Source of the DNA: an uncultured Clostridia bacterium
GTDB lineage: Bacteria > Bacillota > Clostridia > TANB77 > CAG-465
Assembly: GCA_947632635.1 (NCBI GenBank)
Contig: CANRQA010000002.1
Coordinates: forward strand, 5-64,004
DNA length: 64,000 bases
Reading direction: 5' to 3'
Under the pieces are notes generated by a model. The model was not told the origin of the DNA, searched no databases, and was given only the letters and a program-made list of their open reading frames with translations. Below are positions 1 through 64,000 of the stretch, one piece after another (position 1 is the stretch's first letter; the number at the start of each line of letters is the position of its first letter). The position numbers and the translations under genes were made by a program.

Positions 1-68
1 TAGAAGTATTTGAAGAAGGATTAGCATATTTAGGAAAAGATAAGAAAAAGCAAAAGGTAGCAGAGGAA

Positions 69-1898
69 ATGGGCTATATAATAGGAAACCCAAATGATGC
101 AGTATTAAGAACATGGACATATGATTCACAAGATGATTTTCATGCTGAAGAATATAGAACAAAAATAACAAAGATAAAATTTATAACAAGCAATAAAGTG
201 CCAGATGGAGTAATAAAGTCATGGGATGTATCAGAAGGAAACAATGGAGGAGTAATGGCATGGATAGTAGATGATGGAGAAGACGGATATGAATTAACAA
301 TAGGTGGAAATAAAAAAATAATAGCAAATAAAAATTCAAATTATATGTTTTACAACTTTACAGCAATAAAAGAGATAGATATAAGGGTGTTAGATACAAG
401 TCAGGTAACAAATATGGCTGGTATGTTTCAAGGATGTAGTAGTTTAGAAAACATAGATGTAAGTCATTTTGATACGAGTAAAGTAATAAATATTACTTCT
501 ATGTTTAGATATTGTAGTAATTTAATAAATGTAGATTTAAGCTATTTTGATACAAGTAAAGTAACAAGTATGTATTGGATGTTTTCTGAATGTAGCAATT
601 TAATAAGTTTAAATTTAGGCGGTAAATTTGATACAAGTAGTGTCAAAAACATGGCATGTATGTTTTATGGATGTAAAAACTTGAAAGAATTAGATTTAAG
701 TGAATTTGATACAAGTATGTCAAAAAGCATGGATAGTATGTTTCGAGAATGCAGTAGTTTAACTAGTTTGGATGTAAGTAAATTTGATACAAGTAGTGTA
801 ACGAACATGGGATGTATGTTTTATGAATGTGAGTCTTTAACAAGTCTAAATTTAGGTAGTACGTTTGATACGAGTCAAGTAGAAGATATGGAATATATGT
901 TTTATAATTGTAGCAGTTTAATAAGTTTAGATTTAGGCAGTAAATTTAACACGAGCCAGGTAACAAATATGTATGCTATGTTTTGTGGATGTAGTAATTT
1001 AACAAATTTGGATTTAAGTGGCTTTAGCACAAGTAAAGTAACGAAAATGCAATATATGTTTCATAGATGCAATAATTTAGCAATGTTAGATGTGAGCAGT
1101 TTTGATACAAGTAATGTAACGAGTACGGGAAATATGTTTAGTGGATGTGGCAGTTTAACAAGTCTAGATGTAAGTAAATTTGATACTAGTCAAGTAAGAA
1201 GTATGAATTCTATGTTTGAGTCATGTAGTAGCTTAATAAGTATAGATGTAAGTAATTTTAATACTAGTCAAGTAACAGATATGTCTGGTGTGTTTAGAGG
1301 ATGTGAGTGCTTAACAATTTTAAATTTAAGCAGTTTTGATACAAGTAATTCAACAAATATGAATGCGATGTTTTATCAATGCCACAATTTAACAAATTTA
1401 GAATTAGGTAGTAAATTTGATACAAGCAAAGTAAAAAGTATGGCAAGGATGTTTGCTGGCTGTAGTAGTTTAACAAATTTAAATTTAGGCAGTAAATTTG
1501 ATACTAGTCAAGTAACAGATATGACGGCTATGTTTGATTCATGTAGTAGATTGACAAGTATAGATGTAAGTAAATTTAATACTAGTCAAGTAACAAATAT
1601 GAGTAATATGTTTTCAAGATGCTATGAATTAACGGATATAGATCTAAGTAATTTTGATACAAGTAATGTAACGGACATGGAATGTATGTTTTGGGAAAGT
1701 ATAAAAATTAAGACAAGTATAGCAATAATGAATATTAATATGAATAATTATTATATGATTTTCTCCCAAGCAGCAACAAGAGAAGGGGCTGAAATAAAAG
1801 TAAATTATACCAAAGAAACCTCAGAACTTGTCGATAAAATTATAAATACTAAGACGGTTAATTCTCATGTTGTAAAAGGTGATGAAATCAGTATATAA
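69..1898 (+). CDS. BspA-type / DUF285 leucine-rich-repeat surface protein (possibly 5'-truncated by window edge)
   Basis: 609-aa ORF. It has 17 tandem ~25-aa units of pattern (F/L)(D/N/S)TSxVTxMxxMFxxCxxLxxLDLSx. The frame stays open upstream to nt 3, so the true start may lie outside the window. Confidence 0.75.
   Translation: MGYIIGNPNDAVLRTWTYDSQDDFHAEEYRTKITKIKFITSNKVPDGVIKSWDVSEGNNGGVMAWIVDDGEDGYELTIGGNKKIIANKNSNYMFYNFTAIKEIDIRVLDTSQVTNMAGMFQGCSSLENIDVSHFDTSKVINITSMFRYCSNLINVDLSYFDTSKVTSMYWMFSECSNLISLNLGGKFDTSSVKNMACMFYGCKNLKELDLSEFDTSMSKSMDSMFRECSSLTSLDVSKFDTSSVTNMGCMFYECESLTSLNLGSTFDTSQVEDMEYMFYNCSSLISLDLGSKFNTSQVTNMYAMFCGCSNLTNLDLSGFSTSKVTKMQYMFHRCNNLAMLDVSSFDTSNVTSTGNMFSGCGSLTSLDVSKFDTSQVRSMNSMFESCSSLISIDVSNFNTSQVTDMSGVFRGCECLTILNLSSFDTSNSTNMNAMFYQCHNLTNLELGSKFDTSKVKSMARMFAGCSSLTNLNLGSKFDTSQVTDMTAMFDSCSRLTSIDVSKFNTSQVTNMSNMFSRCYELTDIDLSNFDTSNVTDMECMFWESIKIKTSIAIMNINMNNYYMIFSQAATREGAEIKVNYTKETSELVDKIINTKTVNSHVVKGDEISI
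370..1705 (+). repeat. Tandem ~75-bp coding repeats (LRR units) inside the BspA-like gene
   Basis: Recurring TTTGATAC(A/T/G)AGT...ATGTTT...TGTAG... blocks at about 75-nt period. Confidence 0.8.
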
Positions 1899-2014
1899 AT
1901 ATTGTATTTTGTAGTAAATAATAAAAATAAAAGAATCTAAGTGAAAAACTTATCATTTGGATTCTTTTATTTAGTATAATGAGTGTAAGTTAAATGTATA
2001 GTATGCAAAAAATA

Positions 2015-2043
2015 TTGACAAATGGCACATAAGAATATATAAT
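2015..2043 (+). promoter_or_regulatory. sigma-A type promoter upstream of the SNF2 helicase
   Basis: TTGACA (2015-2020), 17-nt spacer, TATAAT (2038-2043). Confidence 0.6.
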
Positions 2044-2074
2044 GTTTGCTAGGAAAATGTTTAGGTGATAACAT

Positions 2075-5000
2075 ATGTTAATGAACTCAGAAGAAATAAA
2101 TCTATTATTAAATATGGCAGGAGATAATGTTACAAAAGCAGGGAAAAAATATTTTGAACAAGAAAGAGTAACAATAAAGGGGATTGAATATATAAACGAG
2201 AAAAATTATAAAATACTGGTATGTATAAAAGATGAGAATGGTGAGTTATTTTATGCAAATATTAATAAAAGAAACGGAGTGATTTCTCATCATTGTACTT
2301 GTAAACATGATAGTATATTAAATTGCAAGCATCTGGTAGCTGCATATTTTGATATGTATATTAATCCAGATAAATATATAAATCTTGTAGAAGATAAAAA
2401 AATAGATGCTCAAGATGTGCAAAACTCAAATATTGTTAGCGTAAAAGATCTTCATTATAACGAACAGGATGAACCTGAAAATTTAAGTACAAATTCTGAG
2501 TATGAAGTTACTCCGGCAGATTTTAATAATATATATATAACAAATAAATTGATTACATATTATGATAATATACAAGAAAATGATGTAACTTTTAATTCAA
2601 ATATAAGTATAATACCATATTTTATTGTTGATAGTTTTTCTTGTCATGGTGATCGTATTTTTGTTTCATTTAAACTTATGTTAAAAAGGGCATATAATAT
2701 TAAAAATTTGCATAATTTTGCAGTATGTATTAAGAATAGAAGAACATATAGTTATGGTAAAGATTTATCATTTAAGCATACTTTAGATGCTTTTGATGAA
2801 AACTCAAAATATTTAGCAAATTTTATTAAAAGTAAGGTCGAAGAGTATGAAGCATGTGTAGAATATTATAATGAAAATGACGAGTATTTTGAAGTATGCG
2901 ATAGAATATTACTTTCTGGTAGGACACTTGATGAAATGGTTAAATATGCTTCAAAGCTTGATTATATAGAACTTCAGGAACAAATAAAATCTAGAGATAA
3001 AAAGTTTAAAAAACAAATTATAAAAATTGTGGATGCTAACCCAAAGCTTAATTTTAAAGTGACAAAAGAAAATGGTAGATTAGTAATTATTAATGATGAA
3101 ATCTTTAATATAAAGATATTTAGAGGCGAACAAGCAAATTATTTACTTCTTAAAAATACGTTGTATAAATGTTCAAAGGGGTTCTCTGAGGAAATATTCC
3201 CAGTTATTGAAACGTTTAAATCAGGACTTGTTGTAACTGATAAAATATCCATTCCAAGTAGAAAAAGTTCTATAGTATATGAAGATGTAATTACAAGGCT
3301 AAAGGGAAAAGTTGATTTAGATATTGATGAGGAAATAGAAAAAGAATATGCAGTGCAAAATTTTGGTACAAAAATATATCTAGATATTCATGATGATGGA
3401 ACTTTAGTAGCAAAAGTAAAGTTTTGCTACGAAAATGCAGAGTTTAATCCATTTAAAATAGAAGAAAAAATTGATATAAAAAGGAATATAAAAAAAGAAA
3501 AGAAAGTTATAAAAATATTTGAAGAAAATAGGTTTTTACTTAATAAGAAAAATGGCGTTATATATTTAAAAGATGATGAGGACATATATAATTTTTTGCA
3601 AAATGGAATAAATAGATTTATGCAAAAATTTGAAGTGCTCGTTACTGAAAAATTTAAAAAGAAAAATATAGTTAGACCTAAAAATATTACTATGGGAGTA
3701 AGAGTTTCAAATAATCTTTTGGAAATAGATTTAAATGATTTAGGCTTTAGCAAAGAAGAACTTGAAAATGTATTTAAGAGTTATAAATTAAAGAAAAAAT
3801 ATTATAGACTAAAAGATGGTAGTTTTTTTGATTTAGAATCGTCTGGTATTAACGCTTTGGCAAATTTAAGTGATAGTCTCGATATAAGAAAAGATGATAT
3901 GATAAATGGAAAAATACATATTCCAAAATATCGAACTATATATTTAGATAATATTATAAAAGATAATGAGAATATAAAATTAAGTAAAGATGAGTTATTT
4001 AAGGACATTGTAAATGATATTACAAATTTTGAAGATACAAAATTTGCTCTTCCTACAAATTTAAAAGCAATTTTAAGAGAATATCAAAAAACGGGCTTTA
4101 ACTGGTTAAAACTTCTTGATAAGTATAACTTTGGTGGCATACTTGCTGATGATATGGGACTTGGTAAAACATTGCAGGTTATATCTGTTTTACAATCAGC
4201 TAAAGAAAACAAAAATAAAAAGCCGTCTATTGTAGTGTGCCCTAGTTCACTATATATAAATTGGCAAAAGGAAATTAATAGGTTTGCTCCAGAACTTAAA
4301 GTCATAATCGTTTCAGGGAATGCAGAAAAAAGAGAAAAAATTATTAAAAATATTAACAATTATGATGTAGCTTTAACTTCATATGATATTTTAAAAAGGG
4401 ATATAGAAAAATATAGCGAAATAACATTTAAGTATATAATTGCAGATGAAGCACAATATATAAAAAATAATAATACACAGAATGCAAAATCTTTAAAATT
4501 ACTTAATGGAATGACAAAATTTGCTTTAACAGGAACACCTATGGAAAATTCTTTATCTGAACTTTGGTCTATATTTGATTTTTGTATGCCGGGATATCTA
4601 TTTAGTTATAAAAAGTTTAAGGAAAATTTTGAAATTCCAATTGTTAAAGATGAGGATAAAGAGGCAAAAGAAAGATTACAAAAGATTGTAGCACCATTTA
4701 TACTTAGAAGAACTAAAAAAGAAGTTTTAACAGAACTTCCTGATAAGACAGAAACCCATATGTATAATGAAATGACTGAAGCACAAGAGAAGATATATAA
4801 ATCATATTTAGCTCAAGCCAAAAAAGAAATGGAAAATGAAGTAAAAGAAAATGGTTTTGAAAAAAGTAGAATGAAGATACTTTCACTTATTACAAGGCTT
4901 AGACAGATTTGTTGCCATCCATCACTTTTTATAGATAATTATGAGGGTGAAAGTGCAAAATTAAATCAGTGTATGCAAATTGTTGAAGATGCAATATTTT

Positions 5001-5464
5001 CAGGTCATAAACTACTTATATTTTCTCAATTTACTTCAATGTTTGAAATTATATCAAAAGAACTAGAAAAAAGAAATATTAAATTTTATACATTAACAGG
5101 TAAAACTGATATTGTAACAAGAGTTGATTTAGTTGAAAAATTTAATACAAATAATGATATATCAGTATTTTTGGTATCATTAAAAGCAGGGGGAACAGGA
5201 CTTAATTTAATAGGTGCAGACATGGTAATTCATTATGATCCTTGGTGGAATTTATCTGTTCAAAATCAAGCTACAGATAGGGCATATAGAATAGGACAAA
5301 AGAGTAATGTACAAGTTTTTAAACTAATAACTCAAAATACGATAGAGGAAAAAATACAAAAATTGCAGGAAAGTAAACAGGAACTTACAGATAGTATAGT
5401 AAAATCTGGTGAAACATTTATTAATAAAATTAGTAAAGAAGAATTATTATCTTTGTTTGAATAA
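2075..5464 (+). CDS. SWIM zinc-finger + SNF2-family DEAD/H helicase (YwqA/RapA-like)
   Basis: N-terminal SWIM-like CxC...CxH (HHCTCKHDSILNCKHLVAAY). Helicase motifs DDMGLGKT, DEAQYIKN, LTGTPMEN, and C-terminal LKAGGTGLNL / QATDRAYRIGQ. Confidence 0.9.
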   Translation: MLMNSEEINLLLNMAGDNVTKAGKKYFEQERVTIKGIEYINEKNYKILVCIKDENGELFYANINKRNGVISHHCTCKHDSILNCKHLVAAYFDMYINPDKYINLVEDKKIDAQDVQNSNIVSVKDLHYNEQDEPENLSTNSEYEVTPADFNNIYITNKLITYYDNIQENDVTFNSNISIIPYFIVDSFSCHGDRIFVSFKLMLKRAYNIKNLHNFAVCIKNRRTYSYGKDLSFKHTLDAFDENSKYLANFIKSKVEEYEACVEYYNENDEYFEVCDRILLSGRTLDEMVKYASKLDYIELQEQIKSRDKKFKKQIIKIVDANPKLNFKVTKENGRLVIINDEIFNIKIFRGEQANYLLLKNTLYKCSKGFSEEIFPVIETFKSGLVVTDKISIPSRKSSIVYEDVITRLKGKVDLDIDEEIEKEYAVQNFGTKIYLDIHDDGTLVAKVKFCYENAEFNPFKIEEKIDIKRNIKKEKKVIKIFEENRFLLNKKNGVIYLKDDEDIYNFLQNGINRFMQKFEVLVTEKFKKKNIVRPKNITMGVRVSNNLLEIDLNDLGFSKEELENVFKSYKLKKKYYRLKDGSFFDLESSGINALANLSDSLDIRKDDMINGKIHIPKYRTIYLDNIIKDNENIKLSKDELFKDIVNDITNFEDTKFALPTNLKAILREYQKTGFNWLKLLDKYNFGGILADDMGLGKTLQVISVLQSAKENKNKKPSIVVCPSSLYINWQKEINRFAPELKVIIVSGNAEKREKIIKNINNYDVALTSYDILKRDIEKYSEITFKYIIADEAQYIKNNNTQNAKSLKLLNGMTKFALTGTPMENSLSELWSIFDFCMPGYLFSYKKFKENFEIPIVKDEDKEAKERLQKIVAPFILRRTKKEVLTELPDKTETHMYNEMTEAQEKIYKSYLAQAKKEMENEVKENGFEKSRMKILSLITRLRQICCHPSLFIDNYEGESAKLNQCMQIVEDAIFSGHKLLIFSQFTSMFEIISKELEKRNIKFYTLTGKTDIVTRVDLVEKFNTNNDISVFLVSLKAGGTGLNLIGADMVIHYDPWWNLSVQNQATDRAYRIGQKSNVQVFKLITQNTIEEKIQKLQESKQELTDSIVKSGETFINKISKEELLSLFE

Positions 5465-5540
5465 AATGGAAGATAAATTCTTCTTTTTATTATTCCTTTT
5501 CTTTTTCTTTAAATAATTAAATCATACAATAACATAATAA

Positions 5541-5569
5541 TTGACAATTATGTAAATATGTGATATACT
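5541..5569 (+). promoter_or_regulatory. sigma-A promoter (extended -10) for the small membrane-protein pair
   Basis: TTGACA-17-TGaTATACT. Confidence 0.6.
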
Positions 5570-5625
5570 TATATTATATAATTATCAATATTCTATTTTA
5601 AATAAAAAAGAAAGGAAGAAGTCAA

Positions 5626-6129
5626 ATGTCAAAAACAAAAAATAACGTAGTTCGGTTCAAAGATTGGGTAGTAGTTAATTGGAGTAATATCAGTACAAAT
5701 CTTATAGTAGCTATTGCTATTATCACATTTTCAGTGTCACTTATCATACTTAGCAATAGCGACAAAACAACTGAAAAAGAGTATCAAAAAATGGAAACTT
5801 TAGTTTATGATACCTTTGAGGAGTTAAAGACAGAAGATATTTTAATTGGTAAACCGGAAACAACATTAACAAGAAAAATAAGTGGTATAGAAATAACGGT
5901 AAATGCTTCTAAAATAGAAGCAAAGATTTTGGGGAAATTTGGCTTTGTAGAGGCTACATTTGATATGCAAGGTAATATAAATATAAGAAGAATTACTGAA
6001 AAAACCATTTTTATATTGAGAAATTTATTGTGTTCAGTTCTTTTGACAAGCATTTTAGGAATATTGTTACCTACTTTTATATTTAAAGTGCTTATTCCTG
6101 AAAGAATATTTGGCGAAGAATTAATATGA
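5626..6129 (+). CDS. Small membrane protein, paralog family member A (unknown function)
   Basis: SD AAAGGAAG upstream. N-terminal TM, ~90-aa central domain, C-terminal TM. Same architecture and partial motif sharing (EKEYQKME.. / LTRKI.G..ITVN) with 6145 and 8385. Confidence 0.6.
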   Translation: MSKTKNNVVRFKDWVVVNWSNISTNLIVAIAIITFSVSLIILSNSDKTTEKEYQKMETLVYDTFEELKTEDILIGKPETTLTRKISGIEITVNASKIEAKILGKFGFVEATFDMQGNINIRRITEKTIFILRNLLCSVLLTSILGILLPTFIFKVLIPERIFGEELI

Positions 6130-6144
6130 AAGGATGAAAAAAGT

Positions 6145-6687
6145 ATGTTAGCAGATTTTGAAGGCGGATATATCCCTAGAAGAAAAGGAATTGAACAAGT
6201 TAAAGAAAAACGGTTTAGTAGGAACTATATAAAAGCCCACAGGAACGGTATAATTAATATTATAATTGCAATTTGCACTATTGCCACTTTTATATTACTT
6301 CTAAATCTTATGCTAAATTCGGTATTCAAAGCTGCACGTGAGAAACAGTATAAACAAATGGAAAATGCGATTTTGTATGTATATGATGAATTAAATGAAA
6401 AAAATATTATTATTTCAGATGTTTTATGTGATTATCAAGGAAAACTAACAAGAAAAGTGGGAGATGTAAACGTTACTTTAAATAATAATGAAATTAGTGC
6501 TAACATGAGCGAAAGTTATTTTGGATATGTAAAAGCAGTACTTAATTTTAAAGTTGGGCTTCAATATGAAAGAATAACTGATGAAGGAGGTCGTATCTTT
6601 TTATCTATAGCTATTTCTACAATGGCGACACTCGTTGCATATTTTTTCTTTTATTTGTTTGGAGAATTGTTTAAAGAGTTAACTTAA
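6145..6687 (+). CDS. Small membrane protein, paralog B
   Basis: Shares LLLNLMLNSVFK..EKQYKQMENAI.YVYDELNEK..LQYERI with the 8385 ORF. Confidence 0.65.
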   Translation: MLADFEGGYIPRRKGIEQVKEKRFSRNYIKAHRNGIINIIIAICTIATFILLLNLMLNSVFKAAREKQYKQMENAILYVYDELNEKNIIISDVLCDYQGKLTRKVGDVNVTLNNNEISANMSESYFGYVKAVLNFKVGLQYERITDEGGRIFLSIAISTMATLVAYFFFYLFGELFKELT

Positions 6688-6690
6688 TGG

Positions 6691-6721
6691 AAAATGGAGA
6701 GTAAATTACTCTCCATTTTTT
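6691..6721 (+). terminator. Rho-independent terminator
   Basis: AAAATGGAGAGTAAATTACTCTCCATTTTTT hairpin plus T-run. Confidence 0.8.
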
Positions 6722-6867
6722 GCGCTCAAATTAATATATTTTTTCTAAAAATAAAATTAAAAATTTTTCATTATGTTTTTTTTACAAATATTTTAGTTAA
6801 TATGTCATATAAATAAAATGTTAAATTCTTAATTTTAGGTTATATTTGTAAATTTATCATAAAAGTA

Positions 6868-6896
6868 TTGTAATAAACGAAGTTATATGCTACAAT
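6868..6896 (+). promoter_or_regulatory. sigma-A promoter for the ATPase gene
   Basis: TTGTAA-17-TACAAT. Confidence 0.5.
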
Positions 6897-6956
6897 ATAA
6901 GTATGAAAAATGCAATTGAAATTGCAAAAATCATATTTGTTAAAAAAGGAGATATT

Positions 6957-8273
6957 ATGAAACGTTTAGCATATAATGAATTATTAAATTGGAAAAAATC
7001 AAAAAATAGAAAGCCACTTATTGTAAAAGGAGTAAGGCAATGTGGAAAGACATGGCTTTTAAAAGAATTTGGAAAAAATAATTATGAAGATGTTGCATAT
7101 TTTAATTTTGAGGGCAATATTTCTTTACAAGAACGTTTTTCACAAGATTTAGATGTAAATGGGATAATTGAAGAGCTAAGTATATTAAATAATAAAGTTA
7201 TAAAAAAGGAAACTACTCTTATAATATTTGATGAGATACAATTTTGTGGTAATGCAATTACTGCACTTAAATATTTTTATGAAAATGCACCAGAATATCA
7301 TATTGTTTGCGCAGGTTCATTACTAGGATTATTGTTGTCTAAACCATTGTCATTTCCTGTAGGTAAAGTTGATTTTTTAGAATTACGACCTATGAGCTTT
7401 TATGAGTTTTTAATGGCAAATGATGAAACTCTATTAATTAAATACTTAGAAGAACATATAGAAAAAGTACCAACTACTTTTGAAGAAAAATTAAAAAAAT
7501 ATTTAAAATATTATTATATAGTTGGCGGAATGCCAGAGGTTGTTGATACTTGGATAAAAACAAAAGACATAGAGCAAGTTGAAAAAATACAAGACTTTAT
7601 ACTTTCTTCTTATGAATTGGATTTTGCAAAACACGCTCCTTTATATGATGTACCTAAATTAAGTTTAATATGGGATTATATCCCTAGAGTATTATCAAAA
7701 GATAACTCTAAATTTATATACGGTCATGTAAAAAGTGGTGCTAGAGCTAAAGATTTAAAAGATGCATTATGTTGGTTAATTGATGCTAATTTATGTTATA
7801 AAGTAAATAAAATTGAAAAACCAAGTATCCCAATAAGTTCATATGTTGATATATCTAATTTTAAGATATATATGTGTGATGTTGGGCTATTAAGACGAAA
7901 AGCAAAAGTTGAAGCAAGTCAAATAATTTTTGCTGATAATGATAATTACAAGGAATTTAAAGGAGCACTTGCTGAAAATTTTGTTTTATTGGAGTTAATA
8001 AAATTAAATCATGATATACCGTATTATTGGACTTCTTCAAATACTGCGGAGGTAGATTTTGTAATGCAATTAAAAGAAGATATAATTCCTTTTGAAGTTA
8101 AGGCGGGAGTTAATTTGGAGGCAAAAAGTTTAGCAATTTATAGAAAAAAATATAACCCTAAAATATCCGTAAAAACTTCAATGAAAAATGTTGAAATACA
8201 AGAAAATATATTAAATTTACCTTTATACTTATTATGGAATTTAGAAAGCTATATAAAAAAATATTATAAATAG
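6957..8273 (+). CDS. AAA+ ATPase, COG1373/DUF4143-type ATP-binding protein
   Basis: Walker A GVRQCGKTW, Walker B-like LIIFDEIQ. Start chosen at ATG 6957 behind SD AAAGGAG; the ORF track starts at 6903. Confidence 0.75.
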   Translation: MKRLAYNELLNWKKSKNRKPLIVKGVRQCGKTWLLKEFGKNNYEDVAYFNFEGNISLQERFSQDLDVNGIIEELSILNNKVIKKETTLIIFDEIQFCGNAITALKYFYENAPEYHIVCAGSLLGLLLSKPLSFPVGKVDFLELRPMSFYEFLMANDETLLIKYLEEHIEKVPTTFEEKLKKYLKYYYIVGGMPEVVDTWIKTKDIEQVEKIQDFILSSYELDFAKHAPLYDVPKLSLIWDYIPRVLSKDNSKFIYGHVKSGARAKDLKDALCWLIDANLCYKVNKIEKPSIPISSYVDISNFKIYMCDVGLLRRKAKVEASQIIFADNDNYKEFKGALAENFVLLELIKLNHDIPYYWTSSNTAEVDFVMQLKEDIIPFEVKAGVNLEAKSLAIYRKKYNPKISVKTSMKNVEIQENILNLPLYLLWNLESYIKKYYK

Positions 8274-8311
8274 TTTAAAGTGCTAAATTGAAATAGTTTA
8301 ACTTTAAAGTC

Positions 8312-8340
8312 TTGACATAACATCAAGGCTGATGTATAAT
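8312..8340 (+). promoter_or_regulatory. sigma-A promoter
   Basis: TTGACA-17-TATAAT, perfect consensus. Confidence 0.65.
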
Positions 8341-8384
8341 GTAACTAACTTAATTAAATAATTTCTAATAATTAATATGAAAGG

Positions 8385-8918
8385 ATGAAAAAAAGCATGG
8401 TATCTAATGAAACTACAAAAAGAGGTAATACCAAAAAAGAAAAGCGGTTTAGAAATTATATAAAAGTCTACTGGGACGTTATAGGTAATGTTATAGTTGC
8501 AATTTTCACTATTGCTAGTTTTATATTACTTCTAAATCTCATGCTAAATTCGGTATTCAAAGGCACACAAGAGAAACAGTATAAACAAATGGAAAATGCA
8601 ATTTCATATGTATATGATGAATTAAATGAAAAGGATGTTATTTCAGATGTTTTAGCTAATAATCAAACAGAAGTAACAAGACAAGTAGGAAATGTAACAG
8701 TTACTTTAAATAATACTGAAATAACTGCTAGAATAAACGGATATGATTTTGGATATGTAAGAGCACCTTTCAATTTTAAAGGTGAGCTTCAATATGAAAG
8801 AATAAATGATAATGGATTTCGTATCTTTGTATCTATAGTTTTATCTTTAATTGCTTTAGGCATTGTATTTTCTGTTTTACTTTTAATTAAAGAATTGTTT
8901 AAAGAATTTTTTTGGTAA
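8385..8918 (+). CDS. Small membrane protein, paralog C (start may be ATG 8397)
   Basis: Close paralog of 6145..6687. By analogy with paralog B, the ATG 12 nt after GAAAGGA (8397) is the likelier start. Confidence 0.65.
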   Translation: MKKSMVSNETTKRGNTKKEKRFRNYIKVYWDVIGNVIVAIFTIASFILLLNLMLNSVFKGTQEKQYKQMENAISYVYDELNEKDVISDVLANNQTEVTRQVGNVTVTLNNTEITARINGYDFGYVRAPFNFKGELQYERINDNGFRIFVSIVLSLIALGIVFSVLLLIKELFKEFFW

Positions 8919-8925
8919 CTTAATA

Positions 8926-8957
8926 AAAAATGGAGAGTAATTTACTCTCCATTTTTT
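8926..8957 (+). terminator. Rho-independent terminator (duplicate of 6691-6721)
   Basis: AAAAATGGAGAGTAATTTACTCTCCATTTTTT. Confidence 0.8.
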
Positions 8958-9059
8958 GCGATTAAATCTATATATTTTTTCTAAAAATAAAATTAAAAAT
9001 TTTTCATTATGATTTTTTTCTACAAATATTTTAGTTAATATGTAATATAAATAAAGTGG

Positions 9060-17417: not shown

Positions 17418-19112
17418 ATGTCAAGTTGCTTAGGTTTGTATATAAATAATGAAATAGTTAAATATGCTAAATTGTCTTATGAAAATAAAAAGATAACTTT
17501 GGAGCATTTTGGAACTAGATTTGTAAAATTTGATAATATGAAAGTTATAGAAGAAATTATTGAAGAAACTAACTCTCAAAGTACAGCTATAGCTATAAAC
17601 CCTGGTAATAGTACTTTTGTAAATATTCAGATTTTTGACCAAGGTCAAGTGAAATCATATCTTGCAGATATTGCAAAAATGGAATTTGAGGCTTGGTGCG
17701 AAAAAAATGCAAAATCACCAGCAAATAATTTATTTGTGTATAAAGTGGCGGACGTAAAAGGCGACGATGGTAAAAAGAGTGCAGTATTAAATATAGCAGA
17801 AAAAAAGTCTATTAGTGAGTATACTGAAACTTTTTCAAATAGACTTGCATCAGTGTATTCTCCAGCTTTTGTCATTGAAAGACTTGTACCCGAGGATGAG
17901 CGAAATTGTGCTGTAGTAAATTTTGATGAAAATCTTACTATTACAATTATGCTCGATGGAAACGTAGTTGATATAAAAAGTTTTGATATAGGTATGAAAA
18001 AAATATTATCAGATTTTACTGAAAAGTTAGGTTCATACCAAAAATCATATGAAGCTTGCAAACAGATTAATGTATATTCTGAAGGCGAAGACAATAATAA
18101 CAAAGAATTAGAATTTATACTTGAACCAACTTTACAAGATATATTAAAATATGTACAAGCAAATGTAAATAATTATAGAAAACAAATATCAAAGGTATTT
18201 ATTGCTGGTAGTGGTGTAGTATTTACAAATTTAGATATATTGTTTACTGAATATTTAGAGATCAAATCGGAGCTTCTAAAACCAGATTTTTTAGATGATA
18301 CAAGTAATGTTAGAAATGTTGCTGATATTGTTGAATCAATTGAAGCAATTGCACTTGCATATGATGCCTTAGTACCTATAAAAAGGGAAAGTGAATTTGT
18401 AAAAAGTGCAAAAATGAAGAACTCATTTAGAGGGATTTTCTCAAAAAAATCAACAAAAGTTAAACCAGTAAAGCAAAAGAAAGAAAAAGCTTTTGATAAT
18501 GGTGGTTTGAAAGTAAACGAAAATGAAGCAAAACCTGAAAAAGAAATTGAAGTAGAAGATTTTAGCAAGACAACTTCTATTGTTACATGTGTAGCGATTA
18601 TATTGTTTGTTTTACTTATTGCTTATGTAACATTTACTAATATATATACTAATAAATTGACAAATATGAAAAATGAAGTACTTGATAATATTGCTAAACT
18701 AAATTCAAATACAGCTACTGTTAAACAAGATACAGCATATATAACTGAAAATACAGCAAAGTACAAAGAAATAAATGATAGAGTATCTACTATCGTTAGG
18801 CAGATTGAAAGTAATCAGATTGGAAAGTTTTCAACATATAATGTTGCGTCATTTATGCAAAATATAATTAAAATAATACCAAAGAATGTGCAACTTGTTA
18901 ATATAAGTTCTGATGATAACAAGAATATAAAAATTAAAGCAAAGTCTGACAGATATGCTGATTTGGGATATTTTGTATCTATACTTAAAATAAATAATGT
19001 TTTAAAAAATATAAAAATTAATAGCGTACAAAATGCTACAACATCAAGAATTGAACAAAGTGGCGCAAACAATGTGTTAACAACAATAGAAATAGGTGGT
19101 GAGTTACCATGA
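17418..19112 (+). CDS. pilM: Type IV pilus assembly protein PilM-PilN fusion
   Basis: The N-terminal ~330 aa look like an actin-like PilM. Then a Lys-rich linker, one TM (TSIVTCVAIILFVLLIAYV) and a PilN-like periplasmic part. A PilMN fusion is known in Clostridioides difficile. Confidence 0.7.
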   Translation: MSSCLGLYINNEIVKYAKLSYENKKITLEHFGTRFVKFDNMKVIEEIIEETNSQSTAIAINPGNSTFVNIQIFDQGQVKSYLADIAKMEFEAWCEKNAKSPANNLFVYKVADVKGDDGKKSAVLNIAEKKSISEYTETFSNRLASVYSPAFVIERLVPEDERNCAVVNFDENLTITIMLDGNVVDIKSFDIGMKKILSDFTEKLGSYQKSYEACKQINVYSEGEDNNNKELEFILEPTLQDILKYVQANVNNYRKQISKVFIAGSGVVFTNLDILFTEYLEIKSELLKPDFLDDTSNVRNVADIVESIEAIALAYDALVPIKRESEFVKSAKMKNSFRGIFSKKSTKVKPVKQKKEKAFDNGGLKVNENEAKPEKEIEVEDFSKTTSIVTCVAIILFVLLIAYVTFTNIYTNKLTNMKNEVLDNIAKLNSNTATVKQDTAYITENTAKYKEINDRVSTIVRQIESNQIGKFSTYNVASFMQNIIKIIPKNVQLVNISSDDNKNIKIKAKSDRYADLGYFVSILKINNVLKNIKINSVQNATTSRIEQSGANNVLTTIEIGGELP

Positions 19113-19804
19113 TGTCGGAAAATACAAAAAAAGTATTAATAGTAACATTAATATCATTAATACTTGCATCGTTAATTGCTGTTTCAATGACAATGGACGT
19201 TAATTTGATAGTATTTAAATTAACATCAATAAAATCTTTGCTTGCACAGAGGCAAGACCTTATAGCAACGCAAGCAAAACTTACGGAAGCTGAAAAATTA
19301 TATGATAATGCAATTAATGAAAACTCAACCGAGCAAACCAACTTTACTAGTGAAAAGAAAAGATATGAAGCAATTAGCGATGAAACAATTAAAACTGTAA
19401 AAGAGGCAACTACTCAAGATAATTATAGCATTGAATACATGTGGATAAGACTTGGCAATTATGCAACAGCAAATAATTTAACAATTGCTATAGCAGACCC
19501 TGGTAGTACAATACCAGAAAGTAAGAATAAAAGTGAGGATGAGAATGTACCGACACAAGAGACTGTTACAACATCTAGTGATTCTACTTCTGAGACAAAG
19601 TCAGATGCTGATACGCAAACAGATACTGAAACATTGTTTTCCATTCGTGTTTCAGGCAGTTATTTAAATATAGCTGATTTTATATTTGATGTTGAAAATG
19701 ATGATGAATTAAGGTTTAAACTTGATAATATATCGATGGAATATCTATCAGGGACTTCAATAACAGCTAAGTTTAATGTGAAAAACTTAATTATTAAGAA
19801 ATAA
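19109..19804 (+). CDS. pilO: PilO-like type IV pilus biogenesis protein
   Basis: Overlapping start (ATGA). N-terminal TM plus coiled coil. Position after pilMN. Confidence 0.55.
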   Translation: MMSENTKKVLIVTLISLILASLIAVSMTMDVNLIVFKLTSIKSLLAQRQDLIATQAKLTEAEKLYDNAINENSTEQTNFTSEKKRYEAISDETIKTVKEATTQDNYSIEYMWIRLGNYATANNLTIAIADPGSTIPESKNKSEDENVPTQETVTTSSDSTSETKSDADTQTDTETLFSIRVSGSYLNIADFIFDVENDDELRFKLDNISMEYLSGTSITAKFNVKNLIIKK

Positions 19805-19816
19805 AAGGAGTAGATT

Positions 19817-20206
19817 ATGAATAAGACATATATAATAACTTTTGGAATGTCAATTCTTGTATTTGCATCTCTTGTTATAATAGCATTAATGCTTATGGTA
19901 CCACAACAAAAAGTGTTTATAGAGGGTAACATAAATAAATATGATACTATAAAAAAATCTGAGTTTACTTTTGAAAGTACAAAAGATATTACTTTAGAAA
20001 CACTTATGAAACAATATGGTATTTCAGCAGATGAAATGGCAACATTTAAAGCTAGAAATCAGTATAAACCTGGAAATTCTGACCCATTTACTACTCCAGG
20101 AACTACGATTACTGATAAAGTTGATGGTAATACAGCTCAAGATGCAGATGATAAAACAACAAATAGTAATGGCGGTGTAAAAAATCCTACTGGAACAGGC
20201 AAATAA
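19817..20206 (+). CDS. Membrane-anchored hypothetical protein in the T4P cluster
   Basis: SD AAAGGAG; single N-terminal TM; Gly/Thr/Asp-rich tail. Confidence 0.5.
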   Translation: MNKTYIITFGMSILVFASLVIIALMLMVPQQKVFIEGNINKYDTIKKSEFTFESTKDITLETLMKQYGISADEMATFKARNQYKPGNSDPFTTPGTTITDKVDGNTAQDADDKTTNSNGGVKNPTGTGK

Positions 20207-20220
20207 AGGAGAGATAATCA

Positions 20221-20763
20221 TTGAGTCAAGGCAATATAAATGAAATAAACGATGTACAAACAAAGCAAACACACAAAAATTTAAAAAATAATATAATAAT
20301 TTTTGAGTTTTTAATAATAATTGCACTTACTATTTTCATACTTTTTAGTACAATAAAAAGTGATTCTGATTTGAAAAAGGAGGAATTACTTACAACAATT
20401 ATTAATGTACAAGACAATTTATCTTATTATTTAGGAAAAATGAGTGCTGATACTTTTTCATTGTATAGTAACACTGAGATATTATTAGGAAAAAAAGAAG
20501 AAACAGGTGAGGATATTGTGGCTACTGATGAGGATAAAATTGAACCACTTGTTGATGTAGCAACAAAAACTCAAAAAGGTGAAAAGGTGGCATATAAAAT
20601 AATTACTCAGAATATGATAAAAACACTAAAAATTGATATACCAGATATGCAAGGTATAACTTTGTATATTCAAGATGGCTCAAAAGTTAAAGTAAGTTTT
20701 AATACTACTAAGCCATCATGGTGGACAACTGATTTTGATTTCCTAATTTTAGGAAATAACTAA
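20221..20763 (+). CDS. Membrane-anchored hypothetical protein in the T4P cluster
   Basis: TTG start 7 nt after AAGGAGAG; one TM (IIIFEFLIIIALTIFILF). Confidence 0.5.
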   Translation: MSQGNINEINDVQTKQTHKNLKNNIIIFEFLIIIALTIFILFSTIKSDSDLKKEELLTTIINVQDNLSYYLGKMSADTFSLYSNTEILLGKKEETGEDIVATDEDKIEPLVDVATKTQKGEKVAYKIITQNMIKTLKIDIPDMQGITLYIQDGSKVKVSFNTTKPSWWTTDFDFLILGNN

Positions 20764-20832
20764 CATCGTTAAAAACATTTTTACAAAAGATAAAAGTGTT
20801 TTTAAATATATATTATAAGGAGGAAGAATTTT

Positions 20833-21402
20833 ATGAAAAATTCTAAAAAAGGTATTTCTTTAATCGTATTAGTTATAACAATAATAGTTATAATTATTCT
20901 TGCAGCAGCTGTGTTATTATCTTTAAACGCTAATAACCCAATTTCAAATGCAAAACAAGCAACTTTCGACAGTGATGTTGATAATGTAAGATCTGCTATA
21001 AACCTATATATAGGAGACTTTATGGCAAAAAATCCTGTACATGAAGGACCATTTGATCCGAACGAAAAAACTGGTAAAGTTTGGATCTATGTAGGTGAAG
21101 GTGGAACTCAATCAGCAGAATATCCAAAAGATGACGCAAAAACTGAAGAAGAACTTGCTAATGAGGCTACAACATATGGCGACCAAGTAACTTGGGAAGA
21201 TTTAGGCTTATCTGGAAAACCAAATTCAATAAAAGCAATTGCATATAACTGTAAAACTTGTGCAATATGTGCAATACCTGCTCAAGGAGGAGTAGAATAC
21301 ACATTTAGACTTACTGCTGATGCAGAGGAGGCTACAACTGTAAAGAATACTGATGACTTAGCAACAGTTATTGGAAGTCTGTTCTATACACCAGCTGATT
21401 AA
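20833..21402 (+). CDS. Pilin-like protein with non-canonical class III signal (no Phe+1, no Glu+5)
   Basis: Strong SD AAGGAGGAAG. MKNSKKG/ISLIVLVITIIVIIILAAAVLL followed by a globular domain containing CKTCAICA. Followed by a hairpin. Confidence 0.6.
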   Translation: MKNSKKGISLIVLVITIIVIIILAAAVLLSLNANNPISNAKQATFDSDVDNVRSAINLYIGDFMAKNPVHEGPFDPNEKTGKVWIYVGEGGTQSAEYPKDDAKTEEELANEATTYGDQVTWEDLGLSGKPNSIKAIAYNCKTCAICAIPAQGGVEYTFRLTADAEEATTVKNTDDLATVIGSLFYTPAD

Positions 21403-21467
21403 TAGTAGCCATTAATTAGTATTTAAAAACATTACAATTATATAATAATTAATACGATAAAAAAGGC

Positions 21468-21501
21468 AAAGACATATATGCTAATGTGTGTATATGTCTT
21501 T
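21468..21501 (+). terminator. Hairpin after the pilin-like gene (partial terminator/attenuator?)
   Basis: AAAGACATATA-N12-TATATGTCTTT; the T-run is weak. Confidence 0.35.
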
Positions 21502-21587
21502 CCCACTATAATATAAATTATATATATTTTGGAGTAAATAACTATTATATATTGCAAAATGTATATAAATGCTAGGAGGGAGAGATA

Positions 21588-22391
21588 GTGGAAATTTATA
21601 TAAATATTTTCATCATGTTTTGTATGTTTGTAATGGGCTCACTATTTGGAAGTTTCTTTTCACTTGCAACATATAGAATACCAAGACATCAAGATATAGT
21701 TAAAACAAGGTCATATTGCCCAAACTGTAAACATCGCTTAGAATTTTTTGACCTTATTCCAATACTTAGTTTTATAATTCGTGGTGGAAAATGCAAATAT
21801 TGTAAAGAGAAAATAAGCTTAAGATATCCATTACTTGAGATTACAAATGGAGTAGTATTTTTAGTATTTTACTTTATCTTTGGATATACTTTAAATTTAT
21901 TTTTAATATGTATAACATATGCTATTTTATTCGTACTTATTGGCTCTAGATTAATGTCAAAAAAAATGACAGATGAAGAAAAGATTGAGGTACAAGAATT
22001 AAAATTATCATCAAAAAAAGGTGTATTTGTAATAGAACTTGTAGTAGCTTTAATTATATTTACTGTATATGTAGCTTCTGCTTTAATTATTGTTAGAAAC
22101 AGTACTAAAAAAGGTGCTGAACTAATTGCAAGAGGAAACGCTATAACAGTTGCAGTTAGTGCAATGGAACAAGCACTATCAAAAACATACGATGAGCTAT
22201 ATTCTAGTAGCTCTTCTTCAACTGGCTCAAACAACATTATATATGATGTAACTACTGATGTTACCAAATATTCAGACATAGATTTAACAAAAAAAGATTT
22301 AGTAAAAATTATACAAGTAAATGTAAAATATATGTATAATGGTAATTCATATGATTTTACTTTAAAAACTTTAAAAGGTAAGGAGATATAA
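21588..22391 (+). CDS. Prepilin-peptidase N-terminal (DiS-P-DiS) domain fused in frame to a canonical pilin-like domain; A24 peptidase domain absent
   Basis: GTG start behind AGGAGGG. CPNCKHRL...CKYCKEKISLRYPLLEI is typical of the PilD N-domain. No Asp-containing A24 TM core follows. From aa ~127: MTDEEKIEVQELKLSSKKG/VFVIELVVALIIF (Gly-1, Glu+5). Confidence 0.65.
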   Translation: MEIYINIFIMFCMFVMGSLFGSFFSLATYRIPRHQDIVKTRSYCPNCKHRLEFFDLIPILSFIIRGGKCKYCKEKISLRYPLLEITNGVVFLVFYFIFGYTLNLFLICITYAILFVLIGSRLMSKKMTDEEKIEVQELKLSSKKGVFVIELVVALIIFTVYVASALIIVRNSTKKGAELIARGNAITVAVSAMEQALSKTYDELYSSSSSSTGSNNIIYDVTTDVTKYSDIDLTKKDLVKIIQVNVKYMYNGNSYDFTLKTLKGKEI

Positions 22392-22394
22392 CTT

Positions 22395-22820
22395 ATGAAT
22401 AAATCAGGAATTACAATGGCATCTCTTGTAATATATGTAGTATTATTCTTTGCTTTTTCAACATTTGCTATTTCAATAAGTAGTAATATGAACTATTCTA
22501 CTTTATCAGAAAAAGGCGATTTGTGGGTAAATGAACAATATGAAAAATTACAATATAACTTACTAAAAAGTGCAAAAGCAAGTGATGAAGTATATAGCAT
22601 ATCAGGAAAATTAATATTTTCAAATAATGACGAATATTTCTATGATACTCAAAAGAATCAAATACTTAAAAATGGTGGAGTTATTGCAAGTGATGTAAAT
22701 GGTATATTTGAAATTACTGCAAATGGCAAAAATTGTACAGTTAATGTTTCTTTTTTAAAATATGAAAAAACAAAAACAGGAGATATATTTGTAACTGTGG
22801 GAGATGATATAGATGAGTAA
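22395..22820 (+). CDS. Minor pilin-like protein (non-canonical signal)
   Basis: MNKSG/ITMASLVIYVVLFFAF; 141 aa; SD AAGGAGA. Confidence 0.45.
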   Translation: MNKSGITMASLVIYVVLFFAFSTFAISISSNMNYSTLSEKGDLWVNEQYEKLQYNLLKSAKASDEVYSISGKLIFSNNDEYFYDTQKNQILKNGGVIASDVNGIFEITANGKNCTVNVSFLKYEKTKTGDIFVTVGDDIDE

Positions 22821-23034
22821 AAAAATAAAAAAAAGACTAGTAGGTTCTGGTACACTTGTTGTAATATTTTCTGCTATAGCATTTTCCATATATGCAGTAT
22901 CAACTTTTGCAGAGCAAGAACATTATGGTATAATGCAAGACAAATATGAAAAAAATATAATAGAAGAGTATGAAAAAAATGTAGATAATATAGAAGAATA
23001 TTACGATAAACTTTTAGAAAAAAACAATTTTTAA
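22813..23034 (+). CDS. Small membrane-anchored protein (pilin-like N-terminus?)
   Basis: MSKKIKKRLVGSG/TLVVIFSAIAFSIYAV; 73 aa; overlapping start. Confidence 0.4.
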   Translation: MSKKIKKRLVGSGTLVVIFSAIAFSIYAVSTFAEQEHYGIMQDKYEKNIIEEYEKNVDNIEEYYDKLLEKNNF

Positions 23035-23070
23035 TATATAATTTAATTATTTATATTAGGAGGTATATAT

Positions 23071-24708
23071 ATGTTTGAAAATGTAAGAGCAAAAAAAAGC
23101 CCTATAGGTGTTGAGTTTATAAAGAAAGGATTACTTACTGACTCACAAGTTGACAGAGTACTTGAGTATCAAAGAGACCATAAAGATTTAAAATTTGCAG
23201 AAATAGTTGATATTCTTGATATGTGTGATAAGAAAAAATTACTTGATGTATTAGCAGATAAAATTCAAGTTCCACCTGCCATGCTTGACGGTGAACTTGA
23301 TGTAAATCCGGTTGAATTTTTACCAAGAGATGTTATAATAAATTATAAAGCCATACCATTTTCTTTAGATGGTAATACATTAAGCATTGCATTTTCTGAT
23401 CCACAAGATGTTGATAGAATAAAAGAAATAGAATTATTACTTATGAATAAAGGCTTTGAAATGGAAATATATGTCACTTTATATACAAGTATAATGAGGC
23501 AAATATCAACTATTAGAACTGTTGAAACACAATTTGTTGATAAACAAGAGAAAGATATTTCTAAGCTTATTGATAATATAATAATGACAGCTATTGAAAA
23601 AAGAGCAAGTGATATACATGTAGAACCAATGGAAGATAAGATTAGAATAAGATTTAGAATTGATGGAGAACTTTTAACAATAACAGAACTTCCAAAGAAA
23701 AGACAAGATGTTATTATAGGAAGACTAAAATCAATATCTAATATGCACCAAGAAATTATTTACGACCAAGATGGTAGTATAGATACATATGAAAATTATA
23801 GTATTCGTGTATCTACACAGAAAAATGTTAATGGAGAAAAATTCGTATTAAGATTATTAAAAAGAAATGAAGAGTCAAGGGATTTATTTGAACTTGGTTT
23901 TAAAAGAGATGATGAACTTGTAGATAGAGCATTTAATAAAAGAAATAGTATTGTATTATGCTGTGCGCCAACAGGTGAGGGTAAAACTACTACATTATAT
24001 AGTGCAATAGAATACCTTGATAGACCAGAAATAAATATAATTTCTATTGAAAACCCAGTTGAACGTAGACTACCAGGTGTTAACCAAGTTGAAATTGGTC
24101 CAAATGTTACTTTTGCTTCTGCACTTAGAACAGTTTTAAGACAAGATCCTGATATAGTATTTGTTGGAGAAATAAGAGACGAGGAAACTGCAAAAGTAGC
24201 AATAGAAGCTGGTCAAACAGGACATTTAGTATTAAGTACTTTACACACTATTGATTCTATTGAAGCTATAACAAGAATAAGAAAAATGGGAATATCAGAT
24301 TATGACGTATCTGCAACTCTTGTTACAACCCTTTCACAAAGATTAGTAAGAAGACTATGTGAAAAGTGTAAAAAGCCACATAAATTAACTGATGAAGAAA
24401 GAAAGTATATAGAAAAAGCAACCAAATTAACAGGAGTAGAATTTGATTTAGACAATGCTACTTTGTATGAGCCAAAGGGTTGCGAATATTGTAATGATGT
24501 TGGATATTTTGACAGAATTGGTATTTTTGAAGTATTGTGCTTTGATGAATACATAAAAGAAATGATTGCCGATGGAAGATCAAGTATTGATATAAGGAAA
24601 TATGCAATGGAAAATACAGATTATAAGCCACTAGTGGTAGATGGGATAAATAAAGTACTAAGTGGAATAACAACAATAAGTGAATTAAAGAGAAAAATAA
24701 CTGTGTAA
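23071..24708 (+). CDS. pilB: Type IV pilus assembly ATPase PilB (GspE family)
   Basis: N-terminal T2SSE_N-like domain. Walker A APTGEGKTTT, Walker B DPDIVFVGEIRD, His box GHLVLSTLHT, tetracysteine CEKC..CEYC. Confidence 0.9.
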   Translation: MFENVRAKKSPIGVEFIKKGLLTDSQVDRVLEYQRDHKDLKFAEIVDILDMCDKKKLLDVLADKIQVPPAMLDGELDVNPVEFLPRDVIINYKAIPFSLDGNTLSIAFSDPQDVDRIKEIELLLMNKGFEMEIYVTLYTSIMRQISTIRTVETQFVDKQEKDISKLIDNIIMTAIEKRASDIHVEPMEDKIRIRFRIDGELLTITELPKKRQDVIIGRLKSISNMHQEIIYDQDGSIDTYENYSIRVSTQKNVNGEKFVLRLLKRNEESRDLFELGFKRDDELVDRAFNKRNSIVLCCAPTGEGKTTTLYSAIEYLDRPEINIISIENPVERRLPGVNQVEIGPNVTFASALRTVLRQDPDIVFVGEIRDEETAKVAIEAGQTGHLVLSTLHTIDSIEAITRIRKMGISDYDVSATLVTTLSQRLVRRLCEKCKKPHKLTDEERKYIEKATKLTGVEFDLDNATLYEPKGCEYCNDVGYFDRIGIFEVLCFDEYIKEMIADGRSSIDIRKYAMENTDYKPLVVDGINKVLSGITTISELKRKITV

Positions 24709-24731
24709 TATTATTTAAGGAAGGAAGATAT

Positions 24732-25832
24732 ATGGAGTTTTTAGATTCAATTTTAGCAAAAGCCGTAAGTTTAACTGCAACCGATGTACATTTGATAGTA
24801 GATCAATATCCTATATACAGGATTAATAGAAAACTTGAATATGATAATACTAAATTACCTATTAGCGCCGAGGTTTTAAGATCAATATTAGGTTTTTTCT
24901 TTGAGAGAAAGCCATCTATAAAAACAGATTTAGAACAATATAAGCAATTGGATTTATCGTATACATATGATAAGACAAGATTTAGAATTAATATTTCTTT
25001 TTCGAAGGGAATACCAGTATTTTCTATAAGAGTTATTCCTAATGGGGAAATTGATATAGACAAATTTGGATTAAGAGATATAGTTCAAAAGATGATGAGA
25101 GTAAAAAGTGGTATGATACTTGTAACGGGGAAAGTTAATTCAGGTAAATCTACGACAATGAATGCTTTTATTCAAGAAGTAAATAAGGTGGCAAATAAAA
25201 AAATTGTTACTCTCGAAGAACCGATTGAATACGAACATATATCTGATAAGTCTGTAATTATTCAAAAAGAAATAGGAAAACAATCAGATGTAGTTGACTA
25301 TTATAGTGGACTTATTAATTTGCTAAGAGAAGACGCAGATATTGCTGTTCTGGGAGAAATTAGAGATAGAAAGACAATGAATGTTGCTATAGACCTTGCC
25401 GAAACAGGTGGACTTGTTATAGGAACATTACATACACGTTCTTGTGGCGAAACATTAGAAAGAATAGTTGCAATGTATGATTCACAAGATCAGCTTGCTA
25501 TAAAAAATTCAGTCTCAAATATACTAAAAATGGTTATATCGCAAAAATTGGTAGTTGGGACAAAGGGTAAATTATTGATGGTCCCTGAAATAATGGTGGT
25601 AAATAGTACTATTGCTGCGCAAATAAGACAAGAAAAGTTTAGCGTATCAGATATAGAAGATTCAATACATACTTCAAAAGACAGTGGTTCACTTAGCTAT
25701 GAATTCTCATTTGCAGATTTATATCTAAAAGGTCTTGTGGACATGGAAACAATTAAGGAAAATATTGAACCTAACAGACTTGATATAATAAAAGGAAATA
25801 TAATAAGTTTTGGTGGAAAAGTAGAAGATTAA
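24732..25832 (+). CDS. pilT: Twitching-motility retraction ATPase PilT
   Basis: Walker A GKVNSGKSTT, DADIAVLGEIRD, GGLVIGTLHT; 366 aa. Confidence 0.85.
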   Translation: MEFLDSILAKAVSLTATDVHLIVDQYPIYRINRKLEYDNTKLPISAEVLRSILGFFFERKPSIKTDLEQYKQLDLSYTYDKTRFRINISFSKGIPVFSIRVIPNGEIDIDKFGLRDIVQKMMRVKSGMILVTGKVNSGKSTTMNAFIQEVNKVANKKIVTLEEPIEYEHISDKSVIIQKEIGKQSDVVDYYSGLINLLREDADIAVLGEIRDRKTMNVAIDLAETGGLVIGTLHTRSCGETLERIVAMYDSQDQLAIKNSVSNILKMVISQKLVVGTKGKLLMVPEIMVVNSTIAAQIRQEKFSVSDIEDSIHTSKDSGSLSYEFSFADLYLKGLVDMETIKENIEPNRLDIIKGNIISFGGKVED

Positions 25833-25844
25833 TGGAGGTATAGT

Positions 25845-27191
25845 ATGCCAAATTATAGATATAGAGTTCTCTTAGAAAATGGACAAATAAGACGTGGAAA
25901 AATTGTTGCAACTGACAAAGCTCAAGCAATTGACAGATTAAAAAGTATTAATAGTCAGCCTATCTATATAAAACGAGTAAGTAAATTGAGAAAAAAATAT
26001 AAAGTATTTAGCTTTAATAGACTTGAAAGATTAAGTAGGCAATCAGCTACACGTACCTTAAATGATATAAGAAAGACCAAAAAAAGAAAAATTAACTTAA
26101 AAGAAATGACTGTTTCTGACTTTAAAGCTCTATTAACACCAATAAAAGCAAACGATATAATAACATTTGTAAATAACTTTTATATATTAAAAAGGGCTAA
26201 ATTTACAAATGTGCAAGCTTTGCAATCTATCTTTGATGGTACAGAAAATCAAAAAATGAAATATATTGTTGAAGATTTACTTATAGGAGCACAAGCAGGT
26301 GAAAGAATACATAAGTTGATGGAAGCTTATCCTAGAGTATTTAATCCAATGTTTGTTAACTTTATACGTGTTGGTGAAGAATCAGGTAATTTGGATACAG
26401 CATTATTGTATGCTAGAGATTATGTTGAAAGCTCAATAAAGTTGAAAAAGAAAATAAGGAGTACGGTGATACCTAGAGTCCTTCAATTTGTAATTATTAT
26501 GATTTTGATGTTTGTTACATTATTAATAGGTGTTCCATTACTTGAAGATGTGTATGAAATGTTTGACTCCACACAAGAAATTCCAAAAGCTACAATGTTT
26601 GCACTCGATATAGCAAAGTGGATCGTGTCTAATTGGTTTATTATACTATTAGTAGTTGGAATTTTAGTAATATCATTTATACTGTATATAAATACTTCTA
26701 GAGGAAGGTTTAATTGGGACAAATTTAAACTTACTTGCCCAGTTGTAGGACCACTTATAACTAATATAACAATTAGTAAATTTTTTAAAGCAATGTTACT
26801 AAATTTAAGGAATGGTATGAGAATACAAGAAAGTCTTGAAGTTTCGAAAAATGTTACAAATAATTATTATTTCTTATCAATAGTTGAAACAGGTAAGGCA
26901 TTAGCTGCAGGTGGCGGTTCATGGATGGAACCATTTGAGCAAAAGAAAATATTTAGACCAATGGTAAGGGAAATGATTGGAATAGGTATGCAAACAGATT
27001 TGGCAGATATGATGGATAAGGTTAATGAATATATAGAAATGCAAATCGATGAATCAATAGGAAGATTTGTAAAAGCACTTCCAGATATAACATATGCGTT
27101 AGTTGGTGTTGCTTTAATTGCTTTTGTTATAACAGTTATGGTACCTTTAACTAATATGTACATGGGTGGATTTATTGATATGCCTAAATAA
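25845..27191 (+). CDS. pilC: Type IV pilus platform protein PilC (GspF family)
   Basis: 448 aa. Two GspF-like repeats with 3 TM segments. Position after pilB/pilT. Confidence 0.8.
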   Translation: MPNYRYRVLLENGQIRRGKIVATDKAQAIDRLKSINSQPIYIKRVSKLRKKYKVFSFNRLERLSRQSATRTLNDIRKTKKRKINLKEMTVSDFKALLTPIKANDIITFVNNFYILKRAKFTNVQALQSIFDGTENQKMKYIVEDLLIGAQAGERIHKLMEAYPRVFNPMFVNFIRVGEESGNLDTALLYARDYVESSIKLKKKIRSTVIPRVLQFVIIMILMFVTLLIGVPLLEDVYEMFDSTQEIPKATMFALDIAKWIVSNWFIILLVVGILVISFILYINTSRGRFNWDKFKLTCPVVGPLITNITISKFFKAMLLNLRNGMRIQESLEVSKNVTNNYYFLSIVETGKALAAGGGSWMEPFEQKKIFRPMVREMIGIGMQTDLADMMDKVNEYIEMQIDESIGRFVKALPDITYALVGVALIAFVITVMVPLTNMYMGGFIDMPK

Positions 27192-27311
27192 AGAAAATAT
27201 GAACAATAAAATTAAGTTAAATATTAAAACAAATATTTATGAAAACTTTATATATCATAAAGTAAAATAATTATTCTAATAATATTTTCTTAATGAACTG
27301 TAACTTAAAAA

Positions 27312-27341
27312 GTAACATAGTAAATTCTATGTTGCTTTTTT
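27312..27341 (+). terminator. Rho-independent terminator after pilC
   Basis: GTAACATAG-N6-CTATGTTGC plus TTTTTT. Confidence 0.7.
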
Positions 27342-27342
27342 C

Positions 27343-27371
27343 TTGATATAATTTTTTGTTTAGTATATAAT
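27343..27371 (+). promoter_or_regulatory. sigma-A promoter
   Basis: TTGATA-17-TATAAT. Confidence 0.6.
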
Positions 27372-27395
27372 AATTTTGTAAATAAAGGTGATTAT

Positions 27396-28445
27396 ATGTC
27401 AAAAATTAGTGTAAGTAAAAAACAAATTGAATATTGTGAGGCAATTATATATATATTATTAATTATTGTAGTTATATTTTCAAACGTTTATGGAAATATA
27501 TATATAAAAATGATACCACTTTTAATTATTTTAGGTATTGTTGGAAATATATTATTTAAAAGAAGTGTGACTACAACAGTATTTAGTATGCTTGTTGCAA
27601 TGTGTATTGTACATGTAAGAACGCATAGTGGGATACTTGAAAATTTAATGATTAGTGCTTTACTTGCACTTGATGTTGCAATGGGAGAGTTCTTAGGTGA
27701 ATATATAAAAAAATCATATAAGTACTTAAAATCAAAAGAAAAATCAAGTAAAACTTCACTCATAACTTATTTATATACTGTAATAATATTATTACTTGCT
27801 TTGGGTATCAATACTTTTATTAATGGTAATGTTATAAATCTTCAAGTATGTAAGAATTCACTTAACAAATACCTAAAAGAAAATTATAGTAATTACAAAG
27901 ATTATGAAATAACTGATATTAAATATACTTTTGGAATAGATAGAAAATATACTTTTATAGTAGAAAACTTAAAAAGAAATGAACAGAAAAAATATACTAT
28001 ATTCCTAAAAAATAAAGATGTTGTAGTAGATGAGTATAAATCTCAAACTTTAGCAGAAAATAATAATAAATTAACAGAACAACTAAAAGAATTTATTAAT
28101 ACTTTAAATACAAAAGATATATATTCAAATCTAAATTTATCTGCTGAATATATAGATGATGTAACTTTTAAAATAGTTATAAAAGAAGAAGTAAATAAAA
28201 TTACAGATATAGAAAAAGAAGAATTTGCAAAAGAAATAGTTAACTTCCTTGAAGATATAAAAAAATTCAGTAAATATGATAATTTAGAAACTCTTTCAAT
28301 AACAATTGATAATATAAACGATAACCAAGACATAATATCTTCAGACATCTTTATTGAGGGGTATGAAAATAATATAAAAAATAGTAAGGAAGAACCATAT
28401 AAATATATATTAAAATCTTTAATGATTGAGTATATTTCATATTAA
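27396..28445 (+). CDS. Polytopic membrane protein, unknown function
   Basis: 349-aa ORF. About 5 N-terminal TM segments, then a Lys/Glu/Asn-rich soluble domain. Confidence 0.55.
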   Translation: MSKISVSKKQIEYCEAIIYILLIIVVIFSNVYGNIYIKMIPLLIILGIVGNILFKRSVTTTVFSMLVAMCIVHVRTHSGILENLMISALLALDVAMGEFLGEYIKKSYKYLKSKEKSSKTSLITYLYTVIILLLALGINTFINGNVINLQVCKNSLNKYLKENYSNYKDYEITDIKYTFGIDRKYTFIVENLKRNEQKKYTIFLKNKDVVVDEYKSQTLAENNNKLTEQLKEFINTLNTKDIYSNLNLSAEYIDDVTFKIVIKEEVNKITDIEKEEFAKEIVNFLEDIKKFSKYDNLETLSITIDNINDNQDIISSDIFIEGYENNIKNSKEEPYKYILKSLMIEYISY

Positions 28446-28460
28446 TAAACGGAGGATAAA

Positions 28461-29369
28461 ATGGCAAGTAAAGAAAGTACAAGTGAGCATAGAAGACTAT
28501 CATTAATATCAGATATTATAATTTTTCTTTTCATTGTTTTTGTATCTATACTTTTAATTGAAAAATTAGGTAATGATTATAATTTAACTGAAGAAGTAGA
28601 GGATGTATTTTCTCTAAGCACTAATGATTCAGAAAGTAGAGATTTAATAGAATATGAAAATAAACAATTAGTAAATAACATAAAGAAAAAGTATGGCATA
28701 ACAGTGTTATATGCAAAAGATGTAAAAGACTTTGCTATGAGGCTTGATGCGACCGAACAAAATGATTTATATATAGTAAATAATAATTTGAAAATTATAG
28801 AAAAGGCATTAGAAAAATATCCAGTTTCTGCTTTTAATATGTCTATATATAAAACTAACCCTATATATATTATGCTTGTTGATAGTTTTAATAATGATAA
28901 TTTAGCACTTGCATCAAGAAATAGTTTAAATGAATATAGGATGTATATTAGTAATACTGAAAAATTTGAAAGAGCTTTTCATCATGAGATGTATCATATT
29001 CTAGAGTATTTTATGGCATCAAATGATAGTAATATATACTATGCTTGGAATGATTTAAATCCAGTAGGATTTAAATATAATGAAGATATTTCAAAACTTA
29101 ATAAAGATTATGTATATATAAAAGCAGATAATGAGAAAAATGAAGAATTGGATAATCCTTACTTTTTAACAAAATATTCAAAAACAACTCCAAAAGAGGA
29201 TAGAGCAGAAATATTTGCTGAACTTATGAGCTTAAATGAGATACCAAATTACCTTGAATATGGCAAAAATATTAGAAAAAAAGTTGATATGATAACATCT
29301 ACTATTGATGAAACAGTTACACATGATAATTTTTATTTTAATAAGTTTTTGGAAAAAAGTAGTTTTTAA
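28461..29369 (+). CDS. Membrane-anchored protein with HExxH motif (putative zinc metallopeptidase)
   Basis: SD ACGGAGGA; N-terminal TM; FHHEMYHILEY contains HExxH. Confidence 0.45.
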   Translation: MASKESTSEHRRLSLISDIIIFLFIVFVSILLIEKLGNDYNLTEEVEDVFSLSTNDSESRDLIEYENKQLVNNIKKKYGITVLYAKDVKDFAMRLDATEQNDLYIVNNNLKIIEKALEKYPVSAFNMSIYKTNPIYIMLVDSFNNDNLALASRNSLNEYRMYISNTEKFERAFHHEMYHILEYFMASNDSNIYYAWNDLNPVGFKYNEDISKLNKDYVYIKADNEKNEELDNPYFLTKYSKTTPKEDRAEIFAELMSLNEIPNYLEYGKNIRKKVDMITSTIDETVTHDNFYFNKFLEKSSF

Positions 29370-29480
29370 GAAAGCTACTTTTTTCTTTTAACAAGTAAAC
29401 TTTACAATATAAATATTATTAAATTACTTTACATATAACTATTCAAGTGGTATAATTTAAGTGTATTTTTGAGGTGTTTT

Positions 29481-31145
29481 ATGAGAAAAAATCAATTATT
29501 AGTGCTAATAGCACTATTATTTGTGATGATATATATTCTATTTAGTAATACAGTTTTAGGTGCAGAAGAAGAGCAAAATGTTGATGTAAATCAAGAAACT
29601 GTAGATGACAAAGTAGAGGAAAAACAAAAAGATGAAGTGTTACAAAACATTCAAGACTATATATCAGCAATAAGAGAAGAAATATCTAATATGGATAAAA
29701 AGCTAAATAGTTTAAAAAGCAAAAAAGAGTACACAAATTATCCTGCTATTAGGTTAAATATTGATACGCCTATGTTTGGACTAGTATCTATTGCAAACCA
29801 AAAATTAAAAATAACAAATGAAGTATCTGCTATTGATATTGCAAGAGGTTATTCTATTAGAGATATTATAAAAAGTAATAGCTTAAAAGTGCCAAGTTTT
29901 AGTGTAGTTTCAATTGTCGTTATAACAAGAGATATAAAATTAAATAAAGATATTAGTTTATCCGATGCAAATACAGCAATTTTAAAATTAACAGAGTATG
30001 TAAATCAAGTTGAGTCAGTAAACGATTTCCTAGATACACAAATTAGTAAAATATATGGTGGATATATTCCTAAAGATAAGGCAGATACAATTAATGAGTT
30101 AAAAACTAAATTATCAAATTTTAGTAGTAAACTTAATAAGCTTGATGAAAATATAATTTATACTTATGTACTAAACTCAAAAAATGAAACAGTATCAAGT
30201 TATATAGATAAATTTTTGGAATTTAGTAAAGATATATATAACGCAAATAATTCTTTAGAAAATGTTTTAATAGAGGATAAAGAGTTAGATAATATAAAAA
30301 CTAAAGTAGATGAATTAGAAGTTAATATAGATAAATTTGAAAAAGAAGTAGAAGAGTATATATCAAATACATCAAAGGATATTAATATAGAAAATGTATT
30401 GTTAAATTATAGAAATTATGTTGTAAGCATAAGAGATAATATAAAAAAATATATAGATGAATCTACAAAAAAAGATGAAAGTAAAAACAGTGAAAATAGT
30501 GATAATAAAGAAAATTTAGAAACTACTCAAACTGAACAAGATGTTAATAACGCTGAGATTCAAAATTCATATATACAAAATGAAAATGTTACTATTTTTT
30601 ATGAAGTAATATCTGAAAATATATTAGATTATATGAATTCTACTATTGAATATGTTGATAGTAAAATAAAAGAAATATTAGGAGAAAGTGTTTTAAATAA
30701 TATAAAAGGAATACCAGAAAATACACCTGAAGAAGTTATAAATAAAGGTGATGTAATTGGTATGGCAGAAAAAGAGTTAACTCAAGAAGAAAAAGAAGCT
30801 CTTATCTATGAACTTGCAAAAAAATATAAAGAAATTGTTTCAAAAGATTATTCTTTTTATATAGATAATATGAATTTCCTTTTAAAAGATACCAAAGAAA
30901 AAGTGTCAGCACTTTCAAAACAGACAGAGGCAAATGTTTTAATTAGTTTAAAATATGTATATTTAGAGTTACCAAAATTTTTAGATAAAAATTTAGATTT
31001 GTATAATGAAGATAATGTAGTAATTGAAACAGAAACTTTTGCCTCAAAGCTAAAAACTGAACTAAATAAATTATGTGATACTGCAAAAACAGTAAATAAA
31101 ATATATGATGAAAAGAAAAAAGCAAATGAAATAAAAGGAAGTTAA
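29481..31145 (+). CDS. Secreted coiled-coil protein, unknown function
   Basis: ATG 29481 behind GAGGTG. Signal-peptide-like MRKNQLLVLIALLFVMIYILFSNTVLGA. Long Glu/Lys/Asn-rich helical sequence. Confidence 0.55.
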   Translation: MRKNQLLVLIALLFVMIYILFSNTVLGAEEEQNVDVNQETVDDKVEEKQKDEVLQNIQDYISAIREEISNMDKKLNSLKSKKEYTNYPAIRLNIDTPMFGLVSIANQKLKITNEVSAIDIARGYSIRDIIKSNSLKVPSFSVVSIVVITRDIKLNKDISLSDANTAILKLTEYVNQVESVNDFLDTQISKIYGGYIPKDKADTINELKTKLSNFSSKLNKLDENIIYTYVLNSKNETVSSYIDKFLEFSKDIYNANNSLENVLIEDKELDNIKTKVDELEVNIDKFEKEVEEYISNTSKDINIENVLLNYRNYVVSIRDNIKKYIDESTKKDESKNSENSDNKENLETTQTEQDVNNAEIQNSYIQNENVTIFYEVISENILDYMNSTIEYVDSKIKEILGESVLNNIKGIPENTPEEVINKGDVIGMAEKELTQEEKEALIYELAKKYKEIVSKDYSFYIDNMNFLLKDTKEKVSALSKQTEANVLISLKYVYLELPKFLDKNLDLYNEDNVVIETETFASKLKTELNKLCDTAKTVNKIYDEKKKANEIKGS

Positions 31146-31165
31146 TTTAAAGGGGTATATTATAT

Positions 31166-32965
31166 ATGTTTTGTGACATTACAAGGCAAGAATTGCTAAG
31201 TGTAGAAAAACCAGCACGTTATGTTGGTGGCGAGTATAATCAAGTAATAAAAGATTTAAAATATATAAAATGTAGGTTTGCATTTTGTTTTCCAGATGTA
31301 TATGATGTAGGTATGTCTAATCTTGGTATGAAAATATTATATAATGTACTTAATAAAAGAAAAGATACATGGTGTGAAAGAGTATTTGCACCATGGCCTG
31401 ATTTTGAAGAACTATTAAGAAAAAAACATGAAAAACTTTATGCTTTAGAGTCAAAGGATACACTTGATAAATTTGATATAGTTGCATTTACATTACAATA
31501 TGAGATGAGTTATACTAATGTATTAAATATGTTAGAACTTGCAAATATTCCAGTGTTTGCAAGTAAGAGAGATGAAACACATCCATTTGTTTTTGCAGGT
31601 GGACCTAGTGCTTGTAATCCAGCTCCTATGTCAAAGTTTATAGATGTATTTATGCTTGGCGATGGAGAAGAATTAATTGATTTAATAACTGAAAAATATG
31701 TAGAGTGGAAAGAGAAAAAATTACCTAAAATAGAGTATTTAAAAAGTATAAAGGATATTAAAGGAATATATATTCCACTACTTCATACAAAAAATGAAAT
31801 AATAGAAAAAGTTATAATAAAAGATATGGATAATGTGCTATATCCAACTGATTTTGTTGTACCTAATACTGAAATAATACAAAATAAAATATCTCTTGAA
31901 GTTTTTCGTGGTTGTACTAGAGGGTGTAGATTTTGTCAAGCGGGGTATATATATAGACCAGTAAGAGAAAAAAGTGTAGATGTACTTGTAAATCAAGCCA
32001 AAAAATCAATAGAAAATACTGGTTTAAATGAGGTTACTTTGTGTTCTTTAAGTACAATAGATTATCCTCATTTTAATGAACTTGCAGAAAAACTTATTAA
32101 ACTATTTGAAAAGAAAAAAGTTGGTTTAAGTTTGCCGTCTATAAGGATTGATGCTGTAGATGTAGATATATTAAAAAAAGTACAAGCTGTAAGGAAAAGT
32201 TCACTTACATTTGCACCAGAGGCAGGTTCACAAAGATTAAGAGATGTTATAAACAAGAATATAACTAAAGAAGAAATTTTAAATGGGTGTAAACTTGCAT
32301 TTGAAAATGGTTGGAATAATATTAAGTTATATTTTATGATAGGACTTCCAACAGAAACTTATGAAGATTTAGAAGAAATTGTAAATCTTGCAAATAGTAT
32401 TGTAGAATTATATTATAGTATGCCAAGTAGAAAACAAAGTGGCAAATGTAATGTAACAGTTGCAACATCTACGTTTGTACCAAAACCACATACACCGTTT
32501 CAGTGGTGTGCACAAAATACATTAGATAAAATAGAATTAAAGCAAAAATATTTAAAAGAAAAATTAAATAATAAATATATAAAATATAATTGGCATAATC
32601 CATTTATTAGTAGGTTAGAAGCAGCTATTTCTCGTGGTGATGAAAAAATTGCAGATGTTATATATGAGGCATTTAAAAATGGAGCAAGATTTGATAGTTG
32701 GGAAGAAAGACTTAATGTTAACGCATGGGAAAAAGCATTTAAAAAAGTTAAAGTAAATATAGAAGATTATGCAAATAAAGAATATAGTTTAGATACTGTA
32801 TTTCCATGGGATAATATAATGCATGGCGTAAGTAAAGAGTTTTTGATACGTGAATATAATAAAGCAGTGGAACAAAAAACTACACCAAAGTGTTCATTAA
32901 AATGTGCTTCATGTGGTGTTACAAAAATTGCAGAGTGTAAATTTATAAATAATAAAAGAAACTAG
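31166..32965 (+). CDS. Radical SAM protein (TIGR03960-like, B12-binding-like N-domain)
   Basis: CTRGCRFCQAG is a CxxxCxxC cluster motif; 599 aa. Confidence 0.8.
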   Translation: MFCDITRQELLSVEKPARYVGGEYNQVIKDLKYIKCRFAFCFPDVYDVGMSNLGMKILYNVLNKRKDTWCERVFAPWPDFEELLRKKHEKLYALESKDTLDKFDIVAFTLQYEMSYTNVLNMLELANIPVFASKRDETHPFVFAGGPSACNPAPMSKFIDVFMLGDGEELIDLITEKYVEWKEKKLPKIEYLKSIKDIKGIYIPLLHTKNEIIEKVIIKDMDNVLYPTDFVVPNTEIIQNKISLEVFRGCTRGCRFCQAGYIYRPVREKSVDVLVNQAKKSIENTGLNEVTLCSLSTIDYPHFNELAEKLIKLFEKKKVGLSLPSIRIDAVDVDILKKVQAVRKSSLTFAPEAGSQRLRDVINKNITKEEILNGCKLAFENGWNNIKLYFMIGLPTETYEDLEEIVNLANSIVELYYSMPSRKQSGKCNVTVATSTFVPKPHTPFQWCAQNTLDKIELKQKYLKEKLNNKYIKYNWHNPFISRLEAAISRGDEKIADVIYEAFKNGARFDSWEERLNVNAWEKAFKKVKVNIEDYANKEYSLDTVFPWDNIMHGVSKEFLIREYNKAVEQKTTPKCSLKCASCGVTKIAECKFINNKRN

Positions 32966-32982
32966 AAATAGGTGAGATTGTT

Positions 32983-33444
32983 TTGGATAAAAAAGATAAG
33001 GAAAAAAGCAAGGTATCTATAAAAAATAGAGATATAAATTTTAAATATGAGATAAAAGAAAAGCTAGAGTGTGGTATTGAATTAAAAGGAACTGAGGTTA
33101 AATCAATACGAAAAGGTAATGCTAATTTGAAAGATACTTTTGCATTAATTAGAAATGGCGAGCTTGTTTTAAAGAATATGTATATTGCACCATATGAAAT
33201 GGGAAATATTAATAATGTTGACCCAGTAAGAAATAGAAGGTTACTTATACATAAAAAAGAACTTTTAAAACTACAAAATAGCATAAAGCAGGGAGGCTAT
33301 ACCTTAATTCCAAGTAGGATATATACAGTAGGAAGATGGGTAAAAGTTGAAATGTGTTTATGTGTTGGTAAGAAGTTATATGATAAAAGAGAAAGCCTAA
33401 AAGAAAAAGAACAAAAAAGACAAATGAATGCTTTTAAAAGATAA
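32983..33444 (+). CDS. smpB: SsrA-binding protein SmpB
   Basis: TTG start. GIELKGTEVKSIR, NMYIAPY, RNRRLLIHKKE, C-terminal basic tail. Confidence 0.9.
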   Translation: MDKKDKEKSKVSIKNRDINFKYEIKEKLECGIELKGTEVKSIRKGNANLKDTFALIRNGELVLKNMYIAPYEMGNINNVDPVRNRRLLIHKKELLKLQNSIKQGGYTLIPSRIYTVGRWVKVEMCLCVGKKLYDKRESLKEKEQKRQMNAFKR

Positions 33445-33472
33445 TAAAAAAGCAATTTTTAAATTAATAGTA

Positions 33473-33502
33473 GGGGTGTGATTTATTTTTAAATTACACC
33501 CC
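33473..33502. terminator. Hairpin between convergent smpB and fic
   Basis: GGGGTGTGATTT-N6-AAATTACACCCC; poor T-run on either strand. Confidence 0.4.
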
Positions 33503-33520
33503 AACAAATATTATATAGTC

Positions 33521-34175
33521 TTAAAAACTAATTCCGTCGATACAATTATCATAAATAAATTGTTTAATCTTACTCATATTATTTGTATTATAATAATCAG
33601 TTAAAAGTAAATTAAATTCTTCTAAATGTTTATCTGACACTTTTATAATACCACATCCATTTTCTATCATTATTTTATTTGCACAAATTGTACTAGTTCT
33701 TTTATTACCATCCCAAAAAAGTTGACTTCTCATACCGTATAGCATATATTCAATAGCTTTTTCAGTTACATTTGATATACTTAATATGTTTTCTATTTCA
33801 GCTTCAACTTGTTCCTTTTGCTTTATTGGTGGAATATAATCTGTGCCAGTGATTTCAACTTTACCGTGTCCTTAAAGTACCCCACTTTATACTTTCATTA
33901 TGACTTACAAATGAATTTACTTTGCATACAAAATCAAGGTTAAAAGGCACTGATATGTTATCAATAACGTATTTCCAAGCATCTCTTAAATTTAAGATAC
34001 ATACAATCTCATCTAATTTTAAATTTGGAACATTAATACCCTCTAAAATTTTCTTAATTTGCTCAAAAGTAGCATTAATACCTTCCATTTTAGCATTAGC
34101 ATATATATTATCTATTAGATTTTTTCTTGCAAGAAATATATTTTGTTCCAAAGTCATATTATATTTATTTTCCAT
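33521..34175 (-). pseudogene. Fic/DOC-family gene with degenerate active-site motif and a +1 frameshift (plus-strand nt 33866)
   Basis: The upstream ORF ends ..KWGTLRTR*. Removing one C on the coding strand gives ..GTLRTGKVEITGTDYIPPIKQ.. and joins ORF 33521-33745. The Fic motif reads QLFWDGNKRTST instead of HPFxDGNGRxxR. Confidence 0.7.
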
Positions 34176-34257
34176 ATTAATTCCTCATTTCTATAGTAAT
34201 TATATAATATATAGTTAAAAAAATCAATAAAAACAAAAATAGTTCTTGCAATCTTAT

Positions 34258-34545
34258 TTAATAGCTATTTGTTGCTATATTTGAGTTTGTATTTTGATTT
34301 ATACTTGAATTGTTGGTATTTTGAGTACCAACATTAGAATTATTATTTTCATTATTGCAACAAATTGCCTCACAATCACTTGCTACCCCTGACATAGAAA
34401 GTAAATTTTGAGCAATAACTTGAAGTAAATTGCCCAGTATATCTTGTTCTGTAAGTGTTAAGTCTTTAGCTAATGTTATTGCAACTAAAGCACCAAAAAG
34501 TACGACATTGTTTCCTACATTTTCACATATATTACATTTATTCAT
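34258..34545 (-). CDS. Small cysteine-containing protein with Asn/Gln/Thr-rich tail (third gene of a Cys-rich trio)
   Basis: 95 aa. CNIC near the N-terminus, DCEAICC, hydrophobic helical core. Starts 9 nt after the previous stop. Confidence 0.5.
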   Translation of the reverse strand: MNKCNICENVGNNVVLFGALVAITLAKDLTLTEQDILGNLLQVIAQNLLSMSGVASDCEAICCNNENNNSNVGTQNTNNSSINQNTNSNIATNSY

Positions 34546-34554
34546 ATGCTACTC

Positions 34555-34851
34555 CTATGTATTACTTGTAACACTACCGCTTATTGTAAGTAAATGATGT
34601 TTACATCTATTTGGTAAGCAAATTTGAGTTTCAAATGTAGTAAATATTTGCCTTATAATAGTTTCCGTTCCATTTTGTATTAAAACTGTAAAATATCTGC
34701 TATTTGCTTGTATAATATTTACAACATAACCACACTGTAATTCTATAGTTTGGTTTGTATTTGTTATAGTAAGCATTTTTTGTCTGCAACAACTCGAACA
34801 ATTATCTCTAACGCAGTCTTCAATAGTTATATTAACTATGAAACCATCCAT
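34555..34851 (-). CDS. Small cysteine-rich beta-type protein (possible spore-surface/Ena-DUF3992-like subunit)
   Basis: 98 aa. N-terminal CxxxxCxxCC, C-terminal CLPNRC. SD AGGAGGAG upstream. Confidence 0.5.
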   Translation of the reverse strand: MDGFIVNITIEDCVRDNCSSCCRQKMLTITNTNQTIELQCGYVVNIIQANSRYFTVLIQNGTETIIRQIFTTFETQICLPNRCKHHLLTISGSVTSNT

Positions 34852-34870
34852 AAAAATCTCCTCCTAAAAA

Positions 34871-35197
34871 TTAGTTTGAACAACAAACAACTGTTGTACC
34901 ACAATCAATTGCAGTTACTCCAACAAAAACTCTTAAATTTCCACCAGTTGTTGGTAAATCGAATATTTTGTATCCACCGCTTGAAATTGTAAAAATTAAA
35001 TTTGGTATTTGGTCCTCATTTGTGATTTGAATTGTAGCATTGTTTCTATTTCCACCTAAAAATTTTATAGAATATCCTAAAGAAAGAGGGATAATGCTAT
35101 TTGTCGCAACATTAGTATAAACATTATCTATTACTTGTGGTATACCATTTAAACATCTTCTTTGTCTAATTGTTAAAGTAAAACAAAAATTGCACAT
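34871..35197 (-). CDS. Small cysteine-rich beta-type protein (possible spore-surface/Ena-DUF3992-like subunit)
   Basis: 108 aa. N-terminal MCNFC..C, C-terminal DCGTTVVCCSN. SD GAGGTG upstream. Confidence 0.5.
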   Translation of the reverse strand: MCNFCFTLTIRQRRCLNGIPQVIDNVYTNVATNSIIPLSLGYSIKFLGGNRNNATIQITNEDQIPNLIFTISSGGYKIFDLPTTGGNLRVFVGVTAIDCGTTVVCCSN

Positions 35198-35220
35198 TTT
35201 GTATCACCTCATTTTATTTA

Positions 35221-35247
35221 AGTATATGAATAAAATATTTGAAATGT
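35221..35247 (-). promoter_or_regulatory. Candidate sigma-K-type promoter for the Cys-rich trio
   Basis: Minus strand reads AC-17 nt-CATATACTTA, compared with the B. subtilis sigma-K consensus AC-N16/17-CATAnnnTA. The motif is short and degenerate. Confidence 0.3.
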
Positions 35248-35267
35248 TACTTTTAAAATATATAAAA

Positions 35268-35299
35268 AAGGATAATAAGCGGTTAAACTTATTATCCTT
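35268..35299 (-). terminator. WG-array cassette terminator T0
   Basis: AAGGATAATAAG-CGGTTAAA-CTTATTATCCTT with an A-run on the plus side (T-run on the minus strand). Confidence 0.8.
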
Positions 35300-35330
35300 T
35301 TACAATATTACAATATTAAAATATTCCTAA

Positions 35331-35513
35331 TTATAGCAAGTCTATTTTAAAATTATAGGCAAAATGATATTTTATTTCAGTAATATCGTTTCTATCAATA
35401 TCAAAAAAAGCAAATGCATTATTAAATTTGACTATAGCAAAATTACGTACAAATTTACCAATATGCTTACCCCTTTCTTCTGCAAATTCATTTACAAAGC
35501 CACTTTTAGTCAT
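35331..35513 (-). CDS. Truncated WG-repeat family member (N-terminal module only, 60 aa)
   Basis: MTKSGFVNEFAEE.. matches the conserved family N-terminus. SD AAAGGAGG. Less than one WG unit. The ORF-track start 35582 is unlikely. Confidence 0.5.
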   Translation of the reverse strand: MTKSGFVNEFAEERGKHIGKFVRNFAIVKFNNAFAFFDIDRNDITEIKYHFAYNFKIDLL

Positions 35514-35570
35514 GTCTTTTAAAGCCTCCTTTAAAATTATTTGAATGATAAAATTATAACCTATAATAAA

Positions 35571-35599
35571 ATTATACCGCAAAAGTCTAATTATGTCAA
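35571..35599 (-). promoter_or_regulatory. sigma-A promoter for the truncated WG gene
   Basis: Minus strand TTGACA-17-TATAAT. Confidence 0.55.
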
Positions 35600-35877
35600 G
35601 TAAATCAGCTTTTATAGTAAAACTTTATATGATTAATTTATAAAGCCTAAAATAAAAACTTTTTAAAATGTCCCAAAAAGGAAATAATAAGTCATAGATG
35701 TGACTTAAATGAGAAAGGTAAATTTAAGAATGAATTGGAAAAGTACAATGTTATTAAAGAATTAGTAGATTATATTGGGAACAAAACAGAGAAAAAGAAT
35801 TAAATATCTCATTTAGTATAGATTTTTTTACCAAAATGGTTTATAATACTCTAAAATAGATAGGAGTGTGAAAAAAT

Positions 35878-36153
35878 ATGACCTATGAATTTGCTAAATA
35901 TCCCGACGGTATATTAGGAGTATTTTCTAGTATTGGAAAAAAGGAAAATGATGAGGAATATATTCGTGTAACTTTTGAAAGACCAACAAAAAATGGGTTT
36001 GATACTTATGTTATTGAACTACCAAGTTATGAAGTTATTTTAGAAGATGGAAATTATTCCAAAAAAGAAAAGGAGAATTTTATGAAAATTGTAAAAAATG
36101 GGTCATCTTTTTTCTTTAAATATGCACGAATAGGGGGATTACAAATTACTTAA
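35878..36153 (+). CDS. Hypothetical protein
   Basis: SD TAGGAGTG; 91 aa; no motif recognised. Confidence 0.45.
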   Translation: MTYEFAKYPDGILGVFSSIGKKENDEEYIRVTFERPTKNGFDTYVIELPSYEVILEDGNYSKKEKENFMKIVKNGSSFFFKYARIGGLQIT

Positions 36154-36417
36154 TATTTAAAAAGCGGATACAAAATATATTTTTGGACTAACGAAAATGA
36201 TGAGCCTATTCATGTTCACATATCGAAAGGAAGTCCGTCACAAAATGCAACTAAAGTTTGGATAACTCAAGTGGGTGGTTGTATTGTTTGTCATAATAAA
36301 AGTAAAATACTTGAAAGAGAGTTAAACATTATTTGTGAGGATATTTCATTACACTATTTTCAAATAGTTGAAATGTGGAAAAATATTCATTCAGGTAATG
36401 TAAAATTTTATTGCTGA
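36154..36417 (+). pseudogene. DUF4160-like ORF without a start codon, in frame with the upstream ORF across a single TAA
   Basis: YLKSGYKIYFWTNENDEPIHVHISKG.. resembles the DUF4160 N-terminus (..Y..D...PPHfH.). There is no ATG/GTG/TTG between the TAA at 36151-36153 and this motif. Confidence 0.35.
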
Positions 36418-36763
36418 TGATTTTTTGAAAAATAAGTGAGGGAGTAGAAATCTTTCACTTATTTTTGTGATTATTTAATTAAATTTTAATACATTTATGT
36501 TGAATAATATAATTAAGGGGAGAGTATGAAGAAAAAGACAAAGTATTGTATATTTAATTATATGAAAGGAAACAAAGATGAAAAAATTCGAAAATATAAT
36601 TAAAGAAAAAGCATAAGAAATTTTAACAGTTTTAAAGTGGTAAATTCAGGTTTACATCATCGTATTAGTCATAGTGCAAGGTTTATAGCATTTTTTAAAA
36701 TAAATATATGTGCTTTTTGCAATTTTTTAGAATTAAATAACCTTGAGTATTAAAATATATAAA

Positions 36764-36795
36764 AAGGATAATAAGCGGTTAAACTTATTATCCTT
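36764..36795 (-). terminator. WG cassette terminator T1
   Basis: Same hairpin AAGGATAATAAG-CGGTTAAA-CTTATTATCCTT. Confidence 0.8.
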
Positions 36796-36824
36796 TTACA
36801 ATATAAAAAATAAATCTAATTATT

Positions 36825-37610
36825 TTATTTTAAATTTATCTGATTAAATGGCTTAAAATTACCTAATGTGTCAATTCTACCTTTTACTGTTATTTTTATT
36901 TCCACTTCTGCGTAATTACCTTTAAAATCGTTAGCTTCTACATATATGAAGTCAGTTATTTCTTTGCCGCTTTTATCAATAAAGCCCCATTTGTTGTGAA
37001 GCTTTACTTTAGCAAACCCATTTACGAAATCTGAAGCGTCATCATATTTAATAGCAGTAATTTCTCTACCATTAGTATCCAAAAAGCCCCATTTTTTGTT
37101 AAGTTTTACTTTAGCAAATCCATTTACAAAATTTGAAACATCATCATATTTAATAGGGATAACTTCTTTACCATTAGTATCTATAATCCCAAATTTATCT
37201 TTAATATTTACTATAGCAAATCCATTTTCAAAATCATAAACATAATCATATGTAATAGGAGAGATTTCCTTTCCTTTGGTATTTATAAAACCAAATTTTC
37301 TATCAAGCATTACTATAGCAAAACCATTTTTAAAGTTATAAGCAAAATTATATTTAATAGGGGTAATTTCTTTGCAATTAGAATTTATAAAACCATATTT
37401 ATTGTTAATCTCCACTACAGCGAACCCGTTTTCAAAAAAACAAATTTCATCATATTTAATAGGAGTTACTTCTTCGACCATAGTATTAATAAAGCCGTAT
37501 TTCCCTTTTTTCCGTACTATAGCCAAATTCTCATTAACAAACCAAATAAGAGTATATCCTTTTTTACACATTTTTTCTACATTTTCATTTACAAAGCCAC
37601 TTTTAGTCAT
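36825..37610 (-). CDS. WG-repeat (PF14903/KWG-type) protein, 6 repeats
   Basis: 261 aa. Six units of ..NGFA.V..N.K(W/Y)GFI(D/N).(T/S)GKEI(T/S)PIKYD... Conserved N-terminus MTKSGFVNENVEKMCKKGY. No signal peptide. Confidence 0.85.
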   Translation of the reverse strand: MTKSGFVNENVEKMCKKGYTLIWFVNENLAIVRKKGKYGFINTMVEEVTPIKYDEICFFENGFAVVEINNKYGFINSNCKEITPIKYNFAYNFKNGFAIVMLDRKFGFINTKGKEISPITYDYVYDFENGFAIVNIKDKFGIIDTNGKEVIPIKYDDVSNFVNGFAKVKLNKKWGFLDTNGREITAIKYDDASDFVNGFAKVKLHNKWGFIDKSGKEITDFIYVEANDFKGNYAEVEIKITVKGRIDTLGNFKPFNQINLK

Positions 37611-37665
37611 GTCTTTTAGTTCCTCCTTTAAAATTATTTAAATGAATAATTTATTAATTTACTAG

Positions 37666-37694
37666 ATTATATCATCGTATTAGCCATAATGCAA
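37666..37694 (-). promoter_or_regulatory. WG cassette promoter
   Basis: Minus strand TTGCAT-17-TGaTATAAT. Confidence 0.6.
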
Positions 37695-37780
37695 GGTTTG
37701 TAAAACTTTTTTAAAATAAATATATGAGCTTTTTACAATTTTTTAGAATTAAATAACCTTGAGTATTAAAATATATAAAA

Positions 37781-37812
37781 AAGGATAATAAGCGGTTAAA
37801 CTTATTATCCTT
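37781..37812 (-). terminator. WG cassette terminator T2
   Basis: Identical hairpin. Confidence 0.8.
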
Positions 37813-37837
37813 TAAAAAAGAAAAATATTTTGTTATT

Positions 37838-38704
37838 TTAATTTAGTGGAGTAAAATTACCTAATTTGTCAATTTTACCTGTAACACTTATTTTAACTTT
37901 TGCATATTCATTTTCAAAATCGTTAGCTTCTATATATGTGAAATCAGTTATCTCATTACCACTTTCATCAATGAAGCCCCAGCAACCATTAAGTTTTGCT
38001 TTTGCAAACCCATTTATAAAATCACCAATATAATCATATTTTATAGGAGTAATTTTTTTCTCAGTAGTATCAATAACGCCCCATTTCCCATTAAGCTTTA
38101 CTTTAGCAAGCCCATTTATGAAACTTGAAACATCATCATATATAATGGAAGTAATTTCTTTGCTAGTAGTGTCAATAAAACCCCATTTGTCGTTAATGCA
38201 TACCGTAGCAAAACCGTCTTTAAAATCACAAACAAAATCATACTTTATTTCAGTAATTTCTTTGCCAGTAGTGTCAATAAAGCCCCATTTACTGTTGAGG
38301 TCAACTCTAGCAAATCCATTTTTAAAATTCCAAACTAAATCATATTTTATTTCAGTAATTTCTTTACCAGTAGTATCAATAAAACCCCATTTCTTGTTAA
38401 TGCATACTATGGCGAATCCGTTTTCAAAAGACCAAAAAACATCATATTTTATTTTTGTAATTTCTTTACCAGTAGTGTCAATAAGGCCGTATTTATTTTT
38501 AATTTTTACTATAGAAAAACCATTTTCAAAATCTGAAACACTATCATATTTAATAGGAGTTACTTCTTCGACCATAGTATTAATAAAGCCGTATTTCCCT
38601 TTTTTCCGTACTATAGCCAAATCTTCATTAGCAAACCCAATAAGAGCATATCCTTTTTTACACATCTTTTCTGCATTTTCATTTACAAAGTCATTTCTAG
38701 TCAT
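37838..38704 (-). CDS. WG-repeat protein, 7 repeats
   Basis: 288 aa. N-terminus MTRNDFVNENAEKMCKKGY; C-terminus GKIDKLGNFTPLN. Confidence 0.85.
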   Translation of the reverse strand: MTRNDFVNENAEKMCKKGYALIGFANEDLAIVRKKGKYGFINTMVEEVTPIKYDSVSDFENGFSIVKIKNKYGLIDTTGKEITKIKYDVFWSFENGFAIVCINKKWGFIDTTGKEITEIKYDLVWNFKNGFARVDLNSKWGFIDTTGKEITEIKYDFVCDFKDGFATVCINDKWGFIDTTSKEITSIIYDDVSSFINGLAKVKLNGKWGVIDTTEKKITPIKYDYIGDFINGFAKAKLNGCWGFIDESGNEITDFTYIEANDFENEYAKVKISVTGKIDKLGNFTPLN

Positions 38705-38759
38705 GTTTTTAAATCCTCCTTTAAAATTATTTAAATGAATAATTTATTTAATTTACCAG

Positions 38760-38788
38760 ATTATATCATACGAGTTTTTACAAGTCAA
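38760..38788 (-). promoter_or_regulatory. WG cassette promoter (variant -35)
   Basis: Minus strand TTGACT-17-TATAAT. Confidence 0.55.
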
Positions 38789-38837
38789 TATTATTACAAG
38801 AATTAGTGTTTACTTTATAAGTACTTTGCGTATAAAA

Positions 38838-38869
38838 AAGGATAATAGGTAAGTACACCTACTATCCTT
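38838..38869 (-). terminator. WG cassette terminator T3 (variant stem)
   Basis: AAGGATAATAGG-N8-CCTACTATCCTT plus T-run on the minus strand. Confidence 0.7.
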
Positions 38870-38903
38870 TTTGTGTAAAAGCTAATTTTTTTGTTTTAAC
38901 TAA

Positions 38904-40313
38904 CTACATTATAAAAATAGGCAAGAACCTCCCATTAGCATCAATAATGCCGGGAAATGTTACTTTAGCAAAGCCATTTACAAAATTTTCTATACTACCT
39001 AATATTGTTGGAATAATTTCTTTACCACTTTCATTAATAAAGCCATATTTATTGTTAAGCATGACTTTAGCAAAGCCATTTACAAAATCAAAAATCCTAT
39101 CATATTTTATTTCGGTAATTTCCTTACCGTCAGTATTAATAAGGCCTAATTTCCCATCAATATTAACTCTAGCAAATCCATCTTTAAAATAATAAACATG
39201 ATCATATTTAAATTTAGTTATTTCTTTACCAGTTTCATCAATAAATCCCCACTTGTTGTTAAACTTTACCCCTGCAAAGCCATTTTCAAAATTGTTAACA
39301 TCATCATATATAATAGGAGTAATTTCGTTACCACTTTCATCAATAAAACCCCATTTATTATCAATACATACCCTTGCAAATCCATTTAAAAAAATATAAA
39401 CACCATCATACTTAATTTTAGTAATTTGCTTTCCTGTCGTATCAATAAAGCTAAATTTGTTATTAGCGCGTACTATAGCAAAACCATTTACAAAATCAAA
39501 AATCCTATCATATTTAATTTCAGTAATTTCTTTGCCTGAAGTATCAATAAGGCCCCATTTGTTATTAAGGCTTCCTTCAGCAAACCCATTTTTAAAATAA
39601 GTAACCTTATCATATTTAATAGGAGTAATTTCGTTACCATTAATATCAATAAGGCCCCATTTGTTGTTAATGCATACTTGTTGAGAGAATCCATTTCTAA
39701 AATACCACCAAAAATCATCATAATCATATTTAAATTCAGTTATTTTTTTACCGGTAGTATCAATAAAGCCCCATTTGCCATTAAGCCTAACTTTAATAAC
39801 CCCATATTTAAAAGTTATTCCAGCAATATCTTCGTATATAATTTTAGTTATTTCTTCACCTTTAGTATTAATAAAACCATATTTTTCATTAAGCATTACC
39901 CATGCAATCTCACATTCAAAATTGCCAACGCACTCATATATAATAGGAGTAATTTCCTTGCCACTTTCATCAATAAAGCCCCATTTATCATCAATACATA
40001 CCCTTGCAAATCCATTTTCGAAATCGTAAACATCATCATACTTTATTTCAGTAATCTCGTTGCCATTAGTATCAATAAAACCGTATTTGACATCGCCGTT
40101 ATTGTTATAAATATTTACTCTAGCAAAACCGTTTTCAAAATTCCAAGTATCATTATACTTTATTTCAGTAATCTCGTTACCATTAGTATCAATAAAGCCG
40201 TATTTACCATTAATTTTTACTATAGCAAATCCATTTACAAAGTTACCAATAAAATGATATTTTTGTTTACAAACCTTTTCTACATTTTCGCTTACAAAGC
40301 CATTTCTAGTCAT
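38904..40313 (-). CDS. WG-repeat protein, 12 repeats
   Basis: 469 aa; the C-terminus differs from the family consensus (..GIIDANGRFLPIFIM). Confidence 0.85.
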   Translation of the reverse strand: MTRNGFVSENVEKVCKQKYHFIGNFVNGFAIVKINGKYGFIDTNGNEITEIKYNDTWNFENGFARVNIYNNNGDVKYGFIDTNGNEITEIKYDDVYDFENGFARVCIDDKWGFIDESGKEITPIIYECVGNFECEIAWVMLNEKYGFINTKGEEITKIIYEDIAGITFKYGVIKVRLNGKWGFIDTTGKKITEFKYDYDDFWWYFRNGFSQQVCINNKWGLIDINGNEITPIKYDKVTYFKNGFAEGSLNNKWGLIDTSGKEITEIKYDRIFDFVNGFAIVRANNKFSFIDTTGKQITKIKYDGVYIFLNGFARVCIDNKWGFIDESGNEITPIIYDDVNNFENGFAGVKFNNKWGFIDETGKEITKFKYDHVYYFKDGFARVNIDGKLGLINTDGKEITEIKYDRIFDFVNGFAKVMLNNKYGFINESGKEIIPTILGSIENFVNGFAKVTFPGIIDANGRFLPIFIM

Positions 40314-40369
40314 GTTTTTAAATCCTCCTTTAAAATTATTTAAATGAATAATTTATTTAAATTTACTAG

Positions 40370-40398
40370 ATTATATCATCGTATTAGTTATAATGCAA
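40370..40398 (-). promoter_or_regulatory. WG cassette promoter
   Basis: TTGCAT-17-TGaTATAAT on the minus strand. Confidence 0.6.
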
Positions 40399-40484
40399 GC
40401 TTTATAGCAGTTTTTTAATAAATATATATGAGCTTTTTGCAATTTTTTATAATTAAATAACCTTAAGTATTAAAATATATAAAA

Positions 40485-40516
40485 AAGGATAATAAGTGGT
40501 TAAACTTATTATCCTT
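40485..40516 (-). terminator. WG cassette terminator T4
   Basis: AAGGATAATAAG-TGGTTAAA-CTTATTATCCTT. Confidence 0.8.
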
Positions 40517-40538
40517 TAAAGAAAATTATTTTTTTATT

Positions 40539-41759
40539 TTAATTTAGTGGCGTAAAATTGCCTAATTTGTCAATTCTACCTTTAATACTTATTTCCACTT
40601 CTGCATATTCATTTTCAAAATCGTTAGCTTCTATATATGTGAAATCAGTTATCTCTTTACCATTAGTATCAATAAAGCCCCATCTGCCATTAAGTTTTGC
40701 TTTAGCAAAACCATTTTCGAAATTTGAGACCTCATCATATTTAATTTCAGTTATTTCCTTACCACTTTTATCAATAAAGCACCATCTGCCATTAAGTTTT
40801 GCTTTAGCAAAACCATTTACGAAATTTGAAAGCTCATCATATTTAATTTCAGTTATCTCATTACCACTAGCATTAATAAATCCACATTTATTTTTAAGTT
40901 TTACTATAGCAAATCCATTTTTAAAATCCCAAACCAAATTATATTTAATTTCAGTTATCTCGTTGCCATTGCTATCAATGAAGCCACATTTATTATCAAT
41001 ACATACCCTTGCAAATCCATTTTCAAAGTCCCAAATATAACCATATTTAATAGGAGTAATGTTATTATCGTAAATATCAATAAGGCCCCATTTGTTCTTA
41101 AGACATATTCTAGCAATTCCGTCTTGAAAATTAGAAACCTCATCATATTTAAATTTAATTATATTGTTGCCATTAGTGTCGATAAATCCCCATTTATGAT
41201 TATGATTAGCACATACCATAGCAAATCCGTTTTCAAAATCATGAGCATTAATATATTCAATTTTAGTAATCTTTTTACCAGTAGTATCAATAAAACCATA
41301 TTTGGTATCAACGCCGCCGTATTTGCCATTAATTGCTACTATAGCAAAACCGTTTTTAAAATCCCAAGCACCAGTATACTTTATTTCAGTAATCTCTTTA
41401 CCAGTAGTATCAATAAAACCATGTTTGGCATCAATGCCTCCGTATTTGCCATTAATTTCTACTCTAGCAAATCCATTTTTAAACTCATGAACATAATCAT
41501 ATTTGATTTCAGTTATCTCGTTGCCATTAGTATCAATAAAGCCACATTTGCCATTAAGTTTGACTATAGCAAAGCCATTTACAAAATCACAAACGTAATC
41601 ATATTTAATATCTGTTATTTCCTTACCACTTTCGTCAATAAAGCCCCATTTACCATTAAGTTTGACTCGAGCAAATCCATTTACAAAGTTACCAATATAA
41701 AAATATTTCCTTTCACACAATCTTTCTACATTTTCGTTTACAAAGCCACTTTCAGTCAT
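40539..41759 (-). CDS. WG-repeat protein, 10 repeats
   Basis: 406 aa. N-terminus MTESGFVNENVERLCERKY; C-terminus GRIDKLGNFTPLN. Confidence 0.85.
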   Translation of the reverse strand: MTESGFVNENVERLCERKYFYIGNFVNGFARVKLNGKWGFIDESGKEITDIKYDYVCDFVNGFAIVKLNGKCGFIDTNGNEITEIKYDYVHEFKNGFARVEINGKYGGIDAKHGFIDTTGKEITEIKYTGAWDFKNGFAIVAINGKYGGVDTKYGFIDTTGKKITKIEYINAHDFENGFAMVCANHNHKWGFIDTNGNNIIKFKYDEVSNFQDGIARICLKNKWGLIDIYDNNITPIKYGYIWDFENGFARVCIDNKCGFIDSNGNEITEIKYNLVWDFKNGFAIVKLKNKCGFINASGNEITEIKYDELSNFVNGFAKAKLNGRWCFIDKSGKEITEIKYDEVSNFENGFAKAKLNGRWGFIDTNGKEITDFTYIEANDFENEYAEVEISIKGRIDKLGNFTPLN

Positions 41760-41814
41760 GTTTTAAATCCTCCTTTAAAATTATTTATTAGATTTAAGTA
41801 AATTAATTTACTAG

Positions 41815-41843
41815 ATTATATCATTGTATTAGCCAAAATGCAA
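41815..41843 (-). promoter_or_regulatory. WG cassette promoter
   Basis: TTGCAT-17-TGaTATAAT on the minus strand. Confidence 0.6.
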
Positions 41844-41928
41844 GGCTTGTAGAGTTTTTTTATAAATATATATGTGCTTTTTGCAATTTCTTAAAATTAA
41901 ATAACCTTGAGTATTAAAATATATAAAA

Positions 41929-41960
41929 AAGGATAATAAGCGGTTAAACTTATTATCCTT
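41929..41960 (-). terminator. WG cassette terminator T5
   Basis: Identical hairpin. Confidence 0.8.
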
Positions 41961-41983
41961 TAAAGAAAATTATTTTTGTTATT

Positions 41984-42850
41984 TTAATTTAGTGGTGTAA
42001 AGTTACCTAATGTATCAATTTTACCTTTAACTTCTATTGTTACTTCAGCATATCCATTTGCAAAATTATAAGCTCTATCATATTTAGGTGGAACAATTTC
42101 CTTACCACTTTCATCAATAAAGCCGTAGTTACCATTAGTTTTTACCTTAGCAAAACCATTTACAAAGTCAAAAACCTTATCATAAATAATAGGAGTAATT
42201 TCCTTACCACTTTTATCAATAAAGCTCCATTTGTTATTAAGGCATACCATAGCAAACCCGTCAGCAAAATTACAAACCTCATCATACTTTATTTCAGTAA
42301 TTTCTTTGCCAGTAGTATCAATAAAACCGAATTTGCTGTTAATGTATACTCTAGCAAATCCATTTTTAAAATTCCAAGCATCATCATATTTTATTTCAGT
42401 AATTTCTTTGCTAGTAGTGTCAATAAAGCCGTATTTGCCGTTAATGTATACTCTAGCAAAACCGTTTTTAAAATCCCAAACATTATCATATTTTATTTCA
42501 GTAATCTCTTTGCCAGTAGTGTCAATAAAGCCGTATTTGCCATTAATTTTTACTCTAGCAAAACCATTTATAAAATCCCAAACATTATCATATTTTATTT
42601 CAGTTATCTCTTTTCCGGTAATATCGATAAAGCCCCACTTGTCATTAATGCATACCCCGGCAAAACCTTTTTTAAAATTATAAGCAAAATTATATTTAAT
42701 ATTTGATATTTCCTTACCATTTTTATCAATGAAACCCCATTTTCCATAAACAAATACTCTAGCAAATCCATCGTAAAAAATATCAATATACTTATAATTA
42801 TCTTTACACATTCTTTCTACATTTTCGTTTACAAATCCACTTTCAGTCAT
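41984..42850 (-). CDS. WG-repeat protein, 7 repeats
   Basis: 288 aa. N-terminus MTESGFVNENVERMCKDNY; C-terminus GKIDTLGNFTPLN. Confidence 0.85.
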   Translation of the reverse strand: MTESGFVNENVERMCKDNYKYIDIFYDGFARVFVYGKWGFIDKNGKEISNIKYNFAYNFKKGFAGVCINDKWGFIDITGKEITEIKYDNVWDFINGFARVKINGKYGFIDTTGKEITEIKYDNVWDFKNGFARVYINGKYGFIDTTSKEITEIKYDDAWNFKNGFARVYINSKFGFIDTTGKEITEIKYDEVCNFADGFAMVCLNNKWSFIDKSGKEITPIIYDKVFDFVNGFAKVKTNGNYGFIDESGKEIVPPKYDRAYNFANGYAEVTIEVKGKIDTLGNFTPLN

Positions 42851-42906
42851 GTTTTTAAATCCTCCTTTAAAATTATTTATTAGATTTAAGTAATTTAATT
42901 TACTAG

Positions 42907-42935
42907 ATTATATCATTGTATTAGCCAAAATGCAA
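42907..42935 (-). promoter_or_regulatory. WG cassette promoter
   Basis: TTGCAT-17-TGaTATAAT on the minus strand. Confidence 0.6.
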
Positions 42936-43022
42936 GGATTGTAGCGCTTTTTTATAAATATATATGTGCTTTTTGCAATTTTTTTAAAATTAAATAACCT
43001 TTAGTATTAAAATATATAAAAA

Positions 43023-43054
43023 AAGGATAATAAGCGGTTAAACTTATTATCCTT
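43023..43054 (-). terminator. WG cassette terminator T6
   Basis: Identical hairpin. Confidence 0.8.
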
Positions 43055-43102
43055 AAAAAAAGAGAATTATTTTTACATTTTAATTTAGTGGTGTAAAATT
43101 AT

Positions 43103-43726
43103 CTAATTTGTCAATTCTACGGAAGTGGATAATGGAAGGAACATGGAAGGCGTAAAGTTGCCTAATGTATCAATTCTACCTTTAACTTTTACTATTACTT
43201 CAGCATATCCATTTGAAAAATTATCGGCACTATAATATTTAGGTGGAATAATTTCCTTACCACTTTCATCAATAAAGCCGTATTTACCATTATTTTTTAC
43301 TATAGCAAAACCATTTGCAAAGTCAAAAACCGTATCATAAATAATAGGAGTAATTTCCTTACCACTTTCATTAATGAACCCCCATTTGCCATTAAGCATG
43401 ACTTTAGCAAAACGGTTTTTAAAGTTACAAACAGAATCATACTTTATTTCAGTTATCTCTTTTCCGGTAGTATCAATAAAACCGTAATTTTCGTTAATTT
43501 TTACTATAGCAAAATTATTTTCAAAATTCCAAGCATAATCATACTTTATTTCAGTTATCTCGTTGCCATTAGTATCAATAAACCCCCATTTTCCAACAAA
43601 GCTAGATCTGCCGCATTTGTCACATATTTTTACCGTAGAAAAACCATTTTCAAAACCGCAAATAAAATCATATTTTTTGTTACACCTTTTTTCTACAATT
43701 TCGTTTACAAAGCCATTTCTAGTCAT
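43103..43726 (-). CDS. WG-repeat protein, 4 repeats, with rearranged 3' end
   Basis: 207 aa. After GRIDTLGNFTP the ORF runs into a 30-bp insert (SMFLPLSTS) and an out-of-frame second copy of the family 3' end. Confidence 0.8.
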   Translation of the reverse strand: MTRNGFVNEIVEKRCNKKYDFICGFENGFSTVKICDKCGRSSFVGKWGFIDTNGNEITEIKYDYAWNFENNFAIVKINENYGFIDTTGKEITEIKYDSVCNFKNRFAKVMLNGKWGFINESGKEITPIIYDTVFDFANGFAIVKNNGKYGFIDESGKEIIPPKYYSADNFSNGYAEVIVKVKGRIDTLGNFTPSMFLPLSTSVELTN

Positions 43727-43782
43727 TTTTTTAAATCCTCCTTTAAAATTATTTATTAGATTTTAGTAATTTAATTTACTAG

Positions 43783-43811
43783 ATTATATCATCGTATTAG
43801 TCAAGATGCAA
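43783..43811 (-). promoter_or_regulatory. WG cassette promoter
   Basis: TTGCAT-17-TGaTATAAT on the minus strand. Confidence 0.6.
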
Positions 43812-43927
43812 GATTTATAGCACTTTTTTAAAAGAAAATTAGCTTTTTCTATTACTTTTTCATATATAAGTGATTGAGTTTTTTTTAAATAAGTGATATA
43901 ATTTTTAAGAAAAAAAGGAGATAATTA

Positions 43928-44845
43928 ATGTTTAAAGCAGGATATATAACAGTAGTAGGTAAACCTAATGCAGGAAAATCTACTTTAGTAAATAAACTTG
44001 TAGGTTTTAAAGTTGCAATTACAACGCCTAAACCACAAACTACAAGATTTAATATAAAAGGGATAGTAACATCCAAGACATCTCAAATGATATTTATAGA
44101 TACACCTGGAGTACATACACCAGAACATAAATTAGGAAAGTATATGATGAAAGGCGTACAAAATGCAATTTCAAATGTAGATTTAATCATTTATTTAATT
44201 GACGCTTCAAAGCCTAAAATGGACATGGCAAATGAAAAAATAATGCAAGATATTGTAAAAACGAAAAAAAATGTTATACTTGTAATTAATAAAGTAGATA
44301 TAGTAGAAAAAGAAAAAATACTAAAAATAATAGAAGTATATACCAATTATTTTAAAAGTATAAATGGAGAATTTAAAGAGATAATACCAATATCTGTATA
44401 TAAAAATGACGGCTTGGATATACTTATTGAAAATATAGAAAAATATTTACCAGAAGGTGAGCCTTTTTACGAGCAAGATGAAATAACAGATATAACTCAA
44501 AAAGAACTTGTAGAAGAAATCATAAGAGAAAAAGCATTAAATTCTTTACTTGAAGAAGTACCACATGGTATAAAAGTAGAAGTAGAAAAATTTAAAGAAC
44601 GTGAAAATGAAAATGGTAATTTTATATATGATATTGAAGCAAATATAATATGTAACAAAGAATCGCATAAAGGTATAATAATTGGAAAAGATGGACAATG
44701 CTTAAAAAAAATAAAAACACTTGCACTAAAAGATATAAAAGAAGCACTTGATGGTAGAGTTAATTTAAAATTATGGGTTAAGGTAAGAAAAAATTGGCAA
44801 CAAAATGAAAACTATTTAAAAGACATAAAAAATAAAATATGCTAA
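43928..44845 (+). CDS. era: GTPase Era
   Basis: G1 GKPNAGKST, G3 DTPG, G4 NKVD, C-terminal KH domain; 305 aa. Confidence 0.95.
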   Translation: MFKAGYITVVGKPNAGKSTLVNKLVGFKVAITTPKPQTTRFNIKGIVTSKTSQMIFIDTPGVHTPEHKLGKYMMKGVQNAISNVDLIIYLIDASKPKMDMANEKIMQDIVKTKKNVILVINKVDIVEKEKILKIIEVYTNYFKSINGEFKEIIPISVYKNDGLDILIENIEKYLPEGEPFYEQDEITDITQKELVEEIIREKALNSLLEEVPHGIKVEVEKFKERENENGNFIYDIEANIICNKESHKGIIIGKDGQCLKKIKTLALKDIKEALDGRVNLKLWVKVRKNWQQNENYLKDIKNKIC

Positions 44846-44919
44846 AAGTTCTTAATATTAGACAAAAAAATCTGTATAAGCTATATTAATATACATAAAC
44901 TAATATTAAGGTGATAATT

Positions 44920-45096
44920 ATGTATGAAAAAATAGCTTGGGAAAATTTCATGAAAACAGGAGATATTGAAAGTTTTTTAGAATATAAAAAAATAATGGAA
45001 CTATATAATTTTAAAGAAGTATTAGAAGAAAAAGGTGAGTTATCTAGTGAACTTGATAAAAGTAAAGGGGATAGTAATAAAGGAAGTAACATATAA
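44920..45096 (+). CDS. yqzL: YqzL-family small protein
   Basis: ATG 44920 behind AAGGTGA. W.NF..TG.IE.FL.YK motif. Conserved position between era and recO, as in Bacillus. Confidence 0.6.
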   Translation: MYEKIAWENFMKTGDIESFLEYKKIMELYNFKEVLEEKGELSSELDKSKGDSNKGSNI

Positions 45097-45763
45097 AGAA
45101 AACGATAAAATAATAACACTAATAACAGATTCTTTAGGCAAAATTTCTTGTATAGCAAGAGGTGCAAAAAAAACAAATTCACCCTTACTTGCAGGAACTC
45201 AGTATCTTGTGTATAGTGATTTTGTGTTATATAAATCAAAGAACTTTTACTATGTTAATTCTGTTGAAAGTATAAATACTTTCTATAAACTACGAGTAGA
45301 TTTTGATAAACTAGATAGTATTTTTCAAATTACCCGTATTTTAAATAGTGTAACAGATGAAAACCAAGATACAAGTGATATATTAAAATTATTTGTAAAT
45401 ACTATATACATTATAGATAAAACAGAGTCAAAAGAAAAAGTAAAAATTATAATAGCAACATTTAAAATAAAATTATTTCAGTTTTTAGGCTTTACGCCAA
45501 GAATTGATGAGTGTGTAAATTGTAGAAAAAAATTAGAAGAAGATGTATGCTACTATGACTATGTAAATAATAACTTTTATTGCTCTAATTGTTTAAATGA
45601 AGATAAGAGAAGATATATTAAATTATCTAAAGCAACGGTAACTGCAATAAAGTATGTTATATTGTCAAATGTAAATAAAATATTTTCATTTGAACTTAAA
45701 TCACCAAACGACTATATATTATTTGGACAAGTATATTGTGATTCAATGACAAATGGAATTTAA
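45035..45763 (+). CDS. recO: DNA repair protein RecO (start may be TTG 45053)
   Basis: N-terminal OB-fold-like KGIVIKEVTYKENDKIITLIT..GK. Zinc motif CVNC..C..C. Synteny era-yqzL-recO. Confidence 0.85.
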   Translation: MSYLVNLIKVKGIVIKEVTYKENDKIITLITDSLGKISCIARGAKKTNSPLLAGTQYLVYSDFVLYKSKNFYYVNSVESINTFYKLRVDFDKLDSIFQITRILNSVTDENQDTSDILKLFVNTIYIIDKTESKEKVKIIIATFKIKLFQFLGFTPRIDECVNCRKKLEEDVCYYDYVNNNFYCSNCLNEDKRRYIKLSKATVTAIKYVILSNVNKIFSFELKSPNDYILFGQVYCDSMTNGI

Positions 45764-45779
45764 GAAAGAGGGGATATGT

Positions 45780-46664
45780 ATGAATAAAAAAGTTGTTACA
45801 ATAATACTTATTATATTAGCAGTTATAGCATGTGCAGCTATTTCCTATATTATCGCAAAGACTAGTACAAAATCAAATAGTGGGGAAGTAACGCAGGAAA
45901 GTGAAGATGTAACTCAAAGTACACAAGTAGAAAATAATAATGTAGAAGCAAGTGAAGATAATTTAACAACGAATATTTATCAAAACGTTGTATTAAATAG
46001 CAAAATTGGAAATGAAATATTATCTCAAATAAATATTCCAGATATGTATTCTAAGCAAATATTTGAAGAACTTGATAAAAATGGTATTACTGATAAACTA
46101 AGAATAATGTATACTTTTGCATTAATGTCAACCGATGCAAATTATACAGATTATATGAGAGTATCAGAAGATTATATTGGAAATTATATAACAAAAGAAG
46201 ATTTAGAAAAGATAGCAAAAACTTTCTTTGCAAATACTGAGAATTTAAAACATCAAAATATATTTTCAGAAGAAATATATAATGATGAAACTGGTGTATA
46301 TGTGATAGTTGCAAAAGGTTTTGGTGGTAGTGATGTTGAATATATAATGCCAGTTCCATATAAAATAACGGAATATAATGATTATGTAGAAGTAGAACTA
46401 TATAAAGTATATATTACAAGATTTAATGATTACACTAAAATGGATGAAAATGCTTCAAAAGATGTAGTCTTTTATAACAGTAATAGGACAGAAAAAAGTG
46501 TAGAAATAAATGATGAAAGAATGTATACAAATGAGGGTAGATTAAGTGTTATTAATGAAAAAATAGAAAACGAAGAAATAGAAAAAGAAAAATTAGATAA
46601 AATAAAAATTACACTAAATAAAGAAAACGGAAAATATTTAATAAGTGATTATAAAAATATATAA
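45780..46664 (+). CDS. Membrane-anchored extracytoplasmic protein, unknown function
   Basis: ATG 45780 behind AGAGGGGA; N-terminal TM (VVTIILIILAVIACAAISYII). Confidence 0.55.
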   Translation: MNKKVVTIILIILAVIACAAISYIIAKTSTKSNSGEVTQESEDVTQSTQVENNNVEASEDNLTTNIYQNVVLNSKIGNEILSQINIPDMYSKQIFEELDKNGITDKLRIMYTFALMSTDANYTDYMRVSEDYIGNYITKEDLEKIAKTFFANTENLKHQNIFSEEIYNDETGVYVIVAKGFGGSDVEYIMPVPYKITEYNDYVEVELYKVYITRFNDYTKMDENASKDVVFYNSNRTEKSVEINDERMYTNEGRLSVINEKIENEEIEKEKLDKIKITLNKENGKYLISDYKNI

Positions 46665-46739
46665 ATATGGTAGTAAAAAATAAACAATATAGGTATGTAA
46701 ATTATTGTTAGAAATAAAAAGAGGAGGAAAAAGTAAAAA

Positions 46740-49094
46740 ATGTTAAAACTAAACAATATATGTAAAAGTTTTAAAACAGCAGATTTTGTACAAAAAGCAC
46801 TAGATGATGTAAGCATTGAATTTAGGAAAAATGAATTTGTAGCAATACTTGGCCCAAGTGGTAGTGGTAAAACAACACTACTTAATATTATAGGTGGTCT
46901 TGACCATTATGACAGTGGTGATTTAGTTATAAACTCAAAATCAACTAAAGATTTTAAAGATAGAGATTGGGATGCATATAGAAACAACTGTATAGGCTTT
47001 GTATTTCAAAATTATAACCTAATATCTCATATTAGTATATTATCTAATGTAGAAATGTCTATGACTTTAAGTGGAGTAGGTGCTAAAGAAAGAAAAAAAC
47101 GTGCAATGGAGGCTTTAGAAAAAGTTGGACTTAAAGAACATATGAATAAAAAGCCAAATCAGCTATCAGGTGGGCAAATGCAAAGAGTTGCAATTGCAAG
47201 AGCACTTGTAAATAACCCTGATATAATAATGGCAGATGAACCAACCGGAGCACTTGATAGCAAAACTAGCGTACAAATAATGGAATTAATAAAAGAAATT
47301 GCAAAAGATAAATTAGTTATAATGGTAACACATAACCCTGAACTTGCAAAAGATTATGCTACAAGAATTGTAGAACTAAAAGATGGACACATAATTAGCG
47401 ATTCAAATCCAGTAAATGAAAAAGAAAGGGAAGAAAAGGAATATACTATTGGTAAAACTGCAATGAGCTTTTTCTCTGCTTTAAATCTATCTTTTAATAA
47501 TATAAAAACTAAAAAGGGAAGAACTTTTTTAACAGCCTTTGCATCAAGCATTGGTATTATTGGTATAGCAATAATATTAAGCCTTTCAAATGGCTTTCAG
47601 TTAAAAATTGATGAATATATAAAAGACACAATGGATCAATTTCCAATAATTATAACTGAATCAACAATGGAAGTTGACTCTGAAATGTTAGAAGAACAAC
47701 ATCAGGAGTTAACTGATATTATGCTTGGAAATGTTGAATATCCTGATACTCAAGAAGTGGCTTTGTATGATTCAAGTCTTGATACTATAACTCATACAAA
47801 TGTAATGTCTGATGAATACATTTCATATTTAGAGGCAGTTGATAAGGATGTATGTAGTAGTATTGGATATATAAATATAATATCTATGAATGCGATAAGA
47901 AAAACAGATGACAAAGTAGTACCTGTATCATTTGCAACAGGTGTAAACAATACAGTAAGTTATAGTACTAGTGGTATGACAAATATGTCTGTTACAACAT
48001 ATCCTAAAATGCTCGATGAAAATACAACATATTTAGAAGAATATTATGATATTTTATCAGGAGCATATCCTAAGTTACCAACAGAAGTAGTATTAGTTGT
48101 TGATAATAAAAATAGAATAGATGAAAAAGTTATGAAAGGTCTTGGCTTTGAAACAGAGGATATAGAAAGCATAAAATTTGAAGATATCATAGGAACAGAA
48201 ATGCAAATTGTATCAAACAATGATTTTTATGAAAAAGGCACATTTGGTAACTTTGTACCTAAAACAAACTATGACAGTTTATATGATTTAGAGAATAATA
48301 TAACAATAAAAATAGTTGGAATTGTACGTTCTAAAAAAGACGTAAAAATATCTTTACTTGCAGGTGGTATAGCATATAGTAATGAATTATCAAATATAGT
48401 TTATGAAAAAGCTAAAGATTCAGATATAGTAAAAGACCAAATGGACTCAAATCTTAATTTATTAACTATGCAGGAATTTAAAACAGATAAAGAAAAAGAC
48501 CAAATGATAGCTTATCTTGGTGGAAGTAAAGTACCAGTATCAGCTATAATTTATCCTACAACTTTTGAAAATAAAGAAAAACTTATAGAATATTTAGATG
48601 AATATAACGACGGAAAAGAAAAAGATGACAAAGTTGTTTATACTGATTTGTCTGAAACTATAACTACTATGACATCTGGTATTATGGACGCAATAACAAT
48701 TGTACTTATTGCATTTTCTGCAATTTCACTTGTAGTATCAACAATTATGATAGCAATTATTACTTATATTTCTGTACTTGAAAGAACAAAGGAAATAGGA
48801 ATATTAAGAGCACTAGGTGCAAGAAATAAAGATATTACTCGTGTATTTAATGCTGAAACATTTATAATAGGGTTATTTTCAGGCTTGATTGGTATTGTAG
48901 TAGCAGGTCTACTTACTATTCCTGCAAATAGTATACTACTAAAACTTACTGAACTTGAAAATGTTGCACAACTTAAAATTGAACATGCATTATTGCTTGT
49001 TACTATAAGTGTAATATTAACTTTAATTGGTGGCTTTATACCAGCAAAAATTGCTGCTAAAAAAGACCCTGTTGAAGCACTTAGAACAGAATAA
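46740..49094 (+). CDS. ABC transporter, fused ATP-binding and FtsX/MacB-type permease
   Basis: Walker A GPSGSGKTT, signature LSGGQMQR, Walker B IIMADEPT. Large extracytoplasmic domain and C-terminal FtsX-like TMs. Confidence 0.9.
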   Translation: MLKLNNICKSFKTADFVQKALDDVSIEFRKNEFVAILGPSGSGKTTLLNIIGGLDHYDSGDLVINSKSTKDFKDRDWDAYRNNCIGFVFQNYNLISHISILSNVEMSMTLSGVGAKERKKRAMEALEKVGLKEHMNKKPNQLSGGQMQRVAIARALVNNPDIIMADEPTGALDSKTSVQIMELIKEIAKDKLVIMVTHNPELAKDYATRIVELKDGHIISDSNPVNEKEREEKEYTIGKTAMSFFSALNLSFNNIKTKKGRTFLTAFASSIGIIGIAIILSLSNGFQLKIDEYIKDTMDQFPIIITESTMEVDSEMLEEQHQELTDIMLGNVEYPDTQEVALYDSSLDTITHTNVMSDEYISYLEAVDKDVCSSIGYINIISMNAIRKTDDKVVPVSFATGVNNTVSYSTSGMTNMSVTTYPKMLDENTTYLEEYYDILSGAYPKLPTEVVLVVDNKNRIDEKVMKGLGFETEDIESIKFEDIIGTEMQIVSNNDFYEKGTFGNFVPKTNYDSLYDLENNITIKIVGIVRSKKDVKISLLAGGIAYSNELSNIVYEKAKDSDIVKDQMDSNLNLLTMQEFKTDKEKDQMIAYLGGSKVPVSAIIYPTTFENKEKLIEYLDEYNDGKEKDDKVVYTDLSETITTMTSGIMDAITIVLIAFSAISLVVSTIMIAIITYISVLERTKEIGILRALGARNKDITRVFNAETFIIGLFSGLIGIVVAGLLTIPANSILLKLTELENVAQLKIEHALLLVTISVILTLIGGFIPAKIAAKKDPVEALRTE

Positions 49095-49101
49095 AAAATA
49101 C

Positions 49102-49135
49102 GGTTTCATTACATATTGGTAATGAAGCCTTTTTG
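49102..49135 (+). terminator. Rho-independent terminator
   Basis: GGTTTCATTAC-N6-GTAATGAAGCC plus TTTTT. Confidence 0.8.
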
Positions 49136-49387
49136 TTTAAGAGAAAATTAGGCTAACTACATAAAAAGTATATAGTTACTTATTTATATATTTTTAAAAA
49201 TTAGTTAGTCTGATGAACGTTTTGACGACGTCGGCTAGATGTTCAAACGCACTAATAATGCGAAAATTTGAAAGATTAAAGATTATATGCTAATTCGTTA
49301 TGTATGTTATTTAATAGTTCTAAATGTAGAAAAATGTCGAAAACTTATATAAAAAATATTACCATTTTTCTAGTAAACAAAACAGAA

Positions 49388-50206
49388 ATGGATTTTGAAA
49401 GTATTAAACATATTGATGAAAATGGTGTTGAATTTTGGTATGCTAGAGAACTAATGATTATGTTAGATTATAGCAAGTGGGGAAATTTTAAAAATGTAAT
49501 AATTAAAGCAAAAGATGCGTGTAAAGGTAGTAATATTGCACAAGATGAACACTTTGCCGACGTCAGGAGGGTGTTAAAAGTTGGCAATAATGCTGAAATG
49601 GAAGTAGATGATATAAAACTTACTAGATATGCTTGTTATTTAATTGCACAAAATGGAGATAGTAGAAAAAGAACTATTGCACTTGCTCAAACATATTTTG
49701 CAGTACAAACTAGAAAGCAAGAATTAACAAAAAGAGAATATGAAAGCCTAAATGAAGATGAAAAGCGATTATATACTAGAAAAAAAGTAAAAGATAAAAA
49801 CAAATATTTATTTGATACAGCAAAATTAGCAGGTGTAAGGAATTACGGAAAATTTAATAATTATGGCTATAGAGGACTATATAATGGAGAAACAGCAAAA
49901 GATATTGCAAATAGAAAAGGTATATCAGCAAATGAAGATATATTAGATTATATGAGTAGCACAGAACTTGCAGCAAATTTATTTAGAATTACACAAACAG
50001 ATGAAGTTTTAAAAAATAAGAATATAAATAATGAAAATGATGCTTGTAAAACTCATCATAATGTAGGACAAGCTGTTAGACAAACTATAAAAAGAATAGG
50101 TGGAACTATGCCAGAAGATTTACCAACACCAAGCAAAAGCGCAAAAGAAATTGAAAAAGAGAAGGAAATGCAGTTAAAAGATAATACTATAAATAAACTA
50201 AAATAA
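49388..50206 (+). CDS. dinD: DNA damage-inducible protein D (DinD-like)
   Basis: FESIKH.DENGVEFWYARELM..L.YSKW.NF..VI.KAK.AC, YACYLIAQNGD.RK. Start chosen at MDFES; the ORF track starts at 49304. Confidence 0.7.
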   Translation: MDFESIKHIDENGVEFWYARELMIMLDYSKWGNFKNVIIKAKDACKGSNIAQDEHFADVRRVLKVGNNAEMEVDDIKLTRYACYLIAQNGDSRKRTIALAQTYFAVQTRKQELTKREYESLNEDEKRLYTRKKVKDKNKYLFDTAKLAGVRNYGKFNNYGYRGLYNGETAKDIANRKGISANEDILDYMSSTELAANLFRITQTDEVLKNKNINNENDACKTHHNVGQAVRQTIKRIGGTMPEDLPTPSKSAKEIEKEKEMQLKDNTINKLK

Positions 50207-50297
50207 ATGAATAAAATATTTGTTATATAAAGTAAAACTTACAGTAAAAATTAAAAATAATGGAGAAATTGAAATGATTTAAGAGGCGATGTTGATA

Positions 50298-50783
50298 ATG
50301 AAAAAATTTTTTAAAAGAACTTTTTTTATTATTTTACTTTTTATAATTATATATATAATATACTTACATACACTTTATGATTATAATTTTTATTCTTCAC
50401 TAATTGAAACACCTATACCAATGTTTGCAAAGATGGAAGAAAAAGATACACATGGTGGTTTTCATGGAGATGGAGAAACACTTGTAAAAATATATTTTTC
50501 TAACAAACAGGCAGAAAGGTTTGTAAGCAAAATAGAAAACAATACACATTGGAACAAATCACCAATTGATGAAACATTAATGCCTTGTATAACCAATAAT
50601 AGTATAGAAGATATGTCTATACCATTTGTAGAAAAAGGATATTGGTTCTTTTTAGATAGATATAGTAAAGCAACAAATAAATATAATTATAATGATATGT
50701 TAAATAGAGCATCTTCAAATTATTCCATTGCTATATTTGATAGAGAATTTAATATACTTTATATTTATTCTTTAGATACATAA
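50298..50783 (+). CDS. Membrane-anchored hypothetical protein
   Basis: MKKFFKRTFFIILLFIIIYIIYL is an N-terminal TM; 161 aa. Confidence 0.5.
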   Translation: MKKFFKRTFFIILLFIIIYIIYLHTLYDYNFYSSLIETPIPMFAKMEEKDTHGGFHGDGETLVKIYFSNKQAERFVSKIENNTHWNKSPIDETLMPCITNNSIEDMSIPFVEKGYWFFLDRYSKATNKYNYNDMLNRASSNYSIAIFDREFNILYIYSLDT

Positions 50784-50952
50784 TTTATAAATAATAAAGA
50801 AGTTCTAAATTTTAACATCTAATAGCAACAATAAAACGTTACAAAATAAAAATTTTATTAAGACATTACAGCAATTAAGATAATCTATGAAAAGCTAATG
50901 AAGAAAAACTAACCGATTTACTTCCTAATTATTGTTAAAAAGCAAAAAATAC

Positions 50953-50981
50953 TTGACATAATTTAAAATGTGCTGTATAAT
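50953..50981 (+). promoter_or_regulatory. sigma-A promoter
   Basis: TTGACA-17-TATAAT, perfect consensus. Confidence 0.65.
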
Positions 50982-51030
50982 AGTTACATAATATATATAA
51001 AAATATATTATTAATATAAGATAATATAAT

Positions 51031-51393
51031 ATGAAAGGATGTTTTCTAATTATGAATGCTAAAGCAAAATTTTTAGACTTAGAATGGGTACCAGTCGAGG
51101 GATGTCACTTAATTCAAGGTGTAAAGGGAGGAAGGACACCACGGAATGCATTTGGTGGTAGCAATGGTACATTTATAGTACCTGATAATAATGCAGAACT
51201 TAATCTTGTAGTACGCGCAACTGACCAAAAAGTAATTACAAAAAATATTTATGGTATGGTAAAAAGTTTAGGAGTTGATAGAATAACTAAAACTTTTCGT
51301 GAAAAACTTGAAATGTCACTTCGCCATGAAAACTTTGAAGTCGAAAATGGCGAAATTATAAACCTTGATAACATACTTTTGAAAGTAATTTAA
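51031..51393 (+). CDS. Hypothetical soluble protein (start 51031 or 51052)
   Basis: 113-120 aa ORF, no motif recognised. Tightly followed by the next ORF. Confidence 0.5.
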   Translation: MKGCFLIMNAKAKFLDLEWVPVEGCHLIQGVKGGRTPRNAFGGSNGTFIVPDNNAELNLVVRATDQKVITKNIYGMVKSLGVDRITKTFREKLEMSLRHENFEVENGEIINLDNILLKVI

Positions 51394-51412
51394 AATATCA
51401 AAGGAGGTTATA

Positions 51413-51952
51413 ATGTTGGTACGGAGAATTGTAGGCGTTGTTTTATGTGTTATTAGTTTAATTTTTATTTTTATTGCATTTGAAATATCTTCTTCTTTTG
51501 TAGGATCAATTTGGTGGAATGCGTGTCATGAAGATATAACAGAAGAATACAATAGATATTTAGAAGTTAAAGATATAACAGATATAAACAAGTTATATGA
51601 GTATCTTGAAAAAAATAAAATTGACTATAAAATATCAGATAGAATTTTAAGTTTTGATGGATACTTATCAAATTATGAGGTAACTAGTACAGATAATAGT
51701 CAAGTTAAGGTAACTAATGAATTGTATGGTAAAATTGAACAAAGGCTAAAAACAAATAATGAAAATGACTATTCGGTTAGTTATAAAAAAGGCAAAAAGA
51801 TTATAACATATGAAAAAACTGAAGATATAGACCAACTAATAAAAATTGACAATAAGTATTATTATGGTGATACTGTAGAAAAAGTAAATAATATAATCTT
51901 CTTATGTTTTTTGATATTTTTTATTATGGGAATTATGTTAATTGGAGCATAA
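51413..51952 (+). CDS. Bitopic membrane protein, unknown function
   Basis: SD AAAGGAGG; N- and C-terminal TM segments. Confidence 0.55.
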   Translation: MLVRRIVGVVLCVISLIFIFIAFEISSSFVGSIWWNACHEDITEEYNRYLEVKDITDINKLYEYLEKNKIDYKISDRILSFDGYLSNYEVTSTDNSQVKVTNELYGKIEQRLKTNNENDYSVSYKKGKKIITYEKTEDIDQLIKIDNKYYYGDTVEKVNNIIFLCFLIFFIMGIMLIGA

Positions 51953-52203
51953 GTTAAAGAAATATATTCTAAATTTTAAAGGTAATCCTTTAAATTTAGG
52001 GTATATTTTTTTATACTTATGTTGAACTCCACATAATTGTACAATAGGAAAGTTACGAAAAAATATGTAAACTAATATAAAACTGGGATTTTTGTGTTAA
52101 ATTTTATAGACATTTAAAATTACCTATGTAGTTCGGGCATTTAATTTTTAATTCAACCTAAACCATATATATTCAAATAGCATAACATAAATTTACATAA
52201 AAC

Positions 52204-52232
52204 TTGACGCTACAGAGGAAATATGATATAAT
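52204..52232 (+). promoter_or_regulatory. Small-TM cassette 1 promoter
   Basis: TTGACG-17-TGaTATAAT. The ORF ATG begins 5 nt after the -10. Confidence 0.65.
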
Positions 52233-52236
52233 ATAA

Positions 52237-52461
52237 ATGTATGAAAAGTATTTTGATAAAAAAATTTTTATCAGGAAGGCGGTTGTTATTGTGACTAATT
52301 TTTTACTTATGTGGCTTCTTGCAGTTTCGGTGGCGACACTTACCTATAGTGGCTATCAGTGGAATGTAAGTAATAAAAATGAGAGAGAAAAATTCGTTCC
52401 GCTTATTTGTTTTGGCATAGCAATGAGTGTGCTGACAATATTTTTGTTTTTCTCGATTTAA
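52237..52461 (+). CDS. Small two-TM protein, cassette 1 (alt. GTG start 52291)
   Basis: 74 aa. Conserved MYEKYFDKKIFIRK, then variable hydrophobic segments. In-frame GTG behind AGGAAGG. Confidence 0.55.
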   Translation: MYEKYFDKKIFIRKAVVIVTNFLLMWLLAVSVATLTYSGYQWNVSNKNEREKFVPLICFGIAMSVLTIFLFFSI

Positions 52462-52464
52462 AAA

Positions 52465-52505
52465 AATAGCCTGTAGCTTAACTAAAGTTGCAGGCTATTT
52501 TTTCT
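52465..52505. terminator. Cassette 1 bidirectional terminator
   Basis: AAAAAA-AATAGCCTG..CAGGCTATT-TTTTT. Confidence 0.8.
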
Positions 52506-52627
52506 ATATATACTTAAATTTATTTATAACATAAAAAAATGACCTTTTTGGGGCATTTTCAAAAGTTATTACTTAAGACATTATTATAGGTTAATTATAA
52601 ATAGTACAATATAAATTTACATAAAAC

Positions 52628-52656
52628 TTGACATTACAGAGGAAATATGATATAAT
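52628..52656 (+). promoter_or_regulatory. Small-TM cassette 2 promoter
   Basis: TTGACA-17-TGaTATAAT. Confidence 0.7.
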
Positions 52657-52660
52657 ATAA

Positions 52661-52921
52661 ATGTATGAAAAGTATTTTGATAAAAAAATTTTTATCAGGA
52701 AGGAGATTATTATTGTGACCATTCTTTTACTTGCGTTGAATCTTTTGTGGTTGGTTGTACTAGGGTTGATTTTTCTTGGTTTGTTGGCATCAGTTATTTT
52801 CTGCATCTATGTGTTGATAACAAGTGGCCCAGATAAACGTGGAGATATTATTGCGGTTATTTATGTGGGCATAATATTAATTTTGATAACACTTTGTTTA
52901 ATGATAGGAACTTTAATTTAA
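52661..52921 (+). CDS. Small two-TM protein, cassette 2 (alt. GTG start 52715)
   Basis: 86 aa. Same leader; loop SGPDKRG; GTG 8 nt behind AGGAAGGAG. Confidence 0.55.
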   Translation: MYEKYFDKKIFIRKEIIIVTILLLALNLLWLVVLGLIFLGLLASVIFCIYVLITSGPDKRGDIIAVIYVGIILILITLCLMIGTLI

Positions 52922-52924
52922 AAA

Positions 52925-52965
52925 AATAGCCTGTAGCTTAACTAAAGTTGCAGGCTATTTTTTCT
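52925..52965. terminator. Cassette 2 bidirectional terminator
   Basis: Same hairpin as cassette 1. Confidence 0.8.
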
Positions 52966-53087
52966 ATATATACTTAAACTTATTTGTAACATAAAAAAAT
53001 GACCTTTTCGGGACATTTTCAAAAGTTATTACTTAAGACATTATCATAAATTAATCATAAATAGTACAATATAAATTTACATAAAAT

Positions 53088-53116
53088 TTGACATTACAGA
53101 GGAAATATGATATAAT
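53088..53116 (+). promoter_or_regulatory. Small-TM cassette 3 promoter
   Basis: TTGACA-17-TGaTATAAT. The ORF-track TTG start at 53088 is actually the -35 hexamer. Confidence 0.7.
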
Positions 53117-53120
53117 ACAA

Positions 53121-53348
53121 ATGTATAAAAAGTATTTTGATAAAAAAATTTTTATCAGGAAGGCGGTTGTTACTGTGATTAATTTTTTACTTGCTTTGCT
53201 TCTTCTGGATTTGTTGGGAATACTTGCTTGCAGCATTTATATGTTGATAAGAAGTACCAAAGATGAATGTAAAGATATTATTATATCTATTGGTTTGAAC
53301 ATAATATTAACTATGATAATAGTATTTTATTTCATTAAGAGGTCTTAA
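53121..53348 (+). CDS. Small two-TM protein, cassette 3 (alt. GTG start 53175)
   Basis: 75 aa from ATG 53121. A fossil of the family 3' end (ATAAGGATGTTAATTTAA) lies just after its stop. Confidence 0.55.
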   Translation: MYKKYFDKKIFIRKAVVTVINFLLALLLLDLLGILACSIYMLIRSTKDECKDIIISIGLNIILTMIIVFYFIKRS

Positions 53349-53371
53349 TAATAAGGATGTTAATTTAAAAA

Positions 53372-53411
53372 AATAGCTTGTAGCTTAACTAAAGTTGCAG
53401 GCTATTTTTTC
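53372..53411. terminator. Cassette 3 bidirectional terminator
   Basis: AATAGCTTG..CAGGCTATT with flanking A- and T-runs. Confidence 0.8.
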
Positions 53412-53534
53412 TATATATACTTAAACTTATTTGTAACATAAAAAAATGACCTTTTTGGGGCATTTTCAAAAGTTATTACTTAAGACATTATTATAGGTTA
53501 ATCATAAATAGTACAATATAAATTTACATAAAAC

Positions 53535-53563
53535 TTGACATTACAGAGGAAATATGATATAAT
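53535..53563 (+). promoter_or_regulatory. Small-TM cassette 4 promoter
   Basis: TTGACA-17-TGaTATAAT. Confidence 0.7.
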
Positions 53564-53567
53564 ATAA

Positions 53568-53798
53568 ATGTATGAAAAGTATTTTGATAAAAAAATTTTT
53601 ATCAGGAAGGAGATTATTATTGTGATTAATTTTTTACTTGCGCTGATTTTTCCGGTTTTTTTGATGACATTTATTTACTGCCTTCATATGGTGATAACAA
53701 GTGGCCCAGATGAACGAGGAGTTCTTATTCCGCTTATTTGTTTGGGCATAATATTAACTGTTATAGCATTTTGTTTAATGATAAGGATTTTAATTTAA
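53568..53798 (+). CDS. Small two-TM protein, cassette 4 (alt. GTG start 53622)
   Basis: 76 aa. The 3' half is identical to cassette 5 (DERGVLIPLICLGIILTVIAFCLMIRILI). Confidence 0.55.
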   Translation: MYEKYFDKKIFIRKEIIIVINFLLALIFPVFLMTFIYCLHMVITSGPDERGVLIPLICLGIILTVIAFCLMIRILI

Positions 53799-53802
53799 AA
53801 AA

Positions 53803-53842
53803 AATAGTCTGTAGCTTAACTAAAGTTACAGGCTATTTTTTC
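53803..53842. terminator. Cassette 4 bidirectional terminator
   Basis: AATAGTCTG..CAGGCTATT with flanking A- and T-runs. Confidence 0.8.
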
Positions 53843-53965
53843 TATATATACTTAAACTTATTTGTAACATAAAAAAATGACCTTTTCGGGACATTTTCAA
53901 AAGTTATTACTTAAGACATTATTATAGGTTAATCATAAATAGTACAACATAAATTTACATAAAAC

Positions 53966-53994
53966 TTGACATTACAGAGGAAATATGATATAAT
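53966..53994 (+). promoter_or_regulatory. Small-TM cassette 5 promoter
   Basis: TTGACA-17-TGaTATAAT. Confidence 0.7.
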
Positions 53995-53998
53995 ATAA

Positions 53999-54229
53999 AT
54001 GTATAAAAAATATTTTGATAAAAAAATTTTTATCAGGAAGGCGGTTGTTATTGTGATCATTTGTTTATTTGCGTTGATTTGTGTGGGTTTGTTGTCACCA
54101 GTTATTTACAGTATTTATATGTTAACAGCAAGAGACACAGATGAACGAGGAGTTCTTATTCCGCTTATTTGTTTGGGCATAATATTAACTGTTATAGCAT
54201 TTTGTTTAATGATAAGGATTTTAATTTAA
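53999..54229 (+). CDS. Small two-TM protein, cassette 5 (alt. GTG start 54053)
   Basis: 76 aa; divergent TM1, with TM2 identical to cassette 4. Confidence 0.55.
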   Translation: MYKKYFDKKIFIRKAVVIVIICLFALICVGLLSPVIYSIYMLTARDTDERGVLIPLICLGIILTVIAFCLMIRILI

Positions 54230-54233
54230 AAAA

Positions 54234-54273
54234 AATAGTCTGTAGCTTAACTAAAGTTACAGGCTATTTTTTC
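54234..54273. terminator. Cassette 5 bidirectional terminator
   Basis: Same hairpin as cassette 4. Confidence 0.8.
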
Positions 54274-54403
54274 TATATATACTTAAACTTATTTGTAACA
54301 TAAAAAAATGACCTTTTGATTATTTTTAGATTTTCTATCTTTTAATTGTATTTTTGAGCATAATATGATATAATTTATCCAAGTTAGAAAGTTTGGTGTA
54401 CAT

Positions 54404-55309
54404 ATGATATTTTCAAAAATAAAAGAAAATTTAAAAAAGACTAAAGAGGCTTTTGACGTAAAAATAAGCAACATATTTACAAATAATAAAGATATAGAAA
54501 CTATACTTGATGAAATAGAAGAAACATTAATATTATCAGATGTGGGCTATGATACAAGTACAAAAATTTGTGATAATTTAAGACAAGCACTAAAAAAACA
54601 AGTAGATAAATCAGAAAGTGCAATAAAAGAGCTATTAAGAAAAGAAATGATAGACATACTTTTAAAAGGTAAAACTAATACAAATAAAAAAGCTGATGAT
54701 AAAAAAGAAATAATACTTGTAGTAGGAGTAAATGGCGTTGGAAAAACTACATCAATTGGTAAAATAGCAAATTTATATAGAAATGATGGAAAAAAAGTAT
54801 TACTTGCAGCAGCAGATACATTTAGAGCAGGTGCAGTAGAACAACTGGAAATATGGGCTCAAAGAACAGGAGCTGATATTGTAAAAGGAAAAGAAAATGA
54901 AGATCCAGCATCAGTTGCTTATGAAGCTACAAAGAAATTTAAAGAGAGTAATTATGATATATTAATTTGTGATACTGCAGGAAGACTTCATAACAAGAAA
55001 AATTTAATGGATGAATTATACAAGATAAAAAGAATTATAAACAAAAACTTACCAGAAATAGAAGTAGAAGTATTAATGGTACTTGATAGCACTACTGGAC
55101 AAAACGGTGTAATACAAGCAAAAAGTTTTTTTGAAAGAACAGATGTAAATGGAATAATACTAACAAAACTTGACTCTACTGCAAAAGGTGGAATTGTATT
55201 TAGTATAGTAGAAGAACTATCTATCCCTATAAAATACATCGGTATAGGTGAGCAAATAGATGATATAGAAGAATTTGATGCTACATCTTTTGTAGATGCA
55301 ATAGTATAA
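54404..55309 (+). CDS. ftsY: Signal recognition particle receptor FtsY
   Basis: NG domain: GVNGVGKTTS, DTAGR, TKLD; 301 aa. Confidence 0.95.
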   Translation: MIFSKIKENLKKTKEAFDVKISNIFTNNKDIETILDEIEETLILSDVGYDTSTKICDNLRQALKKQVDKSESAIKELLRKEMIDILLKGKTNTNKKADDKKEIILVVGVNGVGKTTSIGKIANLYRNDGKKVLLAAADTFRAGAVEQLEIWAQRTGADIVKGKENEDPASVAYEATKKFKESNYDILICDTAGRLHNKKNLMDELYKIKRIINKNLPEIEVEVLMVLDSTTGQNGVIQAKSFFERTDVNGIILTKLDSTAKGGIVFSIVEELSIPIKYIGIGEQIDDIEEFDATSFVDAIV

Positions 55310-55361
55310 ATTATAAATCACAAAAACAAAGAATATATATAAAATATATAGAGGTGAATTT

Positions 55362-56270
55362 ATGAATCAGTATAGCTATTTAGAGAATATACTTGATAAA
55401 TCTAGGATAAAATACGATGAGCCAATGAAAAAACATACTACAATACGAATTGGTGGACCTGCAAAATGTTTAGTTTTACCAACAAGTATTGAAGAAATAA
55501 AAAATATAATAAAATATGCAAATGAAAATAATATAAAATATTACATAATAGGTAATGGTAGCGATATAGTAGTAAGAGATGAGGGAATAGATGGACTTGT
55601 TATAAAAATAAATAGCAAATTTGATAACGTAGATATAGAGGGTGAAACTATTAAGGTACTGGCAGGTACATCAATGCCAAAACTTTCACAAATTGCTAAA
55701 AAAAGTTCACTTACAGGATTAGAATTTGCGTGTGGAATCCCTGGTACTGTAGGTGGCGGAGTAAGAATGAATGCTGGTGCATATGGCTCTGAAATGTCAA
55801 ATGTAATAGAAGATATAACTTATTTAGATGAAAATTGTAATATTGTAACTATAACAAATAAAGAGGCAAAATTTGCATATAGGCACAGCATATTTACAGA
55901 TAACCCACGTTATGTGGTATTATCTGCTACATTAAAATTAAAAAAAGGAAATATAGAAGAAATTGACAAAGTAATGAAAGAAAATACTGCAGCAAGAAAA
56001 TTAAAACAACCACTTGAATATCCAAATGCAGGAAGTACCTTTAAAAGACCAGAGGGCTATTTTGTAGGAAAACTTGTAAGTGATGCTGGACTTCGCGGAT
56101 ATGAAATTGGAGGCGCACAAGTATCCATAAAGCACACAGGCTTTATAGTAAATAAGGGAAATGCTACATCAAAAGATGTAGAGGCACTTATAAAATACAT
56201 ACAAGAAGTGGTATATGAAAAATTTAAAGTAAAATTAGAAACAGAAATTGAATTTATTGGAGGTAAATAA
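55362..56270 (+). CDS. murB: UDP-N-acetylenolpyruvoylglucosamine reductase MurB
   Basis: FAD-binding PCMH-type N-domain (TIRIGGPA, GNGS). C-terminal AGSTFKRP and GGAQVS.KH. Confidence 0.95.
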   Translation: MNQYSYLENILDKSRIKYDEPMKKHTTIRIGGPAKCLVLPTSIEEIKNIIKYANENNIKYYIIGNGSDIVVRDEGIDGLVIKINSKFDNVDIEGETIKVLAGTSMPKLSQIAKKSSLTGLEFACGIPGTVGGGVRMNAGAYGSEMSNVIEDITYLDENCNIVTITNKEAKFAYRHSIFTDNPRYVVLSATLKLKKGNIEEIDKVMKENTAARKLKQPLEYPNAGSTFKRPEGYFVGKLVSDAGLRGYEIGGAQVSIKHTGFIVNKGNATSKDVEALIKYIQEVVYEKFKVKLETEIEFIGGK

Positions 56271-56275
56271 AAATA

Positions 56276-64000: not shown

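Follow-up and report, generated by a model that had tools for sequence, protein, structure and literature searches.

In the type IV pilus cluster of an uncultured Clostridia genome, a single open reading frame begins as the prepilin peptidase PilD and ends as a pilin, which raises the question of whether the gene is the remnant of a deletion or encodes a working protein, and what such a protein would do. The window analyzed here is a stretch of 64,000 nucleotides from contig CANRQA010000002.1 of the assembly GCA_947632635.1, and its relevant features are listed in Table 1. A sequence-only reading of the window had put forward two possibilities, namely that a deletion had removed the protease core and fused the remnant to a minor pilin gene, leaving the cluster dependent on a PilD encoded elsewhere, or that the product is a genuine bifunctional or tethered protein. 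The fusion gene encodes a conserved two-module membrane protein. The first module (residues 1-120) is the N-terminal domain of PilD, with TM1, a cytoplasmic four-cysteine zinc finger, TM2 and TM3, and the second module (residues 146-267) is a small GspI/ComGE-like minor pilin, the downstream neighbor of pilD in related clusters. The modules are joined by a variable Lys/Glu-rich cytoplasmic linker that ends in the invariant K-x-G/V-F-x-x-E, where the slash marks the cleavage site, here and below.

Table 1. Features of the fusion gene and of the surrounding pilus cluster, in window coordinates
Feature	Position	Strand	Basis or remark
PilMN fusion (564 aa) and PilO-like ORF (231 aa)	17418..19804	+	position as in relatives
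Upstream pilin, 189 aa, MKNSKKG/ISLIV.., no Glu+5	20833..21402	+	sister families have syntenic pilins 5' of PilD
Shine-Dalgarno (SD) AGGAGG, 8 nt 5' of the GTG start	21574..21579	+	direct sequence reading
Whole fusion ORF (A24_N module, linker, minor pilin)	21588..22391	+	267 aa plus stop, GTG start
PF06750 A24_N_bact, residues 15-97: end of TM1, cytoplasmic Zn-finger loop, start of TM2; includes GGK68C motif	21630..21878	+	
CxxC pair C44-C47	21717-21728	+	within PF06750 domain
CxxC pair C69-C72	21792-21803	+	within PF06750 domain
TM2 and TM3 of the PilD-derived module, residues 79-120, ending ..FVLIGS	21822..21947	+	AF2 helices, BLASTP
Lys/Glu-rich cytoplasmic linker (or tail of a giant leader), R121-K144	21948..22019	+	alignment
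A8 run in the linker	21959-21966	+	
Class III signal cleavage motif G145/V146-F-V-I-E150 (Gly-1, Glu+5)	22020..22037	+	family conservation
Predicted mature minor pilin V146-I267, 122 aa, GspI/ComGE-like	22023..22388	+	AF2, hhalign, NCBIfam
Two pilin-like ORFs, 141 aa (G/ITMAS) and 73 aa (G/TLVVI), 8-nt overlap	22395..23034	+	sister families have syntenic ORFs 3' of their minor pilin
PilB (T2SSE + MshEN), PilT (T2SSE), PilC (T2SSF x2)	23071..27191	+	Pfam

The PilD-derived module matches PF06750 with 103 bits (E 6.7e-30) against a Pfam cut-off of 23 bits. Its zinc finger has the spacing CxxC-x21-CxxC with a G-K-C motif, and the RYPLLEI motif is also present, which bears out the earlier assignment of residues 1 to about 120 to a PilD N-terminal domain. 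In a BLASTP alignment, the protein is 42% identical to the canonical PilD of a sister family through TM1, the zinc-finger loop, TM2 and TM3. The similarity stops exactly at the first catalytic aspartate, as the sequence-only reading had noted, where ..FVLIGS-RLM in the fusion stands opposite ..FIIAGI-DKE in PilD; the end of the PilD-derived module thus corresponds to the Asp1 position of the canonical enzyme. PF01478 (Peptidase_A24, IPR000045) does not match the fusion protein at E<=0.1, and the GxGD motif is absent from its whole length. Of the features that define PilD/GspO (MEROPS A24A), the protein consequently has the A24_N domain (IPR010627) with its four cysteines and lacks both the two catalytic aspartates and the PF01478 domain, and it is unable to act as a peptidase.

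Downstream of this point, the frame runs into the pilin without a stop codon and without an SD-like motif before M123 or M127, in agreement with the sequence-only reading. An internal start at one of these methionines was rejected, since relatives have only sporadic and weak SD-like motifs here and M127 is missing in some of them. The class III region reads ..KLSSKKG145/VFVIE150LVVALIIFTVYVASALIIV and, as had been claimed, the protein is the only prepilin of the cluster with Glu+5; the neighboring pilins begin with G/ISLIV (20833), G/ITMAS (22395) and G/TLVVI (22813). Among the 120 homologs listed in a search of 5.8 billion proteins, the glycine at -1 is found in all 120, the valine at +1 in 117 and the glutamic acid at +5 in 118, while more divergent fusions carry Asp+5. 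The conservation of Gly-1 and Glu+5 in these proteins indicates that the class III signal is not there by chance, and the Pfam N_methyl motif gave no score on the fusion protein. Type IV pilins typically have a short (~5-30 aa), positively charged N-terminal leader. In the fusion protein, the cleavage site is instead preceded by 144 residues that include three predicted TM helices, the last of these residues before the glycine being Lys-rich and leader-like.

The predicted structures agree with this division. The full-length AlphaFold2 (AF2) model, based on a 30-sequence alignment, has a pLDDT of 83.5. In this model, a loop separates the first TM helix from the second, the third is followed by a short helix in the linker, and the pilin part consists of a 55-residue helix and four strands. 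The second and third TM helices span residues 79-98 and 102-125, and the protein has four predicted TM helices in all. Modeled alone on 56 sequences, the C-terminal half reaches a pLDDT of 93.5 with the same topology, a helix at positions 8-62 and a four-stranded sheet, which on inspection fits the lollipop of pilins with a long helix on an antiparallel sheet, and would be the pilin-like body that the sequence-only reading had described. Foldseek searches of the PDB with the full model and with the C-half model retrieved no significant match (best pilin hit 7o5y_D, E 0.78), and the pilin fold therefore rests on the AF2 topology together with sequence homology. In a profile search of PDB sequences with the C-half, pilins came out on top, although they were aligned over alpha1N only (E 8e-4). 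The matches of the C-half to the NCBIfam models for GspI (TIGR01707, E 1.7e-4) and ComGE (NF041013, E 5e-5) both fall below the curated cut-offs (22.1 bits against 44.35 and 23.2 against 49) and indicate resemblance only.

The origin of the gene can be traced through the sister families. In one of them (f5), the same slot and the same cluster order are found, with a pilin, a canonical PilD of 270-277 aa and a minor pilin. Both PF06750 and PF01478 were confirmed in one of these PilD proteins (L007), and the minor pilin, 151-166 aa long, has the signal G/YS(L or M)(I, L or V)E and ends in ..TLKTLK... Pairwise BLASTP between the C-half of the fusion and this minor pilin was not significant, and the decisive comparison was then that between profiles: the C-half profile matched the pilins located directly downstream of PilD-like genes at 58 loci over 128 columns (hhalign probability 99.4%, E 4e-21). 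A phmmer search with the C-half against 1.8 billion representatives likewise retrieved both fused proteins and free pilins of 120-141 aa with ordinary short leaders, and Gly-1 is the sole invariant column in an alignment of 56 fused and free pilins. Since the C-half is homologous to the pilins downstream of PilD, the fusion corresponds to a PilD without its protease core, joined to the next gene. These comparisons indicate that the fusion arose by loss of the A24 protease core and joining of the remnant to its neighbor, at the base of the GTDB family f1 or close to it; the members of this family are gut Clostridia with small genomes. A different origin of the segment KKGVFVIELVV, from TM4 of PilD itself, was hinted at by a BLASTP alignment with PNGLILYELIV in one genome (G036). 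It was rejected because the glutamic acid is not conserved in other canonical PilD proteins and because the C-half is homologous from end to end with free pilins.

To place the fusion among its relatives, 96 related PilD-like genes were classed with our own HMMs and by the two catalytic columns. Only six are canonical PilD genes with both Asp1 and GxGD, while 64 encode full-length proteins with a strong A24_N domain and no GxGD, here called protease-degenerate. The remaining genes are 21 fusions, including the one in this window, four stand-alone A24_N ORFs of 117-134 aa in the pilus clusters of family f3, and one A24_N ORF that is split from its pilin (G020). A column-by-column check of 69 full-length proteins showed that 50 keep Asp1 alone and that 13 have lost both aspartates. 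Many of the protease-degenerate proteins read YP[IV][DE][IV]L at the GxGD position, and an acidic residue often adjoins the lost motif. The two members of this class that were scanned with Pfam (L009 and L051) matched PF06750 and not PF01478, and PF01478 had no match in the PilD of the clusters in f2 and f4 genomes. Whether fused, free or part of a protease-dead protein, the A24_N domain itself still scores at full strength against Pfam (~100-125 bits), and a free ORF reaches 126 bits against PF06750. In an unrooted tree of the A24_N domain (~129 columns), the 21 fusions, the split ORF and the four f3 ORFs are separated from the other sequences by a well-supported branch (100/89), and the fusion may, as judged from this tree, have a single origin. 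The protease was probably lost from the A24_N domain more than once, as seen in the pilin fusion, the free ORF and the protease-dead PilD proteins, although some members of the degenerate class may, from their sequences, have residual protease activity.

The fusion is fixed in its family. The search of 5.8 billion proteins gave 535 homologs, and the 120 that are listed have the same architecture with PF06750 only, a length of ~255-299 aa, 93-100% query coverage and 47-70% identity. Named records are metagenome-assembled genomes of uncultured gut Clostridia from human, rabbit and chicken, including Clostridium sp. CAG:921 and CAG:1219. Within the GTDB family of the source genome, matches were found in 60 of 79 species genomes (six genera), and in 56 of these 60 the fusion is full-length and in a single frame, with representatives in five of the six genera. 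Genus g14 is represented by a single genome (G074), in which the gene looks split because a single nucleotide shifts the frame in an A-run directly ahead of KKG; this may reflect an error or a pseudogene. Members of the family without a match have no A24_N match at all. Both CxxC pairs, K68, K143, G145 and E150 are invariant in the 30-sequence alignment. The linker, on the other hand, measured at 21 fusion loci, is anywhere from ~9 to ~50 aa long, and some homologs from the database have still longer insertions.

Selection was estimated as dN/dS with the Nei-Gojobori method on eight locus pairs, two of which were saturated at synonymous sites for the A24_N half. The estimates for the A24_N half range from 0.05 to 0.24, and those for the pilin half from 0.12 to 0.45 in six of the eight pairs. 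Higher values were obtained for L012/L013 (0.73 for the pilin and 0.88 for the pilin head) and for the pilin head of L044/L045 (0.59). The closest and least saturated pair (dS ~0.2) gave 0.16 for A24_N and 0.12 for the pilin. These ratios indicate that purifying selection acts on the two halves alike, with values well below 1 for A24_N in all estimable pairs and for the pilin in six of eight. The fixation throughout the family together with purifying selection on both halves supports a genuine functional protein.

With these data, the first of the two earlier proposals can be divided. As an account of the history of the gene, a deletion followed by fusion to a minor pilin holds up, given the arrangement in the sister-family slot and the location of the only A24 domain of the genome on another contig. 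As a description of the present gene it fails, with 56 full-length, single-frame matches in 79 genomes and the purifying selection described above. Separate pilD and pilin genes in relatives, together with a lack of expression of the ORF in this genome, had been named as the marks of a simple deletion scar. Such separate genes do occur in the sister families, yet the product of the fusion is no simple scar. A non-functional scar, a pseudogene or an artefact of assembly or frameshifting across the A8 run of the linker is extremely improbable, even though G074 is frameshifted at such a run: dozens of species with independent assemblies share the single-frame architecture at 37-70% identity, the dN/dS ratios are well under 1 in the pairs specified above, the frame contains no stops and the SD is strong. 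It is also very improbable that the gene is a phase-variable switch, in which slippage in the A-runs of the linker Lys codons would toggle between the fusion and a truncated A24_N-only protein and so turn the minor pilin on or off. Every fusion locus does have an A-run of 6-10 nt in its linker, and it is precisely at a run of this kind that the G074 copy loses its frame. However, A-runs follow from AAA lysine codons in an AT-rich genome, their positions are not conserved, and 56 of 60 assemblies are in frame. The second proposal, a genuine bifunctional or tethered protein, is upheld as far as function is concerned, and the protein would more probably be cut at G145 than stay whole.

Any cutting of the fusion protein would require a peptidase from elsewhere in the genome. 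The genome is a draft MAG of 1.59 Mb in 98 contigs that is 92.8% complete, and a genome-wide Pfam search, the check suggested by the sequence-only reading, found exactly one match to PF06750, in the fusion ORF, and exactly one to PF01478, on another contig (C17) and unlinked to the cluster. The C17 peptidase is 247 aa long, contains both aspartate motifs (VDARYRLIPDE and GMGFGDVK) and adjoins housekeeping genes. It has no zinc finger, and its first 100 residues contain no cysteine. The unlinked peptidase is present in 40 of 41 related genomes, including congeners without a pilus cluster, and all 13 congeners with an A24_N domain also have it. A complementary degeneration of two PilD paralogs was considered and rejected, as the comparison of the N-terminus of the C17 peptidase with A24_N was not significant (hhalign probability 1.8%). 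Judging by the gene content, leader cleavage in this genome can come from this single A24-only peptidase alone. A whole-genome tblastn search showed no type IV filament motor set besides the PilB, PilT and PilC genes of the cluster. The genome also has a possible Flp-like locus and 33 proteins of the type G/ISLIVLI...

The AF2 helices and the distribution of charges (positive inside) were used to predict the topology of the fusion protein. TM1 would run from the outside to the inside, the zinc finger would be cytoplasmic, and the chain would leave the cytoplasm through TM2 and re-enter it through TM3. This would put the linker and the KKG/ site at the cytoplasmic face, with the pilin helix crossing outward and its head outside, which is the orientation of a prepilin before processing. 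Cleavage of prepilins requires Gly-1, and Glu+5 serves filament packing. Cleavage at G145 is likely because both residues are conserved in fused and free forms, and since the three TM helices before the linker place the site on the cytoplasmic side, the unlinked peptidase could cut after G145, with the whole PilD remnant handled as a 145-residue leader. We consider it probable, from these sequence features, that the C17 peptidase does so and thereby releases a three-TM A24_N protein and a GspI/ComGE-like minor pilin. The mature minor pilin would join the priming or tip complex of the pilus, and the fusion would be a self-resolving polyprotein, functionally equivalent to two translationally coupled genes.

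An arrangement of this kind is seen in a congener (G020), in which the A24_N ORF ends ..KSKMTESEKKELEKRLKK-stop and shares an ATGA overlap with the next ORF, which encodes a free pilin of 136 aa, MNNNKKLSKNSG/VFISE.., and has an AAGAGG SD upstream of its start. Here, the same gene pair is present as two translationally coupled genes, and the fused and split forms look equivalent. It is on the other hand unlikely, though several observations speak for it, that the fusion protein remains uncleaved as a tethered bifunctional protein, with the pilin helix and head as a fourth TM and docking module. The pilin part could in that case place the methylase at the site of pilus assembly, in the minor-pilin priming complex or beside PilC, or could be a built-in pseudo-substrate. 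A fusion that is neutral after cleavage might be expected to split more often, and one clean split in 60 genomes, with the fusion kept in 56, hints that the covalent link may matter. Moreover, the full-length model is confident as a single chain, and we know of no prepilin leader of ~145 residues with TM helices that is processed. The unlinked peptidase might also be specific for other substrates, such as those of the Flp-like locus or the 33 G/ISLIVLI.. proteins, which is a further point against cleavage. However, Gly-1 is invariant across fused and free homologs, and an uncleaved anchor would need neither Gly-1 nor Glu+5. The halves are encoded separately in G020, and the linker is of low complexity and highly variable in length, as expected of a disposable spacer.

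If the protein is cleaved as proposed, the function of the released leader becomes the next question. The SAM- and Zn-dependent N-methylation of pilins has been assigned to the N-terminal domain of PilD (PMC10191384, PMC4471445). The same reviews call the methylase assignment of IPR010627 "very likely" while stating that it "remains to be formally demonstrated", and the modification has been known for more than 40 years while its function continues to be described as a mystery (PMC10191384, PMC4471445). A plausible but tentative proposal, drawn from the conserved sequence, is that the enzyme serves as the leader of its own substrate, so that the 145-residue, three-TM leader, once cut by the peptidase, would be an autonomous pilin N-methyltransferase. 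The substrate of such a stand-alone enzyme may be V146 of its partner, perhaps along with other pilins, and the free and protease-degenerate A24_N forms would presumably be stand-alone N-methylases as well. Rather unlikely is the view that A24_N here is no methyltransferase and instead a Zn-ribbon membrane scaffold or chaperone, with a role in prepilin recognition, hand-over to the peptidase or regulation. In its favor are the lack of formal demonstration quoted above, the lack of a recognizable SAM-binding fold in A24_N, and the fact that most pilins of the cluster and of the genome lack Glu+5 and Phe+1, such that their N-terminal chemistry may differ from that of model systems. Against it, the four cysteines and the G-K-C motif are invariant in 30 homologs, and A24_N is retained at undiminished Pfam scores whether or not a protease is attached. 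In addition, Zn binding by the PilD of P. aeruginosa is needed for methylation and not for cleavage, according to the account of Aly 2013 given in PMC10191384.

The fusion protein can be compared with four groups of known proteins. It shares with PilD/GspO/XcpA/ComC (MEROPS A24A; PF06750 + PF01478) the full-strength A24_N domain in residues 1-120 and the location of the gene in a type IV pilus cluster, in the slot of pilD in sister families. It differs in that the whole A24 aspartic protease domain is missing, with both catalytic aspartates, and in having four predicted TM helices where PilD has eight and a pilin as its C-terminus.

The peptidases of the TadV/CpaA/FppA type lack the methylase domain, which shows that the two activities of PilD are separable in nature. 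The unlinked 247-aa peptidase of this genome is of the same peptidase-only kind, whereas the fusion represents the reciprocal case, with the methylase half alone. By its domain content, the fusion thus appears to separate naturally two enzyme activities that are normally joined in PilD. Similar to GspI, PilV (PilI) and ComGE, the C-half of the fusion has Gly-1 and Glu+5, a mature part of ~120 residues and, in the AF2 model, a long alpha1 helix with a small four-stranded sheet, and the gene sits among other minor pilin genes. However, the "leader" comprises 145 residues with three TM helices, as opposed to 5-30 soluble residues in those proteins. Modular type IV pilins, for instance PilB and PilC of S. 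sanguinis, also combine a pilin and a functional module in one polypeptide. In the known modular pilins, the added module forms the C-terminus and is exposed on the filament, whereas that of the fusion is a polytopic N-terminal module that precedes the cleavage site and could therefore not enter the filament. A full-text literature search found neither a methylase-only PilD nor a fusion of the N-terminal domain of PilD to a pilin, and the sequence-only reading likewise knew of no such fusion, although absence from such a search is not proof.

The finding is of interest for the study of both the enzyme and the signal. A protease-free A24_N domain has stayed under strong constraint in the fusion, in a free ORF and in protease-dead PilD proteins, and these forms are small, ready-made constructs for studying the domain alone and methylation in trans after separate cleavage. 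Cleavage at G145 would widen the range of class III signal peptides. If the protein is indeed a self-resolving polyprotein whose released leader is the N-methyltransferase, no earlier class III signal peptide would have had a leader that is both polytopic and functional, and a natural example would for the first time prove that the IPR010627 domain has methylase activity on its own.

The upstream pilin of the cluster is likely the major pilin, and the PilN part of the PilMN fusion matches Pfam with an E-value of 1.4e-4 and 22.2 bits, slightly below the gathering cut-off of 22.8 bits. Homologs of the fusion protein are annotated in public records as "prepilin peptidase", although peptidase activity is impossible for them.

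The A24_N half of PilD and the minor pilin, which are joined in frame in the fusion gene, are encoded by two ORFs in a genome of the same genus (G020), where an ATGA overlap joins the A24_N ORF to the pilin ORF and an AAGAGG Shine-Dalgarno sequence is located upstream. This arrangement is a natural fission of the fusion. In a second related genome, G074, a 1-nt frameshift occurs in the fusion gene at an A6 run directly ahead of KKG/LAATE; the shift could stem from slippage or from an error in the assembly, or the copy could be a pseudogene. The Lys-rich linker of every fusion locus contains an A-run of 6-10 nt.

Members of family f3 contain stand-alone A24_N ORFs that end directly past TM3 and are flanked by canonical G/FTLVE pilins and pilM. 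The A24 peptidases of these genomes are located on different contigs. Most of the in-cluster PilD homologs in another group of relatives retain A24_N at full strength and lack GxGD, and 13 of those without GxGD are also missing Asp1. The two homologs that were scanned, from L009 and L051, gave no match to the Pfam Peptidase_A24 domain. The homologs without GxGD appear to be normal-length, protease-dead "methylase-only" PilDs.

A near-identical pilin-like N-terminus, K-G/ISLIVLI(V/I)TI(A/V)VIIIL, opens 33 ORFs in the 1.6 Mb genome to which the window belongs. These N-termini contain Gly-1 and have Val rather than Glu at +5. They are attached to bodies of about 190 to 795 amino acids, one of which is LRR-rich. 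Many of the ORFs are located at contig ends, as if the assembly had been broken by their repeated 5' ends. The 33 proteins may constitute a large substrate family of the unlinked, A24-only peptidase, which, if so, would account for its retention in congeners that lack the pilus cluster.

Coordinates of the features described in this part
Feature	Location	Genome or family	Strand
ORFs with the G/ISLIV-type N-terminus	window 20833-21402 and 32 further places, e.g. C14:26685, C38:5271, C38:7795, C35, C9, C7	G000 (window genome)	
Split A24_N and pilin ORFs	L031 3429-4387	G020	
Frameshifted fusion gene	L115 780-1000	G074	-
Stand-alone A24_N ORFs, 117-134 aa	L003 1396-1764	f3	-
	L004	f3	
	L005 1435-1839	f3	+
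	L006	f3	
In-cluster PilD homologs, most with strong A24_N and no GxGD	L009-L011, L032, L051-L113	sister families f2 and f4; numerous gut Clostridia MAGs, among them Clostridium sp. CAG:440	
Inverted repeat, 11-bp arms (AAAGACATATA..TATATGTCTTT), 12-nt loop	window 21468-21501	G000	
180-aa ORF	window 20221-20763	G000	
Possible Flp/Tad-like locus	C14, L114 2835-7255	G000	

In the window, 185 bp separate the pilin gene from the fusion gene, and this spacer contains an AT-rich inverted repeat without a T-run, a possible attenuator of read-through from the major pilin. In the 180-aa ORF, a long polar N-terminal stretch leads into ..KNN/IIIFEFLIIIALTIF, a hydrophobic segment that has Glu as its fifth residue and no preceding Gly; the product could be a pilin-like protein that is degenerate or cannot be cleaved.

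A possible Flp/Tad-like locus is located on contig C14, and the stretch that was read showed no ATPase. A 57-aa ORF of this locus, MKNKRNG/SALAE.., has a sub-threshold match to Flp1_like (E 2e-4), and the locus also encodes a polytopic 270-aa ORF and two small TadE-like ORFs with the N-termini G/S.. and G/ET...

What the first reader, a model, noticed from the sequence alone, without database searches (positions are those of the whole stretch)
35268..43811. ~8.5 kb tandem array of seven self-contained WG-repeat gene cassettes with variable repeat number
Seven minus-strand paralogues carry 4, 7, 10, 12, 7, 6 and <1 WG units, read from right to left. All share the N-terminal module MT(K/R/E)(S/N)(G/D)FVNENVE(K/R).C. 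Most share the C-terminal module G(K/R)ID(K/T)LGNFTPLN. Each gene has its own SD (AAAGGAGGA), its own promoter (TTGCAT-17-TGaTATAAT, highly conserved) and an identical terminator hairpin AAGGATAATAAG-CGGTTAAA-CTTATTATCCTT. The ~225-bp inter-gene module is much more conserved than the genes. None has a signal peptide or TM, although WG/KWG repeat proteins are generally assumed to be surface or binding proteins. Identical flanks combined with internal ~115-bp periodic repeats make an ideal substrate for unequal recombination. This may therefore be an expanding and contracting repertoire of binding proteins. The function of the array is unknown.
Basis: partly seen in the sequence, partly recalled or inferred. 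Interest (0 to 1): 0.65.

Follow-up and report, generated by a model that had tools for sequence, protein, structure and literature searches.

The report
Tandem leaderless WG-repeat gene cassettes
An uncultured spore-forming gut bacterium carries six intact copies and one decayed copy of a gene for an all-beta "WG repeat" protein with no export signal; each copy has its own promoter and terminator, and the family has been reshuffled by recombination, but what the proteins do is untested.

Summary
Window 35268-43811 holds seven minus-strand cassettes with 4, 7, 10, 12, 7, 6 and <1 WG units, all strong PF14903 matches. Each has a sigma-70-type promoter, a Shine-Dalgarno site (SD) and an intrinsic terminator. 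One detail is wrong: the unit period is 102 bp (34 aa), not ~115 bp.

New findings:
- **End modules.** The conserved N- and C-terminal modules are degenerate WG units in register. They look like caps, the N-terminal one with a helix, and not export signals.
- **Structure.** AlphaFold2 gives a confident all-beta model (pLDDT 96). Its units resemble propeller blades, but no solved fold matches globally.
- **Inter-gene modules.** They are 88-94% identical, against 65% for mean unit identity. They are also better conserved than coding DNA in a second species that has the same kind of array.
- **Mosaicism.** The 5' and 3' ends of the cassettes have discordant nearest relatives.
- **Variation.** One low-coverage metagenome contig lacks exactly one 102-bp unit. 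Other same-species contigs are invariant.

Most WG proteins elsewhere carry signal peptides or lipoboxes, so this leaderless capped subfamily is unusual.

Best reading: a birth-and-death family of cytoplasmic modular binding scaffolds, diversified by unequal recombination. The ligand and role are unknown. I rate it a new variant of a known kind, of moderate interest.

The parts
43773..43811 (-). Promoter of cassette A (TTGCAT-17-TATAAT with a TGn extended -10), divergent from era
43103..43726 (-). Gene A, 207 aa: N-cap unit (with a 9-aa insertion), 4 WG units and a frameshifted tail
43059..43179 (-). 59-nt tandem duplication of the 3' coding end of A. The second copy still encodes RIDKLDNFTPLN*, but out of frame
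   Evidence: (family D17)
43023..43054 (-). Terminator hairpin after A (type I)
42897..42935 (-). Promoter of cassette B
41984..42850 (-). Gene B, 288 aa, 7 units. AF2 model pLDDT 96.2. Window 42404-42505 (one unit, at the B3/B4 junction) is missing in metagenome contig L002
41929..41960 (-). Terminator hairpin after B (type I)
41805..41843 (-). Promoter of cassette C
40539..41759 (-). Gene C, 406 aa, 10 units (two enlarged units of 41-43 aa)
40485..40516 (-). Terminator hairpin after C (type I, 1 mismatch in the loop)
40360..40398 (-). Promoter of cassette D
38904..40313 (-). Gene D, 469 aa, 12 units. It has degenerate middle units, a second internal helix and a divergent tail resembling the L005 tails
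38835..38872 (-). Terminator hairpin after D (type II: GGATAGTAGGT...ACCTATTATCC, with compensatory stem changes). It is the same type as in the related species L005
38750..38788 (-). Promoter of cassette E (type II, TTGACT-17-TATAAT)
37838..38704 (-). Gene E, 288 aa, 7 units
37781..37812 (-). Terminator hairpin after E (type I)
37656..37694 (-). Promoter of cassette F
36825..37610 (-). Gene F, 261 aa, 6 units
36764..36795 (-). Terminator hairpin after F (type I)
36650..36679 (-). Orphan promoter remnant (TTGCAC ... GATGTAAAC). The conserved inter-gene module breaks off here
35600..36649 (+). Non-WG spacer. It holds a 91-aa ORF (35878-36153), a DUF4160 reading frame without a start codon (about 36154-36414) and its own terminator (36428-36466). 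The end next to G is conserved upstream of the first cassette in L005
35571..35599 (-). Promoter of cassette G (TTGACA-17-TATAAT, 12 of 12 matches)
35331..35513 (-). Cassette G, a decayed remnant of 60 aa: a shortened cap unit plus a partial unit
35268..35299 (-). Terminator hairpin after G (type I)

Best explanation
**What the locus is.** It is a birth-and-death multigene family of leaderless WG (PF14903) beta-repeat proteins. Each gene sits in its own stand-alone expression cassette. A cassette consists of an intrinsic terminator, a sigma-70-type promoter with an extended -10, a 5'UTR of about 55 nt, a strong SD and the ORF.

**What the proteins look like.**
- Shown: each protein is nothing but WG units. 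It has a 3-residue leader, a degenerate first unit whose first half is predicted to be a helix, n canonical 34-residue units, and a truncated last unit.
- Inferred: the first and last units act as an N-cap and a C-cap. The proteins stay in the cytoplasm as capped stacks of blade-like units that can vary in number.
- Inferred: the invariant residues (I4, Y16, F22, A27, and the W/Y-G motif) form the core. The hypervariable positions (18, 20, 23, 28, 30, 33) lie on exposed faces. The six paralogues would then form a panel of binding scaffolds that differ in length and surface.

**How diversity arises (partly shown).** Homologous, unequal recombination between 102-bp units would change unit number in frame. 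Recombination between conserved cassette ends and inter-gene modules would duplicate, delete and re-assort cassettes.

**What remains unknown.** The ligand and the physiological role have not been tested.
For: - **Family membership.** PF14903 scores are 162-397 bits against a cutoff of 25.6.
- **Units in register.** Units are 34 aa and in register. An HMM built from the 34-aa WG units of the six genes aligns end to end to the N-terminal modules (C0 4e-15, D0 3e-14, A0 1e-9, B0 6e-8, F0 9e-5). It aligns in register, but weakly, to the C-terminal tails. In a 1.8-billion-protein scan, the N-module profile matches internal units of thousands of WG proteins.
- **Structure.** AF2 gives pLDDT 96.2 and pTM 0.84 for B, with helix 9-18 and then regular hairpins. 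D gives pLDDT 82. Foldseek hits are only to propellers, with probability 1 but TM 0.2-0.39.
- **Scaffold pattern.** Conserved and variable positions alternate within the unit.
- **No export signals**, whereas most homologues elsewhere have a signal peptide or lipobox.
- **Selection.** ORFs of 207-469 aa are intact in a 26% GC genome, and dN/dS is 0.15-0.75. This indicates the genes are under selection.
- **Regulatory elements.** Promoters and terminators are far above chance.
- **Recombination.** Similarities are mosaic and neighbouring units are near-identical. There is a 59-nt tail duplication and a 102-nt in-frame unit loss in L002.
- **Second species.** A related species has an array of the same kind with 120, 250, 454 and >=148 aa genes. 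Its inter-gene module is 81-85% identical to the window's D-E module, while coding ends are typically about 70% (range 64-82%) identical.
Against: - There is no experimental or literature evidence on what any PF14903 protein binds or does.
- I could not inspect the AF2 coordinates, so 'open, capped stack' is inferred. It rests on the variable unit numbers and the low TM-scores to closed propellers.
- dN/dS is below 1 in every comparison, so there is no signal of diversifying selection at gene-segment level.
- Eleven same-species contigs show no structural variation. The single unit loss lies in a 4x contig and could be an assembly artefact.
- Cytoplasmic location is inferred only from the absence of known signals.
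Confidence: 0.55

Rival explanations
1. Immunity- or defence-type array. The paralogues would be intracellular neutralising or sensing proteins directed against incoming toxins or phage proteins. This would resemble the poly-immunity loci of polymorphic toxin systems, or the repeat sensor domains of TIR effectors. This is a specific version of the binding-panel idea.
For: - The genes are leaderless and form a tandem paralogous array, each independently expressed.
- WG repeats are fused to TIR domains (PF13676/PF01582) in other proteins (L033 and L072).
- The array lies in a reverse-oriented block that also holds a degraded Fic/Doc-like toxin gene and a DUF4160 remnant.
Against: - No toxin, LXG/Rhs or secretion gene is adjacent.
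- No PADLOC model matches the WG proteins.
- dN/dS is below 1.
- The base composition matches the host genome.
- The proteins (207-469 aa) are larger than typical immunity proteins.
Confidence: 0.15
2. Exported or surface-exposed variable proteins. They would be released by a non-classical route and serve as adhesins or antigens, as is assumed for WG/KWG proteins in general.
For: Most WG-repeat proteins in other phyla, and on clostridial plasmids and phages, have signal peptides or lipoboxes. The fold therefore functions outside the cell in those cases.
Against: - None of the seven has a signal peptide, lipobox, TM segment or LPxTG.
- The conserved N-terminus is acidic, is predicted to be helical, and aligns as a repeat unit.
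- No wall-binding domain is detected.
- No dedicated secretion genes lie next to the array.
Confidence: 0.1
3. Spore-associated structural proteins. They would be made without a leader in the mother cell and deposited on the spore (coat or exosporium). Unit number would set the length of a structural element.
For: - The organism has sporulation genes (a spoIIIAE match).
- Coat proteins have no leader.
- Three small Cys-rich ORFs of unknown function lie directly downstream on the same strand.
Against: - The promoters match the housekeeping sigma-70 consensus with an extended -10, not sigma-E or sigma-K types (promoter type is my reading of the sequence).
- There is no similarity to known coat families.
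Confidence: 0.07
4. A decaying or neutral repeat array with no current function, kept only because duplication is recent.
For: - One cassette (G) is clearly degraded.
- Gene A has a frameshifted tail.
- D contains degenerate units that AF2 models with low confidence.
Against: - Six long intact ORFs persist in a 26% GC genome.
- dN/dS is 0.15-0.75 with dS 0.16-0.68.
- Regulatory modules are conserved across species, and the same architecture is kept in a second species.
Confidence: 0.05

Closest known systems
Pfam PF14903 WG_beta_rep ('WG repeat-containing protein' in NCBI annotation; related to the KWG Leptospira repeat)
   Same: - Repeat unit of about 34-35 residues with the W/Y-G-F-I-D ... 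Y-D ... F-x-N-G-F-A motif.
- All-beta prediction.
- Very strong HMM matches.
- A huge and widespread family: more than 18,000 clusters at 50% identity.
   Different: - Most members that I inspected carry a signal peptide, lipobox, kinase or TIR domain. These proteins are leaderless and consist of repeats only, with a conserved helix-bearing N-terminal unit that looks like a cap.
- They form a tandem array of monocistronic cassettes with a conserved regulatory module.
- No member of the family has a characterised function.
Beta-propeller repeat proteins (BamB, WD40/eIF2A, IFT-A tandem propellers)
   Same: Foldseek finds blade-like local similarity with probability 1.0 and E down to 1e-10.
   Different: - TM-scores are only 0.2-0.39 and rmsd is 12-20 A.
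- There is no sequence similarity to any PDB chain.
- Unit numbers of 5 to 13 (counting the cap unit), together with conserved end caps, argue against a closed ring of fixed blade number.
Tandem paralogue arrays of exported WG proteins (for example Spirochaetota MAG loci L024 and L027, Moraxella L023)
   Same: Several same-strand WG-repeat genes lie in a row with differing unit numbers.
   Different: Those proteins all have hydrophobic signal sequences. I did not see a conserved terminator-promoter module in them, but I did not examine this in detail.
Poly-immunity loci of polymorphic toxin systems, and variable surface-protein loci such as Mycoplasma vsp/vlp (comparison from general knowledge)
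   Same: Tandem paralogues with conserved flanks and variable repeat content, evolving by recombination.
   Different: - No adjacent toxin.
- No lipoprotein leader.
- No site-specific recombinase, invertible promoter or simple-sequence tract.

Membership tests
PF14903 WG_beta_rep | Pfam HMM match above the gathering threshold (25.6 bits) | tested here: met
   A-F score 161.7-397.4 bits with 4-13 stretches each. G gives no hit.
PF14903 WG_beta_rep | Tandem units of about 35 residues with a conserved aromatic-Gly motif, predicted to be beta-rich | tested here: met
   34-aa / 102-bp period. AF2 gives an all-beta model at pLDDT 96.
Closed beta-propeller (WD40, PQQ, BamB-like) | Global superposition on a closed toroid of fixed blade number | tested here: inconclusive
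   Best TM-scores are 0.39 for B and 0.28 for D, despite significant local 3Di matches. I could not inspect the coordinates.
Secreted or lipoprotein WG proteins | N-terminal signal peptide or lipobox | tested here: not met
   The maximum 12-residue hydropathy over the N-terminal 40 residues is 0.7-1.65, against more than 2 in exported homologues. There is no lipobox, LPxTG or TM segment.
Phase-variable surface-antigen loci (inverton or SSR controlled) | Inverted repeats flanking the promoter with a nearby invertase, or simple-sequence tracts in the promoter or 5' coding region | tested here: not met
   Only terminator hairpins and weak AT-rich pairs were found. No recombinase gene lies in the block.
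Poly-immunity locus of a polymorphic toxin system | Linkage to a toxin gene (LXG, Rhs, CdiA and similar) with its secretion system | tested here: not met
   The neighbours are era, recO, smpB, small unknown ORFs and a degraded Fic/Doc-like gene.
Known anti-phage defence systems (PADLOC-DB) | Match to a defence-system protein model | tested here: not met
   No meaningful hit for the WG proteins: B and F gave none, and D only a negligible Cas11a match (E 0.007, no stretch).
Integron-like gene cassettes | Integrase gene plus attC sites, with promoterless cassettes | tested here: not met
   Each cassette has its own promoter. No integrase lies in the block. The hairpin is followed by a T-run, as in an intrinsic terminator.

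The most novel reading that the evidence does not exclude
The array could be a recombination-driven intracellular recognition repertoire. Leaderless WG scaffolds of different length and surface would be constantly expressed from a conserved plug-in cassette (terminator, promoter, UTR). They would sense or neutralise foreign proteins such as phage products or toxins, and would be re-assorted at the conserved cassette boundaries. This would be a bacterial counterpart of repeat-based variable receptors.
Probability: 0.08. Interest if true: 0.8.

Novelty: new variant of a known kind. Interest (0 to 1): 0.4.

Why it matters
PF14903 is one of the large, widespread bacterial repeat families with no known function and no solved structure. 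This locus offers a clean natural series: the same caps and the same expression signals, with 4 to 12 units. That makes it useful for asking how unit number and surface residues relate to function.

The locus also shows that a lineage of Bacillota makes these proteins without any export signal, which contradicts the default assumption that they are surface proteins.

The regulatory module is better conserved than the coding sequence, both within the array and between species. That is an unusual and testable feature.

Tried and rejected
- **PDB by sequence:** no hit.
- **Rfam on the whole window:** no hit at all, so there is no riboswitch or leader in the conserved 5'UTR.
- **PADLOC:** nothing for the WG proteins.
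- **JGI metagenome scan with the N-cap signature:** a single spurious hit, antisense to rpoB.
- **Protein searches:**
  - The exact cluster look-up found none of the proteins.
  - The first homologue search and the 1.8-billion-protein profile search were both swamped by long generic WG proteins. The size of the leaderless capped subfamily therefore remains unknown.
- **GTDB genome scan:** only one close relative, L005. The window's own species is not in that collection.
- **Inverton idea:** rejected. Weak 15-20-nt inverted pairs link the codons for 'KKGY' to the upstream terminator T-tract in E and F. I judged them chance matches in AT-rich DNA, and no invertase is present.
- **Recent foreign insertion between F and G:** weakened, because the end next to G is conserved in L005.
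- **Sigma-E or sigma-K promoter reading:** considered and rejected because the spacing does not fit (my reading).
- **Context of the single-copy leaderless WG gene in Peptostreptococcaceae:** TPR, LrgAB and MORN neighbours gave no functional lead.
- **Literature:** no functional study of the family.


Full report

Yes. Between 35268 and 43811 there are seven same-strand (minus) ORFs:

| Gene | Coordinates | Length |
|---|---|---|
| A | 43103-43726 | 207 aa |
| B | 41984-42850 | 288 aa |
| C | 40539-41759 | 406 aa |
| D | 38904-40313 | 469 aa |
| E | 37838-38704 | 288 aa |
| F | 36825-37610 | 261 aa |
| G (remnant) | 35331-35513 | 60 aa |

- A-F match Pfam PF14903 (WG_beta_rep) at E 3.5e-48 to 7e-122; G gives no hit.
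- The period is 102 bp / 34 aa, not about 115 bp. Only two units in C are enlarged, to 41-43 aa.
- A scan of all window ORFs with an HMM of the unit finds WG repeats nowhere else in the 64 kb.

**2. The cassette boundaries**

An alignment of the inter-gene regions shows a module of about 200-250 bp. It consists of the stop codon, an intrinsic terminator, an A/T-rich stretch, the promoter TTGCAT-17-TATAAT preceded by TG (extended -10), a leader of about 55 nt, AAAGGAGGA, and the ATG.

- **Promoter.** The promoter-plus-leader pattern occurs six times, only in front of A-F, with 0 expected by chance.
- **Terminator.** The 32-nt hairpin occurs five times exactly and once with one loop mismatch, with 0 expected. 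It folds at -15.5 kcal/mol, z = -6.4, and is followed by a T-run.
- **A second module type.** The module between D and E is 'type II'. Its hairpin is GGATAGTAGGT...ACCTATTATCC, which keeps the stem through compensatory changes. Its -35 reads TTGACT.
- **After F.** The module is present up to a mutated -10 (GATGTAAAC, 36650-36679) and then breaks off.
- **Spacer.** About 1 kb follows (35600-36649). It holds a plus-strand 91-aa ORF, a DUF4160 reading frame (E 2.7e-13) without a start codon, and its own terminator.
- **Cassette G.** It has a different, perfect consensus promoter (TTGACA-17-TATAAT), the usual SD and the usual terminator.

**3. Conservation pattern**

- Type I modules are 88-94% identical to one another.
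- Canonical units average 65% DNA identity, and the best matches are 75-92%.
- Even the closest coding segments have dS 0.16-0.25. This exceeds the 6-12% divergence of the modules.
- The claim 'flanks more conserved than genes' therefore holds, even against synonymous sites.
- dN/dS is 0.15-0.75. That indicates purifying to relaxed selection, with no gene-segment-level sign of positive selection.

**4. Evidence for recombination**

Similarities are mosaic.

- **5' ends.** E0/F0 are 91% identical, E1/F1 83%, and C0/D0 83%.
- **3' ends.** A3-A4 pair with B6-B7 at about 90%, and C10 with E7 at 89%. By contrast, A0/B0 are only 63% and C0/E0 60%.
- **5'UTR variants.** They group {A,B,C} against {D,E,F}, which cuts across both of the groupings above.
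- **Neighbouring units.** Some are near-identical: B3/B4 92%, B2/B3 87%, C8/C9 88%.
- **Gene A.** It carries a 59-nt tandem duplication of its 3' end (43059-43179, family D17). The duplication shifts the frame, replaces the usual tail, and leaves a second out-of-frame copy that still encodes RIDKLDNFTPLN*.
- **Gene D.** Its tail and the module after it are of the type found in the other species.

**5. Variation between genomes**

The exact era, smpB, B, D, E and F proteins occur only in ENA metagenome contigs from one study. These contigs have about 3-5x coverage and all break inside the array. Gene C was not on record.

- Eleven of these contigs are 99.93-100% identical to the window, with no indels.
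- One contig, L002 from sample ERZ27249059, is otherwise almost identical up to its divergent right end (see section 10). It lacks exactly 102 nt (window 42404-42505). This fuses units B3 and B4 in frame at a 21-nt stretch of identity.
- That is the event predicted by unequal recombination. However, at 4x coverage, with a junction identity equal to a common assembler k-mer, an artefact cannot be excluded.
- Another sample carries the 7-unit B.

The GTDB scan found one close relative, an uncultured 'Bacilli' MAG from rabbit (L005).

- Its 3.7-kb contig is entirely an array of the same kind: 120, 250, 454 and >=148 aa genes.
- These genes have the same N-terminus (MTEKGFVNEDVQRMCEKKYD) and a related tail.
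- Its inter-gene modules are type II and 81-85% identical to the window's D-E module. The coding ends are typically about 70% identical between the species, with a range of 64-82%.
- Gene conversion cannot act between species. The regulatory module is therefore either under direct constraint or has been exchanged.
- The first 186 nt of L005 are 79% identical to the region just upstream of G. The F-G spacer is therefore not simply a recent insertion unique to this genome.

**6. The proteins**

- **N-terminal module.** It is 3 residues plus exactly one 34-residue unit in register. An HMM built from the canonical 34-aa units aligns to it end to end (C0 4e-15, D0 3e-14, A0 1e-9, B0 6e-8, F0 9e-5). 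A profile of the module matches internal units of thousands of WG proteins.
- **C-terminal module.** G(K/R)IDxLGNFTPLN aligns in register to WGFIDxxGKEITxI, but the statistics are weak.
- **AF2 model of B.** The model is confident (pLDDT 96.2, pTM 0.84). Residues 9-18 form a helix. Each unit then forms a 6+6 hairpin plus short strands, and the tail adds the final strands. I read the two end modules as caps.
- **AF2 model of D.** The model is less confident (pLDDT 82). Degenerate units at 135-164 are poorly modelled, and a second helix lies at 198-206. This suggests two sub-domains.
- **Fold comparison.** Foldseek finds only beta-propellers (BamB, eIF2A, IFT-A, WD40). Probability is 1 but TM is 0.2-0.39, and no PDB sequence matches. 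The units are blade-like, but the global fold has no solved counterpart. Unit numbers of 5-13 (counting the cap unit), together with conserved caps, argue for an open stack. I could not inspect the coordinates.
- **Variability within the unit.** I4, Y16, F22 and A27 are essentially invariant. Positions 18, 20, 30, 33, 28 and 23 are hypervariable and alternate with conserved residues in the hairpin. This is the pattern of a scaffold with variable exposed faces.
- **Export signals.** No paralogue has a hydrophobic N-terminus, TM segment, lipobox or LPxTG.

**7. Comparison with the family at large**

- PF14903 is enormous: more than 5,000 hits and more than 18,000 clusters at 50% identity.
- In the 80 loci fetched from GTDB, most WG proteins start with a signal peptide or lipobox. 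Others carry an N-terminal Ser/Thr kinase or a TIR domain. Exported versions also occur in tandem, for example in Spirochaetota loci L024 and L027 and Moraxella locus L023.
- WG proteins on Clostridium botulinum plasmids and in Clostridioides phages are lipoproteins.
- Leaderless repeat-only forms exist as single genes in Peptostreptococcaceae, in an uninformative context.
- No paper in the searchable library reports a function for the family.

**8. Genomic setting**

- The organism is an uncultured Bacillota with 26% GC. It has sporulation and type IV pilus genes.
- The block 33.5-43.8 kb is the only minus-strand stretch in the window. Its GC skew is inverted but its GC content is the same as the flanks. 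There is thus no compositional sign of recent foreign origin.
- The block lies between smpB and era. Besides the array, it contains a split Fic/Doc-like pseudogene and three small Cys-rich ORFs.

**9. Interpretation**

*Shown:*
- The array has six intact cassettes and one decayed cassette, each with its own expression signals.
- The proteins consist of WG units throughout, and the conserved end modules are degenerate units in register.
- No export signals are present.
- The cassettes are mosaic.
- The regulatory module is conserved within the array and between species.

*Inferred:*
- The end units act as structural caps.
- The proteins are cytoplasmic.
- They form an open-ended stack.
- They bind ligands through the variable faces.
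- Unequal recombination is the ongoing generator of unit and cassette variation.

My best explanation is a birth-and-death family of cytoplasmic modular binding scaffolds (confidence about 0.55). The rivals are a defence or immunity panel (0.15), non-classically exported surface proteins (0.10), spore structural proteins (0.07) and functionless decay (0.05).

**10. Verdict**

This is a new variant of a known kind: a leaderless, capped PF14903 subfamily organised as monocistronic cassettes with a conserved regulatory module. It is of moderate interest. It is useful as a natural length series for a large family of unknown function, but it is not a new kind of system.

One loose end: the right end of L002 diverges from the window after about 46924. 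I did not follow this up.

Noticed in passing
window 33521-34175 (-): Two adjacent short ORFs (74 and 104 aa) look like the two halves of a disrupted Fic/Doc-type gene. The matches are weak: TIGR01550 DOC_P1 at E 6e-4 and PADLOC candidate PDC-S04 at E 3e-4.
   Followed up: partly
window 34258-35197 (-): Three consecutive small Cys-rich ORFs (95, 98 and 108 aa) lie directly downstream of the array on the same strand. They have no family assignment apart from a sub-threshold DUF5901 hit.
   Followed up: partly
window 35600-36649 (+): The spacer between cassettes F and G holds a 91-aa ORF of unknown family. It is followed by a DUF4160 reading frame (E 2.7e-13) that lacks any ATG/GTG/TTG start, and by its own terminator (36428-36466). 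The end next to G is 79% identical to the start of contig L005 from another species.
   Followed up: partly
window 33500-43811: This is the only minus-strand gene block in the 64-kb window. GC skew flips sign here while GC content stays at 25-28%. These strongly promoted, repeat-rich genes therefore run opposite to all their neighbours, possibly head-on to replication.
   Followed up: no
window 38118-38738, 39678-40343, 41124-41801, 42231-42683 (+): Long antisense ORFs (150-225 aa) run opposite the WG genes. They are periodic mirror images of the repeats and are most likely not genes.
   Followed up: no
window 37555-37574 / 37768-37787 and 38649-38663 / 38830-38844: Inverted pairs of 15-20 nt (90-93% complementary) bracket the promoters of F and E. 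One arm lies in the codons for 'KKGY' and the other in the upstream terminator. I judged them chance matches in AT-rich DNA, and no invertase is nearby.
   Followed up: partly
L002 4720-4839 (window about 46924-47044): The right end of this metagenome contig diverges completely from the window, inside the ABC-transporter gene 46740-49094. It is either a strain difference or a chimeric contig end.
   Followed up: no
window 69-1898 (+): A 609-aa PARCEL-repeat surface protein (TIGR02167, 498 bits) is a second, unrelated repeat-protein gene in the window.
   Followed up: no
window 1-64000: Rfam at gathering thresholds finds no RNA family in the whole 64 kb. There is no tRNA, and no tmRNA gene next to smpB.
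   Followed up: no
window 38904-40313 (gene D), residues 135-164 and 198-206: AF2 gives very low confidence for the degenerate units D3-D4 and predicts a second helix in the enlarged unit D5 (DYDDFWWYF). The 12-unit protein may consist of two capped sub-arrays.
   Followed up: partly
L042 / L036 (Paraclostridium, Romboutsia) 6500-13900: A conserved single-copy leaderless WG gene (about 322 aa) sits after two TPR-protein genes and before lrgAB, with a MORN-repeat gene nearby. This forms a cluster of different repeat-protein genes.
   Followed up: partly

Follow-up and report, generated by a model that had tools for sequence, protein, structure and literature searches.

Why would a bacterium carry five small genes in tandem that are almost identical in their expression signals and differ most from start to stop codon, and what might such genes do? 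We addressed this question in a low-GC, gut-type uncultured bacterium (genome GC of 26.6%), using a 64,000-nucleotide stretch of its DNA (hereafter the window). Five units (u1 to u5) follow one another head to tail on the + strand at 52175..54317 (period of 431 and score of 2204 by TRF), a pattern far beyond chance, with homology running from ~30 nt 5' of the first −35 element to 45 nt past the fifth terminator. The ATG-to-ATG distances of 424, 460, 447, and 431 nt listed by a first-pass annotation were reproduced. Each unit comprises an extended −10 promoter, a ~50-nt leader, a Shine–Dalgarno (SD) sequence, a GTG open reading frame (ORF) of 56 to 68 codons, and an intrinsic terminator.

That the array was created by the assembler, which would have joined alleles of one or two cassettes from coexisting strains into five units, appears highly improbable. 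It is true that the conserved blocks of ~280 nt exceed typical k-mer sizes and that short-read contigs of other samples end within them. However, terminator–spacer–promoter junctions between units prove at least a tandem arrangement, unit lengths are distinct and flank haplotypes linked, and in the window contig the array is joined to unique genes at either end. Moreover, a second, independent assembly from another data set (ENA ERZ27249050, L001) has the same u2-u3-u4-u5 order with 100% identical coding sequences (CDSs), and u1 was recovered in a third assembly (L015). All seven differences between L001 and the window fall on dimorphic spacer sites and none in CDS. Gene conversion is a possible cause, but they could alternatively reflect bubble collapsing by the assembler, which is suggested by the single spacer haplotype found throughout L001 and which speaks for the artefact. 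In a public assembly of the same locus, one of the five cassette genes was left uncalled.

The five promoters that had been described as TTGAC(A/G)-17-TGATATAAT are all present, with a TG extension and 11 to 12 of 12 consensus positions. They lie at 52204..52232 (u1, TTGACG-17-TATAAT, 11/12), 52628..52656 (u2, TTGACA-17-TATAAT, 12/12), 53088..53116 (u3, 12/12), 53535..53563 (u4, 12/12), and 53966..53994 (u5, 12/12), all on the + strand, and are 88 to 100% identical between units. The pattern TTGACR-N14-TGNTANAAT has five matches in the whole 64-kb window, all of them array promoters. Downstream, an AU-rich leader of ~50 nt, a probable 5' UTR, is conserved to the same level (91 to 100% identity) at 52239..52290 in u1 and at 52663-52714, 53123-53174, 53570-53621, and 54001-54052 in u2 to u5. 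Its homopolymer tracts (A7T5) are the same in all five units, and a near-palindrome, TGATAAAAAAATTTTTATCA (52254-52273 in u1), just 5' of the SD, is predicted to form an AU hairpin of −7.2 to −8.6 kcal/mol. A Fur-box-like candidate, TGATAA-N8-TTATCA, has no other occurrence in the window.

Where does translation start? As the first-pass annotation had pointed out, the A of an ATG is the fifth nucleotide past the −10 element, and AGGAAGG(A/C)G is followed by an in-frame GTG. The GTG is favored by SD spacing, by rare codons, and by the bounds of variability. Indeed, an SD (AAGGAGAU or AAGGCGGU, the latter in u1) that matches AAGGAGGU at seven of eight positions lies 8 to 9 nt 5' of the GTG (8 nt in u1), which is ideal, and variability sets in exactly at the SD/GTG and ends with the stop codon. 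Since AGG-AAG-GAG/GCG is rare as codons (AGG 15%, AAG 16%, GAG 17.5%, and GCG 3%, all minor in this genome) and canonical as an SD, the conserved "first 18 codons" are, judging from the sequence, most likely a 5' UTR. The SD is mostly exposed in predicted folds, and no anti-SD partner is consistent across units. We rejected long-range sequestration of the SD, in which u1 AGGCGG pairs with CCGCUU, a partner that does not covary with the SD variant elsewhere. A short upstream ORF (AUG AAA AGU ... UGA) overlapping the GUG was likewise rejected because its AUG is AUA in u3 and u5.

It is quite unlikely, in our estimate, that transcription begins at the A of the ATG and that a leaderless mRNA yields a protein of 74 to 86 aa. 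In such an isoform, the conserved, positive, cytoplasmic N-tail of 18 residues, MY(E/K)KYFDKKIFIRK.., might be a shared anchoring or partner-binding module or, alternatively, a leader peptide preceding a hypervariable core. The ATG frame runs on into the GTG frame in all five units, the net charge of the tail (+2 to +5) fits the positive-inside rule for an N-in hairpin, AF2 prolongs helix 1 through the tail, and the gene caller of the ENA records chose the ATG. Nevertheless, an A placed 5 nt after the −10 element is atypically close for a start site. The rare codons that form a well-placed SD also count against the longer protein, as does a leader conserved like the promoter, in which six of seven variable sites would be nonsynonymous if translated. 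In addition, the chance of 18 open codons is not small, and nearby genes include no modification enzymes or dedicated peptidase transporter. The issue concerns the start codon alone and is compatible with any functional reading.

The ATG-initiated ORFs of 74, 86, 75, 76, and 76 aa, each with two hydrophobic segments, were verified. Counted from the GTG, the + strand CDSs are u1 at 52291..52461 (56 aa, or 74 aa from the ATG at 52237), u2 at 52715..52921 (68 aa, with a 30-nt in-frame insertion in the first transmembrane (TM) segment), u3 at 53175..53348 (57 aa), u4 at 53622..53798 (58 aa), and u5 at 54053..54229 (58 aa). The indels of u1 (6 nt) and u2 are multiples of three; a 17-nt insertion in u3 carries its own stop and thus ends the frame early, and the fossil family 3' end reported after this stop is indeed present at 53349-53367. 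The proposed frame is the only one of six that is open in all five units, with a probability in shuffled sequence of 0.006 to 0.015 per unit and a joint chance of roughly 1e-10 if units were independent, which paralogues are not. A minus-strand ORF across the leader and promoter is also open for 56 to 71 codons in all units; it was rejected because u1 and u4 have no start codon.

The products are predicted to be two-helix membrane hairpins with a short polar turn. T occupies 46 to 61% of second codon positions, the GTG products have GRAVY values of 0.9 to 2.2, their C-termini are hydrophobic (...LMIRILI, ...LMIGTLI, and ...LFFSI), and AF2 models a helical hairpin (helices H2-44 and H47-75, pLDDT of 77.6). 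All five GTG proteins agree at only three residues, and the hairpin architecture and polar turn are kept despite 33 to 64% amino-acid divergence. The loop motif SGPD(K/E)RG, previously counted in three copies, occurs in two (u2 and u4), the u5 counterpart being RDTDERG.

Every unit ends in an intrinsic terminator, which in u1 (52461..52503, +) consists of A7, a 19-bp stem, a 5-nt loop, and T6. Equivalent elements lie at 52921-52963, 53368-53410, 53799-53841, and 54230-54272 in u2 to u5, with 95 to 100% identity between units. The A-run/hairpin/T-run structure noted earlier thus recurs throughout, but its supposed bidirectionality did not hold: the element is asymmetric and clearly better on the + strand (−24.5/−21.8 kcal/mol versus −17.9/−16.7 kcal/mol on the − strand), with wobble/variant positions that form G-U pairs in + strand RNA and A-C mismatches in − strand RNA. 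In Rfam, the only matches were subthreshold hits to "Thr_leader," which are the terminators themselves. Spacers lie at 52504..52627, 52964-53087, 53411-53534, and 53842-53965, followed by an incomplete copy at 54273-54317. Among u2 to u5 they are 94 to 98% identical and fall into two haplotypes (TTTGGGGC and TTCGGGAC). There are four conserved spacers, not the five implied by the first-pass annotation, because the sequence 5' of u1 is only ~60% like them. No significant RNA structure was found in the spacers on either strand (z of about 0).

Comparison of the units confirmed that the usual conservation pattern is reversed, with variable coding and constant noncoding sequence, and that the coding sequences are mosaic. 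Among u2 to u5, 118 of 216 CDS columns are variable versus 21 of 277 noncoding columns (Fisher P = 9e-32), and the CDS carries 5 to 10 times more differences than the adjoining spacer. Identity between CDS bodies is 58 to 85%; u2 and u4, with identical promoter and leader, differ by 18 to 24% in CDS. As for mosaicism, the 3' halves of u4 and u5 are identical as claimed (0/87 differences in CDS and 0/65 in the terminator), but the 5' halves described as unrelated are 68% identical (26/82 differences). The CDS of u1 is as divergent (38 to 44%) as the unconstrained spacer 5' of u1 (39 to 42%).

The units probably arose by tandem duplication, with u1 as an old outlier, and leader plus spacer haplotypes pair u2 with u4 and u3 with u5. 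Recent duplication or gene conversion, together with functional constraint, may have kept the expression signals near-identical, while coding bodies, from start to stop codon, may have been held different and reshuffled through recombination. We found dN/dS values of 0.87 to 2.63 over all pairs, 1.3 to 2.6 among u2 to u5, and about 1 for pairs with u1, with significance confined to comparisons with u3 (P = 0.013 to 0.044, uncorrected). Omega is therefore at or above 1, as diversifying selection would have it, but diversifying selection is not singled out, since an omega of 1 to 2 from five recombining paralogues is also expected of relaxed constraint with flank homogenization. Variable sites number 43, 33, and 30 at codon positions 1, 2, and 3, so that position 1 varies most. 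DGR-type mutagenesis was rejected because the substitutions, a mixed spectrum with transitions about as frequent as transversions, show no adenine bias.

Elsewhere in the same window, WG-repeat paralogues have a near-identical promoter, 5' UTR, and RBS and diverged bodies. Given that they show the same flank conservation, a tendency to conserve 5' ends may be common in this genome and not peculiar to the array.

These observations bear on an explanation that we consider rather unlikely, namely that the cassettes are evolutionary froth: recently amplified, small, lineage-specific hydrophobic ORFs whose protein products are constrained weakly or not at all. The flanks would then be alike through recent duplication and gene conversion that still goes on, and the bodies would look divergent since heteroduplex rejection halts conversion tracts at already-diverged sequence; diversifying selection would play no part, and the cassettes might do nothing important. 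An omega of about 1 and a spacer-like CDS divergence in u1 are what this predicts; T-rich hydrophobic ORFs arise easily at 26.6% GC, the protein has no relatives, and the WG-repeat paralogues display the same flank-conserved pattern. The identical u4/u5 3' block also fits, as it shows that conversion does enter CDS. Against this, all five frames are open with u1 and u2 indels in multiples of three, the hairpin and polar turn outlast extensive amino-acid divergence, and the excess of CDS over spacer differences among u2 to u5 is bounded by start and stop codons. All five units, even the old copy u1, have kept full-consensus promoters, strong SDs, and terminators.

Could relatives reveal a function? 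The first-pass annotation could assign no family, and our searches agree: for all five proteins, Pfam, NCBIfam, PHROGs, and PADLOC gave only compositional matches far below gathering cut-offs (the best in PHROGs had E = 0.011, for u1 alone). Thus, the match to a well-characterized family that would have refuted the first-pass reading did not turn up. Nothing but the array's own products came back when 5.8 billion proteins were searched with a profile and 1.84 billion representatives exhaustively with HMMER, and Foldseek with the AF2 hairpin against BFVD and PDB was uninformative (E > 1). DNA scans of GTDB species genomes, JGI metagenomes, and IMG/VR (queried with a leader 25-mer, a terminator 23-mer, and back-translated leader peptides), together with blastn against phage/plasmid collections, gave only a chance 29-nt match. 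The array lies between era-recO-ABC and ftsY-murB; it is missing 5' of ftsY in the closest genomes found via FtsY (78, 69, and 66% identity).

Upstream of the array, an ABC protein at 46740-49094 is an ATPase-FtsX fusion (ABC_tran and FtsX only). It is followed by a Bro-N domain protein (49304..50206, +) matching phage-defense candidate PDC-S13 and phrog_8036, which we give as context, implying no functional link, and by three proteins without a family match (50289..51952, +) of 164, 113/120, and 179 aa. The first has an N-terminal TM and the last has N- and C-terminal TMs; the 113/120-aa and 179-aa proteins had no relatives in the 5.8-billion-protein search. Composition does not support a foreign origin (GC of 24 to 27% throughout), no recognizable prophage surrounds the locus, the Bro-N/PDC-S13 gene being the sole phage-related neighbor, and neither a double-glycine bacteriocin precursor ORF (in 50150-52250) nor a C39-ABC exporter was found.

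We tentatively propose that the five paralogues are an expressed repertoire of membrane hairpin immunity or exclusion proteins. The cassettes appear to be autonomous and monocistronic, each headed by an extended −10 promoter of the sigma-A type that fits the consensus. Their transcript would probably start at a G or A 7 to 9 nt past the −10 element, within or just beyond the "ATG," giving an mRNA with an AU-rich 5' UTR of ~50 nt and a weak hairpin. Translation would begin at the GTG 8 to 9 nt after a strong SD, transcription would stop at the strong intrinsic terminator, and the 56- to 68-aa product would enter the membrane as a hairpin whose two helices are linked by a short polar turn. Expressed constitutively, the paralogues might be membrane-embedded specificity proteins, each neutralizing a different variant of one membrane-acting threat, for which phage DNA entry or lysis proteins and membrane-targeting toxins are candidates. 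The PDC-S13 Bro-N candidate and relative-less membrane proteins adjoining the array provide the context for exclusion. Morons are by definition units that bring their own promoter and terminator, and with HK97 gp15 there is a precedent for a small exclusion protein in the inner membrane (PMC3594210); our locus would in effect be a chromosomal array of moron-like cassettes. Family, profile, and fold searches found no homologue among exclusion or immunity proteins, and an arms race is not demonstrable because the comparison covers a single lineage, with near-identical copies in other samples.

In a bolder version, which we regard as distinctly unlikely, the array would be a hard-wired diversity repertoire made of "specificity cassettes" for the bacterial membrane, a class not recognized before. 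Their common high-expression chassis (promoter, leader, terminator, and spacer) would be homogenized by gene conversion and would provide homology arms for swapping or shuffling start-to-stop coding modules. Selection would keep the TM-hairpin modules different, so that phage or toxin components that insert into membranes would be recognized variant by variant, each by its own module, and a single genome would in effect contain an innate-immunity-like allelic series.

Toxins are the other functional candidate. We think it rather doubtful that the cassettes form a type I toxin–antitoxin-like array, whose small hydrophobic peptides would damage membranes, possibly as abortive-infection effectors, and whose synthesis would be checked by an sRNA, antisense or divergent, or by a repressor binding to the leader palindrome. 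Type I loci have been sought as small hydrophobic ORFs with tandem duplication, similarity beyond the CDS, and narrow range (Fozo et al. 2010, PMC2887945). Our hydrophobic ORFs of 56 to 68 aa are duplicated in tandem in one intergenic region, are similar past CDS limits, have their own promoters and terminators, and show a very narrow taxonomic distribution; the conserved near-palindrome lies directly 5' of the SD, and convergent transcripts could in principle end at the A-run/T-run terminator. However, the toxin idea of the first-pass annotation found no sequence support in minus-strand promoters, spacer structure, or complementarity. The best minus-strand promoter (5/6+4/6, 18-nt spacer, no TG) is weak and none occurs in all five units, spacer RNA has a z of about 0 on both strands, spacer–leader duplexes are no better in energy than shuffles, predicted folds leave most of the SD open, and terminator wobble pairs favor the + strand alone. 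Two TM helices and a hydrophobic C-terminus also differ from the one TM plus polar/charged/aromatic tail used as a type I criterion (Fozo et al. 2010), and an omega at or above 1 contrasts with the purifying selection that Fozo et al. suggested maintains known loci (PMC2887945).

No part of bacterial genomes is annotated more poorly than the small membrane proteins, and this locus shows, cleanly and in little space, frozen expression signals around a start-to-stop module that is free to change and recombine. Such a signature is expected for conflict molecules (phage exclusion, toxin immunity, and kin discrimination), and the array probably functions in membrane-level conflict, e.g., phage or toxin exclusion. 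If specific resistance holds true, the cassettes would represent a new family of very small defense/immunity proteins and a natural plug-and-play expression chassis as well; if they are toxins, two-helix peptides that have no obvious antisense RNA would join the type I-like systems.

How does the array compare with known systems? Like the type I tandem loci (ldr/rdl, ibs/sib, zorO-zorP, and fst; PMC2887945), it has hydrophobic ORFs of <70 aa in tandem in one intergenic region, similarity beyond the CDS, a transcription unit for each copy, and a very narrow range. Unlike them, it has two TM helices, no polar/charged C-terminal cluster, no detectable antisense/divergent sRNA gene or complementarity, and an SD that is not sequestered, and its CDS is the least conserved part, whereas theirs is the most conserved.

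With the HK97 gp15 moron (PMC3594210), it shares an independent promoter–ORF–terminator unit, a tiny membrane protein, and adjoining phage-related/defense-candidate genes. In contrast to that single copy, the array comprises five diversified tandem copies outside a prophage, shows no GC deviation, and matches neither gp15/YebO nor any PHROG in sequence or fold. T4 Imm is comparable to gp15 as a small inner-membrane superinfection-exclusion protein. The pneumococcal blp BIR (PMC4517551) likewise has a variable number of small putative membrane-protein genes, with conserved 5' elements (promoter motifs and leader), variable bodies, hybrid genes, and recombination blocks. Unlike the BIR, the array has monocistronic cassettes, each with its own terminator, and lacks double-glycine precursors, BlpR-type boxes, and a C39-peptidase ABC exporter.

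Finally, the variable lipoprotein genes (vlp/vsp) of Mycoplasma, whose low-GC genome is Bacillota-related, are tandem paralogues with bodies that diverge and a promoter, 5' UTR, and 5' end that are highly conserved; they encode lipoproteins with a signal peptide and internal repeats and have phase-variable promoters. Although the array has no lipobox or repeats and its homopolymer tracts do not vary among the five leaders, it resembles these genes in its tandem paralogues, conserved promoter and 5' end, and divergent bodies.

The array (52175–54317, + strand) consists of five head-to-tail units, u1 to u5, separated by ATG-to-ATG distances of 424, 460, 447, and 431 nt, exactly the spacing read from the sequence in the first-pass annotation, and TRF detects it with a period of 431 (score 2204). 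Every unit has a TTGAC(A/G)-17 nt-TATAAT promoter with a TG ahead of TATAAT, which scores 12/12 in four units and 11/12 in one. When the 64-kb window was scanned with a regular expression, the full extended -10 consensus was matched five times, each time by an array promoter, while sites scoring 9/12 occur at background frequency (27 vs. 23.7 expected). The consensus promoters previously ascribed to the units are confirmed. All five units close with a 19-bp hairpin between an A-run and a T-run (z = -7.5 to -8.1). This structure, described earlier as a bidirectional terminator, is better on the + strand by 5–7 kcal/mol; wobble/variant positions are G-U on + and A-C on -. It is very likely that the cassettes are five autonomous, monocistronic units with strong signals, encoding two-helix membrane hairpins of 56–68 aa.

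Sequence conservation in the array is concentrated outside the coding regions. Pairwise identity is 88–100% in the promoter, 91–100% in the leader (the ~50 nt that follow, probably a 5' UTR), and 95–100% in the terminator and the sequence directly after it, vs. just 58–85% in the ORF body. Among u2–u5, 118 of 216 coding columns are variable vs. 21 of 277 noncoding columns (Fisher p = 9e-32), which bears out the proposed pattern of hypervariable ORF bodies between conserved flanks; with u1 included, the counts are 151/216 and 21/181 (p = 8e-34). Variability sets in at the SD/GTG and ends at the stop codon, as seen both in 20-column bins and in a dot alignment. The ~140-bp spacer, said to be near-identical among units, is so for the four inter-unit spacers (94–98%) but not upstream of u1, where the sequence is only ~60% like them.

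Only the proposed frame is stop-free in all five units, the other frames holding 1–14 stops each, and a shuffled body would stay open with a chance of 0.006–0.015 per unit. T makes up 46–61% of codon position 2. The indels in u1 and u2 are in frame (6 and 30 nt), and a 17-nt insertion in u3 brings its own stop, which explains the fossil family 3' end already recognized behind it. The products have two hydrophobic segments with a short polar turn between them, and an AlphaFold2 model predicts a helical hairpin (H2-44 and H47-75, mean pLDDT 77.6), in agreement with the two helices and polar loop described earlier, although the SGPD(K/E)RG loop occurs in two copies rather than three. The minus strand is also open across leader and promoter for 56–71 codons in the five units (e.g., 52591–52806, 53051–53236, and 53929–54060), with a conserved translation ...FLIKIFLSKYF.YI.IISYFLC.VKFYVNL..., but it is probably not a gene since u1 and u4 lack a start codon.

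Where translation starts had been left between the ATG and an in-frame GTG downstream. At its 3' end, the leader carries AAGGAGAU or AAGGCGGU, both 7/8 matches to AAGGAGGU, and the SD core (GGAG/GGCGG) stops 9 and 8 nt short of the GTG, as at other genes of the window. In the ATG form, the SD would be read as AGG, AAG, and GAG or GCG, which are minor codons in this genome (15, 16, 17.5, and 3%, respectively, within their synonymous families), and the A of the ATG is just the fifth base past the -10. Moreover, the supposed first 18 codons are conserved to a promoter-like rather than protein-like degree, and most of their few differences would be nonsynonymous. For these reasons, we favor the GTG as the likely start. 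A leaderless long isoform, compatible with the other readings, is doubtful given the strong SD, the minor codons, and the position of the ATG, even though the net charge of its N-tail (+2 to +5) would suit an N-in hairpin.

The GTG-started proteins are 36–67% identical to that of u4, and only three residues are invariant among the five. Nei-Gojobori dN/dS is 0.87–1.18 for u1 vs. the others and 1.33–2.63 among u2–u5, where the nonsynonymous excess is significant solely in comparisons involving u3 (p = 0.013–0.044, uncorrected). A rival reading, neutral amplification with homogenization of the flanks, is in our view unlikely. Variable sites are most frequent at codon position 1 (43/33/30 for positions 1/2/3), and substitutions are of mixed types and show no adenine bias, an argument against DGR mutagenesis. 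Segment by segment, the ORFs are indeed mosaic. Between u2 and u4, there are 0/92 differences in promoter and leader and 3/126 in the spacer, vs. 20/82 and 16/87 in the two halves of the CDS, where a 30-nt indel also sets them apart. Between u4 and u5, the 3' CDS half and terminator are identical (0/87 and 0/65), as previously noted, but the 5' halves, then called unrelated, are 68% identical (26/82 differences). Leader and spacer haplotypes alternate (u2 equals u4, and u3 is close to u5), which suggests duplication of a two-unit block. Unit u1 is an old outlier: its upstream spacer and CDS have diverged equally (39–42% and 38–44%), while its promoter, leader, and terminator differ by merely 2–7%.

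An ENA contig from a separate data set (ERZ27249050) matches 52530–54314 with seven mismatches, which all fall on dimorphic spacer sites (TTTGGGGC vs. TTCGGGAC and two others) and leave the CDSs untouched, reflecting either spacer gene conversion or bubble-collapsing by the assembler. In this contig, one of the five, u4, is not called as a gene. A contig from a third sample (L015) contains u1 with one W-to-R change in the loop. The array is thus essentially static among the few samples compared. That it might have been created by misassembly is very improbable, since the order of u2–u5 is independently confirmed by contigs of other assemblies.

The array is flanked by a small island on one side and ftsY-murB on the other, in the order era, recO, a 303-aa ORF with no family match, an ABC ATPase and FtsX-type permease fused in a single MacB-like polypeptide of 784 aa (46740–49094, + strand), island, array, ftsY, and murB. 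A link between the fusion protein and the array is possible. Within the island, a gene 2 kb before the array (49304–50206, + strand) encodes a Bro-N protein of 300 aa, which matches PDC-S13, a phage-defense candidate in PADLOC (E = 1.9e-106), as well as phrog_8036 (E = 2e-96). Next come three ORFs (50289–51952, + strand) of 164, 113/120, and 179 aa with no family match, the first with an N-terminal TM and the last with N- and C-terminal TMs; a search of 5.8 billion proteins found no relative of the 113-aa or the 179-aa product. In L015, five SNPs are packed within 82 nt (50580–50661) of the 164-aa ORF. GC is uniform around the array (24–28%), and there is no double-glycine bacteriocin precursor or C39 exporter near it. 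Elsewhere in the window, a gene-free stretch of ~900 nt past ruvC (60200–60900), with visibly higher G+C than the 26.6% of the genome, contains 3.6 tandem copies of a 38-nt hairpin unit GAGCGG...CCGCTC (60423–60558) and a duplicated ~50-nt segment (about 60347–60402 and 60693–60745). It matches no Rfam family at gathering score and may be either a REP-like element or a structured RNA yet to be classified. A 609-aa ORF (69–1898), with about 15 copies of a 78-nt coding repeat (393–1602, + strand), is probably a repeat-containing surface protein.

As in the first-pass annotation, no family could be assigned to the array proteins: there is no match in Pfam, NCBIfam, PHROG, or PADLOC, no PDB sequence match, and no fold match in BFVD or PDB. 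Only the array's own products came back when 5.8 billion proteins were searched with a profile and 1.84 billion representatives exhaustively with HMMER. At the DNA level, exact and degenerate scans yielded no match in GTDB species genomes, JGI metagenomes, IMG/VR, or phage and plasmid records, and Rfam gave only subthreshold terminator look-alikes. Judged by FtsY identity, the closest genomes are a MAG of an uncultured "Clostridium sp." (78%) and that of Clostridium sp. CAG:1219 (69%), neither of which has the array upstream of ftsY. Since the lineage is sparsely sampled, the lack of relatives may in part be a sampling effect.

A type I toxin-like role had been among the candidates. Hallmarks of type I toxins are 1) a size under 60–70 aa, one TM, and a polar/charged C-terminal cluster, and 2) tandem duplication with similarity past the CDS, plus an sRNA (Fozo et al. 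2010, PMC2887945). The array fits in size, tandem layout, and narrow distribution, but its proteins have two helices and a hydrophobic C terminus. Minus-strand promoter-like sites are poor (5/6 and 4/6 with an 18-nt spacer and no TG) and missing from one or two units. Spacer RNA folds no better than shuffles on either strand (z = -0.08 to +0.82), nor do spacer-leader duplexes exceed shuffled controls. In predicted mRNA folds, a weak AU leader hairpin (-7 to -9 kcal/mol) occupies only the first AGG of the SD, and long-range partners are inconsistent between units. The + strand preference of the terminator is a further misfit. Type I TA is thus not supported by sequence, and we regard a type I-like toxin or Abi effector as an improbable reading of the array.

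A second paralogue family in the window has, by sequence comparison, a frozen 5' expression module. In a run of WG_beta_rep (PF14903) paralogues (36825–43747, - strand) with 102-nt internal repeats, four members (starts 38704, 40313, 42850, and 43726) share a near-identical TTGCAT-17-TGATATAAT promoter, 5' UTR, RBS, and first ~60 nt of the CDS, diverging thereafter. More than one family of diverged paralogues in this organism thus carries a conserved 5' expression module. This makes the array pattern somewhat less singular and points to a general mechanism, be it gene conversion at the 5' end or strong selection for the expression signals.

Taken together, these findings establish the array as a real and statistically robust family of small membrane proteins that is so far unannotated. 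Its expression signals are very strong, and its evolutionary signature is unusual: near-identical flanks enclosing start-to-stop modules that are divergent and mosaic, with omega at least 1. Recent duplication or gene conversion, together with constraint acting on the expression signals, would keep the flanks alike, while selection would keep the coding modules different. The most economical functional reading, which we put forward tentatively, takes the five proteins for a repertoire of immunity or exclusion factors embedded in the membrane. These might act in the manner of HK97 gp15 (PMC3594210) and other small exclusion proteins of the inner membrane encoded by morons, or like the putative membrane immunity proteins encoded in mosaic bacteriocin/immunity regions (PMC4517551). 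The general type, tandem cassettes for small hydrophobic proteins, is already known, and the array is a variant of it.
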